Source: Antedon mediterranea
Lineage: Eukaryota > Animalia > Echinodermata
Length of the DNA: 64,000 bases
Direction of reading: 5' to 3'
NCBI RefSeq assembly: GCF_964355755.1
Contig: NC_092677.1
Coordinates: 6,408,101 to 6,472,100 of the forward strand
In this document: positions 1 through 64,000 of the stretch, piece by piece
How the letters are laid out: the number at the start of each line of letters is the position of its first letter
Position numbering within the stretch: position 1 is the first letter of the stretch
The notes under the pieces: model-generated
What the model was told of the DNA's origin: nothing
Databases searched by the model: none
Seen by the model: the letters and a program-made list of their open reading frames with translations, nothing else
Made by a program: the position numbers and the translations under genes

Positions 1-22
1 GAGCTATTATGTAACACATTTA

Positions 23-277
23 GTTATTTAAGTCAATCCGACACAAAATGCGGACGGACGGGCTGTTTCCGCTCAGGATATACATTATTTAGGTCAATCT
101 GAGACAAAATGAGGACGGACGGGCTGTTTCCGCTCTGGATATACATTATTTAGGTCAATCTGACACAAAATGAGGACGGACGGGCGGTTTCCGCTCAGGA
201 TATACATTATTCAAGGTGGGACAAGTTATATAAGTGATTTTCCGCTTGCCGTTCCCGCTCGTCTGTGTAAATTGCCC
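23..277. repeat. ~61-bp tandem repeat (3 copies) ending in a MITE-like terminus
   Basis: Unit ACATTATTTAGGTCAATCTGAGACAAAATGAGGACGGACGGGCTGTTTCCGCTCAGGATAT occurs three times. It is followed by TTTTCCGCTTGCCGTTCCCGCTCGTCTGTGTAAATTG, which matches the right TIR of the element at 30667-30772. Confidence 0.7.
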
Positions 278-676
278 TTTTGTAGTTTCCTAATTTTATC
301 CGTTTCCAAGAAATAAAGAGCATGTAAAAATGACCGTCATAAAACCATCACGACAATGTTCTATTTTCATTCTTTTTATAATAATGAAATGTTAATATGT
401 TTTCGATTAATTGAATCGTGTAGTTATTAATTATCGTCGATGTTATCATTCATTTACCTAAATTTAGAATCACTTAAAGTTAAGGCCAAGTTGTTACATC
501 AAGATGCAAGACAACGGTGCTTTAAATACGATTCAGTATAACACAAGATTTGTAAGTGCTGTGTTCCACGGTAATGTTTCATGGTATCATCTCTAGAGAC
601 AGTAAACAGTGCGTGTCTTCTTAGGCCTACAGCAAATTGATTCCATGTCCTGACATACAGTATAGTCAATTATTCA

Positions 677-764
677 TAGTGCTTCGGCTCTTAGTGCTTC
701 GGCTCTTAGTGCTTCAGCTCTTAGTGCTTTTGGCTCTTAGTGCTTCGGCTCTTAGTGCTTCGGT
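677..764. repeat. 15-bp minisatellite (TAGTGCTTCGGCTCT) x ~6
   Basis: Directly visible tandem copies. Confidence 0.9.
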
Positions 765-1646
765 TTTCCAGTTAATACACCTTAGTTTAAATCCCAACGT
801 GGACGTTTCAATTTAGTCGCAACTCTACAGCTCATGTCGGTCGGTTGGTCAGTCGGTATATCATACTAACTCACATTTTAGAACGTGACTGTATATGGCC
901 CATTTTTCATATCGTCGAGTCACGGACTATTTATAGGCTAGTTTAAGTTAATGTGTATGTGACATGTATCTGTTGCTGACAACATACACGATACGGCATA
1001 ATGTTTATCGTCACTAGATATGATACAGTAGGAGAACTGGCTGCAATATGTTATTGCTAACTAAAAGATAGGTAAAGATAGATGATACAGATACCCATGA
1101 TCAATTTCTCTCGACATATTTATTACATCATCAATACATTCCTTATAATGAGAACTCGTTTCCCGTGAAATTAATACCAAAATAAAATGTTCCTACGTCA
1201 CTAATAATAAACATAATATTGATTGTAGATCAAGAGTTTATAGACCCTAATGGAAAAGCTTATTGTTGTACAGTAGTATTTTAAGTCCTAATTCGCTTGA
1301 CTTTGCTACCGGAAAACAGTTATCGTTAGTAGTAGCAAAATTAAAGTTTACAGTTACATTTTCAGTTAAAACTTGAGCACCAAGAATAAATAGATTTAAC
1401 ATACATGCATTTAACATTGTATTATCTTCATTCTAAGAGTTCCCTTTTGAGAAAAATGCGCGTAAAAAATAACGATAATCAATATTGTAAGCTGTTTGCA
1501 ATAAAATCGTTTAAATTTAATAATGATTTATTGTTGGTTTTATTCATATGCTAATTTAAACGCTGAAGGTCAGTCGCAGTTTAAAAGCATAAAAATAATA
1601 TCAATACAATAACTATAATTAAAATACACCCGTTTCTCAATATATG

Positions 1647-1757
1647 TCTTCAGTATCATAGGAATGATCGATAATACAGCATCACATGTTTTTCACATGT
1701 GACCTTCATGATCATATGAGATGCTGATTACCGAATGATTATTCCGAAGATACTGAG
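1647..1757. mobile_element. MITE-like element, same family as 25011-25173
   Basis: Imperfect inverted ends CAGTATCATAGGAATGATCGATAATACAGCATC / GATGCTGATTACCGAATGATTATTCCGAAGATACTG. The terminus resembles that of the element at 25011. Confidence 0.5.
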
Positions 1758-1837
1758 CAAATACATTATTGCCGTATGAGCTCCGGAGATGAAAGGGTTT
1801 ATCTGTGACTGTGACACGATCTGTTTTACGTCCTTAA

Positions 1838-1950
1838 ATCTTGGTTCCCAATATTGACGCAGCGCAATGACGTAACTCAAGCGATGGATTATTCGAACAG
1901 TCGCTTGTCATTCCAACTCGCTTGCTTTGCGTCTTAGTGGGAACCAAGCT
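1838..1950. mobile_element. MITE, same family as 17457-17593
   Basis: TIRs CTTGGTTCCCA ... TGGGAACCAAGCT. Internal CAAGCGATGGATTATT..TCGCTT is shared with the 17457 copy. Confidence 0.65.
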
Positions 1951-3044
1951 CCGCAGAGAGTACATTAGGTATATTTGTATTTGTCGCAGCCAGACATAAG
2001 CTCAAATGACTGTTACGAGTCTTGGAATTAAAAGACGAGCTCAGCGTCCGTTGTTAGATTGCCTTGGTATCATCATGGTTGTATTCATTTCACCAACTAA
2101 TATTATAATTTAATTACATTGACATAGGGTAAACCATCTGCTTTACTATATAAATAGTAAGAAGTGATTGATGAGAGTCATCCATAATTAATCAGTGTTA
2201 ATACTGATAATTATATTCATAAATGAACAATCAATAACTATAACAATCATATGGACTTTGATTTTTTTTTCAATCGATTTAATTTATATTATGACGCTAT
2301 CGCCGCTGTTTTCAGCTTAAAGCTTTGTTAACACCAAGCCCGTATTCGGTATGGTAACCAGGGAAACGCATGACTTTTTTCAATCACATAAGTAAATTTT
2401 ATCTGAAAAAAAGATTTTGTTATACAAATACGATGGACATTTGTCTATTTCGTTTTTAAAAATGTCATTGTTTTCTGAAGGAATAATGTATAGTTATCTA
2501 TTTATCTTCGATCAATACCTTGTGATTGTGTAACTCGTAAAAATAGGCCTTTACACTCAAATGTCTTCCCTCCAAACCTAAATTAAATTGGTTTGATTTT
2601 GATGTATGCAAATGTGCTAGCAACAGCTGTATATAATTACATGACTCCCAAGAAATGTTCAATGTGTTTATCCTAATTATTGATGTACCCTATACTATTT
2701 GTAGTATTTGATCGAAATTTGGCGGTTTCATGTTATGCGCGGTACCACAGAAAGAATTGTAGAAACAGCTGATTAAATTATGCTCTCATCATATAGAAGT
2801 AATACAAATGTTACCATAGAACAGTAATATAATTGTGCTATTTTGTTATACAGTAAACTCTTTGTAAGTAATCCATAGTTTAAACAGTAAGTTTCTATCT
2901 ATTTATTACAGATTTCTTCCTTTTTAGATATCCATAACGCAATTACCATTATAAAATTAACCTTTTGCTTACGTGGAGTGTAATCTTACACATTAATTAT
3001 ATAATGTTGAAAGTGTGTAACAAGATATCATTCGACATTGATAC

Positions 3045-4640
3045 TTATTCAACAATTTGGTGCTTATTCGACAGTGGTGCTTATTCGACAAGTACGTGAT
3101 GCTTATTCGACAAGGGTTGTTCTTATTCCACAGATGTGCTTCTTATTCCACAGATGTGCTTGTTCGCAACAGTGTGCTTATTCGACAGTACGTGGTGCTT
3201 ATTCGACAAGGGTGGTTCTTATTCCACAGATGTGCTTGTTCGCAATAGTGTGCTTATTCGACAGTACGTGGTGCTTATTCGACAAGGGTGGTTCTTATTC
3301 CACAGATGTGCTTGTTCGCAATAGTGTGCTTATTCGACAGTACGTTGTGCCTATTCGACAAGGGTGGTTCTTATTCCACAGATGTGCTTGTTCGCAACAG
3401 TGTGCTTATTCGAAAGTTGTGGTGCTTATTCGACAGTACGTGGTGCTTATTTCAAAGATGTGCTTGTTCGCAACAGTGTGCTTATTCGACAGTAGGCCTA
3501 CGTGGTGCTTATTCGACAAGGGTGGTTCTTATTCCACAGATGTGCTTCTTATTCCACAGATGTGCTTGTTCGCAACAGTGTGCTTATTCGACAGTACGTG
3601 GTGCTTATTCGACAAGGGTGGTTTTTATTCCACAGATGTGCTTCTTATTCCACAGATGTGCTTGTTCGCAACAGTGTGCTTATTCGACAGTACGTGGTGC
3701 TTATTCGACAAGGGTGGTTCTTATTCCACAGATGTGCTTGTTCGCAACAGTGTGCTTATTCGACAGTACGTGGTGCTTATTCGACAAGGGTGGTTCTTAT
3801 TCCACAGATGTGCTTGTTCGCAACAGCGTGCTTATTCGACAGTATGGTGCTTATTCGACAAGGGTGGTTCTTATTCCACAGATGTGCTTGTTCACAACAG
3901 TGTGCTTATTCGACAGTACGTGGTGCTTATTCGACAAGGGTGGTTCTTATTCCACAGATGTGCTTGTTCGCAACAGTGTGCTTATTCGACAGTACGTGGT
4001 GCTTATTCGACAAGGGTGGTTCTTATTCCACCGATGTGCTTGTTCGCAACAGTGTGCTTATTCGACAGTATGGTGCTTATTCGACAAGGGTGGTTCTTAT
4101 TCCACCGATGTGCTTGTGCGCAACAGTGTGCTTATTTGACAGTATTGTTTATTCGACAGTATTGTTTATTCGACAGTACGTGGAGCTTATTCAACAATAC
4201 TTGGTTCTTATTCGACAGAGGTCTTGTTCGACAGTGTGCTTATTCGACAGTGATGCTTATTCGACAGTACGTGGAGCTTATTAAAACATACTTGGTTCTT
4301 ATTCGGCAGAAGTGCTTATTCGACAGTTGTGCTTATTTAATAACAGCTTATTCAATGACAGTACGTGGTGCTTATTCGACAATACTTGGTTCTTATTCGA
4401 GAGAGGTCTTGTTCGACACTGGTTATTCGACAGTGTTGCTTATTCGACAGTAAGTGGTGTTTATTCTACAATACATGGTGCTTATTCGACAGTTGCCTAC
4501 GTGGGGCCCCGTGGGGTTTATTCGACAGTATGTGGTGTTTCGACAGAGGACGTGCTTTTTCGAAAGTGTGCTTATTCGTCAGTAGGCTACGTGGTGCCTG
4601 TTCGACAATACGCGGTGCTATAATTCGACATGCTTTCGAG
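3045..4640. repeat. 76-bp satellite built from four 16-21-bp subrepeats with core (G/T)CTTATTCGACA
   Basis: GTACGTGGTG recurs at 3188 and 3264 (period 76). The array is homogeneous in the centre and degenerate at the edges. The long + strand ORFs here are repeat artefacts. Confidence 0.95.
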
Positions 4641-4689
4641 ATATTAGATTATATTAGTTTCGTATCAGTCTCTCGATTTAAGTTCGAAT

Positions 4690-4870
4690 AACCGCTAGAT
4701 TCCCACATTGCTATTTTTGTTTCGCTCTTTGATCATGGTTCCCTGCGACTGCTTCAAAACTTCACATTATACATGTTAATGTATAGGCTACATGTATAGT
4801 TTTAAAGCAGTTGCGAGGCACCATGATCAATGAGCGAAACAAATTCAGTAATGTGTGACGCTATCGGTTT
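4690..4870. repeat. Long hairpin / MITE-like palindrome (~72-bp arms)
   Basis: AACCGCTAG...TTTGTTTCGCTCTTTGATCATGGTTCCCTGCGACTGCTTCAAAACT pairs with AGTTTTAAAGCAGTTGCGAGGCACCATGATCAATGAGCGAAACAAA...CTATCGGTT. Confidence 0.8.
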
Positions 4871-5969
4871 TCGGCCAATAGCTTGGTAAAGTAGTTTGAG
4901 GGCGCTAGTGATGTAAACAATTGTGTTCAAGCAAATTTACTTCAATAAATACATGGATAAGATACTCATGGCTCCAGTACTATATGTTATGTAATGTCTT
5001 ATGCTGGTGACCTCTAGTAACTTACGTGGACAGTTCACAGCGTCGATTTTTAACACTATAGAGGGTAACATGGGATTTCAGCAAAATGCAGTAAAACCAT
5101 TATATTTGTTGCTGCTGCTGTATCAAAATTCCTTGTACATAGTACACACGGTGTCGATTTAACCCCAAATAAAAAAAACAAGGACCAAATTACGTTATAA
5201 ATATTTTACGTACACATAAAAACTGAAAGAAAATATTTGTTACGGCCTAAGCAATGTGCTGATTGTAAATTCGCTGTTAAATCTTAAGTTTAAAACCAGC
5301 CTAAAGAGCATCATCTGTAACGACTCCCCATCGGTATACCGCAAAATGCCACGATGTCTGTAGACAAACAAACAAAATAAATATGTGATGCTGCGGCTAC
5401 ATTAAATAAAACATTTAAGCTTTTAGCGCGTTCTATAAAAAAAAAATGTATCGTGGCGATGATACCTCAGTGATACGAATGTTATATTTTCATTATAGGC
5501 CTAACACCGGTACTCAGTATTCACTTTTCTTTATTCATTGGCGACTGTTTAAAGAAGGGTGCGTGTTTACGATAAGATGATCCAGTAACATCCATCCCAT
5601 CCCATCACGACCGACTTTCGATTAAATGTCATATCGACATTTCTACTTTGAAAATGTGCTGTGCAAGTGCCAGTGGAGATTTCGATTTGAGACAACCCAG
5701 GAAATATGTATATTCCGCCAAAAACTGTAAATGAATCGGATGAAGAAGCAAGTCGACCAGTGTCCGTTCTGCGTGCACACACTGAATTAACACTACATAG
5801 TTCCTACTACCCTAACTAGTTCATAGGTCTTACATTATCACAAACCGGAACTTTATTCCATAACCTAAACATTATAACCCGTGGCCCTAACTCTGGAGGG
5901 TGTGTTGTCATTATCAGTAACAAACACTCCCCTTCAACATTGTAACCATGCACAGCTGATCCTTGCATA

Positions 5970-6160
5970 GTTATAATAATAATATAACAATTTATATAGC
6001 GCACATATCCACTAAAAGTGCTCAAGGCGCTAATCACAACACTTATGCTTCATTAATACCATATGCCTCAGCAAAAAGGTATGATTTAAATGATTTTTTA
6101 AAAGAATTAATTTTATTTATAAAGTGGAGACTTGTATTTCAAGGAATATGGCCAGGCTAA
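5970..6160 (-). mobile_element. L2/CR1-group LINE 3' end remnant
   Basis: Minus strand translates KINSFKKSFKSYLF (FKxxLKxYLF C-terminal motif), followed by AGCGCCTTGAGCAC..GCGCTATATAAAT and a (TTA)n tail. Confidence 0.55.
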
Positions 6161-6999
6161 TTCATGTAAGCCTATACTGCAGATGTCATTTTAAATGTAA
6201 CTCTACACTGTTAACCTCAATTACTATAGGATACGCACACACGTTTGAGATCACCGATTCTCAATCTACTTAGGCCTATAGACCTCAAATAGGCTACATA
6301 GTGACGAAGGCAGTCATTTTTAGACCGATATAGTTCTATATCTATTTTTATCAGATAATTATATTATATAATATTATCGTATAAAACGCTAAGCCCATTA
6401 GCTAAGCCCATTATTACATAATATGCGAGTATCCATCATGGTAAATTCGTTGCGTAGTAATGTAACCTCTTTATAGTTACCCAGTAATTAAGTAACTCAT
6501 TACTGTTGTAAGGAAAGTATAAAAGCACGTATCATGCTAAGAGACTTAATGGTAAAGATTATGTAAGCCTTTAGAAACGATCAAAGATCGCAAAGTGTTT
6601 AGTTATTAATGATAAAAGAAGCGGATAATGAATTAATCGACGTCAGATTATCATGTTGTAGCCAAAAGCTACAAAATTAAATCGCGGGACTAGATGATGT
6701 AACTTAATATGTATATATACAGTATAATATATTTTCAGTAATTTCTATTTACCGAGAAAAAATGTAAATGAAGACTGGTATGGCAGGGATTAAAACACAA
6801 TAAGTACAATTTTGCATGTTTTTCATCTTCATGATACTAAGATGAAAATGTCATTGATTATCTTATAGATGTTTAACATAATTATTTTAGGACCTACCCA
6901 CTATCATTTCTAAGTTTGGTTACCGTGTAGAAGAAAAATCCGATGTGGTGCCTTGATAGGTAGAAATTGCAATACCTTTTTAAATTTTAAAAGTAAATT

Positions 7000-7205
7000 A
7001 AAGAATTTTATGCTTAATAATGACTCTTTTTAAATTGTTATCTTCTTGACCTTTATATTTATTCATTATTCAATTTTAACTATTGTAATATATTTTTGAC
7101 TTATTATGTTTTATGTCGTATTGTTGAGGGCCCCTTAAAATCAGCTTCCGCTGGCTGGGTCACCTTCGTAAAATATGGTTGAATAAATAAATAAATAAAT
7201 AAATT
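7000..7205 (+). mobile_element. Possible LINE 3' UTR remnant with (AAAT)n tail
   Basis: T-rich stretch, a short GC-rich stem-like segment (GAGGGCCCC...CACCTTC), then AATAAATAAATAAATAAAT. Confidence 0.35.
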
Positions 7206-7384
7206 TATAAATCAATACTGTATTGAAATATGAACTATACCTTTGTATATATACCTATTGTAAAACACCTGTAATGTTATCTTACTGATACGAAGAGTTC
7301 CTAATCATGATTAAGAGGAACAAACCAAAGTCCTACAGTTCAAGTTAATTTAGTAATTTTTGTTTAAAACGTAAGAGAAATACT

Positions 7385-7780
7385 GTACTTACAAATTAGT
7401 TTTAGCAGGACGGCTTCCTGCTAAACTCAATCAGATACTGTATTACTGCAAGATGGCCGTGTTGGGATTTTTAGTTTTTCTTAAAATAGATAGTCTTCTT
7501 TCAGGGTGTTTTTATGGTTATTATTATTCAAATTGACATAGATAGAGATATTGATTTACTGTACGTTCTATGTCTGTCTTTTTGTTGTTGGAATGTCAAT
7601 AACTACATGCAGTATAAGCCTAAAAGGTATTACATTGATTCCAAAGGCTACGGGTCATAAGATAGATATAGAGATAGTATTCGTCACGACCTTAAATTTA
7701 CATAAACGATTATGTACCGTGGATGGTTCACGGGAAAATGAACATAAGAGCAGTGGAAGTTTTCCGTAGGTTATATCTCA
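7385..7780 (-). promoter_or_regulatory. Orphan paralogue of the copy A/B promoter and non-coding first exon
   Basis: ACTTAC (minus-strand donor)...TTCCTGCTAAACTC...AAGATGGC..GGGATTTT.AGTTTT aligns with 12447-12800 and 16843-17200. No coding exon was recognised downstream. Confidence 0.55.
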
Positions 7781-8179
7781 GTAGTAACGCATTTTAGTAG
7801 TATCGGGGATCGGGGATATAATAATACTCCCTGGTTTCAGTATAAAAATAATACAGTTTTTAAATAGACCTACGCGCTACACAATTGGATGCATGTGTAA
7901 TGCCTGGGGTTGCATTCTAAAGCAATGCTTTAGCGTAGAATTGTACATATGCATTTGGCCTACCAAATATATTTTGGTATTAACCGTTCCTTTGCATTAT
8001 GATTTTTTTTCCAAATAATATCTCAGAAAGATATATAGGCCTAAACACATTGAATATAATATCTGAATATAGTAGACACGCATGTTTGCTTGGTTATTAT
8101 TATGTTTTATTTGAACTTCCATGAATCTTTTTGGTACACATCAGCTTCTATTATCTGAGATAATTACCATGTTGCTATG

Positions 8180-8800
8180 AGTAGGGGTTATCCAATTCTG
8201 AAGAGCTATTTAATGTGTTACAGTACCCTCAAATTCAAATACATATTTTTCTGCGACCGTTTGAATAGGAGTAATTATTCCATTATGCAGTCCTCCTGCT
8301 GCATATCTAGAACAACGTTTAATTGAAGTGTATGTTTTAACCATTGTAACTTACAGGCCATTTTCATGTTGTTGAATGTGACAGACATCTTTATTTTATT
8401 AAGCGTTGATACCACCCAAAGATACTGATACATTTCTCTAATAAATTCCTTGTAGCCATCATTTATTCATGTAAAATCGAAAACATTTCGTAGTGTATTT
8501 TGATACATTTAACGGAATGGACATGGATGACTGCACCTTGTGATATGCCTTGCCTATCAATTGACTAGGCCTACACTTTATGTGTAAAACTAAAATGACC
8601 CTTCTGGGAAGCTACAATTTTGAGGAATTCCATTTGCACTTTGTTTGAAAAGTCTTTTTCTGTAGAGCCGCCGAAACTTCTAAGCAAACCATCAATGTCA
8701 CCATGAGCATCAGTGGGGTTTTTCCGTCTGCTGTGGACATGCTTTTCCGGAATTTTCATTTAACACAGCGGGCTTTATAAAGTAGATTCGTAATTATTAT
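8180..8800 (-). pseudogene. Degraded relic of the UBL-ART exon of the kinase-UBL-ART family
   Basis: Matches to paralogues: ATTCTGAAGAGCTATTT, GCGACCGTTTG..GGAGTAATTATTCC, GTAACTTACAGGCCATT, TGCACCTTGTGATATGCCTTG. Translates DIDGLLRSFGGSTEK. Many deletions and frameshifts, and no kinase exon. Confidence 0.8.
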
Positions 8801-10097
8801 TATAAAAGAAGTATGATTTATTTGTTTGTAAAAGTTAATACCATGTAGCTAATTTTGTTACAATAGATTTTGACAAATGTGAGGAGGCGGCTAGGTGCGG
8901 GGGCTGGAGGAGAATTAAAATTAAGATAGCTAAATGAGATATTAATTCTGTTTTATTATTATTTTTTTAAAGGTACGAATCTGTAAAAGCTTGATATACT
9001 TTTAAAGAATATGAAGATTTTTGCATGCATTATTAATTATATTATTATTTTACAGATTATAGACAAAGAAAAAAAATCCCCAAAAATAGTTATATTATCA
9101 CAAACATTATACCAAATACTTTCCACACACCGTCATCACTACTGTAAATATACATTGATACATTTAATCGTATTGCAGACTATCTAACCACTACTATACA
9201 ATGTATTGACAATTTAAAAATTATGAATACTATATTTTTAGATAGAAATATACATTTATATTACTCATAAACCATTAATCGATGGTTATTCGACAACGAG
9301 TATATTTGACGCCCTCTATTTTAAAATATTGGTGGACTTCTTGATTAAATAGTTATAAAATAAAACACAATGTTTTACGCGGTTGATGACAAATTACTTT
9401 TGAAAATCATAACAATCGCGTCCCGCCAATACCCACATGGGGTATATTGGTAACAATATTTGCATGTGAACTGTGTACGCGGTAAAGACTACATTGCTAA
9501 ACGTTAATAGAAATAAAAGATAGTGCCGCCACGATAGAATACAACAAGCACGAATGTGCGATACTCTGGGTACAGCAGCAAAAGAAGCTCTAATGACGTC
9601 ATAAGACCGGATGTAACGTCACATACACATCAATAACCTCGCTACCAAATACGGCTATACGGTACCATCTTCGAGACGTGATATGGCTGCATCCGGTTTG
9701 AAATTTAAAAATCCATAGCTTTGAGGACATGGATGTCCCTGTGGTATATTCATGCCAAATCCCAGCTCCATACTACAACGAATAAGGGAGGAGTAGTACT
9801 TTATAAGTATATATAGTACTCAATAGTGTCCAGATGGAAGAAGAAGAGAAGATGAGAGAGTACTAGACTCAGGTACTTTGAGTAAAAATATTTCCTTTGC
9901 TATTATATTATATCTTCATCTTAATGTATCTACGTGTCCGAATACCATTTTGAGCACTTCTTTGTATTACTATTTCTTGTACTTTCTTATACGAGTCTTC
10001 TTGAATATTTTATGAAACTTTCGAAGGTATGTTCAGGTAAACGACTAAAGGGATGAGTTTTACATAGTCCTCGTATATGTTTAAATTGTTTAGTCAT

Positions 10098-12044
10098 TTA
10101 GTCATCATCTACCAAGCGAACAATGATACCATATGGCCTGACATCTGAAAACCCATTCTCTAAATAGCCTTTTGATGAAAGCCAATATTCAACCGATTCT
10201 TCTGAACCTTCTCCTGGAATCACTACCATGTTTCCATTTTTCTTATCTGGATTAACCCGATTCTGTAGAGCAATTTGGTAGGTATGTCCTTCGAAATAGA
10301 ATGTCTCAGCAAACTTATCGGCAACAATGTCAAGAGAAGGGGTGGTAAAAACGCCTTGTATGGGTTCGTTCGTCGCAATACTGCCATGTACAATGCAGTT
10401 ATTTCTCATCTTTGACCCATGGTAGCTTACAGGCCATTCATTTGGTGACGAATCTGTTCTACTTCTTTGCTCTCCCAACCAAATATCATCTTCGTACTGA
10501 CCTTTAACCTTAAGTGCATGTCTGTACCAACCACATGGTCTCTGATACGTGTGGTCACCTCTGAAATACTGTGTATTACCATCATTCAATTTTGTGAAAT
10601 TATAGTTATATCCTGGATCAAGAAGGGATTCATCCATTTCGTACAATACTTGACTTGAACCAACAGAGTGAGCGTGAACAACTGACCCATGTTTGATACC
10701 TTCTTGTCGAATCGGTGTCTCGTCCTCAATTCTACAGGCTCGGTGAAACAACTCTAGATAGTCACCGGGAAGGTGGGAATTTAAGGAAATTAGTTTCCGC
10801 AGATCGGATACAGTAGCGTCACTTGAAATTCCAAATACACCCGTAGAGCCACCTTGACTTTTAACGAATATATCGATAAGATTTTCGTCGACAACATCCG
10901 TTTCTCGTTTTTCATTAAAACTCATTGCTGGATTTGTGAAGTGAAAGAAATCATGGATTGTGATTTTCCTGACGTTAGGATGACCTGGTAATTTGGCAGC
11001 TTCTCCTGGAAGCAAAACTTCGACCCCTGTGCAAGCCTCAATTCCAGCTGCCACAAGTTCTACTGATGATAGGTTTGGTTGTTTTACCTGTGAATAGATG
11101 TTATATATTATAAAAGTTATAAATTACCAATTTGACCAATATTTACAATTTATTTTATACACTACACCACACAAGACAAATGAAATTAGAACACTTACCG
11201 GACCATCATGTTGCATGATTTGACGATAGACAACGCGTGCTTTTGGTCTTTCGTGGTAATCTTCTTTCAGCATGTTTGTAATTAGCTTTTCCATGAAGTC
11301 GTCGCCTAGATTACTTAAGGTCAAACTATGGTCACCTTTACTAACCATCATAGCTGTACATTGCGCTCCAATTTTTCGTTTCAATTCGTCACTTAACGTT
11401 GCACAAAAGAGTAAACCGAGACTGAAAATATCAGCCTGTAAGTTGTAGTGTCGTTGCATTACTTCTGGAGCCATATAGGCAAGAGTGCCACCTGCTGTAC
11501 CCATGTATATTTTATCAACGTTCACTTCACTGTCAGGTCCTACTACCAGTTTAGCTTGTCCAAAATCTGCTATCTTAGCAACACCGTCTCTACTAACTAG
11601 GATATTTGCTGGTTTTAGATCTCGATGTATGATTGGAATTCTATGAAGATACGCTAATCCGGCACACATATCTTTAATAAATTGCTTTCGTACCTCAGTC
11701 GTTGGCTTTATTTTTTCTAGGTAAACATCCAGGGATCCATGTTCACAGAATTCTAGAACTATGAATGTTATTTCAGAAACTTCGTGAAATTCAATCAATC
11801 TTACGATGTTCTTATGATTAGCCTTTTTCAATGTTTCTGCTTCTCTTGGATTGACTTTTTTCAATTTCTTAATGGCAACAATTTCTTTTGTTTGCTGGTG
11901 TTTTCCTTTATGTACAGTACCAAAATTACCTTCTCCAATTTTTTCGCCTAAATCGTACGGGAACCCCTGATGCTGTGTCACTGACTGTAGAGAAACAGTG
12001 GATTGTGAGCGACTCTGCGGACGACTCTGGTTGTTACCTCCCAT
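10098..12044 (-). CDS. Copy A: PDIK1L/STK35-like kinase + ubiquitin-like + NEURL4-like ART-fold protein (exons 12044-11199, 11087-10098; ~611 aa)
   Basis: Kinase motifs GEGNFG, VAIK, HRDLKPAN, DFG, APE, ADIFSLG. Donor CCG|GTAAGT at 11198 and acceptor TTCACAG|GTA at 11088 are both phase 0. UBL IDIFVKSQGG...GIKHGSVVHAH. ART-like RPCGWYRHALKV..WPVSYHGS..GVFTTPS..QIALQNRVNP..EYW..DVRPYGIIVR. Confidence 0.85.
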
Positions 12045-12446
12045 ATTTGAAAAGTATATAGGTACTGTCAGTACTGACCTTATTAAAAAAATGATAACAA
12101 TTATTCATGTTAACAAATTTCAAAGCATTCATTTGTAAGCTGCTATGATGTATGCTAAAATTGGCATAGCCTTCCCGTGATAAAATGTGAAGGGTTTTTC
12201 CTAGGCCTAAATGTATGTAATGTAATATGTAATAATGCCTTTCCTATAACAATGAAGGCAAACAACCAGCAACGCATAACAGAGCTATTAACTGTCAAGT
12301 GAAAATATCCGTTCCTGTTTTAATCTAGCCGTATACTTATATGATAGTATGTTTATATGTTTTTAAAAATTGTAACGGTTTAACACAGAATGTTTTACTA
12401 ATTTTAAATCAACTATTTAAGATACAATTAAATTACTGTACATTAT

Positions 12447-12530
12447 ACTTACACATTTAAAAACGACGAGTTCCTGCTAAACTCCTCAAAGATGGCGGTA
12501 TGGGATTTCCAGTTTTCCTAAAATAACTAT
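12447..12530 (-). promoter_or_regulatory. Putative non-coding first exon/promoter of copy A, with YY1-like AAGATGGCGG and kappaB-like GGGATTTCC (12502-12510)
   Basis: Minus-strand donor (ACTTAC on +) and a plausible acceptor near 12079 just upstream of the ATG. The block is conserved in paralogues. Confidence 0.5.
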
Positions 12531-13889
12531 TATAGGCTTATGGGTTTTTTTTTCCGGAAATGTTTGTTATGCTCCGGACGAATCGGAATTGTTGAATCGT
12601 TGTTGATTTACTGTATGCTTTATGTTTGTAGAAACGTCTATCATGCAGTGCGTAATGAATATATTGATTCTAAAGGCTAATACAAATGTGAAACCTACTT
12701 ATCGTAAAGATACTATATACTATTATTCGTGACCTCAACGTGTAAATGTATTCTGTACTATCGATGGGTCACGGTGTAATGTAAGGAAACAGTAGGCTCT
12801 AAAACGACTTGACATACACACACATAATTTTCCAAATCATAAGCGACATTTTTTTTTCAATTTTGCTTGTACCGTCACTTTCATTCATTCATTCAACATG
12901 ATTACTATACAGTCAGTAAATTGTGTTCGTTGTTGTAAATCTACAATCTTTATTTACCGATTGTTATACAATAATATAATCCTCCTTTTCGAATATTTCG
13001 TAACCTCATTATCCATATAATAGATAATGATATAAATATTTTTAATAACCATGTATTATAGAAAAAACACGATTTATTCATTCATAAAATAAGTCAATTA
13101 GTAATACTTGTCATTATAGCATCTCCGTGTATCTGTTTAAGTTTGTTTTATATAATATAAATTCTCTTTTTTCGTATATTTTTAACAGTTTTATCCATAG
13201 TAGGCCTATAATAAATATAAGATATTAAAAATGGGCCATATTTATAGAAAAAAGACCAAAGTACCAAAACCTGCAGTTTTGATGATCCGTAATTTGCGAT
13301 TGATTGCTTGATTGGAATTACTTGCGCGTAGGCCTACGTATTTGTGATTTTTTTGGATTGTATTTAATATGTGAACATAGGAGACAAACGTGTTTGATCT
13401 GTTATCTTATGTTTTATTCCAGGAATATTTATCTGTTGGTAAATGTCAGCTTTGTTATCTAATTTATTAAAAAAGATAAAATAATTGTAGTGACAATTGT
13501 TCTCGTCCTACTTCAATAGGTCTAGTAGGTATTCGGAAATTATTTCTTCTTTTTGAACTATTATACAAAATACAATCTAGACCAACAACAAGGCTGTGAA
13601 TTAGGTGTACAGTATATACAATTATTATAATTATAATACATAAAAAAAGAATTATTATTTAGCGCAAACATTTAGTTACCATGCTATTAATTCCAGTAGT
13701 AAATTCCAAATTTAATTAATTATTGTTTTCCTCTGGGAAATTATACAAATAAGAACACATAAAAAAGTATAAAAATATATAATGCAAAATGCATATAAAA
13801 ATGTTTACATCAAAGATAAAAATGTTGTGTAAACAATATTGATTTGTTATGAAACAGCATTTTTATTGCAATATTTTTAACTTTTTAAC

Positions 13890-14854
13890 TTACAATTTAC
13901 GAATAAGAATACCGTATGGTCTAACATCATTAACATCTTTGGAAGTGTCTTCCTTGGGCGACAACCAGTAATCTGCTGTTCCTTCTCCTGGGATGATTTC
14001 CATGTGGCCAGAACTAGGATTTATCCGATTCTGAAGAGCTATTTGGTAAGTGTTACCTTCAAATTCAAATACTTCAGCATATTTTTCCGCGACCGTTTGG
14101 AGAGAAGGAGTAGTTATGATTCCCTCCTGCAGTTCTTCTACAGATCCAGCACAACTTCCAATGGGAGTGTTATCTCTGGTCATTTTGGAACCATGGTAAC
14201 TTACAGGCCATTCTCCTGTTGTTGAATGTGTTCTTATTCCGGGACCTCCAAGCCAAATGTCGTCACTGTATTGACCTTTGACTTTGAGTGCATGTCTAAA
14301 CCACCTACAAGGTCTCTGATACTGATGTCCTCCTCGAATAAACTCCTTGTCGCCATCATCCATTTCAGTAAAATCGAAGTTAAAAGACGGATCTAACAGA
14401 TCGTTATCCATTTCGTAGTGCACCGTCCCCTTATCATTTTCAACGGAATGGACGTGGATAACTGCACCTTGTGATATGCCTTGCTTATCAATTGAATGGT
14501 CATCATCTACTTCACACTTTTTGTAGTAAAGCTCAAATGACTCTTCGGGAATCCTCATTTGTGAAGCTACAAGTCAACGAATTTCAAGTGCATTTGCTTC
14601 TTTTGAAATCCTTGCCTTTCCAGTAGTGCCGCCGACACTTCTAAACAAAATATCGATGTCATTAACATCTGTGCTTTTGTTGGAGTTAGGGTTATTTTCA
14701 TTAACACAACAGGCTTTGTAAAGTGGAATAGGTCGTTTAATTGAATCTTTTGATGTGACGATGATCCTTCTCCGGGTGGTCTTATCTCAACACCAAGAAA
14801 AGCGGACATTCCAGCTGCTAGCAAATTCAATGATTTTATGTTCACTTCACCAGT
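13890..14854 (-). pseudogene. Copy B second exon (linker-UBL-ART), disrupted
   Basis: Acceptor TTGCAG|ACT at 14855 is retained. There is a 1-nt frameshift near 14705 (VVLMK vs VVLNE) and a CGA>TGA stop near 14577. The ART portion 14558-13890 is still open. Confidence 0.8.
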
Positions 14855-15257
14855 CTGCAAATAATAAAACAAATAACTTGACAATTTCCATTTTATCATT
14901 TACAAGTTTATATTCAACTTACTCTAACTCTATACCTTACAAAAAACAATACATATACGTGACTGTATGTGATTCTCAAACCGTGCAAAATCATTTACAA
15001 TACAGCTTAATACTATTAGAGGAAGCCTGCACTAAATGCGATAATTGTGTGCAGAAGATTGGTTCAACTAGTAGAATATAATACGATAAGAAGACGTAAT
15101 GGTAATATAGCAGATGTTGACGATACAGCATCAATCTAATATTACTTTCCATTATTTTTTATTTATCATTTTGCATGGGTGTGAATCTCTACCAAACTTT
15201 GAAATAATAAAATCCACCAAACTTGTATATGTTTACCTTTTTATCAAGCTGCAATAA

Positions 15258-16094
15258 CTATGTGCTAATCTCTTGAGCTTTTGGTCTCAAATGGTAATCT
15301 CGCTGAAGCATCTGTGTGATCAATCTATGCATAAACTTTTCAAATTTCACCGGTACTGTGTACGTGTATTCTGGAAACATATGCATCTTCAAACCAACCA
15401 TTTCCTTCTCAATACTTCCCTTTAATTCATCATCTAATATACAACAGAAAACAATACCCATGCTGAAAATATCTGCCTGAGCATTGTAATGTCTTTTGGT
15501 GACCTCTGGAGCTGCGTATGCATATGTCCCAGCCATCGAACGCATATACATTTCTTCGAGTTTTTTGCCATTGCTTGTTTTTGACAAAATCTTTGCTAAT
15601 CCAAAGTCAGCTAGCTTCGCAACACACCGAATGTCAACCAAAATATTTGCTGGTTTAACATCCCTGTGTGATATCTTGAGCCCGTGTAGATGCGCTATGC
15701 CTGAAGCTATGTCCTGAATGAAACCCATTCGTACCTTGAGGTTAGGTTTTTTAGATTTTATGAAACTTGTTATGTGTCCAAAATCACAGTACTCCATCAC
15801 TATATAAATGGTGTTTCCAATTTGGAAGCTTTCCATATACTGTACAACATTTTTATGAGTTGCAATTTTTAGTGATTCAATTTCAGCTAACATATGTGGA
15901 TCTTGATCTTGGTTAGGCCTTTGTAATTGTTTAATGGCAACTGTTTTATTTGTTTGTTGGTGCTTTCCTTTATATACAATACCAAATTGACCTTCTCCAA
16001 TTTTTTCGCAGAAATCGTACGACAAACACTGATTTTCTGTTACTGGCTGTAGAGAAACAGTGGACTGTGAACGACTCTGGTTGTTACCTCCCAT
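15258..16094 (-). CDS. Copy B kinase exon (278 aa), ended by a premature TAG; kinase-only product or pseudogene
   Basis: Full kinase motifs (GEGQFG, VAIK, HRDVKPAN, DFG, APE). TAG replaces the AAG seen in paralogues, a few codons before a retained phase-0 donor AAG|GTAAAC at 15236. Confidence 0.75.
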   Translation of the reverse strand: MGGNNQSRSQSTVSLQPVTENQCLSYDFCEKIGEGQFGIVYKGKHQQTNKTVAIKQLQRPNQDQDPHMLAEIESLKIATHKNVVQYMESFQIGNTIYIVMEYCDFGHITSFIKSKKPNLKVRMGFIQDIASGIAHLHGLKISHRDVKPANILVDIRCVAKLADFGLAKILSKTSNGKKLEEMYMRSMAGTYAYAAPEVTKRHYNAQADIFSMGIVFCCILDDELKGSIEKEMVGLKMHMFPEYTYTVPVKFEKFMHRLITQMLQRDYHLRPKAQEIST

Positions 16095-16842
16095 GTTTTA
16101 ACGATTAGATATTCAATGCATACCTATAATATATAATTTTTATAAATTGTTATGATTTTGTTAGTATATTTCACACATATTAAACAGTATTATAGGCCTA
16201 CGTTTTAAAATACCACCATTTTTGTAAAGTTAGAATTGAATTTGACCCTACTTTAAAGATAGAAATGTTGGCCACCACAAAGTAAATGTTTCACAAAGTA
16301 AATGTTTAAATTGTGTAACCTTTTTTTCGTTGAAAGCATGGCTGTTCTATTTAATTCTTCTTCGCCTGCCTGAATAGAACTTTAGGTTTTCAATGAATCT
16401 CACTTTTCAACGTATACAACACAATAATATTTTTTTTTTAAATTACATACTGTTCTAAAATATACTGTGTTCAATTAGTCGGTCGCTTCCATCTTGAATC
16501 AATTGTAGAGGGCTCGGATGTTCGCCGAAGAGCAGATCAGACAAAAAGCTTGTTTCACGTGTATTCGAAACAACTTCACAGTTCAAATTAATCAGATACT
16601 CATCGCCACGTGATACAAAAACAACCAACCATTGGCAAAAATATACACTTGTGTGTTATTGTATTCAGATATTATATGCTACTGAGTCTGAGCTTCAACT
16701 TTGTGGTAGGCCTATGTAAACCTATATATGTTGTCGTCTGACAGTTGCTAAAGAGGCGCAATTATCATTAAAGAAGTGTGTACACTAGTTTAAATACTTT
16801 GGTGTACAAACAAAAATTCCAATAAGGTTACAATAATCCAAT

Positions 16843-16940
16843 ACTTACCTGTAATAAAACCAAGAGTATGCTTCTTATTAAATGCATAGAACCGGTACAA
16901 GATGGCGCTGTTGGTATTTCCAGTTATTCTTAAAATAGAT
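16843..16940 (-). promoter_or_regulatory. Putative first exon/promoter of copy B
   Basis: ACTTAC...AAGATGGCG..GGTATTTCCAGTT is paralogous to 12447-12530. Confidence 0.5.
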
Positions 16941-17456
16941 ATACAGTCCTAATTTTTTTTCTATTAATACATTTTATTTTCAATAAAACCATCCAACTTA
17001 ACATCTAATATACTATTAACAATGTTTGTTTTTTCATCTGATTAGAACAATAATTTGTATTCATTTCGTAACATATTATCATTATTTTTTGTTTGTATCT
17101 ATATAATTCTACAAGTCCTATGCATTCTGCGACGAATCGAAATTGTGGAATTTTTATTGGTACTGTGTGCTTTATGGTGGTATTTAATGGTTTCAATAAA
17201 TGTGTTGTGTAAATAGACAGTGCGTTACTCTTGACCAAACTATGGATGTTTTGTAATGTCGTCGTATTACCATGAAAAAAATGTCATAGTTATACAAATC
17301 ACATCTTTTGGAATTTAAAAACATTATTCATTATTCGTTTTCTTCCAATATGTTCAGATGGATCTCAACAAACAATGCCTAACCCTCGACCGCTGTATAA
17401 TTGAATTTCAATTTGTGTTATAAATGAATGTGTCTCGCGACATTGCTCTGGAATGT

Positions 17457-17593
17457 AAGCTTGGTTCCCACTACAACACGAGTGATTTGGCCAATGACAA
17501 GCGATGGATTATTTGATCTTTCGCTTATCATTGGTCAACCCGATTTTGTTGCGTCTACATCCTTGCGTTGTGTCTCTAGTGGGAACCAAGCTT
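17457..17593. mobile_element. MITE with TIR AAGCTTGGTTCCCACTA
   Basis: Perfect 17-bp inverted termini. A second copy lies at 1838-1950. Confidence 0.75.
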
Positions 17594-19096
17594 TATTAAT
17601 ATGATTTGATCGGCATAGATTACATTAAAGCATGGTGAAACGGAAGTATTATGTCGACCAATAGTACAAGTACAAAACAAGATAATAAGCTAAATTCTTT
17701 CTACCTTTATTTACAACATCTGTGACTTCTTGTTACAATAGCATTAATGCATACCGGACTCTAACCCTTACTCGTAATGAACGACGAGTACAAATCTTCC
17801 CATCTATTTATGCCCGTTTATGTATTCCTTTACTTTATAAATTACTCATGCATAACGGAGTGTAACTAGCGCCTTCACATACGTTACAGTGCGCTGTTCT
17901 CCGAATATTTTGGTTTGAAATAATGATAACTTGCCACTATAGGCCTAATGTTGCTACTGACATGATACATGATGAAAATAGTGTTAGTTATAAAAGAATT
18001 GCAATTAACATTGACACATCAGTCTAATAGAAGAAAATGCAGCAACAATAGATGATTTGGTCAGAGGCAACAGTGATTTAGATCGATGTTTGTACTCCCA
18101 TTTGTTGAAATGTCAAATCTCTGTTTCAATATTTCATATTTTGTGATAACAATCTGTGTAATGTAATTTCCAGAAACCTGGAGTTGATGGGCTTAGTCAT
18201 TTATAGAATATTAATATGCAATGTGTGAATGATTTGTGTATTATAGGCTTATGTACGTATATAAACCTAATAATTTATCAACGTTATAGTAGAGTAATGC
18301 AAACACACAGTTCAAGGTACAAATTACAATAAAATCAGTTTTGCAAAGACAAATGAAAAAGTTCAGTTCAAAAGCCAAATGTATTTTGTTGGTACACAAT
18401 AAACAGTGTTCTTGGACGTCGTCACGTACAGTAAAAGTTCAATGTGCTATCAATATGCTAACTGGTATATGGTTGAGACGTGTCAATACCAAAGTGTAAA
18501 TAAAATCGTATATGTAGCATGTTATGGTGGAGTGTACGAATTCCTTTTCATTATTTACCATGGTGTAAAAATGTATAGGCTTTATGTATGAATTAGTTAT
18601 ATGATAGAAATGAATTTACATTACATTGATTCAGTGAAAGGAAAAGAACACTGTGCAGCAAAACGCAACAAAATAAATATAATGGAACAAATCAGGTGAA
18701 ATAGGGCATGTTAAAATTCAAACACCAGAATGTACATAACAATTATGGTCGTTACAACTTCCGTGTTGGGAAAGACTATATTATTTTCTGCGCATAATAA
18801 CCACATAAAGTGTCATCATCAGAGAATGTAGAAACATTTCTAGTGATAAGAGAAGAATCCCGAATTATAATCTGTTAAACCATATTATAGGGGCCTACAA
18901 TAATACTTAGTGGCTGGTCACGTTATAGTCTACCCTTTACAATTCTGAAGTACTGTAGGCCTAAAGTGAATTTTAGCTTCAACAAATAAACAAAACAAGT
19001 GTTGTTTTTAATGAGGTACTCGATAATTTTAGCCCTCCGAATTTCACCCAATATTTACACGCCGCGAGTACCCCACGTTTTATCACGATATGTGTG

Positions 19097-21070
19097 TTAA
19101 TCATCAGTTACGCTAATCCTACGAATAAGAATACCGTATGGTCTAACATCATTCACTTTCTTGGAAGGGTCTTCCTTAGGCGATAACCAGTAGTCTGCCG
19201 GTCCATCTCCTGAGATAATCACCATGTGGCCAGAACTAGGATTTATCCGATTCTGAAGAGCGATTTGATACGTTTTACCATCAAATTCAAATACTTCAGC
19301 ATATTTTTCTGCCACCGTTTGGAGAGAAGGAGTAGTTATGATTCCATTCTGCAGTCCAGCTTGTGCAGACCCAATTGGAGTGTTATCTTTGGTTATTTTT
19401 GAACCATGGTAACTCACAGGCCATTCTCCAGCTGTTGAATGTGTTCTTGTCCCTAGATCCCCAAGCCAGACATCGTCACTGTATTGACCTTTCACTTTGA
19501 GTGCATGTCTAAACCACCCACATGGTCGTTGATACTCATGCCCTCCTCTAATAAATTTCTTGTCGTCATCTATTCCTGTAAAATCGTAGTTAAAAGACGG
19601 ATCTAACAGATCGTTATCCATTTCGTAGTGTGCCGTCCCCTTATCCTTTTTAACAGAATGGACGTGGATAACTGCACCTTGTGATATGCCTTGCTTGTCA
19701 ATTGAATGGTCATCATCTACTTCCCACCTCCTATGGTAAAGCTCAATTGATTCTTCAGGAATCCCCATCTGTGAAGCCACAAGTCGACGCATTTCATTTG
19801 CACTTGCTTTTTTTGAAATCTTCGCCTTCCCAGTAGTGCCGCCGACACTTCTGAACAAAATATCGATGTCACTGACATCATGGACGATCATGGTTTTGTC
19901 AACTGTTTTGCTTTTACTTGATTGAGGGTTATTTTCATTTAGCAACACCGGCTTGGTAAAGTGAAAAAGGTCGTTTAGTTTAATCTTTTGTTGTGAAGAC
20001 GATGATGCTTCTCCTGGAGGGCGTACCTCAACACCAAGACAAGCAGACATCCCAGCGGCAAGCAATTTTAATGACTTTAAATTAGCATCTTTTGGCTGCA
20101 AAAATATAAAATGAAATTCTTTTTTACTTTAAATAAATTTCCATTACACTACAAAAACTAATCATAAGTGGAGGGAGGAAATTACCTTAAAACTAACTTA
20201 CAACTTGTCAACCAAATGTACTGGTGTTTTTTTAGGGGAAATTACCTTTTGACCGTGCTGCATTAACTTTTTGCTAATCTCTTGAGCTTTTGGTCTCAAA
20301 TGGTAGTCCTTCTGAAGCATTTGTGTGATCAATCTCTGCATAAAGGCTCCAACTTTTGCCGGAACCGTATATGTATATCCTTCAGCCACGTGCATCTTCA
20401 AACCAACCAATTCTTTCTCAATACTTTCCTTTACTTCCTCATCTAGTATACAACAGAAAACAATACCCATGCTGAAAATATCTGCCTGGGCATTGTAATG
20501 TCCTTTGGGAACTTCTGGTGCCATGTATACATAAGTCCCAGCCATCGTCTCCATATACATTTCTTCGAGACTTTTCATACCCTCAGTTTTCGATAAAATC
20601 TTTGCTAATCCAAAGTCGGCAATTTTTGCAACTCGTCGGTTGTCAACCAAAATGTTGGCTGGTTTCAAATCCCTGTGTGAGATTTTGAGCCCGTGTAGAT
20701 GCGCAATGCCAGAAGCTATGTCTTGAATGAAACCCATCCGCACCTTGATGTTAGGTTTTTTTGATAGTATATAATCTTCTATGTCCCCGAACTCACAGTA
20801 TTCCATCACTACATAAATGGTGTTTTCATCCGCGAAGCTTTCCATATATTGTACAACATTTCTATGGGCGGCAATTTTCAGTGATTCAATCTCAGCTAGA
20901 ACATCTGGAACATGTAATCTCAGCTCTTTGAATCTTTTTAAGGCAATTGTTTTAGAGGATTTAACCGCCTTGTATACATCCGCAAAAGAACCAGTGCCGA
21001 GACGTCCTACGATCTCGTAGCCATTGACGATTTGGTTCTTGGCTAGGGGTCTGCTTTCGAGGTTTCCCAT
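19097..21070 (-). CDS. Copy C: kinase-UBL-ART-fold protein (exons 21070-20246, 20095-19097; ~607 aa)
   Basis: MGNLES N-terminus. Kinase motifs GTGSFA, IALK, HRDLKPAN, DFG, YMAPEV.KGHY..ADIFS. Donor AAG|GTAATT (20245) and acceptor TTGCAG|CCA (20096) are phase 0. UBL and ART-like motifs are intact. Confidence 0.87.
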
Positions 21071-23000
21071 TGTTCAATCACGTCACTGTACAAAAAGTAA
21101 AAAGTAATATTAAAAATACTCCTACAGTTTAATTATTATATGCATACCGTTACAGTCGATTATTAGTATCTATTTCCGAAGTATCATAGAAATATTTGGT
21201 AATACCACATCACACATGTGTCTAGTACAGTAGTAATTCATAATCATTGGTGTGTTTTGGGGAACCAATGACATGAACTTCCGGTATGAACTGGTTTCAG
21301 ATGTAAGAGTGATTTTCGTGATGTTGCGATATCGAATATGATGTATACAATTCTTCACCAATTCTTTATCATAGCAATTATTGCTTTTAACCTCATACAT
21401 ATTATATTAAATCCGATAATATCAATACTTACGTGCGTTTCTATTCCTTATTTATTTCCTTGTTTATTGCGTAGTACTGTAATTAGTGTTCACTTACTCA
21501 ATCTGGGTAGGCCTATTTATGGAATTTCCAAATAGTATGAAAATAGATGAGGGCGGTGCACAATATCTTTTGAAAACCATATTGTGTTGACATTTCAATA
21601 TTAATATAGGCCTATTATTTTCGGCGTTACGTCATCACTTACATCAATAGAATCCATATAATGAAACATCGTAATTTGCTGACTAAGCCGTTTAACATAC
21701 TAATGCAGTAACAAAAGCCTGGCCTATCGGTTTCTCTGTATTTGAAAGAAAAAATTTCTCTGTTTTAAGTATAAACCAGTACGTTGTTTAATATTATGAA
21801 GCCATTTTATTAATAAACTCATATTTTCATTTTATCATTAAGACCATCAATTTAGAAACAAGTTATTCAATCATACACTTGTGATTCTTTTTATACTGAT
21901 CTATCTCTCTCCCTCCACCTCTGCATTTTATATTTTAATTAAGTTTACAGTTTTATATTTTGTAAAAGCAATTGGCGTTTACGCTGTTGGGGACGGAATA
22001 ATAAAATATTCAAATTGAATAAACATTAAAAACATACAGTTTTACAGAAAAACACAGTTTTGTAAAGACAGAATATAGAATAAGCTTTGTCTATAAAGTT
22101 ATATCACACCATATGTTTTGCAACGCCATTTCACTTCATACCACAGAACAATTGTATTTCATCAACATTGTAATGCGACCTTTTGCTTCTCGGTTGCTAA
22201 TATTTCGCTACTTATTGTAATTTCATTTCTGTTTGAATACACAAAATCTTCTAGATTTAGACATTTGTAAAAGTCGTCTTTTGTTGCATTTGTTAGGCTT
22301 ACCAATTAGTATTGTGAATTAAATATTTTTTTAAACAATTCTTCTTTTATTTTTGTATTTTCAGTTCGCATGATATTTTTTGTTTACACGGTTACGTTGC
22401 GTGCAAACTAAACAAAAACAATTAGTTTACATTGTCAACTTATCTGTTCCTTATTCGAAATGAATTAAATGGATATTATGACAACTCACTGATTTTACAT
22501 ATCGGCCTTAAGACCTGATATGCCTATACTAATCTGTTAAAATGTTTGCTCGTACGTTATGTTAACATTAAACTTCAAATCATTCAAGGAATCTATAGTT
22601 CTCTGATAACAATCATATCATTATCATATAGTGCAAAGTACTGTAGGCTACAGCTATACAATTTACGGTCATAAATTTCATTATCTACAGTTTATTTGAC
22701 TATTTAAACAGAAATTAATGTAGTCATGCAGTAGACACACGAGTATAGTCCTGTCTTCTATATGTACATCTTGTATACTACCTCTAACAGTAGGCCTACA
22801 TTCGGTATCCTCTATCCACGGTTGCTGTCATCCTACATATTTTCTTTTATTTTTATCAAACAAATACCAAAACATTGGTATTTTCTCCTTAACCACGCGT
22901 GTTAGCTTATGAGAGTTATTTTTGCGTGAATATAAAATTTAACCGCTTCAGGCGTTGTTCCAAACAAATGTAGTTTCTTAATAATATACCAATTCTGAAC

Positions 23001-24916
23001 CTAATTGTTGATCTTACGAATAAGAATGCCGTATGGTCTAACATCATATACATTGGTAGGGTGGGAAATGTCTTCCTTAGGTGATAACCAGTAATCTGCT
23101 GCTTCATTCCCTGATATATTGAGCATGTGACCGGGGTCAGGATTTATCCGATTCTGAAGAGCTATTTGATAAGTGTTTCCTTCAAATTCAAATTCTTCAG
23201 CATATTTTTCCGCGACCGTTTGGAGAGAAGGAGTAGTTATGATTCCATCCTGCAGTCCTTCTACCGATCCAGCACAGCTTTGAATTGGGATGTTATCTCT
23301 GGTTATCTTCGATCCGTGGTAACTTACAGGCCATTCTCCAGCTGTTGAATTCGTTCTTATTCCGGGACCTCCAAGCCAAATGTCGTCACTGTATTGGCCT
23401 TTTACTTTGAGTGCATGTCTAAACCACCCACATGGTCTGTGATACCGATGCTCTCCACGAATAAACTTATTGTCGCCATCATCCGTTTCAGTAAAATCGA
23501 AGTTAAAAGACGGATCTAACAGATCGTTATCCATTTCGTAGTGCACCGTCCCCTTATCATTTTTAACGGAATGGACGTGGATAACTGCACCTTGTGATAT
23601 GCCTTGCTTATCAATTGAATGGTCATCATCTACTCTCCAACTTCTGTGGTAAAGCTCAAGCGAATCAACAGGAAGCCTCATCTGTGAAGCTACAAGTCGA
23701 CGCATTTCAAGCAAACTTGCTTTTTTGGAAATCTTCGCCTTCCCAGTAGAGCCGCCGACACTTCTGAACAAAATATCGATGTTACTAACATCATGGACGA
23801 TTGATTGAGGGTTATTTTCATTTAGCACCACTGGCTTGGTAAAGTGAAAAAGGTCGTTTAGTTTAATCTTTTGTTGTGAAGACGATGATGTTTCTCCGGG
23901 AGGGCGTACCTCAACACCAAGACAAGCAGAAATCCCAGCGGCAAGCAATTTTAATGACTTTAAATTAGCATCTTTAGGCTGCAAAAAATATAAAAAGAAA
24001 TTCCTTTTTATTTTAAACAAATTTCCATTACACTACAAAAACTAACTTACTCATAAATTAATTGTACTGGTGTTTTGAGAGGGGAAATTACCTTTTGACC
24101 GTGCTGCATTAACTTTTTGCTAATTTCTTCAGCTTTTGGTCTCAAATGGTAGTCCTCCTGAAGCATTTGTGTGATCAATCTCTGCATAAAGGCTCCAATT
24201 TTTGCCGGCACCGTATATGTATATCCTTCAGCCACGTGCATCTTCAAACCAACCAATTCTTTCTCAATACTTTCCTTTACTTCCTCATCTAGTATACAAC
24301 AGAAAACAATACCCATGCTGAAAATATCTGCCTGGGCATTGTAATGTCCTTTCGGAACTTCTGGTGCCATGTATACATAAGTCCCAGCCATCGTCTCCAT
24401 ATACATTTCTTCGAGACTTTTCATACCCTCAGTTTTCGATAAAATCTTTGCTAATCCAAAGTCGGCAATTTTTGCAACTCGTCGGTTGTCAACCAAAATG
24501 TTGGCTGGTTTCAAATCCCTGTGTGAGATTTTGAGCCCGTGTAGATGCGCAATGCCAGAAGCTATGTCTTGAATGAAACCCATCCGCACCTTGATGTTAG
24601 GTTTTTTTGATAGTATATAATCTTCTATGTCCCCGAACTCACAGTATTCCATCACTACATAAATGGTGTTTTCATCCGCGAAGCTTTCCATATACTGTAC
24701 AACATTCTTATGAGCGGCAATTTTCAGTGTTTCTATCTCAGCTAAAACATCTGGAACATGTAATTTCAATTCTTTAAATCGTTTCAAGGCAACTGTTTTA
24801 GAGGATTTAACCGCCTTGTATACATCCGCAAAAGAACCGGTGCCGAGAAGCTCTACTATCTTGTAGCCGTTGACGATTTGGTTCTTGGCTAGTGGTCTGC
24901 TTTCGAGATTTTCCAT
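23001..24916 (-). CDS. Copy D: kinase-UBL-ART-fold protein (exons 24916-24092, 23978-23001; ~600 aa)
   Basis: Same motifs as copy C. Donor AAG|GTAATT (24091) and acceptor TTGCAG|CCT (23979) are phase 0. The N-terminus is MENLES, lacking Gly2. Confidence 0.87.
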
Positions 24917-25010
24917 TGTTCAATCACTGTACAAAAAGTAAAAAGTAATATTAAAAATACTCCTACCAGTTTAATTATTATATGCATACCGTTACAGTCG
25001 ATTATTAGTA

Positions 25011-25173
25011 TCTATTTCCGAAGTATCATAGGAATATTTGATAATACCACATAAAATGTGTTAAACATGTACCTAGTAGTAACAGAATAACCTAACCATA
25101 CATGATACAGGCCTCCATATGTGATAGAATTGAGCTGTATTACCAAATATTCCTATGATACTCCGAAAATAGA
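25011..25173. mobile_element. MITE in the predicted 5' UTR intron of copy D (only the left end is retained in copy C, 21169-21205)
   Basis: TCTATTTCCGAAGTATCATAGGAATATTTGATAATAC is inverted against GTATTACCAAATATTCCTATGATACTCCGAAAATAGA. Confidence 0.7.
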
Positions 25174-27291
25174 TTGTATGTGGAGATACAGCACTGGGAA
25201 TGCCATATCTGAGAAAATGGGTGGTGTTTTAGGGAACCAATGACATGAACTTCCGGTATGAACTGGTTTCAGATGTTGAACAGAGTGATTTTCGCAATGT
25301 TGCGATATCGAATAAGATGTTTTCAATTCTTCCTCAGTCCCGAAGGCCTATCATATTAATTATTGCTTTTAACCTCATACATATTATAACAAAACCGATA
25401 ACATCAGTACTTACGTGCGTTTCTATTCCTTATTTATTTCCTTGTTTATTGCGTAGTATTAAGTGTTCCCTTATTCAATATGGGTGCGTACTTACCTTTC
25501 TTGTTTTTTGCGTAGTACTTTATTAAGTGTTCACTTATTCTATCTGGGTATTTATGGAATTTCCAAATAGTGTGAAAATAGATGAGGGCGGTGCACAATA
25601 TCTTTTGAGAAACATTATGTGTTGACATCTCAATATCAATATAGGCCTATTATTTTCGGCGTTACGTCGTCACTTACATCAATAGAATCCATATAATGAA
25701 ACATCGTGGATCATAATTTGCTGACTGAGCCGTTTACCATACTAATGCAGTAACAACAAAACCCGTACCACTAGCCTGGCCTATCGGTTTCTCTGTATAT
25801 GAAGGAAAACATTTCTCTGTTTTAAGTATAAACCAGTAGGCCTACGTTGTTTAATTATTATGAAACCATTTATTAATAAACTCATATTTTCATGTTATCA
25901 TTAATACCATAAATTTATAAACAACATTCATACACCTGTGATTATTTTAATAATGATGTATCTCTCTCTCTCTCTCTCTCCATCTCTACATTTTATATTT
26001 TTATAAAGTTTACCATTTTATATTATTTTAAAATAGGCCTACAATAAGTATTGGCGCTCACGCTGTTGTAGAAGGAATATAATAAAATGTTCAAATACAT
26101 AAATACAGTAATATTAAAAACATACAGTTATACATAAAAACACAGTTTTGTAAGACCGAATAGAATAAGCTTTGTCTATTAACCTATGTTTTGCAACGCC
26201 ATTTCACTACATACCACAAAACAATTGTATTTCTTCAACATTGCAATGCGACTATGTCTCGGGAACCTTTACTTCTCGGTGCTTATTGTAATTTCATTTC
26301 TTGGATGTCTAGTATTATTTATTTATTTATTTGTTAAGTTTATTTCAAAAATTTACGAGGGTGGTCTCTCATTTCACGTAAGCATGTTTAGTTTTCTCCT
26401 TAATATTTTTGAAAATTATGTTTTAAATTAAATCATGTCACTTAATGAATAAACAATCTTAGATTTAGACTTTTGTAAAAGTTTAAAATGTAAACATCAT
26501 TTTATATGTTGCCCTTTGTTGTCATTAGTTAGGCTTACCCATTAGTATTTTGAATTAAGTATTTTTTAATACATTTCTTTTTTATTATATTTTATTTTCA
26601 GTTGCATGATATGTGTTTTGCGTTGCGTGCAAACTAAACAAACGAAAAACAAGCTTACATTGTCAAGTTATCTGTTCCTTATTCAAATTGAATTAAATGG
26701 ATATTATGACAACTCGTTAATCTTACATTATCGGCCTAATAAATAAAAAGACTGATATGCCTATACTTTGTGTACTCCTAATCTGTTAAAATGTTTGCTC
26801 GGATGTTATGTTGTAATTAAACATCAAATCATTCCAGGAATCTATAAGCTATCTGATAACAAACTGTCATCGTATCATTATTCGTGCAAAGTACTGTAAG
26901 CTACAGCTATACAATTTACGGTCATAAATTTCATCATTTACAGTTTATTTGACCATCTTAGCCACACGGGTATAATTGTCCTACATTTATTTTCTATCTG
27001 CACATCTTGTAGGCCTATGCAATCGATTGCCCTGCCCCTACAGTTCATTCGGTATCCTCTATCCACAGCTGTTTTTCTTTTCCTGCATACAGGTATTGTT
27101 GTAAAGAACACATGAGTGAAGAAATTTCAACAAACAATACCAAAACATTGGTATTTTGTCGTTATCACGTCTGTTATGACAGTTATTTTTACGTGAATAT
27201 AATATAGATTATAATTTTAACCACTTCATGTGTTGTTCCAAACAAATCTAGTCTGATCTTAATGTTTCTTAATAATATACAATTTCGAAAC

Positions 27292-27709
27292 CTAACTGTT
27301 GTTGTCGATCTTACGAATAAGAATGCCGTATGGTCTAACATCATGCACATTGGTAGGGTGGGAAGGGTCTTCCTTGGGTGATAACCAGTAATCTGCTGCT
27401 TCATCCTCTGATATATTCAGCATGTGACCGGGGTCAGGATTTATCCGATTCTGAAGAGCTATTTGGTAAGTGTTACCTTCAAATTCAAATTTGTCTGCAT
27501 ATTTTAACGCGACCGTTTGGATCGAAGGAGTAGTTATGATTCCATTATGCAGTCCTCCTGCAGATCCAGCACAACTTCCAATGGGAATGTTATCTCTGGT
27601 CATCTTCGATCCGTGGTAACTTACAGGCCATTCTCCAGCTGTTGAATGCGTTCTTGCTTCGGGTTCCCCAAGCCAGACATCGTCACTGTATTGGCCTTTG
27701 ACTTTAAGT
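27292..27709 (-). pseudogene. Copy E: 3' part of ART domain left in the original orientation
   Basis: Reads LKVKGQYSDDVWLG..WPVSYHGS..GIITTPS..DVRPYGILIRK to the stop. It begins abruptly at LKV. Confidence 0.85.
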
Positions 27710-27789
27710 TCAATTCACATTTATTTACTCATCGTTTATAAATACAGTTTCATAGCATAAATGATGGCAAGGATCCTGCATAGAGAAGT

Positions 27790-29170
27790 TTACATTTATA
27801 CAGTGATGGAGTACTGTGATTTGGGGGACATAAACGCTTTCATAAAATCCAGAAAAACCTAACCTCGACGTGCGGATGTGTTTAATTCAAGACATAGCTT
27901 CAGGCATAGCACATCTTCACAGACTCAAGATCTCACACAGGGATTTGAAACCAGGTAATATTTTGGTTGACAACCGACGAGTTACGAAACTTGCCGACTT
28001 TGGATTAGCAAAGATTTTGACAAACAATGAAGGTCACAAACTCCACGAAATGTTTATGGAGTCACTTCCTGAGACGTACGAATACATGGCACCAGAGGTC
28101 CCCAAAGGACATTACAATGCTCAGGCAGATATTTTCAGCATGGGTATTGTTTTTTGTTGTATATTAGATGATGAATTGAAGGGAAGTATTGTGAAAGAAG
28201 TGGTTGGTTTGAAGATGCATATGGTTCCATAATACACGTACACAGTACCTTTATGCAAAGGTTGATCACAAAAATGCTTCAGCGAGATTACCATTTGAGA
28301 CCAAAAGCTCGAGAGATTAAAAGAAAGTTAATGCAGTACGGCCAAGCGGTAAATGAACAGTTTTATTATCTCATATGGGGCCCCAATTTAGCAAGATTTT
28401 AGTAGGATCTACTTTGCTACGATTGACAGTACACTTGAAACAAATATTGCAGTTTTTCGCGTCAACAAAACAGTTTGTACTTTTAGTGCGTATGAACCTA
28501 TATTGGGACACGAGAATCTCTAACTAAAAATTATAATTTAATTTATATTTCTCTGTTTACACGATTCAAACCTTTAAAATACAACGGTTGTAAAAAATGT
28601 TTACAGGGCATTCTTTTATTATTATTTGCAGCCTGGAGTAGTCAACTTGAAGTCACTAAAACTGCTTGCAGCTGGAATGTCCGCTAGTCTTGGTGTTAAG
28701 GTAAACCCGCCTGGAGAAGGATCATCGTCACAACAAAAGATTCAATTAAACGACTTTTTCCACTTTAGAAAGACCTCTGTGCTCAACAAAAACAAAAACG
28801 TTGACGAAATCGATGTTTTGTTTAGAAGTCTCGGCGGCTCTACTGGAAAGGTAAGCATTTCAAAGGAAGCAAGTGCAGCTGACATTCGTCGACTTGTAGC
28901 TCCACAGATTGGTCTTCCTGTTGATTCGCTTGAGCTTTACCACAGAAGTTGCAGAGTAGGTGATGACCAGTCAATCGATAAGCAAAGCATATCACAATCA
29001 TCCACGTTCATTCCGTTAAACAAGATGGTGGAAGTGGGAGGGTGCAATACCAACTGGATGAAGATTTTTTGATCCGTCTTTTACCTACGATTTTACAGAA
29101 ATAAATGACGGAGCCATGGCATTCAGTAGAGGAGCACATCGGTATCAAAGACCTTGTGGGTGGTTTAGAC
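27790..29170 (+). pseudogene. Copy E inverted segment: kinase C-lobe, intron, linker-UBL and start of ART
   Basis: IYTVMEYCDLGD..HRDLKPGN..DFG..APE; donor GCG|GTAAAT near 28349; acceptor TTGCAG|CCT at 28630; ends at RPCGWFR. Frameshifts near 27855 and 28996, stop at 28230, kinase N-lobe missing. Confidence 0.85.
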
Positions 29171-30666
29171 TCCAGACGGAGTTTTGTCTTAATATTAGTA
29201 AAAAGATAAATATTTTGGCACATATGGCGTTTCATACGTATACTACTTGATTTTGGATACTCCGTCTGGGGAAACACGCACAAGTCACGTGGTTTGACAC
29301 CAAGAATTCTTGGTGCATACGATTATCCGGTTGACTAGTTTCAGCTGCATGCGATTGGATACTCACTCGTACACCGTTTTAATATTCATATTTCAGAATT
29401 TTAAAGATTCAACAACTAAGATGATGCGCATGCGCTATGTTACGTTTAGACAATGTGTACTTGGGTACATTTATGAAAGTTTCTGAAGGCTAGAAATTAT
29501 TTTATATGCCTAGTAGTCTGGTAAACATTTGATGGGATTTTTCCCAAGAACATGCTCGTCTTGATGTGATAGGCTATAGCTTCTCCGCAATTCAAACATT
29601 GAATGGATCATTTATTACGCGGAGATACGTGCGAGTTGAGTAGGACCTACGAAAGAGGCCTAGGCCAAGGACTAAACAATTCATAAACAACAACAAAAAA
29701 ACAACTTGGCATTACGATTTTATATTTCAACAGTCTCGATTGTACATTCAGCACTGTACGTATTCGATCTTTTTCATTTTGAAACAAAATAATCATTGGT
29801 TGATTCGAAATCCATATTTACATACCGCCCGCCCCATATAGCCAAATACGGTATGATAACCTACGTCATTCTTATCGAATGTTTGCGGTCTGCAAATCGA
29901 TTTCTATACGTGTTTCACAAGTCTGTATTTTCAGACAAAAATCGCGGTCGAAATAAAAACAAATAAATAAAAAAAAAGACAATAAATACAGTCTTGGGGC
30001 AAGTCTATTACAAAGGTAATGGTACTCTCATTTTGACCTATGTATAAATAGTATAGGCATACAGGTACCCTATATAAAACATCCATTGCTTAAACAAAGT
30101 AAAGGCATTTGTGACAATATTGTCAACACCAATTCAGAAAAATTACTATACATCACAGAAAAATGTCAAGTAAGTACCGGAGGAGTTGTGAGATTATGCC
30201 TCTCACTCAAAGGGCGCTATATAAATGTGGTATATTTACTCATTCCATGCAACTAGACGCGACGAATGTCGATTGTTGGTGCAGTTTATTTGTAAAACAC
30301 TTACTTGCCTCTATGCGTTGGTCATCAATGGATGTTGTTGTGAGCGTTTTCTTTGAATACCGGTACCTTGGTAATTGTGGAATTTCCACGCGTTACAAAA
30401 ATAGAAATGATCGATTTAGAAATTGTCTGCACGGTTTTGTAATATTATTATACAATGGTTTATTGCTGAATTTAAACTTTATTGTTCTCTTTATGTTTGT
30501 TTAGTCGCATATATGAAACTGCCATGTAAATAATATCAATAGGCCTATTATATATTAATATTATGTGAAATTCGCATTTGTAAGGTAGGCCTAGTTATTA
30601 TTGATTACACATAAATTAAATTATGTTAAATTTGACATTTGATTGTACAAAATAGGTAGCAGAAGC

Positions 30667-30772
30667 CAATTTACACAGAAGAGGGATAACGATAAGTGGA
30701 AAACCGTTTTATATAAATTGTCATAAAAAATAATTCCTTTTCCGCTTACCGTTTCCGCTCATGTGTAAATTG
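30667..30772. mobile_element. Short MITE
   Basis: CAATTTACACAGAAGAGGGATAACGATAAGTGGAAAA is inverted against TTTTCCGCTTACCGTTTCCGCTCATGTGTAAATTG. The same terminus occurs at 238-277. Confidence 0.6.
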
Positions 30773-31355
30773 TAAGTGACGTCAAACCCTAAAAATGACA
30801 TTAGTTTAAATGGGGTCAAAACAGATAAAAGCACCATATCGGCGTACATTTAACATTGAATAACCAGCGATAGGACATTTCTCTCCCTGAAATTTGTAGT
30901 TTCATATGACGTGTCAAAAACATGAAATGTTCATGCATCTGCGATTTCTCTGTAACAACCGAATTCGATTTAGTGTTCCATATTTACTGCGTAATATTAC
31001 CTTATCCGAATCATTTGATATGCCTTTTTGCAAGTACAATGATATTTACTAAATCTAGATATATAGGCCTACTTTTATTAAGATATTAGATTATAATTAC
31101 AAACAATTAAATCGTGGTTTAAATGTTCACTATTCATTTTAGTTCAAATAAATCGACAAATATGTGTGTGATTTGTATTGCTTTATTATTAATAGCATTA
31201 AGGCCCAGTTTAAACAATCTAAATCTAATAATTATCGCATCTTATCATGATGATCAACATAATAAAACCATTTTAATATTCATAGATAGATCTATAGGAA
31301 TTAATTACATTAATCAAACGTATCCAAATTGGATTGTACAAATGTAGAGTATAGT

Positions 31356-31660
31356 GAGTGAGTGGCCGAGCGGTTAAGACAGTGGAACCGTAATCACGTA
31401 GCCATAACATCGGCAGGGGTTCGAGGCTCACTCACTCCATGGTTCTGGTGGTAGAATGAGTCTTCTCGGATAAGGACTATAAACCGTAGGTCCAGTGTAC
31501 ACAACTTGCTCGTGTGCACTTTAAAGAACCTAGTACATCTTTCGAGACGAGTGGGGGTTACCCCGGTGTTAGTACATCACAGCCACTGATCACCAACTGG
31601 GTGATCAGTCTTTGACTGAAGAGGTCACCCAGTATAAAGATAAAGATAAAACAAACAAAC
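31356..31660 (+). mobile_element. tRNA-derived SINE with Deu/Nin-like central domain
   Basis: A box TGGCCGAGCGG and B box GGTTCGAGGC. Central TCGGATAAGGACTATAAACCGTAGGTCC..TAAAGAACC..TTCGAGACGAGTGGGGGTTACCCCGGTGT resembles the Deu domain from memory. Tail (AAAGAT)n(AAAC)n. Confidence 0.75.
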
Positions 31661-32009
31661 ATACTCTGTATCAAACAGGCTTAGATCTAGAAATTTGGAC
31701 GTATGATAAAAAAAAATTGTAAATAACAGTGATTTTGATAATGCTATTAGAATAATTATCATTCAAATTTGAATAATTATTTGATCAAAATTCATATTAT
31801 TATGGTTGGATAAAAACATTATCGATATTAGAGGTAGCGGTCCCCTCTAAATCCACCACTTCCAAACATACATTTTGAAAACAAAATATGAAAAATTCAT
31901 AAATGTCTTTACATGTAATCATGTACTCATAAAACAGATGAAAATTAAGATTAAAATACGTAAAAGTGAAACAACTAAATTACTATGCATCAATAGAGCC
32001 TTATTAGGA

Positions 32010-32813
32010 TGTGATTTTTATCACTGGTGCTGCAATAACAACCTGAAACTAAACATAAAGAAAACAAAAGAAATGCAAATTGATTTTAGGAAAATTAAAG
32101 AACCCTTAGAACCTCTGATTATAAATGAAAATGAGATTGAAGTAGTAAATGAGTACAAATATCTGGGTTGTATAATTGACAATAAGCTAAATTGGATAAA
32201 TAATGTAAATAAAGCCACATGCAAAGCCAACCAAAGGATGTTTATTTTAAGAAAAATGAAGTACCTACAAATTGACAAAACTATACTTAAATTGTTTTAT
32301 AACTCTGTAATTCTCAGTGTAATACTTTTTTGTAATGTTTGTTTTTATGGTAATACAATGCAAAAAGATAAAATTAAACTTAATCGAATAGGAAATAGAG
32401 CAATTAGACTAGTAGGAGAGCACTTACCTGATGTTGAATCCTTGTATAAAGAAAATGTGTTAAAAAAAGTAAAAAGTATCATTGATGATGAAACACATCC
32501 TCTTCACAAACAATTTGCTCTCATGAATTCTGGCATAAGACTACGTGCACTTAATACCAAAACAAAACGGTTTAGGTGCTCGTTTGTACCTAATGCTATA
32601 CACTTATATAACTCCAGAGTACAAAGGTAAAATGTAATTGTAACCGATAATTTTTATCTAATTTTAACAATTTTTAGCCTCTTAACTTTTTGTGTGTGTT
32701 TTTGTAAATTGTATTTTATATTTTTGTATTTTGCCAGTTTTCAAATCACATTTCTGTTTTTTAAATGGACAATAAAATATATATGACTATGACTATGACT
32801 ATGACTATGACTA
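32010..32813 (+). mobile_element. 5'-truncated Rex1/Babar-like LINE (C-terminal end of ORF2) with (GACTAT)n tail
   Basis: Motifs LNIKKTKEMQIDFRK, YKYLG..IDNKLNW, NQRMFILRK, HPL, RF..SFVP. The 3' UTR ends in AATAAA plus GACTAT repeats. Confidence 0.85.
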
Positions 32814-32819
32814 TTAGTC

Positions 32820-34660
32820 CATGGGATTTAGCTAAAAAATGACCCTTTTCTCACACAAATTGCAAGAAAAGATTTTTTTGATGAAATGTGTTCTTTAGAC
32901 CCTACTGAACACATTTATCAACGTTAGGACATTTTTCGACAACGGGAAGTAGCCTAATTTGCATAATTAAAAATGGCCGCCATTTTTAATAACGTACTCT
33001 GTATCTTGGAAACCGCTAGTCACAGATACTTAATTATGGTGTCAAAATCGTTAGAATATATGTTTTTATATTCACTTTATTGAAAAAGTTTGTCCAAAAA
33101 TTATAGCCTGGGTGCAGAACAATTATTATACACATTTGCGGGAAAAAAGTATAGGAAAATTTGTTTTTGGTTTTTCTAATAGAGTATACCATATTAGAAT
33201 GTCAGAAAAAAAATCCCCATCCCAGGGTCTTGGGGAAAATTTTTTATGGCACTTTTAAATTTTGGCCTATATAACACACACAAATTCCTATTAACATACA
33301 CAAATACCTATATATAGGGGATAGGGAAAATCAATTAACAGTTTTTGTTACTTGCAGTTGTGTTTTAATGATTAAAATTAGTAGAGGCTTACTTTAATAA
33401 CTACTTCTCATAGTAGTTGATGAATCAAGTCGATACGATGACATCATCATGCCAGAATCCAATATGGCGTCCGATTTGGCGGGAAAAACAGGGTATTGCT
33501 AAACCCCCGCAAACCCCTGGAAACCTAAAAAAAAAAACATAGAAAACCCCACCGAACCGACATAAAAGTGATTGAATCATGGAGTGTACACCCCACTGGG
33601 TATGTCCATGTAAAAAAAAATTAAAATTTCTACTGTTAACTACTTATTTTTGGGATAAAACGTCATTTTTTGGTTAAAAATTAGCAATCATTTTTTACCA
33701 AAAAATGATGTTTTACCCCAAAAATAAGTAGTTAACAGTAGAAATTTTATTTTTTTAAAACATGGATATACCCAGTGGGTCGTACACTACATGATTCAAT
33801 CACTTTTATTATGTTGGTTCGGTGGGGTTTGCTATGTTTTTTTGGAGGTTTGCAGGGTTTAGCAATCATTTTTGACCAAAAAATGATGTTTTGCCCCAAA
33901 AATAAGTAGTTAACAGTAGAAATTTAATTTTTTTTTTTTCATGGATATACCCAGTGGGTCGTACACTACATGATTCAATCACTTTTATGTTGGTTCGGTG
34001 GGGGTTTGCTATGTTATTTTGGAGGTTTCCAGGGGTTTGCGGGGGTTTAGCAATACCCTGTTTTTTCCGCCAAATTGGACGCCATATTGGATTCTGGCAT
34101 GATGATGTCATTGTTATCGACTCGATTTATCAACTACTATGAGAAGTAGTTATTAAAGTAAGCCTCAGCTAATTTTAATAATCATAACACAACTCCAAGT
34201 TAAAAAAACCGTGAATGGTTTTCCCTATCCCCTATATATAGGTATTTGTGTGTGTTAATAGGCATTTGTGTGTGTTATATAGGCCAAAATTTAAAAGTGC
34301 CGTAAAAAAATTTCCCCAAGACCCTGGGATGGGGATTTTTTTTCTGACATTCTATATGGTATACTCTATCAGAAAAAAAAGAAAAAAATTTTCCTATACT
34401 TTTTTCCCGCAAAATTTGTACTGCACCCAGGCTATTAATGGAAGTGCTATTTCTAACATTATTGACCTTTGACCTTGATTTATCATATCTCAGCAACCAC
34501 TAATCGGAGATATACAAATTAGGGCTTAAATTGTTCAGAAACTACACATTTATATCCAGTCTAATGGCATGTTTTTGCAAAAAAATGGCGGATTCTAACA
34601 TTATTTACCTTTGACCTTGATTTATCATATCTTAGCAACCACTAATCTGAGAGACACACA
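32820..34660. mobile_element. Foldback-like non-autonomous DNA element with ~580-bp inverted arms
   Basis: 33103-33685 is the reverse complement of ~33866-34434 (TAGCCTGGGTGCAG.../...CTGCACCCAGGCTA). 33688-33865 duplicates part of the right arm. A ~140-bp direct repeat lies at 34453-34660. Confidence 0.8.
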
Positions 34661-34662
34661 AT

Positions 34663-35448
34663 ATGAAATTAATGGAAAAGGCGGGTGTGGCTGCGTTGAG
34701 TTTTAATGAAGCAGTAGAAGTTGCTTTAGCGAGAGAAAGTGCTAAGGATGAATCCAAGTATCTGAGAGAGTCTGCTATAAATATAGAGGTTCATAAAATT
34801 GATACATACTCTAGTGGTGGTAAACAGGGAAGTGGTGAGCGTAGGAATATGTATAAAAGTAATAACGATAAACATAAAAAGCGGAATAAAGAACTCAAGA
34901 TGTGTAACCGGTGTGGAAGAAAATCACATGATCAACAAAATTGTTGGTTTAAAGACAAGAAGTGTAACGTGTGTCAAAAAGTTGGACATATCAGTCGCAT
35001 GTGCTACAAAAGGTCACAAGGTGTACGTACGGTAGAGATGGATGATAGCGATAGTGATATTGAAACTGCATTACCTTTGCCTATTTTTACAACAACTAAA
35101 TCATCAGATGCTATTTGTGTTAATATGAATGTGGATGACCGAAACTTTCAGTTTGAATTGGACACTGGTTCTGCAGTAACTTTGATATCTGAACAGACTT
35201 ATAAAGAACATTTTAAGTATAAACGTTTGCAAGGGAGTTCTCGGACATTTACTAGTTTTACGGGGGAGATTGTAAAACCCCTTGGTAAAATCAGTGTTAA
35301 AGTGGTATATGAGTCACAATGTCATTATTTATTCATGTATGTTGTTGCTAATACTAAGCATTCTCTTTTAGGGCGAGACTGGTTAAATGTTATCAAGTTA
35401 AATTGGCAAGAATGTTTTCATAATAATAATTATGTAATTGGAATGTAG
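34663..35448 (+). CDS. Gypsy Gag (partial) + aspartic protease
   Basis: CNRCGRKSHDQQNC, CNVCQKVGHISRMC, FELDTGSAVTL, LLGRDWL. Confidence 0.8.
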   Translation: MKLMEKAGVAALSFNEAVEVALARESAKDESKYLRESAINIEVHKIDTYSSGGKQGSGERRNMYKSNNDKHKKRNKELKMCNRCGRKSHDQQNCWFKDKKCNVCQKVGHISRMCYKRSQGVRTVEMDDSDSDIETALPLPIFTTTKSSDAICVNMNVDDRNFQFELDTGSAVTLISEQTYKEHFKYKRLQGSSRTFTSFTGEIVKPLGKISVKVVYESQCHYLFMYVVANTKHSLLGRDWLNVIKLNWQECFHNNNYVIGM

Positions 35449-38233
35449 GGATGCTCTTAAACAACTCTTGGATAAGCATGAGGGTCTGTTTAAAGAGGAA
35501 CTGGGTCTTTTAAAGCATATTAAAGCTGATGTTTTACTTAAGGGAGATGCCAAGCCAATGATTAGTAAAGCATACCGGGTTCCTTATGCCTTAAGGTCTG
35601 ACGTTGATACTGAGTTAGATAGATTGGTCAACATTGGGGTTCTGACACCAGTGACGCATAGTCAGTGGGCCAGTGGTATAGTAACCGTTCGGAAAAAGGA
35701 TGGGTCCGTTAGATTATGTGGAAATTATAAGCCCACAATCAATCCAGTGCTACAATCTGTTGCTCCACCTAACATTAACGTTGACGACATTTTGTCTAAC
35801 CTTGCGGGTGGTGAAACCTTTACCAAATTAGATCTGGCACAAGCCTACAATCAGATGGAGTTGTCCGATGAGTCTAAAAAGGTACTCACAATTATTACTG
35901 AAAAGGGCTTGTTTCAGCAAAATCGATTGGTTTTTGGCATAACGTCCGCGCCAGCAATTTGGCAAAACGCAATGAATGTTATCTTGAAGGATCTCCCGGG
36001 TGTACAAGTGTACCTTGATGATATCTTGGTCACAGGGAAAGACGATCAAGAGCACCTTGGTAATTTAGAGAGGGTCCTTGTTCGTTTGCAAGATTATGGC
36101 TTGAGACTAAAACGGGGAAAGTGCGAATTTATGAAGCAGTCTGTTGAATATCTGGGACATTGTGTTGATAAACATGGTGTTCATAAATCCATAGACAAAA
36201 TTGATCATATTTTGCAAATGCCGTTGCCTTCGGACATTACTACTTTAAGATCGTATCTGGGAATGGTGAATTATTACCGTTCATTTGTACCTCGATTAGC
36301 CACAATATTAGCACCTTTAACTAGTATGTTAGAAAAGGGTAGAGAATTTGAATGGACAGAATTAGCTAGAAATGCATGGGTGAAATCTAAGGAAATGCTA
36401 AGACATTCTGGGTTTTTGGTTCACTATGATCCAAATTTACCTTTAACAGTAGCTACGGATGCTTCAGGTGAAGGGGTAGGCGCTGTGTTATCCCACATGG
36501 TTAATGGGAAAGAAAGACCTATTAAATTTGCATCGCGTTCATTGAATAAGACCGAAAGAAATTATCCGCAACTAGAAAGAGAAGCCTTGGCAATCGTGTA
36601 TGCTTGCAAAAAGTTTTATTCCTATATTTATGGCCGAAGGTTTATTTTAATAACCGACAATAAGCCCCTAACTACTATATTTGGTCCGAAGAAAGGGTTA
36701 CCAATTTTGGCTGCTGAGCGAATCCAGCGATGGGCTCTTTATTTGTCTGGGTTTGATTATAATATTAAATTTAGGAACAGTCAAGCGAATGCGAACGCGG
36801 ATTGTTTATCCCGATTACCGGTTGAGGGTCCCCCACGTCATAGCGAAATTTCGGTTGCGCATATTGGTTCTAGAAAGATTCTTCCGGTAACTAGCGACGA
36901 AATAAGAAATAATACCCGTAAAGATGTAATATTATCTAGAGTAATGCGTTATCTTATGGATGGAAGTTGGCCCCAAAGCGAGAGTTTGAAACCTTACGTT
37001 AACAGACGAAACGAACTGACTATTGAAGGGGGTTGTTTGTTATGGGGTGTCCGGGTAATAATTCCACCAAAATTGCGACAACAGGTTTTAGAGGAATTGC
37101 ATGTAGGCCATATTGGGGTGGTCAAAATGAAAGGGTTAGCGCGTTCTCATTTCTGGTGGCCGTTGTTAGATGCGCAAATTGAGGAAACTGCGAAAAAGTG
37201 CGACTCATGTCAGCGTATACAAAATAATCCTACCATTGCGCCTATGCATCCTTGGTTACCTGTTTCTAACCCTGGGGAACGTGTACATGTAGATTTCGCG
37301 GGTCCTTTTGAGGGTCTTACATATCTGATTGTGGTCGATGCTTTTTCAAAGTGGCCCGAAGTTTTTATTATGCAATCTACGACTTCACATAAAACTATTG
37401 GGGTATTGAGAACTTTGTTTAGCCGGAATGGTTTGCCCCAAGTTCTAGTGTCTGATAATGGTCCACAGTTTACGTCTGGGGAATTTAAGAGTTTTATGGC
37501 TATGAATGGTATTAGTCACAAATTATCTGCACCTTATCATCCTAGTACGAATGGACAAGCAGAGCGTTTTGTTCAATCGTTAAAACAAGGATTAAGGGCT
37601 GCTCGAAATGATTCAGGTGATCCGCAAACTAAATTAGACAGGTTTTTGCTTTCTTATAGAAATGCTGAACACTCATTGACTAAAGAGACACCTGCAAAGT
37701 TGTTTATGAACCGTTCTATAAGAACTAGATTAGATATCCTTCGACCCAATATTAATGATTCTGTGAGAAATAATTTACACAAAGCCATGCATAAACGAGA
37801 TCGAAAGTTGCGTTTATACGAAACAAACGATTTGGTTTATGTGCGAAATTATATAGGACAAACTAAGTGGGTTCTTGGTGTTGTTGTAAACCAGGAAGGT
37901 CCTCTAAACTATAAAATTGATGTTGGAAATAAAATGGTTTGGAAAAGACATGTTGATCAAATTAAAGATAGAGGTGTAAATGTAGATTTTGAAAATAAAG
38001 AAGGGGAGGATATGGATACGGAATATGTAGATAAAAGAGTAGAAGAAGAAGAAATTTTGAGTAGAAAGACTAAAGAAAATTGTATAAATGATAATGTTAA
38101 AAGTAATGATGCTATTGAACAGACTAAAGAAAATTGTATAAATGATAATGTTAAAAGTAGTGTTGCTACTAAACCAAGTGTGTTAAGAAGGTCAACCAGA
38201 GTGCGCAAAGCGCCAGATCGGTTTCATTATTGA
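35438..38233 (+). CDS. Gypsy Pol (RT-RNaseH-integrase), out of frame with the protease
   Basis: YLDDILV, TDASGEGVGAVL, H-H-C-C zinc finger, DDE core. Confidence 0.9.
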   Translation: MECRDALKQLLDKHEGLFKEELGLLKHIKADVLLKGDAKPMISKAYRVPYALRSDVDTELDRLVNIGVLTPVTHSQWASGIVTVRKKDGSVRLCGNYKPTINPVLQSVAPPNINVDDILSNLAGGETFTKLDLAQAYNQMELSDESKKVLTIITEKGLFQQNRLVFGITSAPAIWQNAMNVILKDLPGVQVYLDDILVTGKDDQEHLGNLERVLVRLQDYGLRLKRGKCEFMKQSVEYLGHCVDKHGVHKSIDKIDHILQMPLPSDITTLRSYLGMVNYYRSFVPRLATILAPLTSMLEKGREFEWTELARNAWVKSKEMLRHSGFLVHYDPNLPLTVATDASGEGVGAVLSHMVNGKERPIKFASRSLNKTERNYPQLEREALAIVYACKKFYSYIYGRRFILITDNKPLTTIFGPKKGLPILAAERIQRWALYLSGFDYNIKFRNSQANANADCLSRLPVEGPPRHSEISVAHIGSRKILPVTSDEIRNNTRKDVILSRVMRYLMDGSWPQSESLKPYVNRRNELTIEGGCLLWGVRVIIPPKLRQQVLEELHVGHIGVVKMKGLARSHFWWPLLDAQIEETAKKCDSCQRIQNNPTIAPMHPWLPVSNPGERVHVDFAGPFEGLTYLIVVDAFSKWPEVFIMQSTTSHKTIGVLRTLFSRNGLPQVLVSDNGPQFTSGEFKSFMAMNGISHKLSAPYHPSTNGQAERFVQSLKQGLRAARNDSGDPQTKLDRFLLSYRNAEHSLTKETPAKLFMNRSIRTRLDILRPNINDSVRNNLHKAMHKRDRKLRLYETNDLVYVRNYIGQTKWVLGVVVNQEGPLNYKIDVGNKMVWKRHVDQIKDRGVNVDFENKEGEDMDTEYVDKRVEEEEILSRKTKENCINDNVKSNDAIEQTKENCINDNVKSSVATKPSVLRRSTRVRKAPDRFHY

Positions 38234-38522
38234 ATGATAATGTTTCTATAGTATTGTTTGTTTAGCAGCATGATTGAATTTGCTTTGTAGTCATTTTAAA
38301 ATATAACTCTATAGACAGTCATTTTTGCAGTATTTACTGTAGTATTATGATCGGTTGTACATATTCAATAACTAACGTTCATTGATCCATTCGACTATTC
38401 AGCGTATAAGCTCTGCGTTAAGATTTTGGTGTATTGTTAATTTTAATAAAATGTATTGAAAATCTGTAAAAAAAAAAATATATAAAATGTGAAAATAGGT
38501 TTCCAAATTAAAAAGGGAGAAA

Positions 38523-38692
38523 TGTCGTGTATTAAGACATGGGTGATTGGTCTACGCGCATTGATATTATTGGTAGAATAGTATAATAGGCTGTTGTTAA
38601 TAAATGCCTCGGTCACTTGGAATCCACACCTGACCTGAGTCGTGTCTATTGTACCCGTGTACTGTTGTAGTGTCTTTAGCGTGTACAAAACA
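38523..38692 (+). repeat. 3' LTR (~170 bp)
   Basis: Starts TGTCGTGTA immediately after the polypurine tract, contains AATAAA (38599), and ends TACAAAACA (imperfect terminal inverted repeat, TG...CA). Confidence 0.7.
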
Positions 38693-39676
38693 CCAACACA
38701 CCAGAGGAGGGTTAGGAGCGAACACTCCCCAAGGATGGAGGAAATACATTACTATAATTAGGCCTATAATATCTTTTTTTTCATCCATACTCCATGATGC
38801 GATGGTCGTTCTCACCTTTCTCGTCGATTATTGTCGGAAACAAAAGACAACACCAGTCATTGTTGCATGTGGTTTCTTTAATACAAATGCAATACCAAAA
38901 TATTTAATAATTAAATTACACTAATCTTCTTCAAATAAGTAGATCTACGTACATTTTACTTACCTCTATGTGCGCTGGTGATCAATCGATGTTGTAATTA
39001 TGTTCCTGGTAGGCCTTGGTATTTAGTTGGAATTTCCACATATTACAAATATAAATTAATATCGATATGTTAATTTTCTATTGTTGTGTACTCTGTATTC
39101 ACCAATAACAATGAAGTATTGTACAATGATGTTTGTTGCTGAATTCAACTCTATTGTTCTTTTTTTGTTGGAAAAGAACGTAAGAAAGGCTTATGAAACT
39201 GTAGATAACATCAGTAAGGCCTACCGTATATTATACATTTGATAGGCAACATAGACGACATAAATATAAACAGAATGTCACTTGACTCGGCTCCTGTTAC
39301 AACCGTAATAAAAATCCTTAAAACATTAATACAATAAAAACACTCGAAAGACAAGAACGATCACAAAAAGCAAATTTTTAATGTTTTTAACTGTTTTTTA
39401 TTATTGTACAAATGGTAGAAAATTCAATGTTATATATTGCAATGAGTAGAACGAATAAAATTAGAAATATTAATATTAAGTTACAATATCAAAACTGTTA
39501 TTAAATACTGTAGGCTACTTGAAATTTGCAAATGCAAATGTCAGTGTGCCTGACATTGTGTACTGTCAGGCACGTACACTGGAATACGAAACATTTTCTA
39601 AAGAATTTTACCAACACACATCTTCAAATATTTTATGAGATTTTATATAAGCCTAGCGCCGTATAGTCTCTACGGT

Positions 39677-40500
39677 ATATTTATTTATTTTATTTATTTT
39701 CAATCTTTCTACATAGCAAAAAAAACAAACATAATAAGTATAACAGGGGAGTAGCGGAAAAGCAAAAGTATAAAACTGTCATCTTGTGATGTGCTTGACC
39801 AGCCCCTGTCAACTTGAATGATACAATAAAACCGACATTTAACAAATTTAGAAAAATACATAGAAAAATAAGGTATAATAAAATGTTAACAAAAGTGTTA
39901 TAAAAATGCAATTGCTATCTGAACAATCTGATTGTGTAAAAGTTAAAAATTCTGATTGTATACAAGTTAAAAATTCTGATTGAATAAAAGTTAAAAATTA
40001 TGAATGTATAAAAGTTAAAAATTCTGATTATATAAAAGTTAAATTCTGATTGTATAAAAGTTAAAAATTCTGATTGTATAAAAGTTAAAAATTCTGATTG
40101 TATAAAAGTTAAAAAGTTAAAAAATTCAAAGTAGGTACAATCATGTTAATAAAAATATGAAAAGTTAAAAATCTATAAAATGTTGCTTTAAACTGTGTTT
40201 AAACTTAAAAAACGACTCTTCAATAAGATTGTTTCTGATCGTAGCACCAAGTTCTGAAAACATTTTAGGAAACCGTACTATGCCTGAGTATTTAAAAGCA
40301 TCAGTACGAGCTCTACCATGATGAAAGGTGAGTATATCTAGGTTTCGATTATTAACTAAAAAAGAATCAACATATTCACTCATAAAATCAGATCGTGGAG
40401 AAATTATTATATTGGCAATGAATGTCATGTTTAAGAAATCACGCCTATTCTCTACTGACATTAGACCTAGCTTCTTTCTTCTATCTATATAATGTTGATC
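39677..40500 (-). mobile_element. LINE 3' remnant (CR1/Jockey-group-like) with internal minisatellite and A-rich tail
   Basis: ORF 40461-40165 reads ENRR....TF...II and ends FKHSLKQHF. An (AAAT)n-like tail lies at 39677-39700 on minus. Confidence 0.55.
39925..40125. repeat. ~23-bp minisatellite AAAAGTTAAAAATTCTGATTGTAT x ~8
   Basis: Directly visible tandem copies. Confidence 0.9.
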
Positions 40501-41299
40501 TAAATAACCTTATCATTTAATAATCATTTATTTCGCCATAGAAAACTAAAACGAACATACAGATTAGAAGAAATGAAATTAATGATTCGGGATTACCTAA
40601 TTGTTAAAATAACAGTTGAGAAGCGCTTCACAATACGATATAATAATATAAGAATATTAAAATATTTTAAGAGGATTAAAAAATCACGTCAAGTGCAAAC
40701 ACAATGAGGGCGCTGTTTTGTGATGATCCAGCAGCTGCAAATTAGGCGCTGGGAATTGGGCAATTTTCATTGGCTTATTCGGTGCCCCGCACTCTGTATC
40801 TCGGAATTGGACACCATTTTTTTTTATATCGAAATGCAATACATACTCCATTTTCTCACGCGCATTTTTAATCACGGGATCCATGTGTCCAGAAGTGTGA
40901 CTTTTAAAATATACTAAAATTGCTTTTTAACCCTACATGATGGCCAAATGGTTAGTAACATAAACCATGTTAAGTTTACATGCAGTACACAAACAATTGC
41001 AATCGACGGATATGGCTCTCTGCTGTATAGGCCTAGTCGATTATAGTATGGCATTTGTTAATTTTACAGCAGAACTGTCCGGCTAATAATAATAATAATT
41101 AAACATTATTAAAAAATAATTCTCCAGCTGTTATTCTTGATTTTAAATTCATGTCAGCTGTTGTTCCACATGAGTTTACGAGGCCTAATTGTCTCGAAAT
41201 TCAGCCATTATATAGCACTTGAATTGTTTACGTCATACTTCTTACTGTCTGGCTGGGTTAGTTTCGTAGGCCTACTGGTAATGTCATATTCCGATCCAG

Positions 41300-42558
41300 T
41301 ACGTCGTGGTTGGTTGACTTAATACGGGGATTCCCCATGACAAGTGGGATTTCCACCGCCTCACTGCTCCTCGGCGGCGGGCGGATCGCGCTGTGTGAGA
41401 CGGTGCCCAGCCCAGTCGCCGCGGGGAGAGTCATGTCTGATTCATTAAGTTTATTTCAGTGATTTTTTTTTATAAATAAATATAAATAATTTTATAGGAA
41501 AATCAATGACATTGCGGACGTGTGCCACCATCCGCCACACGGTTGCACCGCCCATCACAGACAGATAGCACTCTTGAGTGGTATGTGCGCTATAAAAATC
41601 CTGTTATTATTAAAGACCCCTTCCCTGCAATTTTGGACGTTTTTTGGAAAATAATACATATATATCACTTTAAAAACATTAAACCATGTCATTTCTTGTC
41701 TTAAATGTACGTTTTATGGTAAATTATGATAAAAAGTGAGAAACAATGCACTACCTAAGTAGCTCGCGGCGATCGACCTCTCGTGGACGGTCTTAGGCCT
41801 AGCCTAGCTAGGCTTAGTTTTGTAGGCCTAGCTGGTAAACATCGGTAACGTACGAACATCGTACGCGAGCTATATACCTAGCCTGACGTTGTATAGTTGC
41901 TGCATTAATTGTCTTTCTATTTTTGCCAGACTCCGTTGATACAAATTGGGGAAAACCCGGTATTTTCGCTGAAAAGTTAGGAGTCTTCCATTTGTTTTGG
42001 CCTCACGATCGATCGAAAAGTGGGCGAATTACAGGTGAAAAACAAAAATATCAATCCGCGCGCAATGCATTTTGGGATTTATAGCGGGCCGCTATAATTA
42101 TTAGAATCGACTTATTTTTCACATTTTTAACAGTTTAAAGACGAAAAAAGTTATCGCAATAGGACCATATAGTATTATTTTTACATTAAATATAGTTTGT
42201 GATCTTAAATTAGATCTAAAAAACGTAGGGAATGGGGCTTTAAGTATTAGAGTGCAAATTAATGCCACAGGGAAAGGCGGCTCGACGAGACCATTGTGGA
42301 CAACTCGACATGTTTGCCATTTTTTTAAAAAATATTATAAACTATCTTTATTCTGTATAAATACTTTTCATACAATGTTTAGATACAAATTATTTTTTTA
42401 AAGATTGTGATTATAGTACCGATTGTGTTTCATGTTTACTATTTGTAGACTACAGTTGTGTGTCGTCGACGGCGCGGATAATGGATTACGCTTTGTTTAG
42501 GTCAACAAAAGGTTAAGAGTATAACGCTCGTTGCAGGGCTCTTTTTTAAGACAACAAG
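41300..42558 (+). promoter_or_regulatory. CpG-enriched putative promoter region of the KMT2A/B-like gene
   Basis: Locally elevated CpG/GC (GGCGGCGGGCGG, CCGCGCGC). A YY1-like CAAGATGGCG overlaps the ATG. Confidence 0.4.
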
Positions 42559-45500
42559 ATGGCGCGTTTACGCTTCCCTGGTAGACCAGGGCAAAGATTT
42601 GGACGTAATCTTGTTAGATTGTTGCCTGAAGAAGCTCAAAATTGTAACAGAACATTCTTCAATGTTACAGCTACCATCCATAGAAATTTAAAGCAATTTT
42701 ATGATTTAGTTGGAGAGTCAGATGAGGTATTTATCGATGCATTTTCATACTCGCTCCATCTTGTTATCAATTCATTGACAATGACTTTGTTGGCATTGCT
42801 ATTCATCTAGCTAGGCCAGGGGAGTCTTGCTAGGCCCATGTAAGAAGGCCTAGCTTAGTCCTAGACCTATTGTGACTGTTATAATTTAAAATATACTAAT
42901 GCTAAAACATACAGTATGTAGGCCTATTTTATGTTGCTAGCTAGGCCTAGTAGTAGGCTAGACTATGTATTGTTGGTGATGTTCGTCCTGCTGGTCTGGC
43001 TGGCCTCTTGTTTTTTGTATCAACAAATTTATTGTAATGTAAATATTAAATAAAATTAAAATACACTGCAGTAGCATTGTATCGTCTAGACCTAATTAAG
43101 TACATCCCCAGCCATCCCCAGCCAAGCCCTATTAGTATTAATTTAATTATTATCATTTATGATTGTGCATTGTTGGATCAAGATTGATCGATTAATTACA
43201 TTTTTGGTGACAAGGTCTCTGTAAAAGTTATGATTTTATTGATGAAATGCAATTATAATTAGCACTCAAAATATCCAACAGTGTTCAGTAACCAGCCTAT
43301 AAACTGTAGCAGCTGTCTGAATATTTATTGTTATTTGTTTTGTAGGAGGAAGAATTTGAAGGCTTTTTGGATGAAGAGGTTAATGCAGTTCAGTACTCTG
43401 ACTTAGAACTGTCTCCAAGATTATTGCAAAATGTGTTGCTTGATTCTCCACCTAGGCCTAAGCCTACTATGTCTAGATCACGCATTACAAGGACTCCTAG
43501 AAAATCATACAGAGACTTATTAAAGTATGGAAAAGGCGAGTTTGCAAAATTTAAACCCAACAAGACCGAAAGTGAGGTTAAAAAAGCATTGAATGAGGTC
43601 AAATATGGTGCTTCTAAACAATTTTCAAGGCGTCCGGTTCTCCGATTGAAACGCTTACAGAACAGAAACTCACAGGGGTTATCAGACCTCGTACAATCTA
43701 GTAATCGTGCATTATCACCGAAGGTCAAGGAAGATCATACAAGCACTGACATTAAAGAGACTGAAGAAGAAGATCCATTGGTTTCAATAGGATCTGAGCA
43801 ACCAGAAGATGGGAAAATTGCAAGGATTATCCGGGTTAAGGGTCATAAATCAGTTATTCGATATTTGACACCCTCAGAGAATGACTATGTTACTGTAGAA
43901 CTTCTTAAAAGAAAACGTGTATGCAAAAAAACCTTTCCTTCAAAAGAACATCCTCGACCAAAGGTTGCTCTTAAAAAATCGGATCAAACCATTGCAAAGC
44001 AACTACTTAAGAAAGCAAAATCTGGAAGAAATATTTTCAATAGTCTTGCTTTGGCTAAAGAAGACAGTGTTCCACTTTTATGCCGAAAAAGGCAAATTAA
44101 AAGGACTCGGCAGTATGATGGCATGGTGTCGGGTCAAGACTTTGACTTCTTAAAGCGAAAAGACAGCACTGTGGAAAAGAAAACACTTACCAGAAAGAAG
44201 GAACTAAGAAGGGCAAAAGACTTGCAAATAACCAAAAGGAATGTTGCAAAAACTGCGAAGAAAGATGAATTATTAAAAGTTCCGAATAAGAACAAAAAAA
44301 AATTCTCTCTTCCTCAAGTTAGCGCCAGATCTTCCAGGAAAATTAAACCATCAAAACGTTTCTTGGATGGTAGTATGCTGTACAGCTCTGCTAACTTTTT
44401 AGATAATGATGTTTCGCCAAAGGATAATTCGGAAAAAGAGAATGTTAGTAAGGAGAACATAACAAATACAAAGATCATTAAAACAGAGGGAAATGTTAAA
44501 GAGAAGGGTAAGAAATCTTTAAGGGTCCAACAGCATTCAAAGGTGGCAAAAGCTGTAAGTTTAAAAAAGAAAGTCCAAATTACTAAGGTTATTTCAAAAA
44601 CTCTTGCTAAAAAGAAGAAATTAAAGTTGACAAGTATAGGTAAAAGAAAGCAACCACTTAGAAATAAAACAGTAAAATCAAATGATGTAAAAACCAGATC
44701 AAAATTTAGAAAAAGGATCGAATCCCCCCAAAGTGATCAGGTTGAGGTCAAACTTCAAGAGGAGGTGCCTGTAAAAAGTGAAGTAAGTGCAATAGAATCT
44801 TCAGAACTATGTCAAAATGTGTTGTCTGAAACCAAAGAAACTGACGATATTGCATCCATTTTGGAAGAAGACCGTAAAAAGAGAGAGAAGCAAATTGGGG
44901 TTAGTAGCAGTGATTATGATACATCATCCGTTGATTCAAATCACGACACTCAGCAAAATTTAGAAAACGTAACAACTGAATGCGACACAAAAGATGTACT
45001 GGTGAAAGATGATGTTATTTGTCAACACCTTACAGCCTTGTCGGAGTTTTCAAACGCAGAACTTTCTGAACTACAGAATATATTCAGCGATGAAGTTCCA
45101 TTAACTGACTTAAAATCTGCGCCAAGTAAAAAGAAAAAAAAGAAAAAGAAACATCGCCATAAACTTACTTATACACTTGGTAATGACGGTAAGATAAAAA
45201 AAAAGAAACACAAAAAAAAGAGGAAACGTCGGAAGGAGATTAAGAAAAGTCCAAGATCATCCCAAAAGCCGAAACGTTTTGAGGATAGAAACTTTGAATA
45301 CAGTAATAATTGGAGCGATATTGAGGAACATGGGCTTTTTAAACCATCTCACAGAAGTGAAAAGAAAAGCAAAGATATTCGTAAGCAACTTTTAAAGAAG
45401 GCAAAAGAAGATGCAAGACGACGCTTAATTATGAAATCAAAGGAGATGTCAGCAAAGACTGACAGGGTTCGGCACAGTAGTTCAAAGATGCAAAAGATGG

Positions 45501-48500
45501 AAACAAAATCACTGACACCAGGAGTTCTTGGGGTTTGGCCTGATGCTGGTAAGTACAATTACTTTACTCTAGATACCGTTATTTGTTTAGATATTTGCAT
45601 GGCATTTTTTTTTTCTTGCAAAGAACTGTGTACTGTACTTTCACTGAGAAAAATATACTGTACCAACCAACTCTACAGTAGTCTATTTAAATTTTTATTT
45701 TTCATGTTTTGTTGGACAATACAGTCTTCTTCCTTTTCTTTAACAGCCATATCTTTAATTCCTCTAATCCCTAAAAATTATTGTTTCTGTCAAGGATATT
45801 GCAATGCTAACAGTACTGTAGTAGTCTAAATCCCATCATTGGGTTACCAATTTTTAACTCAGTTCTTTGCAGATTCTTGATATTTTTATTATTGCATTTT
45901 GTTTTTTTTTATAGTGAATGCATTTTGTAGATTTGCTGTGTGTAAACATAATGATTCTTACATTTGTCAATAATTGCATTCAATATGGGTATTGCTTAAC
46001 CCTGCAAACCTAAAAAACATGTTTCAATCACTTTTATAGGGGTTTGCTACGTTTTTTTTTAAGTTTGCATTGTTTAGCAATAGCCATTCAGTACAGTTAA
46101 GTGTCACCATACAGAAATAAGTTACTTGTATTTCTCAATGGTGTAAATAACTGTACATTGTGTTTGATTACTGATAATTGCATCTGTACCTGTAATTAGT
46201 GAAAGTCTGTAAAATGATGAGTGCATCTTTTTTCGTAGAGTTTGATAGAATAGAACAAATGCAGCCAATAAATAGTACTTTAAATTGATAAAACATAAAA
46301 AAAAATCTTTCCTGAACTTTGAAAATAATAAATAAAACAATTAATGGCCACTAAAATTGTAATTACAACCGCATTACCTCTGTGATGTACAATACTGAAT
46401 TTCTTTACTGATCAGATACTGTACACAGTAGTTTTTCTCTCTGCAGTGCTTACTGTACTGTATGCATCATCCCTGTCTAAATTTTTTACTGAACAGATAT
46501 ATTTTTTCTTCAGTTAGAATTATCACAGATTTACTTGCACATTTGAAATTCCACTTTACTCTAATAACACCCATATAAAATATTGTAAACACATTAATGA
46601 AATAATATTAAAATGATTAAGCTTAATTGTTTCCCATTAATTAGTCTCCCGGCAGATGGCTGAGGCAATAGAAGCTGACAGGTCTCCCGAAAGAATCGCC
46701 AAGAACCAAGCGCTGAAGGTTAGATTTCATTACGCATAATTGATGATAGCAAACATATTAATACAAAATCAGGACTGAAAATTAACCTTTAAACCATGGT
46801 GGCCAGCAGGGCCAGTTGAAGGATGGTCGCACTTAGTATTTAAAATGGCTGGCCCTTATTAATTTTGAGTAAATTTTGTTTGTGCGCGACAGTTGGGTGG
46901 GTGGAATTTATCCCCACCCCTCTCAATTATATCATAAATATATAATACAAAATATAATTTCTAAATAATAATCAAGATTTGGAAACTGAACATTTTAGTA
47001 TGCGCTACAGAGGAAGAGTGCAGTACTTGACACAAGTAGTTTGTCTTCCTGTCCAGGCTGGCCGCTGGTACTAAAAGTTTTATAACAAAACTGTACTTTA
47101 AAAACAGTACGTAAATGTGCTTAATTACATTCTAAAGTTTGCTGGGTATGAGGAATTCAGGGCTAGAAGATCTTTGAAATTCTATTTGTTTTAATGAAAT
47201 TTTACAATGCAGCTCACCTACTGTTAGGTCTGCCTATTTTTTGTGAGGCATTTCAGAAAATAATTACAGTAATTAAAAATATCTTCTTTGTAACCTTTCT
47301 TTTAAAAGTATAGTTATTTCTTTTATTTTATTTTAATCTGTCATGCACAATAATTAGAGAGAAAAACGAGCCGAAGCAGCGGTACTTAAGCCTAAGTCAG
47401 TTCGGTTATTAGGTCGTGGCCCTCGGATCAAGCATGTTTGTCGGCGTGCGTCTGTAGCCTTGGGATGCCCCACTGCTGATTTCACGGATCTCGAAGAACA
47501 CTCGCTGAGTGCCCTCCCGCTTGATGAGAGAGACCAAGAAGTCGTACTTGGTATGCAGTTATTTTATTTTGTTATAATTTGTATTAAGTATTTTCAATTC
47601 AAATACAGGCCATCATTTATTGGGAATCTCCATCTCCTCTCTCACAATCCATGTGCCGCCAACCTCCATTACACAAGAAGAAGCATTTCTAAAAATCTGT
47701 CTACGCTATCAAATTTTATGATGACAAAATAATGTGATGTGCCCATACATATGGACAGACATGATAAACGCATATCACTACCATATTTGGGCACATCACA
47801 CTAGTTTGATAGTGTAGACAGAGCTTAACTCTCATCAGTAATTAAGCATGCTCTCTTTTATGAATGAAGAATCTGCATGCATACTGTACTACTCTTGGAC
47901 ATGGATTTAGATCAAAAGAATTGGTTCACTACAGTATTGTTTAAGTATCATTGCAGTTCAAGTATCTATCATAGTTTTCTAAGAATTAGTGTAACTGATA
48001 CACAGATAAAGTAACTGCACTTCATACCTAATAATATACAGTACATGTCACACACATTAAACCATTTGCTAAAATAATTGTTTAAAAAAATACACAAACA
48101 GACCTATCCTGCAAGGCTAGTGTGCCTTGTGTACTTGATTCTGAAAGCAGGTAAGTCGTAATGTCAATGTTTGATTTAAAATGTATAATATTGTATGAAA
48201 AATGCATGATTAAATATTATAATATTGTTGTTTTGCATGATGCATGCTAAATGTAATGTTCATTTTTGCATTTAATTTGGATTAGACATATGGTAATTTT
48301 CAATAGTTTTATTTATTTATTCGTTTTATCTAACAATTGGTTTAGGTTCCCCATGGTCATGGATTCAAATCTGCACTCTGCCACCAACACCATTAGAAAA
48401 TGTATACCAGCAAAGTACCAACAATATTAAAGAATAAGAAAACAAATCTTTCAGTATAATAAAATTGTATGATTCTTATTTAATTTTCATTCAATTTATA

Positions 48501-51500
48501 TACACTTGCCACTGTCAACATCCCATTTCCTACGCCTATGGATAACAGTAGACTTCCACCTTCTATAGATGTGTTATTGTTAATAGAAAAGCATTAGTTT
48601 CCTTTTTTGTACATGTTGAATTTAATATTTGTGCCCTTTTTTTTTAAAGATTCAGATACATCTACCGACCGAGCTGAAACTTCTAGTCCATCAATAGCCT
48701 CAACAACTTCATCTCCACATACCATCATCAAATTGAGGCCGACCTCAAAGACAGGACGTAAGCGAAAGGTGCGCTGCATGAAATGTCCTGGTTGTCAAAA
48801 TGAAGATGACTGCAGGACTTGCGATAACTGTTTGTAAGTTTGTCATTCCTTGTTTATTTCATTTCCCTCTTGATAGGTCATCAACCATGTACAAGCTTTT
48901 TGATGATGGACCTTTTCATCTTTTACTGTATTATATTCAATGATAGTTTTCTGTTCTCTTTGGATGAATAAATTAATAATTAAATGAAATGAAATTGCTG
49001 GAAAAATTAATCAGAATAAAGTTTTTTTTAGGTATGAGATATTTCCAAACCTTGTAGAATAAAGTGTTAAGTACTTTAAATATTAGAAATGTTTGATGTG
49101 AGATTCTATTGACTTTAAATCAAACTTTTTTTTTATAGAGACAAAACAAAGTATGGTGGTCTTAATAAGAAGAAACAATGTTGCAGGTAATTGTTGTAAA
49201 AGAAATGTAAAAAGATTCGTCTACATTAATTAGTACACTGTATATACTAGTGTACCCATTGCCATACACAAGTGCAGTTGAAAACAAGCATTGATGATGC
49301 CCTGTTAATACAATTGTCTACCATTACCACATTTTTGTAATCAAACTTTTATGAATTCATGCTCACTAGATGCATTTTATCATTTTCTTTAGTGTTTAAA
49401 ATGTTGCTTACATTTTTCTAATGGTTAATATTTTTTCTATAATAGGTATAGGAAGTGCACAAATCCCCAGTTGCCATCTACAATGGTACAGACAGTGTTG
49501 CCGGCAACAAAAAAAAAAGGTAAATTGTATCTTGTTTGAATTGTGTTTGTGGAACCTAACAGACCCTACAATAGTTTTGTTGCTAACGTTTTCCGTCTTC
49601 CGACATTACGCTTTCCACAATTTGTTTCCATTTTTTTCTGTTTATGGCAGGATGGTTTATTATTGTGTTAGTGTCTACTAGTCCTTGTAAGTCTTTCTTT
49701 ATTTGATTCATCCAGTTATTTCTTGGTCTTCCTACGGGTCGTTTTACTTTCCTGTTAGTTTCCTTAATTGTTTGTTTGATTGGGGTATCATCCGGTAATC
49801 TAATTATGTGTCCATACCATTTAGTCTCCTTCGTTTAATTCTTTTACTTCATTCTTCTTGTTTTGTTATCTCGTATATTTTCGTGTTACACACTCTATCT
49901 GTTAATTTAATATCTATCATCTTTCGCAACATTTTCCTGTGATATAGATCTATACTCTCTTGTAATTTTTTGTTTAGTACCCAGAGTTCACTGTTATATA
50001 AGAAAATACTTGCTATGTATGCGTCAAACAAACGGGATTTCACGTCTATAGACATCGTTTTGTGTTCTAGCGACGACTTCAGCTTGTTATATGCCATAGC
50101 TGCTAGTGATTTTCTTCTTTTAATGTCTTTTTCTGTGTCCAAGTTACTACCGAGGTATTTGCATTCTTCCCATTTACTATCGGTGTTTCTTCCTATTAGG
50201 TATTCTTCTGTTTTACTTTCGTTTATCTTTAGATTGAATTCTGCTAATTTCTCTGTTACATTTTTCTTTATTTTAGTTATGTGTTCTTTTGAGTCGCTAA
50301 TAAATGAAATCTCATCTGCATACTGCATCTGGATATTAAGCTGTTGTAGGGGTAGTGGTGTTGTGTTTGCTGATTCGAGTGCCTTTGCTAGGTATAGTGT
50401 GAACAGTATCGGAGACATACAGTCACCTTGTGGTACTCCTAGTGTAGTAGTAAACAATTTTCCTGTCTGTTTTCCAATTCGAACGCTTAATTTTACATTG
50501 TTTATCAAAACTTTCAACATGTGTAGTTCATCATCTTGTAATATATGTGTCAGTATGTCAAATAGAGTATTCCTCCGCACCGTGTCAAATGCACTGGTCA
50601 TGTCAAGTAGTAGTAATATTATTTCGTAGTTAGATGACGCAATTGCCTTTTCTGCTAACATTTTGCATGTATGTACATGTTCGGTAGTGCTTCGTCCTCT
50701 GCGATACGCGGCCTGTGTTACAGGGACATGTTCATCTAATCTGTCGTTTATCCTATTTAGTAAGCATATTGCTAGCATTTTCCTAAGAACCGACAGTAGG
50801 ATGATGGGTCGGATGTTTTTTGGTGGACCTTTTTTCTTGCCTGGTTTCGGTATTGGATGCAATATGCCTTCGTTGATTTCTTTAGGTATGTTTCCTGTTT
50901 TAGCTGTTTGGTTATATATTTCTGCTATGTGGTTAAAAACTTCTGTAGGTGCATATTTTACCATTTCAGAGTATACTTGGTCACTTCCTGGGCTTTTACT
51001 ATTTTTTAAGCATTTCGCTGCTTTGGCAACTTCATCACCTGTAAAGGGAGACTTCATTTCAATAGGTTTAATGTTTTCGTTTATAGGTTTTTCTTGTGAT
51101 TTGTGATAGACGTTTTCAAAGAAATTGCTAATTATTTCTACCTGCTCTTCTTCGTTTGTTGTTATACCGAACTCTGTTTCTACCACAAGTCTTTTATTTT
51201 CGTTAAGTTTTAGGTTTTTTACTGCTTGGTACATTCTTGTTGAGTCATCTTTGAATTTTTCAATTTCAGCTATCTTTTCTTTTAGTGTGTCTTCTTTTTC
51301 TTTATTAAGTTCAGTATGAATATTCTTTATGATTTGATTTCTTTCTTTCCTAAGTTTTGTTTTCTTTGATTTGTCATTTGATGAATTTATGTCGCACCTC
51401 AACTGTTTCTGCTTCTTCGATAACTCTTGTATATATTTATTGTTTGATTTAGACTTTGCTTTCCTGTAACCAGCCACTTCCAATGCTACATTCTGAAAGA

Positions 51501-54500
51501 CTGTCGTTAATCTGGTCCATTTCTCTTGTGGTTCCAGGTCCTGGATGTTTACAGATTGTATACATCTCGATACCTCTCTTTGATATGTTTGTCTGTTTTG
51601 TTGTGCTTGAAGTTTTGACACATCTATTTGTTTGGTTTTCTTAGCGTTACTATTTAATTTATACCATTGTAGTGTTAAAGTTGTCTTGACTAATCTATGA
51701 TCAGTGTATGTTCTCGTACCACTGTATGCTCTTGCGTTAGTGACTAGCTTCATGTGTGAATTCTTAACTAGAATGTAATCGAACCTACAATATACGCTGG
51801 ATAAATATCCCAAGACGCCTGTTAGCATTATAGCATAACTTGTGATAACACTATGTGTTTAGTATTTATTATAACGCTACTAATTCTATTGAGAATAAGA
51901 TCTTTACAAACATTTCTTATATTATCAGAAATACAAAGGGTTATAAACTTTAGCAAGCAACCAGAAGTAAATGATCAGCCAGTGAAGAAGAATAAACCTT
52001 TTGTTGCCAACAAGATCATCAAGAAAGGCCTACGAGAAGTGGTAAGTTGAATATTTGTATAGAATTAACAGATACATAATATAATAATAATAATAATATC
52101 CTGGATTTTATATAGCGCCTAATGTTGTGAAACCTCTAAGCACTGAACATTATTACCCCAGTCATTTTTTTGGGATCAAACATGTATGAAAACATACAGT
52201 ACTCTCACAATGCAGAGTAATCAGCGTAAAGTTGTATCTTGATCTAACCAGGTACTAATTTATACACCTGGATGGAGAGAGGCAAATGTAAGTAAGGATA
52301 TGAGCAATGTTGTGGGAGTTGGATTTGAACTTTGTCGAACGTCCAACACACTGCGCCACTCGTCCTTATAGTCTATGCACTTTGAACGCAGGGGGTCCAA
52401 GCTCACTTATACAGAGTATAGGCACATTTGGCATGGGAGTTCAAGCTGACTAGCACAGAGTCCATGCACACTGCCATGGGGGTCCAAACTCACTGGTGGT
52501 GTACAAGCTTACTGACACAGAGATCAAGCTTACCAACAGCTCACTGCCATAAGGGTCACAAAGTTCAATCCCAATGACAAAATGTAAAGAGCCCAAGCTT
52601 ACCGATACAAGGTCCGATACAAGGTGCTCACTGACATGGAACTCCTAGCCTGGCACAGAAACTAAGTTCATTGATAAAGAGTAAAAGCTCTCTGCCCAGG
52701 TACAATGTGTCTGACAGAGGCATGTTCTATACTGAAAGTTGTCTAGACACCAACAATTCATTCAATTCTTAATTTCATGTAATTTTCCGTTGGTAAACCT
52801 ATTTACTTTTTTTAGCTTTCATCTCGTCAAGAAAAATTTGAGAACACACCTGGTATGCAGCAGTTGGTGTTAAAAAGCAAGATGACCCAGCAAGTGAATG
52901 CAGCCACTCATCGTATTATGCTAGACTACAAGGTACTATAGCCTGGTTTAAAAGTCTGGTTCAAATAAATCTTTCTGGAAATAAAATCTGGTTGAAACCA
53001 AGCCTGGTTTAAATTAAGCCTGATTTAATTCAATTTTTTTTTATTTCGGGAATATCATCCATATTAATAAACTTATAAACAGAAAAAGAAAAACCGTAAA
53101 TCATGTCTGAAGCCTGGTTGAAACCAAATCTGGTTGAAATCATGTCTGGTTGCAATCAAGCTTGGTTGAAACCAAGCCTGGTTTAAATTAAGCCTGGTTT
53201 AAATCATATCTGGTTTAAATCAAACCATGGTTAAAATCATGTCTGGTTGCAATCAAGCTTGGTTGAAACCAAGCCTGGTTTAAATTAGGCCTGTTTTAAA
53301 TCATGCCTGATTTCAATCAAGCCTTGTTGAAACCAAGCTTGATTGAAATAAAGCCTGGTTGCAATCATGCTTGATTAAAACCAAGTCTGGTTTTAATCAA
53401 GTCTGTTTGAAACCAAGCCTGGTTTTAAAAGCTTGCTTTTTCAGAAGGTCCAAAGTTCTGTAATCACAAATAATTTTAGTATTTTATTATAACTTCCTTT
53501 TCTAATTTTATTGATGTATGTATTCCATAGACCGACTGTAGTGTGCTCAATGCATGGCATAAAGGTGTAGCTGTACTATCTTCTGAACCTATGGTGCCAC
53601 GTACTGTGTGCTACCTTTGTGGGAGCAAAGGTCAACATGAGGTATGTTAAGACTTGTTTCTTATCACTTCACTTATTTTGTATTTTTTCTGTCAATCTTA
53701 ATTTCTCATTCATCAGGATCTCACCAAAAAAAAACGCTTTATTCTAAATTGGAAAAAAATAACATTAAATTACCAATTTATATAACCAATTTAGTATTAA
53801 AAAAAAATGGTCTTTAAACTCATCCACAATTGAATAGAAATATAGTATGCAATGCAAATAAAGATAATTGTATGAAATAAATATGTATGTCTTGAACAAA
53901 TATTCTATAAATTATTAATTAACAATTATTTTTTGATAGTTTCTTTATTGCAATGTGTGTTGCGAGCCATTCCATGATTTCTGTTTGGATGAAGAAGACA
54001 AGCCTCTAGAAGGAGAAATGGAAAATTGGTGCTGTCGAAACTGCAAGTTCTGCCATGTGTGCGGTTGCCAAAATAATGTATGTATTTTACAGAGTTTAAG
54101 TATATACAGAAACAACAATGAACATCAGTTGTCTACAACATCAGACCACTCTTTCCAAGTTCTCAAAATGATTATCTCAAAAACATGGAAAATGTTCCGT
54201 TTCTATTTATCATCACATAGTTGTCAAAAGATCTCTGCTTCTGGGAGAGTTGACTGTACTGTATTGTACATAATATTGTCACAATGTTTACACAATACAG
54301 TAGAACCTCCATTTTATGTACGGTACGGGACCGAAAGGCGTACGTAAAACAAGGGATTCGTAAAATCAAGGTTGACCTTAAATTGACCCCAAATAAGTAG
54401 AGATCGTAGGTAGCCGTATTTGCCTACTTCTGTACAGTATGCAGGTGGTCACTAGCTAGGCCTTGCCTAGAATATTCAGGCTAGGCTAGCAGGCCTAGCA

Positions 54501-57500
54501 AGATGTGAGGCCTAACCAGACAAGTACAGTATATACAGGCTGTACGATGTTTAAATAAAGTGTAAAATATAATTGTTTTCTATCAATAAAAACAGTCGCT
54601 GCTTTAGGGGGAATGCACGTGCGTAGCTTGTCCCACAGACAATAGCAGAATTCCTCACACAGCCATGATTGTGACTTTGTGTGCTTTGTTGTTGTTAAAT
54701 TGCGCCCTCAATGTAAGAAAATGATGACGTCATCGGTTATTTTAAGCGTACGTAAAATCGAGGGAACGTAAAACACAGGTTCTACTGTAATACTTATATT
54801 TTCTTTAATAGCTTTTACAATGTAATAAATGCAAGAACACATACCATGCTGAATGCCTTGGACCTAACTATCCTACCAAGCCATCAAAGCGTCGCAAAAT
54901 ATGGGTAAGATTTTGTAAAGAAAATGTTACCATTTCTATGTGTGTATTTAAAAAAAAATTTAATTTTGATTGAGGAAAATAACATGATTTTCGCTTTTTT
55001 CAGATTTGTACAAAGTGTGTTAAATGCAAAAGCTGTGGTGCTACAACTCCAGGTACTGGTAATGCCACATGGTGCTATGACTTCTCATTATGCCAAGATT
55101 GTGGCAAACTATTTGATATGGGTAAGATACTGTATTACTGGATACAATTTGATGGAATATAATGTATAGCATATATGACCTAACCTGGTTAAAAAATTTG
55201 GCGAAAACATGTTCATCCATTATGCGCATACAGAGATATTAGGACATGTTGGTTGCTCCCCACCTCAACAAAGTTTTGATCATTCTAGATCCAGGCGACG
55301 GTTGACGACACATCAAGTGATCTGACCTAAGTCGGGTCGTCGCAAATCAAAAGCTCCCTAATACATTATATATGGCTTTATACCAAAAGTCTTATTTCAA
55401 AAATAATTGGCTGGTACAGTTATCATGGAATTATATTCATTATACAGTAATTGTTTTACCATTGTATTTTAGGTAACTATTGTCCCATTTGCAACCGTTG
55501 TTATGAAGATGATGATTATGAATCAAAGATGATGCAGTGTGGGTCATGTGACACTTGGATCCATGCCAAGTGTGAAGGGTTAACAGGTTAGATTTTATTT
55601 TTTTTATTATGATAAAGACCACATTTATCTGACTGCAGAAATACTGGGTGATTATAGTCTAGGCTTAAGTCCTGGGGTTACACTGTTATACTAGTTCACC
55701 AACGCAGTGTGTGAGCTACAATTGGCAGCACTGACATTACGTGATCCAGGGAGAAGCATGTCCACATTACTGCAATGATTGTTGGGATGGCACTATATAT
55801 AAATATCAATTATTATTGTTACATATATTAGATTGTCAAAGGGTGTCCTATATTACGCAGAATACACAAATATGAATACAATTTATTCTATTTTTTTAGA
55901 TGATTTATACAATATAATGGCTGATTTACCAGAGAACGTTCCATATCTGTGTCCGCGCTGCGATCCAGTCAGGCCAGCAAAATGGATGACGGAGATCATG
56001 GAGGAGATGCAAGCAGGGTTCAAGAATGTTATCACATCGTTGTTAAATTGTAAAAGTGCATATCATCTTATAAAGCCAAAGAAAGTAAGTCAATAATGAA
56101 TAGCTTTTTTGTTGGGAGTGGCACGCCTAATCAACAACATAAACTGTTTTGCCACTCCTTGATACAATCAAGCTAATTGATGTTGTCTCTATGTTTGTAT
56201 AAAATTAATAAAATAATGGTTGTGTTTGAAGATGAGGCCTAATAATGATAGGAAAATCTTGGGTTCATTCTTTAATAGTGAAAATAAGAGTAGTAAATTA
56301 CAACTACAAAAAAATCAAAAACAAATGGCAGCTGTTTATATGGAAAAAGAAATTCTCACGGATAATAGTAATGCCAGTGCAGAAACCAAAGGTATAGAAG
56401 AAATGGAAGTTTCTATTATAGGAAGTGTTGAACCAATGGCGGTAGCACTATCTGAGGATACAGGCAGTATAGATGTAACACCAAACACAGTTATGGAAAA
56501 AGAAATTCTCACTAATAATAATAGTAAAGATTTTTAATGTGCACTTCTTCACCAAAGGTGCTCAAGGCACTTTGAATGCTTAAAATTTTCACCTTAATTC
56601 ATATTAAATACACAATAACATTTCAAATTCAAATTGAGAGGAATTATGACTTTTAGTAAGGTCGATTAAAATGTTGTGTTTTTGGTGATTTTAAAACAAA
56701 CTAGTTTATAAATTGACGAATTGAGATAGGCAGTGTGCCTCAGAGTCGTGGAGCACATGTTTACATGTCTTTGTTTTATATATATGTAGTTTTGTGTAAT
56801 GTTATTTATTGGAAAATAATTGTTTGCAATATCTTATTATTTTAGAATAAATCAAGAAAGGATTTAAATCGAACAGGATATGGTGATGTCCAACGTGAAA
56901 TGCCAACAAGAATTTCACCACGTTTGCATCAGGAAACATCGTCCAGAATTTCTCCTAGATTAGCTGTTTTAAATTCTAACAATAGTTCAGTATTACAAAT
57001 TGCAAACACAACTCTTGCCAATCTTCCCACGTCTCGAATCGTAACAGAACTGTCATCGATTCTGCCTAATATGGAGGATGATGTTATCAAAAATGTCATG
57101 GAAGCAGCAAAATCAGAGGTTGTTGTAATCGTTACAGAAGATGGAGAGATAAATTCGTGCAATATCAAAGATCTTTCTAGTCCATTACTTGCAATTTCTT
57201 CTGCTGATGATAATATTTCGAACAATGAATCAAAAACATCTTTGGAATATAAAACAAATTCATGTACATTTGAGAATAAAAATGAAATTGTATTACCTAA
57301 CGTGGAAAAGAATTGTGAAACGGATAGGAATATATTTGCTGCTTTTCAGAAAAACATTTCGAATGAAAATGATCCAAAGGGGTCAAGTATTGTTGAACTA
57401 TCTGGGCATGCAGAAAGTGTAGTTGTAGCGCCAAACGCAGTGCCTGCAGAAACCAAAGTTGTAGAAGAAATGGAAGTGTCTGTAATAGGAAGTGTTGAAC

Positions 57501-60500
57501 CAATGGCAGTGACATTATCCAAGGATATTAAAAGTGTAGTTGTAGCACCAAACACAGTGCTTGCCGAAACTAAAGGTGTAAAAGAAATGGAAGTGTCTGT
57601 AATAGGAAGTGTTGAACCAATGGCAGTAGCACTATCTGAGGATGCAGGCAGTGTAGTTGTAGCACCAAACATAGTACTTGCAGAAACCAAAGTTGAAGAA
57701 GAAATGGAAGTTTCTGTAATAGGAAGTGTTGAACCAATGGCAGTAGCACTATCTGAGGATGCAGGCAGTGTAGTTGTAGCACCAAACGCAGTACTTACAG
57801 AAACCAAAGTTGTAGAAGAAATGGAAGTTTCTGTAATAGGAAGTGTTGAACCAATGGCAGTAGCACTACCTAAGGATGCAGGCAGTGTAGTTGTAGCACC
57901 AAATGCAGTGCCTGCAGAAACCAAAGGTGTAGAAGAGATGGAAGTTTCTGTAATAGGAAGTGTTGAACCAATGGCAGTAGCACTATCTGAAGATGCAGGC
58001 AAAGCACCAAAGGCAGTGCCTGCAGAAATGGACGTTGAGCTAATGGGGGTATCAGTGGTTATTGAAAAAATGCCAGAAAATGAAAGTATTGACATTACAC
58101 CAGTACCAGTTTCAATAGCTGAAGCTGAAGGAAACATCCTCCCATGTTTGTCTGTTGCAAAATCACCTTTAAATTCAAACATTACTGATGTTGAGATTTT
58201 AAATCAAACAAACTTGGACACATCTGCTAGACCACAAACATCTGGTGTTTCTTCAGCAAACAATAAATCTTTACCCAGTAAAAGTAGAAATGTTACTGAA
58301 AATATAGTTGATGAAGGAAGTAACATAACAATTTCCTTAGATATATCTGAAGTTACTGACACTGCGAACTCTAATATGGCAACCATGGATCCTTTAAGAC
58401 TTGGATTGGATAATCTTGATTTACGTTTGGTCGATAATAGTAAAACATCAATTCTTGTAAACAATTTAGAAAACAGTGTTACGCCTTCTACAGATGTGAA
58501 TAGAACTGAAGTTCCGGATAAAATGTTATCAAAAAACATAGAAAATATTACTAGTGTCAAATCTAGTACAGATTCCGATTTGCCATTTTCAGTCAGCTCA
58601 TTTGGTACATCTGGTATGCCTGCCAATATTTTAGAAGATACCATTGTGGCAAATGACAATCCTGGTCTTCAGTCAGTTTCTTGTACAAAAGATCCTATCT
58701 CAGTTGTACCTGATGTCACTTCAGAAAACCTTTTATTAGATCCTAACTCTCTATCACCAAGCACTTGCACTACTGTTTCTGCATACTCAGATGATGGCAA
58801 TACTTACAACTCGGCAGAGAATACACAACGAAATCTTGAAATGGCAAACAGGGCAATTGACAATGCTTTAGTAACACAGTCATTGTCAAATCATACTCAA
58901 ATCCTCTGTAATCCTGGCATCTGTGATCAGTTCACTTTAAACCCAAGTGTGTGCATCATTCCACAAGATGTCTCGATGCTAGATCTTACATTAGGATTAC
59001 CAGAAGACATAAGTAACCTTATTCTTCAGTCTGAAGCAAGCCTCCAGGAACTCTCTAAAGCTGTATCTGTGAAAGAGAAGACTGAGCGACCATCTAATTT
59101 GGTGATGGTCAAGAATAATGTTGATTCGATGAAGTATTTATCAGTGGTAAGTAGCAGGTTTTGGTTGTGTTTCAAGTGGATAAAATCTTGTCTGTATAAT
59201 GGATCTTGATTAAACTGTTCTACTTAAAATAATTAGCTTATCTTGTCTTGCATAATTTTTCTCTGGTTGTCATGTACATGTTTAGTGGATTTATTGAGAA
59301 TAATCATAAAGTCCAATAATTTGTTTTTAGTCCGATTTCATTGATGACTGTGTAGCCATAATGCAGGAGTCAATATCTAGTGAAACCGTTGAAAATATTG
59401 ATCTTAAGCGCAGCAATCAGATCGTTAGAGAACAGTTTTTGCAAGTAATTGAGAAAATGTTCCCTTGGTGTAACGCCTTGAACTCCAAATGTTGGAAGAA
59501 GAATCATATTTTCCCAGAGTAAGTTATTTTTATGAACTATTTTTATTCTTTACAGTTACCAAATAAACAATAACAATTAAACACTATACTATACTATATT
59601 ACCAAATACACAGGTCAAAAATAATAACCACTTCTGTAAAAGATAATGTCATCATGGATATAATACTGGAGTAAAATATTTATATCGAATTCATTTTTTC
59701 ATGTTTTCTTTAGTGGCATGTTGCCCAATGCCGTTTTGCCACCATATTGTGATCATGAATATGCACAATGGCAACAGAGAATTCTTCCTGCACCAAAGAC
59801 ACCACAACCATCGCCGCTTAAAAAGGTTCATCCGTCTACTAAGAAACCAGCATTAGAAGAAAATTCAGGTACATTGAAATTAGAAATTAGAGTTGTTTGT
59901 TTGTCTCTTTGCCTCATAACAACTCCACAGAACTCCTCTCAATATCTCTTGCAGAAACAAAAGAAAGACTTTGATCAGGATCACTAGTGTAACCAATTGC
60001 TTGAAACAGTGGAGTTGCTTTGTTCTTTTACAAAATGATTAGTGTACACATGCAATCTCTTGCCTCATGAATAATTCATGAGGCATATACAATTTATAAC
60101 CATCAATTAAACATTCCAAAATGGTTAAAAGGAGTGCATACTCCAGGTTCAATTCTGATTCAAAATATCATCATTATTACTTAATATGATACTGATTAAA
60201 TGTAACAAACTTGCTTAAACAGATGTTGATGCATTTGACTTCCCGCTATTGGATGTAAATGCAGAAGATCCTCGTCGGTGTTCACTGTGTGGCCAATGTG
60301 GTGACCACGAGCCTGACCTTGCTGGACGTTTACTTTACATTGGTCAAGATGACTGGATACATATAAACTGTGGACTGTGGTCAGCAGAGGTGTTTGAGGA
60401 GATGGACGGGTCATTGGTTAATGTCCACAGCGCTATATCAAGAGGAAGGCTACTTGTAAATATGTTCATACAAGTTCCTAAGTATAAATATTATATGAAA

Positions 60501-63500
60501 TCAATTTAAGGCAATGTTTCATGAAAATGATTTGCATATAATTAAAATCACTTCCCTGTAGCAAGCCATGACATCTGATGTCACAAAATGGCATGGGTGT
60601 AGGCTATTCAGACATGGCGCACAACTTAAAATTCCTTTCAATCACCAGTGTCCTTGTTTTACAGAGGAAACTACTGAAAGGCACGACGTTATATATTTAA
60701 CTTCATTTCTATTGCATGAAAGTTTTATTTAAACCTTTAATTTTCGTTTTGTACAGCGTTGTGAAGTATGTGACCGTCAGGGCGCAACTGTCGGCTGTAA
60801 CACGCGAGGGTGTCCTGCTAATTATCATTTTATGTGTGCACGAGAAAAGAATGCCTTTTTTCTTGAAGATAAAAAGGTATTCTGTTGGCAACATGGTCAT
60901 CATGCTGACAAAGAGGTAAGATATATGGTTGTAATCAAATTTTTATTTTCTTTTAAGTTCTGTTATTTATTTGTTAATTTCGTAGCTTAAGTTAGTTAAG
61001 ATAAAAGGTACCAAGCTTGATTAGCTTCGGCTATATCTTGGCTACCTTTTGTATTGAAATTGTTTTTGTTTGATACAATAAAGAAGAAAAGAATAGAATA
61101 AAGAAGAATAGCACATTCGTTTATAACTAGAGATGTAAGTACCATAATTTTCTATATCTTTTCTAGCTTGTTGAAGAAGGTCATTTTGCAGTTTTACGTC
61201 GGGTATGTGTCAGTCTTGATAACATGAAGATGAATAAAGTGTTTGCAAAAGGTTTACCACCATCACGAGTGAATGCAATGATTGGATCGTTAACAGTTGA
61301 GTTTTTAGGCCGTTTAGGTCCTCTCTCTGACTGCAAGGAAGCACTTTATCCAATCAACTTTAGGTAAAGAATTGTTATGTTTAGAAGATGCACTAAAGAT
61401 ACATTAACATTATTTTGTTATAGTGGTATCATCTTGGATACATGGCATATTTTTAATCTATTCTTCATGTGTAGCATTTTGGTTATCAGACACTACTTGT
61501 CAACAAAAGGTTTTTGCTGTAGACTTTCTCTATGCACTGACTATTTATAATCTTTATTTGATAGGTTAAACAATGCTGTTTGTATATAAGAACTGTACTA
61601 AGAAAACACTTCATATTAAGATTGTTGAATATTTTATGTGGGATTGATGTATGTTTTAAATGAATGTTTTTAATTGTAATTGTTTTACCATATTTTCTGT
61701 CGAAGAAAACAATTTTTCCATGTACACATTTTATATATGGAACAAATAAAGATTTTATTTGATTTTTACAGGTGCTGTCGTGTGTACTGGAGTACTATCG
61801 ATCCAGGGAAACGATGTGTTTATACCATCAAGATCTTAGAAGTAATTCCAGAAACATCGCCAGGAGTGACTACACTCGTTGAAACCAACAACACATTGAT
61901 ACATAATAATCATGTTATAGCGACTGATATTGTAACAGACATCCCAAGGATGGAAATTGATCCTGTTGCTGATCTTGAAACTCCTGACATCATTCCACTT
62001 GACATCATTCAACCACCAGCTGATGTCATTCAACCACCAGCTGATGTCATTCAACCACCAGCTGACATCATTCAACCACCAGCTGACATCATTCAACCAC
62101 CAGCTGATGTCATTAAACCACCAGCTGATGTCATTCAACCACCAGTTGATTTCAATTGTAGTACAACCTCTGTGAATGAACCAGTAACAGAATGTGTAAA
62201 CAGCAATGCTGACAATCAGAGGTCTGTTAAGAAATTATCAGAACGGGCCTTAGAGGTTTATGAAGCTACTACTGGTAACTCTGTCATGATTGTTGATGAG
62301 GATTTTGTGTTTACCCTTGATGACTCCACAAAGTTGAGCAACAGTTATCCAATGTCCCGTACAGATAGCTGGCGGAAGACTGCGAATATGAAAAGAAGTA
62401 ACTCTTGGGCTGGTGGACAAACAAACTTTCAAACCAGCCAAATCTCTACCAATGAAGAAGTATTGCAACCTATTTCTGGTGATCATTTGATTTTGAATGA
62501 TGTGGTTGATGCCTTGAATAAAGCTGCTGCTAATAATAAGTTAAATCCCACCGAAGATGATAAGACTAACATGCCAATCACCTTGAACAATGGTTCTGCA
62601 ACAGTTCAAATGGTTAACTTAGAAGATACTCAAACTGCACCAGTAACCGAAGCTTATGTCAACATTATCAGAGAGAAAACTGATGTTCAGTCAAATGTTA
62701 TCAAGCCTAATGAAAATGAATATCGCATAAATTCCAAGAAGCAAAGTGCCAATGAAAAGGCTTCAGAAAGTATGTGCAATCATGTGCAACAAGGTCAGCT
62801 AGAGACAAGTAATGAAAACAAGATTCATAATACTATTGAAGAAAATGAACGTAATCGTTCACCAGAAAACTCTGACATTAATCTAAATCAAAGAACTGGA
62901 AGTAACTCACAAGAACAAGAATTGAATAATTGTCCTGACACTTTGTCTGAAGTAATACTAATTAACCAAAATAAGGAAACAAATTGTAGAAATCTTACAG
63001 AAAATTCAGGACAGAAAATGTTGCCGTACGATGTTAACAAGGATTCAGAAAAAAGTGGAAATGTAACTAGTAATGTTGGTAGGAGACCAGAAAATAAAAT
63101 TTCCAAATTATCATCAGAATTAGGTCAAATTCTACCTATATTGATTAAGGATAAACACGGTACTGTAAAAGACAAAGAAGTTAAAAAGCATACTATTGAC
63201 ATCAGTCACCTTCTTAGAAAGAATTATAGAAATAATGCAGTCCGAAAAAATACTGAAAGAATGTCACTAGTAGATATTAAATGCAATGGAGATGCAGAAA
63301 AAGAACAAAGACAGAATCCACAAAGTAAAATAGAATTGAACCGTAGGCCAAACGATTGTAAAATATCAATAAATGATGTGAACAATGCAATTGATGTTGA
63401 TGACAGCAGTGGTGTTTATAAGGAAGTAGATGTTAATTCAAAAGATTGTAAAATATCTTCCGAGAAAGACATTGATGTATGTAAAAATGAAGATGAACCA

Positions 63501-64000
63501 TTTGAATGTATGTATTGCCAGAAGTCATACGTCAAGGAAAGTTTCTATCTTAAGCATATCATGAATTGTAAGCAGAAACAAAATATTTTGGACGATAAGG
63601 ACAAACCTATGGAAGATATTAGTATTGTTGTTACACATACTGAGAATGAGTTAGTAACCAAAGATTCTGATGGACATACGACAGAAAAGAGAAAATACAC
63701 TGATGAACCAGTCATTAGCCCACGGTCAAAAAAGAAATATAAACAGGAAGCAGAAAGGTTAAATTTTGATGAGTTTGTACCTGAATCAAAGCTAGATAAA
63801 TTGGACATTTCCAAACCTGGAAGGAAAAGCTATCCAATGCGAAACACTTCTTCTAGATTGATTAGAATAGCAGCTGAATCTGAACCAACTGAAGAAAATG
63901 AAGAGCTACCATCACCACCAAAGATCACAAAGGATGTGCGAGTAAGCTTATCTCCTGTGGATTTATTGGCTTTATCTAAGAAGATGGAAAATGATGACCC
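42559..64000 (+). CDS. KMT2A: Histone H3K4 methyltransferase KMT2A/B (trithorax/MLL1) orthologue, 5' part; gene continues beyond the window
   Basis: Predicted GT-AG, phase-compatible exons: 42559-42726, 43346-45548, 46645-46718, 47358-47550, 48650-48833, 49139-49186, 49446-49519, 51929-52041, 52816-52932, 53531-53641, 53940-54077, 54812-54904, 55004-55121, 55473-55586, 55900-56084, 56846-59146, 59331-59518, 59714-59868, 60223-60455, 60757-60915, 61167-61363, 61772->64000. Motifs: menin-binding RFPGRP, LEDGF-binding EEEFEGF, IAKQLLKKAK, VSARSSRKIK, GPRIKHVCRRA, CXXC (KYGG), PHD1-3, bromodomain, MLPNAVLPP..DH.YAQWQ, extended PHD4, FYRN (YWST). FYRC and SET domains lie outside the window. Confidence 0.93.
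45987..46086. mobile_element. Miniature derivative of the 32820-34660 foldback element, in KMT2 intron 2
   Basis: GGGTATTGCTTAACCCTGCAAACCTAAAAAACAT..TTCAATCACTTTTAT..GGGGTTTGCTA..TTTAGCAATA matches both arms of the foldback element. Confidence 0.6.
47697..47822. mobile_element. Intronic MITE
   Basis: TIRs CTGTCTACGCTATCAAA / TTTGATAGTGTAGACAG, plus internal TGTGATGTGCCCA / TGGGCACATCACA. Confidence 0.7.
49600..51790 (-). mobile_element. 5'-truncated RTE-clade LINE, antisense in a KMT2 intron
   Basis: Endonuclease end (DYIL..DHRLV) and RT motifs (RPIILL, QAAYRRGRST, D..SAFD, GVPQGD..SP.LF, YADE, KYLG). After the stop at 49849, frameshifted RRR..WYGH and KRPVGRPRNNW follow, typical of RTE. 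YADD>YADE plus the stop indicate inactivity. Confidence 0.9.
52078..52365 (-). mobile_element. Degenerate SINE remnant (antisense) with (TTA)n tail
   Basis: Minus strand shows a GTTCAAATCC B-box-like motif, a TGCCTCTCTCCATCCAGGTGTATAAATT core, and GGCGCTATATAAA plus ATT repeats. Confidence 0.5.
52940..53428. repeat. 16-bp intronic minisatellite (AACCAAGCCTGGTTGA-like)
   Basis: Many degenerate copies of a near-palindromic unit, interrupted at ~53035-53095. Confidence 0.85.
54298..54787. mobile_element. Tc1/mariner-pogo-type MITE with TA target duplication
   Basis: TA|CAGTAGAACCT ... AGGTTCTACTG|TA, with internal CGTAAAA repeats. Confidence 0.8.
56515..56760 (-). mobile_element. L2-like LINE 3' remnant
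   Basis: Minus strand reads CAPRL*GTLPISIRQ (APxLWNxLP motif). The 3' tail GCCTTGAGCAC is like that at 5970-6160. Confidence 0.5.
57410..58000 (+). repeat. Coding tandem repeat, 117 bp / 39 aa x 5, in KMT2 exon 16
   Basis: AGSVVVAPNAVPAETKVVEEMEVSVIGSVEPMAVALSED units; GAAATGG at 57467 and 57584 gives a period of 117. Confidence 0.95.
62001..62147 (+). repeat. Coding 21-bp repeat (DVIQPPA x 7) in the KMT2 exon after FYRN
   Basis: GATGTCATTCAACCACCAGCT tandem copies in the KMT2 reading frame. Confidence 0.9.

Follow-up and report, generated by a model that had tools for sequence, protein, structure and literature searches.

What do the kinase reading frames that lie in a row in Antedon mediterranea, a feather star, each followed by a second reading frame, encode, and what is the second half of their product for? 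We analysed a window of 64,000 nucleotides from contig NC_092677.1. A preliminary description of this window had proposed a tandem, birth-and-death family of fusion genes, combining a kinase, a ubiquitin-like (UBL) domain and an ADP-ribosyltransferase (ART) domain, with a role in innate immunity.

Organisation of the array

Feather-star genes that fuse a kinase, a UBL domain and a PARP-fold domain stand in tandem at this locus. The birth-and-death picture was borne out: copies A, C and D are intact, B is broken, E is inverted and F is a remnant. The kinase of copy B has an A-like N-terminus and a C/D-type core, and copy E results from a 1.4-kb inversion and has no kinase start; both retain the GT and AG at the equivalent intron sites. 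Transcript evidence came from X1, a run classed as RNA by the tool's guess and kept as contigs, and X2 and X4 served as DNA-like runs. The features, by window position, are as follows.

11199..12044, minus strand: copy A coding exon 1, Ser/Thr kinase, Met-Gly start, predicted N-myristoylation (Pfam Pkinase 4.8e-52; inside the spliced X1 contig)
11088..11198, minus strand: copy A fusion intron, 111 nt, GT-AG, phase 0 (skipped exactly in X1, retained in X2 and X4)
10098..11087, minus strand: copy A exon 2, linker, UBL domain and PARP-fold domain, triad positions His-Phe-Glu (Pfam ubiquitin 1.1e-6)
12079..12452, minus strand: copy A 5'-UTR intron, 374 nt (X1 joint, short side 26 letters; splice sites present)
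15258..16094, minus strand: copy B kinase exon, 278 aa, stop 7 codons ahead of the donor
13890..14854, minus strand: copy B exon 2, frameshift and in-frame stop upstream of the UBL/ART part
20246..21070, minus strand: copy C coding exon 1, kinase, Met-Gly start (Pfam Pkinase 1.8e-50)
20096..20245, minus strand: copy C fusion intron, 150 nt, GT-AG, phase 0 (skipped exactly in X1; RefSeq XP_071958597.1)
19646..19879, minus strand: copy C UBL domain, about residues 73-150 of exon 2, not followed by di-Gly (fold search)
19097..19639, minus strand: copy C PARP-fold domain (fold search and family alignment)
19408-19406, 19339-19337 and 19195-19193, minus strand: copy C triad codons, His, Ile replacing the family Tyr, and Asp
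21086..21432, minus strand: copy C 5'-UTR intron (deduced by homology with D and from a C-like contig placed on D)
24092..24916, minus strand: copy D coding exon 1, kinase, Met-Glu start (D-specific X1 contigs)
23979..24091, minus strand: copy D fusion intron, 113 nt, GT-AG, phase 0 (RefSeq XP_071957918.1; junction unseen in X1)
23001..23978, minus strand: copy D exon 2, linker, UBL domain and PARP-fold domain (His-Ile-Asp)
24927..25414, minus strand: copy D 5'-UTR intron, 488 nt (X1 joint, short side 27 letters)
27292..27712, minus strand: copy E, 3' part of the PARP-fold domain in the original orientation
27785..29170, plus strand: copy E inverted segment, 3' two thirds of the kinase, intron and 5' exon 2, frameshifted (tblastn, self-blastn)
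8060..8780 (about), minus strand: copy F, decayed exon 2 remnant, absent from the preliminary list (tblastn E 9.5e-21)

Splicing, transcription and selection

The reading frames run across the fusion intron with no internal stop in A (611 aa), C (607 aa) and D (600 aa). In all three, the proposed joining of the kinase and the second reading frame by a GT-AG intron into proteins of about 600 aa held, with the introns in phase 0; the proposed junctions (11199/11087, 20246/20095 and 24092/23978) are the exon ends, and the introns occupy 11198-11088, 20245-20096 and 24091-23979. A single X1 contig spans 9847-12076 and precisely skips the A intron, and another precisely skips the C intron, while 9840-12676 is present unspliced in X2 and X4. 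RNA-like evidence of the kind that the preliminary description had looked to was found for A and C. The kinase/exon-2 junction of D was not seen among the X1 contigs, which cover this copy through the splice of its 5'-UTR intron (24927-25414) and through contigs specific to D in each of the two exons; it is present in the RefSeq model XP_071957918.1 (600 aa), as the C junction is in XP_071958597.1 (607 aa).

The dN/dS of the ART domain was 0.26 for C/D and 0.29 for D/B, indicating that the domain is kept under purifying selection and is not decaying. It is also the most conserved part between A and C/D, with 57% identity compared with 42-44% for the kinase.

A rival reading is that separate neighbouring genes or dead copies are joined by a gene-prediction artefact only. 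The junctions were seen in one run only, whose identity as RNA is a guess and which was kept as contigs, that of D went unseen, and the models of the crinoid Anneissia carry extra kinase domains that are possibly merged neighbours. However, the GT-AG skips in X1 are exact and absent from the DNA-like runs, exon 2 of A, C and D starts without an N-terminal Met of its own, the Anneissia models have the junction at the same position, and dN/dS is well below 1. The artefact is largely refuted by these results, and we consider it very improbable.

Kinase domain

The Gly loop, AxK lysine, alphaC Glu, HRDLKPAN (HRDxKxxN), DFG and APE motifs are all present in A, C and D, and the three are predicted from sequence to be active Ser/Thr kinases. 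Of the proposed myristoylation signals, those of A and C stood, as both proteins start with Met-Gly; D starts with Met-Glu and so lacks the myristoylation glycine. The proposed PDIK1L/STK35 identity gained no support, being one among several tied Atlas matches, in which a PDIK1L-like cluster came 12th (score 0.99), level with the PBK, MOS and TSSK6 clusters. A kinase search returned 7 matches at E up to 1e-30, all of them crinoid and with mixed automatic names, and standalone kinases of the same family were found in both crinoids.

Ubiquitin-like domain

The middle domain had been described as ubiquitin-like without a terminal GG, and Pfam and the fold search agreed on the first point. The Pfam ubiquitin match of copy A exceeds the curated cut-off, and the predicted fold was that of ubiquitin (Z up to 14.1, rmsd 1.1-1.3 A, 76-79 residues). 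No di-Gly was found at the UBL end in A, C, D or Anneissia P0012; by a crude count, GG lies between the UBL and ART domains in 77 of 117 other rows.

The top fold matches include the UBLs of Dsk2, BAG6 and Rad23, tied with many others, and fit a reading in which the kinase carries out the function and exon 2 serves chiefly as a handle governing the protein's location or turnover, for instance by UBL docking on the proteasome or p97. Kinase-only forms, arising by intron retention or as copy B, would then do a similar job. The standalone kinases in both crinoids, the return of copy B to a kinase-only frame, and the finding that translation running on past exon 1 of A, C and D would reach a stop within 25 codons all favour this reading. 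Nevertheless, a mere handle would not need an ART domain that keeps 38 of 43 conserved positions (below) and leads the conservation between A and C/D, and the X1 contigs across A and C are spliced. We judge this reading rather improbable.

PARP-fold domain and its NAD+ site

An ART fold of the PARP type had been proposed for the C-terminal domain, and searches with the predicted structure support it at middling scores. In the VIA fold comparison, the top 16 of the best 50 rows were PARP domains (Z 6.0-7.6, rmsd 3.5-5.0 A, 115-136 residues aligned), and the lower rows were mostly other ART folds. The top 13 Foldseek rows were likewise PARPs (E 4.6e-3 to 2.4e-2), and PARP13, RCD1, SRO1 and TASOR occur among the fold matches. 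Both folds expected of exon 2, ubiquitin and PARP-like, were recovered in the models.

Conservation was defined on the 216 unfused rows, of which 85% or more agree in 43 alignment columns. Of these positions, 38 were kept in the fused copies and 5 lost, all of the latter between His and Tyr (Fisher p 6e-6; the columns are not independent), including family Ile88, Gly92 and Gly97 of the donor loop and the triad Tyr. Among the unfused rows, 206 of 216 carry the triad Tyr, or 155 of 161 when clustered at 70%. None of the 9 fused rows does, and Ile, Leu or Phe holds their second triad position (9/9). The His-to-Tyr segment measures 24-28 residues in fused rows, against a median of 31. Judged from this alignment, the NAD+ site of the fused copies is remodelled, which the preliminary description overlooked; its motif G..TTPS, offered as typical of NEURL4-like ARTs, conceals the loss of the family Tyr. 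Three of the five positions are also lost in the Antedon standalone protein XP_071956450.1, indicating that the loop change is not tied to fusion alone.

Other parts of the site are retained. His-Gly occurs in 9/9 fused rows (His-Gly-Ser in 8/9), the second aromatic (Tyr/Phe) is kept, and the presumed third triad position is acidic, with Asp in 8/9 and Glu in 1/9 (copy A), compared with Glu in 93 and Asp in 70 of the 216 family rows; this position was equated with PARP1 Glu988 from the motif and not from a residue-level structural alignment. The Pfam PARP model matched no fused copy, whereas 68 of 150 aligned rows matched it. The family profile aligned the His...Tyr stretch weakly with PARP16 (E 0.27), and in both models confidence was lowest across the remodelled segment (pLDDT 58-77).

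The preliminary description had pictured a dual enzyme. In such a protein an active kinase would be paired with a working mono-ADP-ribosyltransferase or NADase whose pocket is unusual, each activity regulating or complementing the other. The retained residues, the His-Phe-Glu of copy A, which is near a working triad, and the purifying selection on the ART domain favour this, and WWE domains, present in 4 of 33 family proteins scanned, fit ADP-ribose biology. Human NEURL4, with its triad listed as H-L-E (PMC7955679 Table 1), is reported active in vitro (PMC8932523), indicating that replacement of the Tyr by an aliphatic residue does not necessarily abolish activity. However, all five losses fall in the NAD+ donor segment, which is shortened and modelled with the lowest confidence, and the Pfam PARP match is missing. 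The suggested coupling of phosphorylation to NAD+/ADP-ribose chemistry is weakened because the fused copies lost the triad Tyr and the donor-loop signature kept in the family, and we regard a dual enzyme as possible, somewhat on the unlikely side. The sequence suggests that normal NAD+ chemistry has likely gone from the PARP-fold domain, which would now serve the kinase as a binding or regulatory module. The best reading pairs an active kinase with a pseudo-ART module used for binding, and we give it an even chance.

Origin and distribution

By homology, exon 2 corresponds to an entire member of a widespread family of standalone UBL and PARP-fold proteins. The similarity is full length, covering the N-terminal segment, the UBL and the ART domain, and exon 2 is nested in the family tree; its residue 4 aligns to residue 2 of the 331-aa XP_071956450.1, with 37% identity over 345 columns (E 6e-78). 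The ART-domain search found 1061 representatives (50% identity) at E up to 0.001. The standalone proteins (about 320 aa, unnamed family) include, besides that of Antedon, Patiria XP_038077324.1, Halichondria XP_064394810.1 and proteins of Rhizophagus and Dictyostelium, and our literature search found no activity reported for any member. Compared with them, the fusion adds an N-terminal kinase, loses the triad Tyr and donor-loop glycines, and lacks the UBL-ART GG.

A kinase was attached in 4 of 228 fetched proteins, all crinoid (Antedon, Anneissia). The architecture had been put forward as undescribed, and the literature search found no published description of a kinase-UBL-ART protein. A quick tree built from 59 rows grouped the ART domains of the nine fused rows in a single clade (SH-aLRT 99), sister to the Antedon standalone protein (SH-aLRT 93).

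We propose that a kinase of a crinoid-expanded family landed upstream of a UBL-ART gene and that a phase-0 splice joined the two, probably before the Antedon-Anneissia split. In the standalone gene of crinoids, change in the donor loop may already have been under way, and loss of the Tyr would have come on the branch to the fused copies. The A and C proteins are probably anchored in membranes by myristate. The UBL and pseudo-ART domains would bind a partner or ligand and thereby set the activity or targets of the kinase, with phosphorylation as the output. Defence or stress signalling would be the likeliest setting, a suggestion about evenly balanced that draws on analogy and copy turnover only.

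Comparison with known systems

The NEURL4-like ART clade, to which the C-terminal domain had been likened, was reportedly defined by de Souza and Aravind in 2012, and Pfam has no model for the NEURL4 C-terminal ART domain. By published description, NEURL4 is a non-canonical PARP-like ART of similar remoteness, scoring about E 1e-2 against PARP1 (PMC10450202), compared with 4.6e-3 at best here. Like the fused copies, it combines an HGS motif with an aliphatic residue as the second of the triad and an acidic one close to a Trp, but it has NHR repeats, neither kinase nor UBL, and a reported mitochondrial location.

Pseudo-PARPs have precedents in wheat SRO1, LRRC9 and TASOR. Like the fused copies, PARP13/ZAP, TASOR, LRRC9 and plant RCD1/SRO1 have a PARP fold with an altered NAD+ site, retained for other purposes. 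They mostly lack the His, whereas the fused copies keep it and change the Tyr and the loop, and none of them is fused to a kinase.

In IKK/TBK1 a ubiquitin-like domain directly follows the kinase, and this order is shared with the fusion. Kinship beyond this order is unsupported because the UBL came with the ART gene, and the C-terminus is a PARP fold in place of the helical dimerisation scaffold of IKK/TBK1; the likeness is convergent. IKK/TBK1 were absent from the best 60 PDB rows listed (of 231 and 912 matches), and no window protein matched Pfam TBK1_ULD.

By analogy, a defence role for the fusion proteins is possible. The kappaB-like promoters that had been cited for it went no further than common one-mismatch sites: no exact GGGRNNYYCC site occurs in 10-29 kb, and one-mismatch sites lie upstream of A, C and D, with 111 observed and 74 expected in the whole window. 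Plant kinase fusion and tandem kinase receptors, such as wheat WTK4, likewise join a lineage-specific kinase to a borrowed domain in a fast-turnover family, and the Anneissia models also show tandem kinases. The integrated domain of WTK4 is reported to bind a pathogen effector. These receptors belong to another kinase lineage and another kingdom; the likeness to a fusion known from its sequence is analogy and not membership. The fused genes might be an animal counterpart, a captured PARP-fold gene with a disabled NAD+ site acting as an integrated decoy or sensor; this we consider unlikely. The ART part would then recognise either a pathogen protein that targets ADP-ribosylation or ubiquitin pathways or a signal of the ADP-ribose type, and the attached kinase would switch on. 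Between C and D, the kinase is homogenised and the putative ligand end diverges, with 100% identity at codons 91-180 and 77-89% across most of the ART domain. If true, integrated-domain kinase receptors would not be limited to plants.

The array provides a transcribed kinase-UBL-PARP-fold architecture, found so far in two crinoid species as gene sequence, whose making can be read stepwise. Both unfused parent gene types persist in Antedon, and the standalone paralogue has an intermediate state of the NAD+ site, giving a natural series for how an enzyme domain may become a regulatory or sensor module after fusion. The locus also highlights a large uncharacterised eukaryotic UBL-ART family of more than 1000 representatives at 50% identity.

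Splicing and transcription of the fusion genes

The kinase-UBL-PARP-fold fusion family is real and transcribed. In the window, whose base composition is that of AT-rich animal DNA, tblastn and self-blastn located five tandem copies (A to E, 10098-29170) plus the decayed remains of a sixth at about 8060-8780. Joining the ORF pairs by their coordinates gave open frames of 611, 607 and 600 aa for copies A, C and D, all on the minus strand, in which exon 1 (the kinase) is connected to exon 2 (a linker, a ubiquitin-like domain, UBL, and a PARP-fold domain, ART) by phase-0 GT-AG fusion introns of 111, 150 and 113 nt, respectively. Copy B carries a stop 7 codons ahead of the donor, and its exon 2 contains a frameshift and a stop. 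In copy E, 27785-29170 is inverted and adjoins the copy's own ART tail.

The joining of the two exons in the preliminary description was then compared with contigs of public sequencing runs and with RefSeq models. Run X1 was taken as RNA by a guess among five public runs, none of them recorded as RNA, and the splice joints back this guess. A single 2146-nt X1 contig (9847-12076) omits exactly the fusion intron of copy A and also joins a 5'-UTR intron, and a 751-nt contig omits exactly the intron of copy C, with 243 letters on its short side; this evidence for the A and C junctions comes from contigs of one run in one study. In the DNA-like runs X2 and X4, 9840-12676 is present as one unspliced piece. 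For copy D, X1 showed the 5'-UTR intron joined and, in each of the two exons, contigs matching with 0-1 differences, but no contig across the kinase/exon-2 junction; the coding parts of copy E had no X1 cover, and neither absence counts for or against the splicing. Over copy B, cover was patchy and carried many differences. XP_071957918.1 (600 aa) and XP_071958597.1 (607 aa) contain the D and C junctions, respectively; both are labelled Antedon mediterranea and named only "uncharacterized protein". No RefSeq model for copy A was among the 11 protein matches. X1 supports the exon joining for A and C, and the RefSeq models agree with it for C and D.

Predicted folds of the exon 2 domains

The middle domain is ubiquitin-like by Pfam and by fold search (Z 14.1, rmsd 1.3 A over 79 residues), and the absence of a terminal GG described earlier was upheld. 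The C-terminal ART domain gave no match in single-sequence PDB or Pfam searches, and a two-domain UBL-ART model matched only ubiquitin in fold searches; therefore, the ART domain was folded alone, giving a predicted model with a pLDDT of 90.8. Foldseek placed PARP catalytic domains in its top 13 rows, with E between 4.6e-3 and 2.4e-2 and none reaching 0.001; in VIA, the top 16 rows were PARP domains (Z 6.0-7.6), and most rows after them were other ART folds. Atlas likewise indicated PARP clusters (0.91). Profile-versus-PDB matches to PARP16, Tpt1 and exotoxin A had E values of 0.27-1.1, which are not significant alone. For this predicted model, the scores are middling and the PARP ranking is consistent across searches. 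Both folds anticipated for exon 2, ubiquitin and PARP-type ART, were recovered from predicted models.

Probable remodelling of the NAD+ site in the fused ART domains

The family motif comprises His-Gly-Thr, a helix with a Gly-rich loop, and then Gly-x-Tyr-Ser/Thr-x-Pro, and the family profile aligned it with the His...Tyr stretch of PARP16 (weakly, E 0.27). Pfam PARP was matched by 68 of the 150 aligned rows and by none of the fused copies. We compared the His-Tyr-Glu triad of PARP-like ARTs between nine kinase-linked (fused) domains and 216 unfused domains aligned across at least 130 query positions, leaving out three database proteins that duplicate window copies. The triad Tyr was present in 206/216 unfused rows (155/161 after 70% clustering) and in 0/9 fused rows, where Ile, Leu or Phe takes its place. 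Across the 43 columns that are conserved in 85% or more of the unfused rows, the fused copies lose 5; all five lie in the His-to-Tyr stretch, the triad Tyr among them (p 6e-6 for this clustering, the columns not being independent), and one is a mild Thr-to-Ser change. The motif reading in the preliminary description had passed over the loss of the family Tyr and loop positions in the fused copies. The Antedon standalone protein XP_071956450.1, a UBL-ART protein without a kinase, retains the Tyr and has lost three loop positions; its sequence represents an intermediate state of the NAD+ site.

The fused ART is most likely a remodelled, non-canonical domain. It is not decaying, since its dN/dS is 0.26 (C/D) and 0.29 (D/B) and it is the best-conserved part of A versus C/D. 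Judged from these sequences, there is about an even chance that it serves as a pseudo-ART module. A dual enzyme, with the kinase coupled to an active ART, is rather unlikely given the five lost columns, the triad Tyr among them. We held the estimates at these levels because the fused copies retain the His-Gly, the second aromatic and the acidic third residue, because copy A has His-Phe-Glu at the triad positions, and because human NEURL4, listed as H-L-E (PMC7955679, Table 1), is reported active (PMC8932523).

Origin and range of the fusion

With the ART domain as query, 1061 representatives matched at E up to 0.001, and its relatives are described from the best 150. Among the matches listed, most were standalone UBL-ART proteins of ~320 aa, found in sponges, starfish, arbuscular fungi, bdelloid rotifers, Dictyostelium and algae; related ART domains occur in fish. 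Exon 2 and XP_071956450.1 align along their full lengths, from residue 2 of that protein onward, indicating that an entire UBL-ART coding unit was spliced downstream of the kinase. The two Antedon standalone proteins are both on a contig of 30.56 Mb, compared with 28.59 Mb for the fused models. A quick tree built from 59 of the 225 rows united the nine fused domains in a single clade (99) whose sister was the Antedon standalone protein (93); A-like and C-like types occurred in Antedon as well as in Anneissia.

A kinase was present in only 4/228 proteins fetched, namely two Antedon models and two Anneissia japonica models (XP_033122888.1 and XP_033122901.1, which share a scaffold and have accession numbers close together). 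As the search for long proteins was word-limited, absence of the kinase fusion outside crinoids is weak evidence. So far, the fusion is a crinoid-only combination of known parts. No description of it was found in literature titles and abstracts, a search that covered subscription papers thinly. De Souza and Aravind in 2012 and Aravind et al. in 2015 reportedly define the NEURL4-like ARTs and may list domain architectures.

Both Anneissia models have additional kinase domains (kinase-kinase-UBL-ART), which may be real tandem-kinase forms or merged neighbouring genes. The standalone UBL-ART family is large and uncharacterised, with a patchy range; some members have a WWE domain or several ubiquitin repeats, and in many a GG separates UBL from ART, hinting at cleavage-mediated release.

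Kinase exon and copy turnover

Exon 1 encodes a kinase by Pfam (E about 1e-50), with complete catalytic motifs in A, C and D, and the N-terminus is Met-Gly in A, B and C and Met-Glu in D. Its nearest kin are standalone crinoid kinases (7 matches, E up to 1e-30). No placement in PDIK1L/STK35 or another named kinase family was obtained, and the best PDB rows (GCN2, CDPK, MST and ULK) gave no clear winner. IKK and TBK1 have a kinase-UBL domain order, and the fusion proteins have it likewise; as the UBL arrived with the ART gene, this likeness is convergent, and the proposed IKK/TBK1 kinship was rejected as unsupported.

In the kinase tree, A-like and C-like types recur (support 100/99), and a single origin of the cluster's kinases was not rejected (p-AU 0.21). 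The copy B kinase is chimeric, with an A-like start and a C/D-type core. At the DNA level, codons 91-180 of the C and D kinase exons (20246-21070 and 24092-24916) show 100% identity and most of the ART domain shows 77-89%, suggesting recent gene conversion of the kinase exon. Pairwise dN/dS revealed no positive selection (C/D 0.15-0.39), site-level selection being beyond the reach of the method; the UBL value for D versus broken B was 0.87, and comparisons involving A were saturated. Copy turnover, the chimeric B and a C/D kinase that is homogenised next to an ART that diverges would fit a conflict-type gene family but fall short of proof; the immune role put forward in the preliminary description is a candidate function.

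Promoter-like elements and other features of the window

Exact kappaB consensus sites were absent at 10-29 kb, and the claim of kappaB promoters was dropped as unsupported. Copies A, C and D have one-mismatch sites upstream of their 5'-UTR exons, those of C and D being duplicates of each other; the whole window has 111 such matches versus 74 expected. Exact matches occur in the window only at 41326-41355 and 47462-47631, away from the fusion genes.

Three look-alike elements share GCCATCTT, which we take to be YY1-like, ahead of a GTAAGT donor:

7400-7470, minus strand, with nothing matching the kinase or the ART further downstream in the window
12450-12520, minus strand, preceding copy A
16845-16930, minus strand, preceding copy B

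The element at 7.4 kb is perhaps the orphan promoter of a lost copy. The other features of the window are:

34651-38233, plus strand, LTR retrotransposon with long open frames and domains for protease, reverse transcriptase, RNase H and integrase
43346-59987, plus strand, large multi-exon gene that carries a PHD finger (E 6e-4, short of the curated cut-off) and is KMT2/trithorax-like by eye
57397-58001, 117-bp coding tandem repeat inside that gene
49849-51858, minus strand, LINE-like reverse transcriptase ORF within the span of the same gene
3030-4491, complex satellite with a 21-bp unit and 76-bp higher-order periods

The satellite gives long spurious ORFs.
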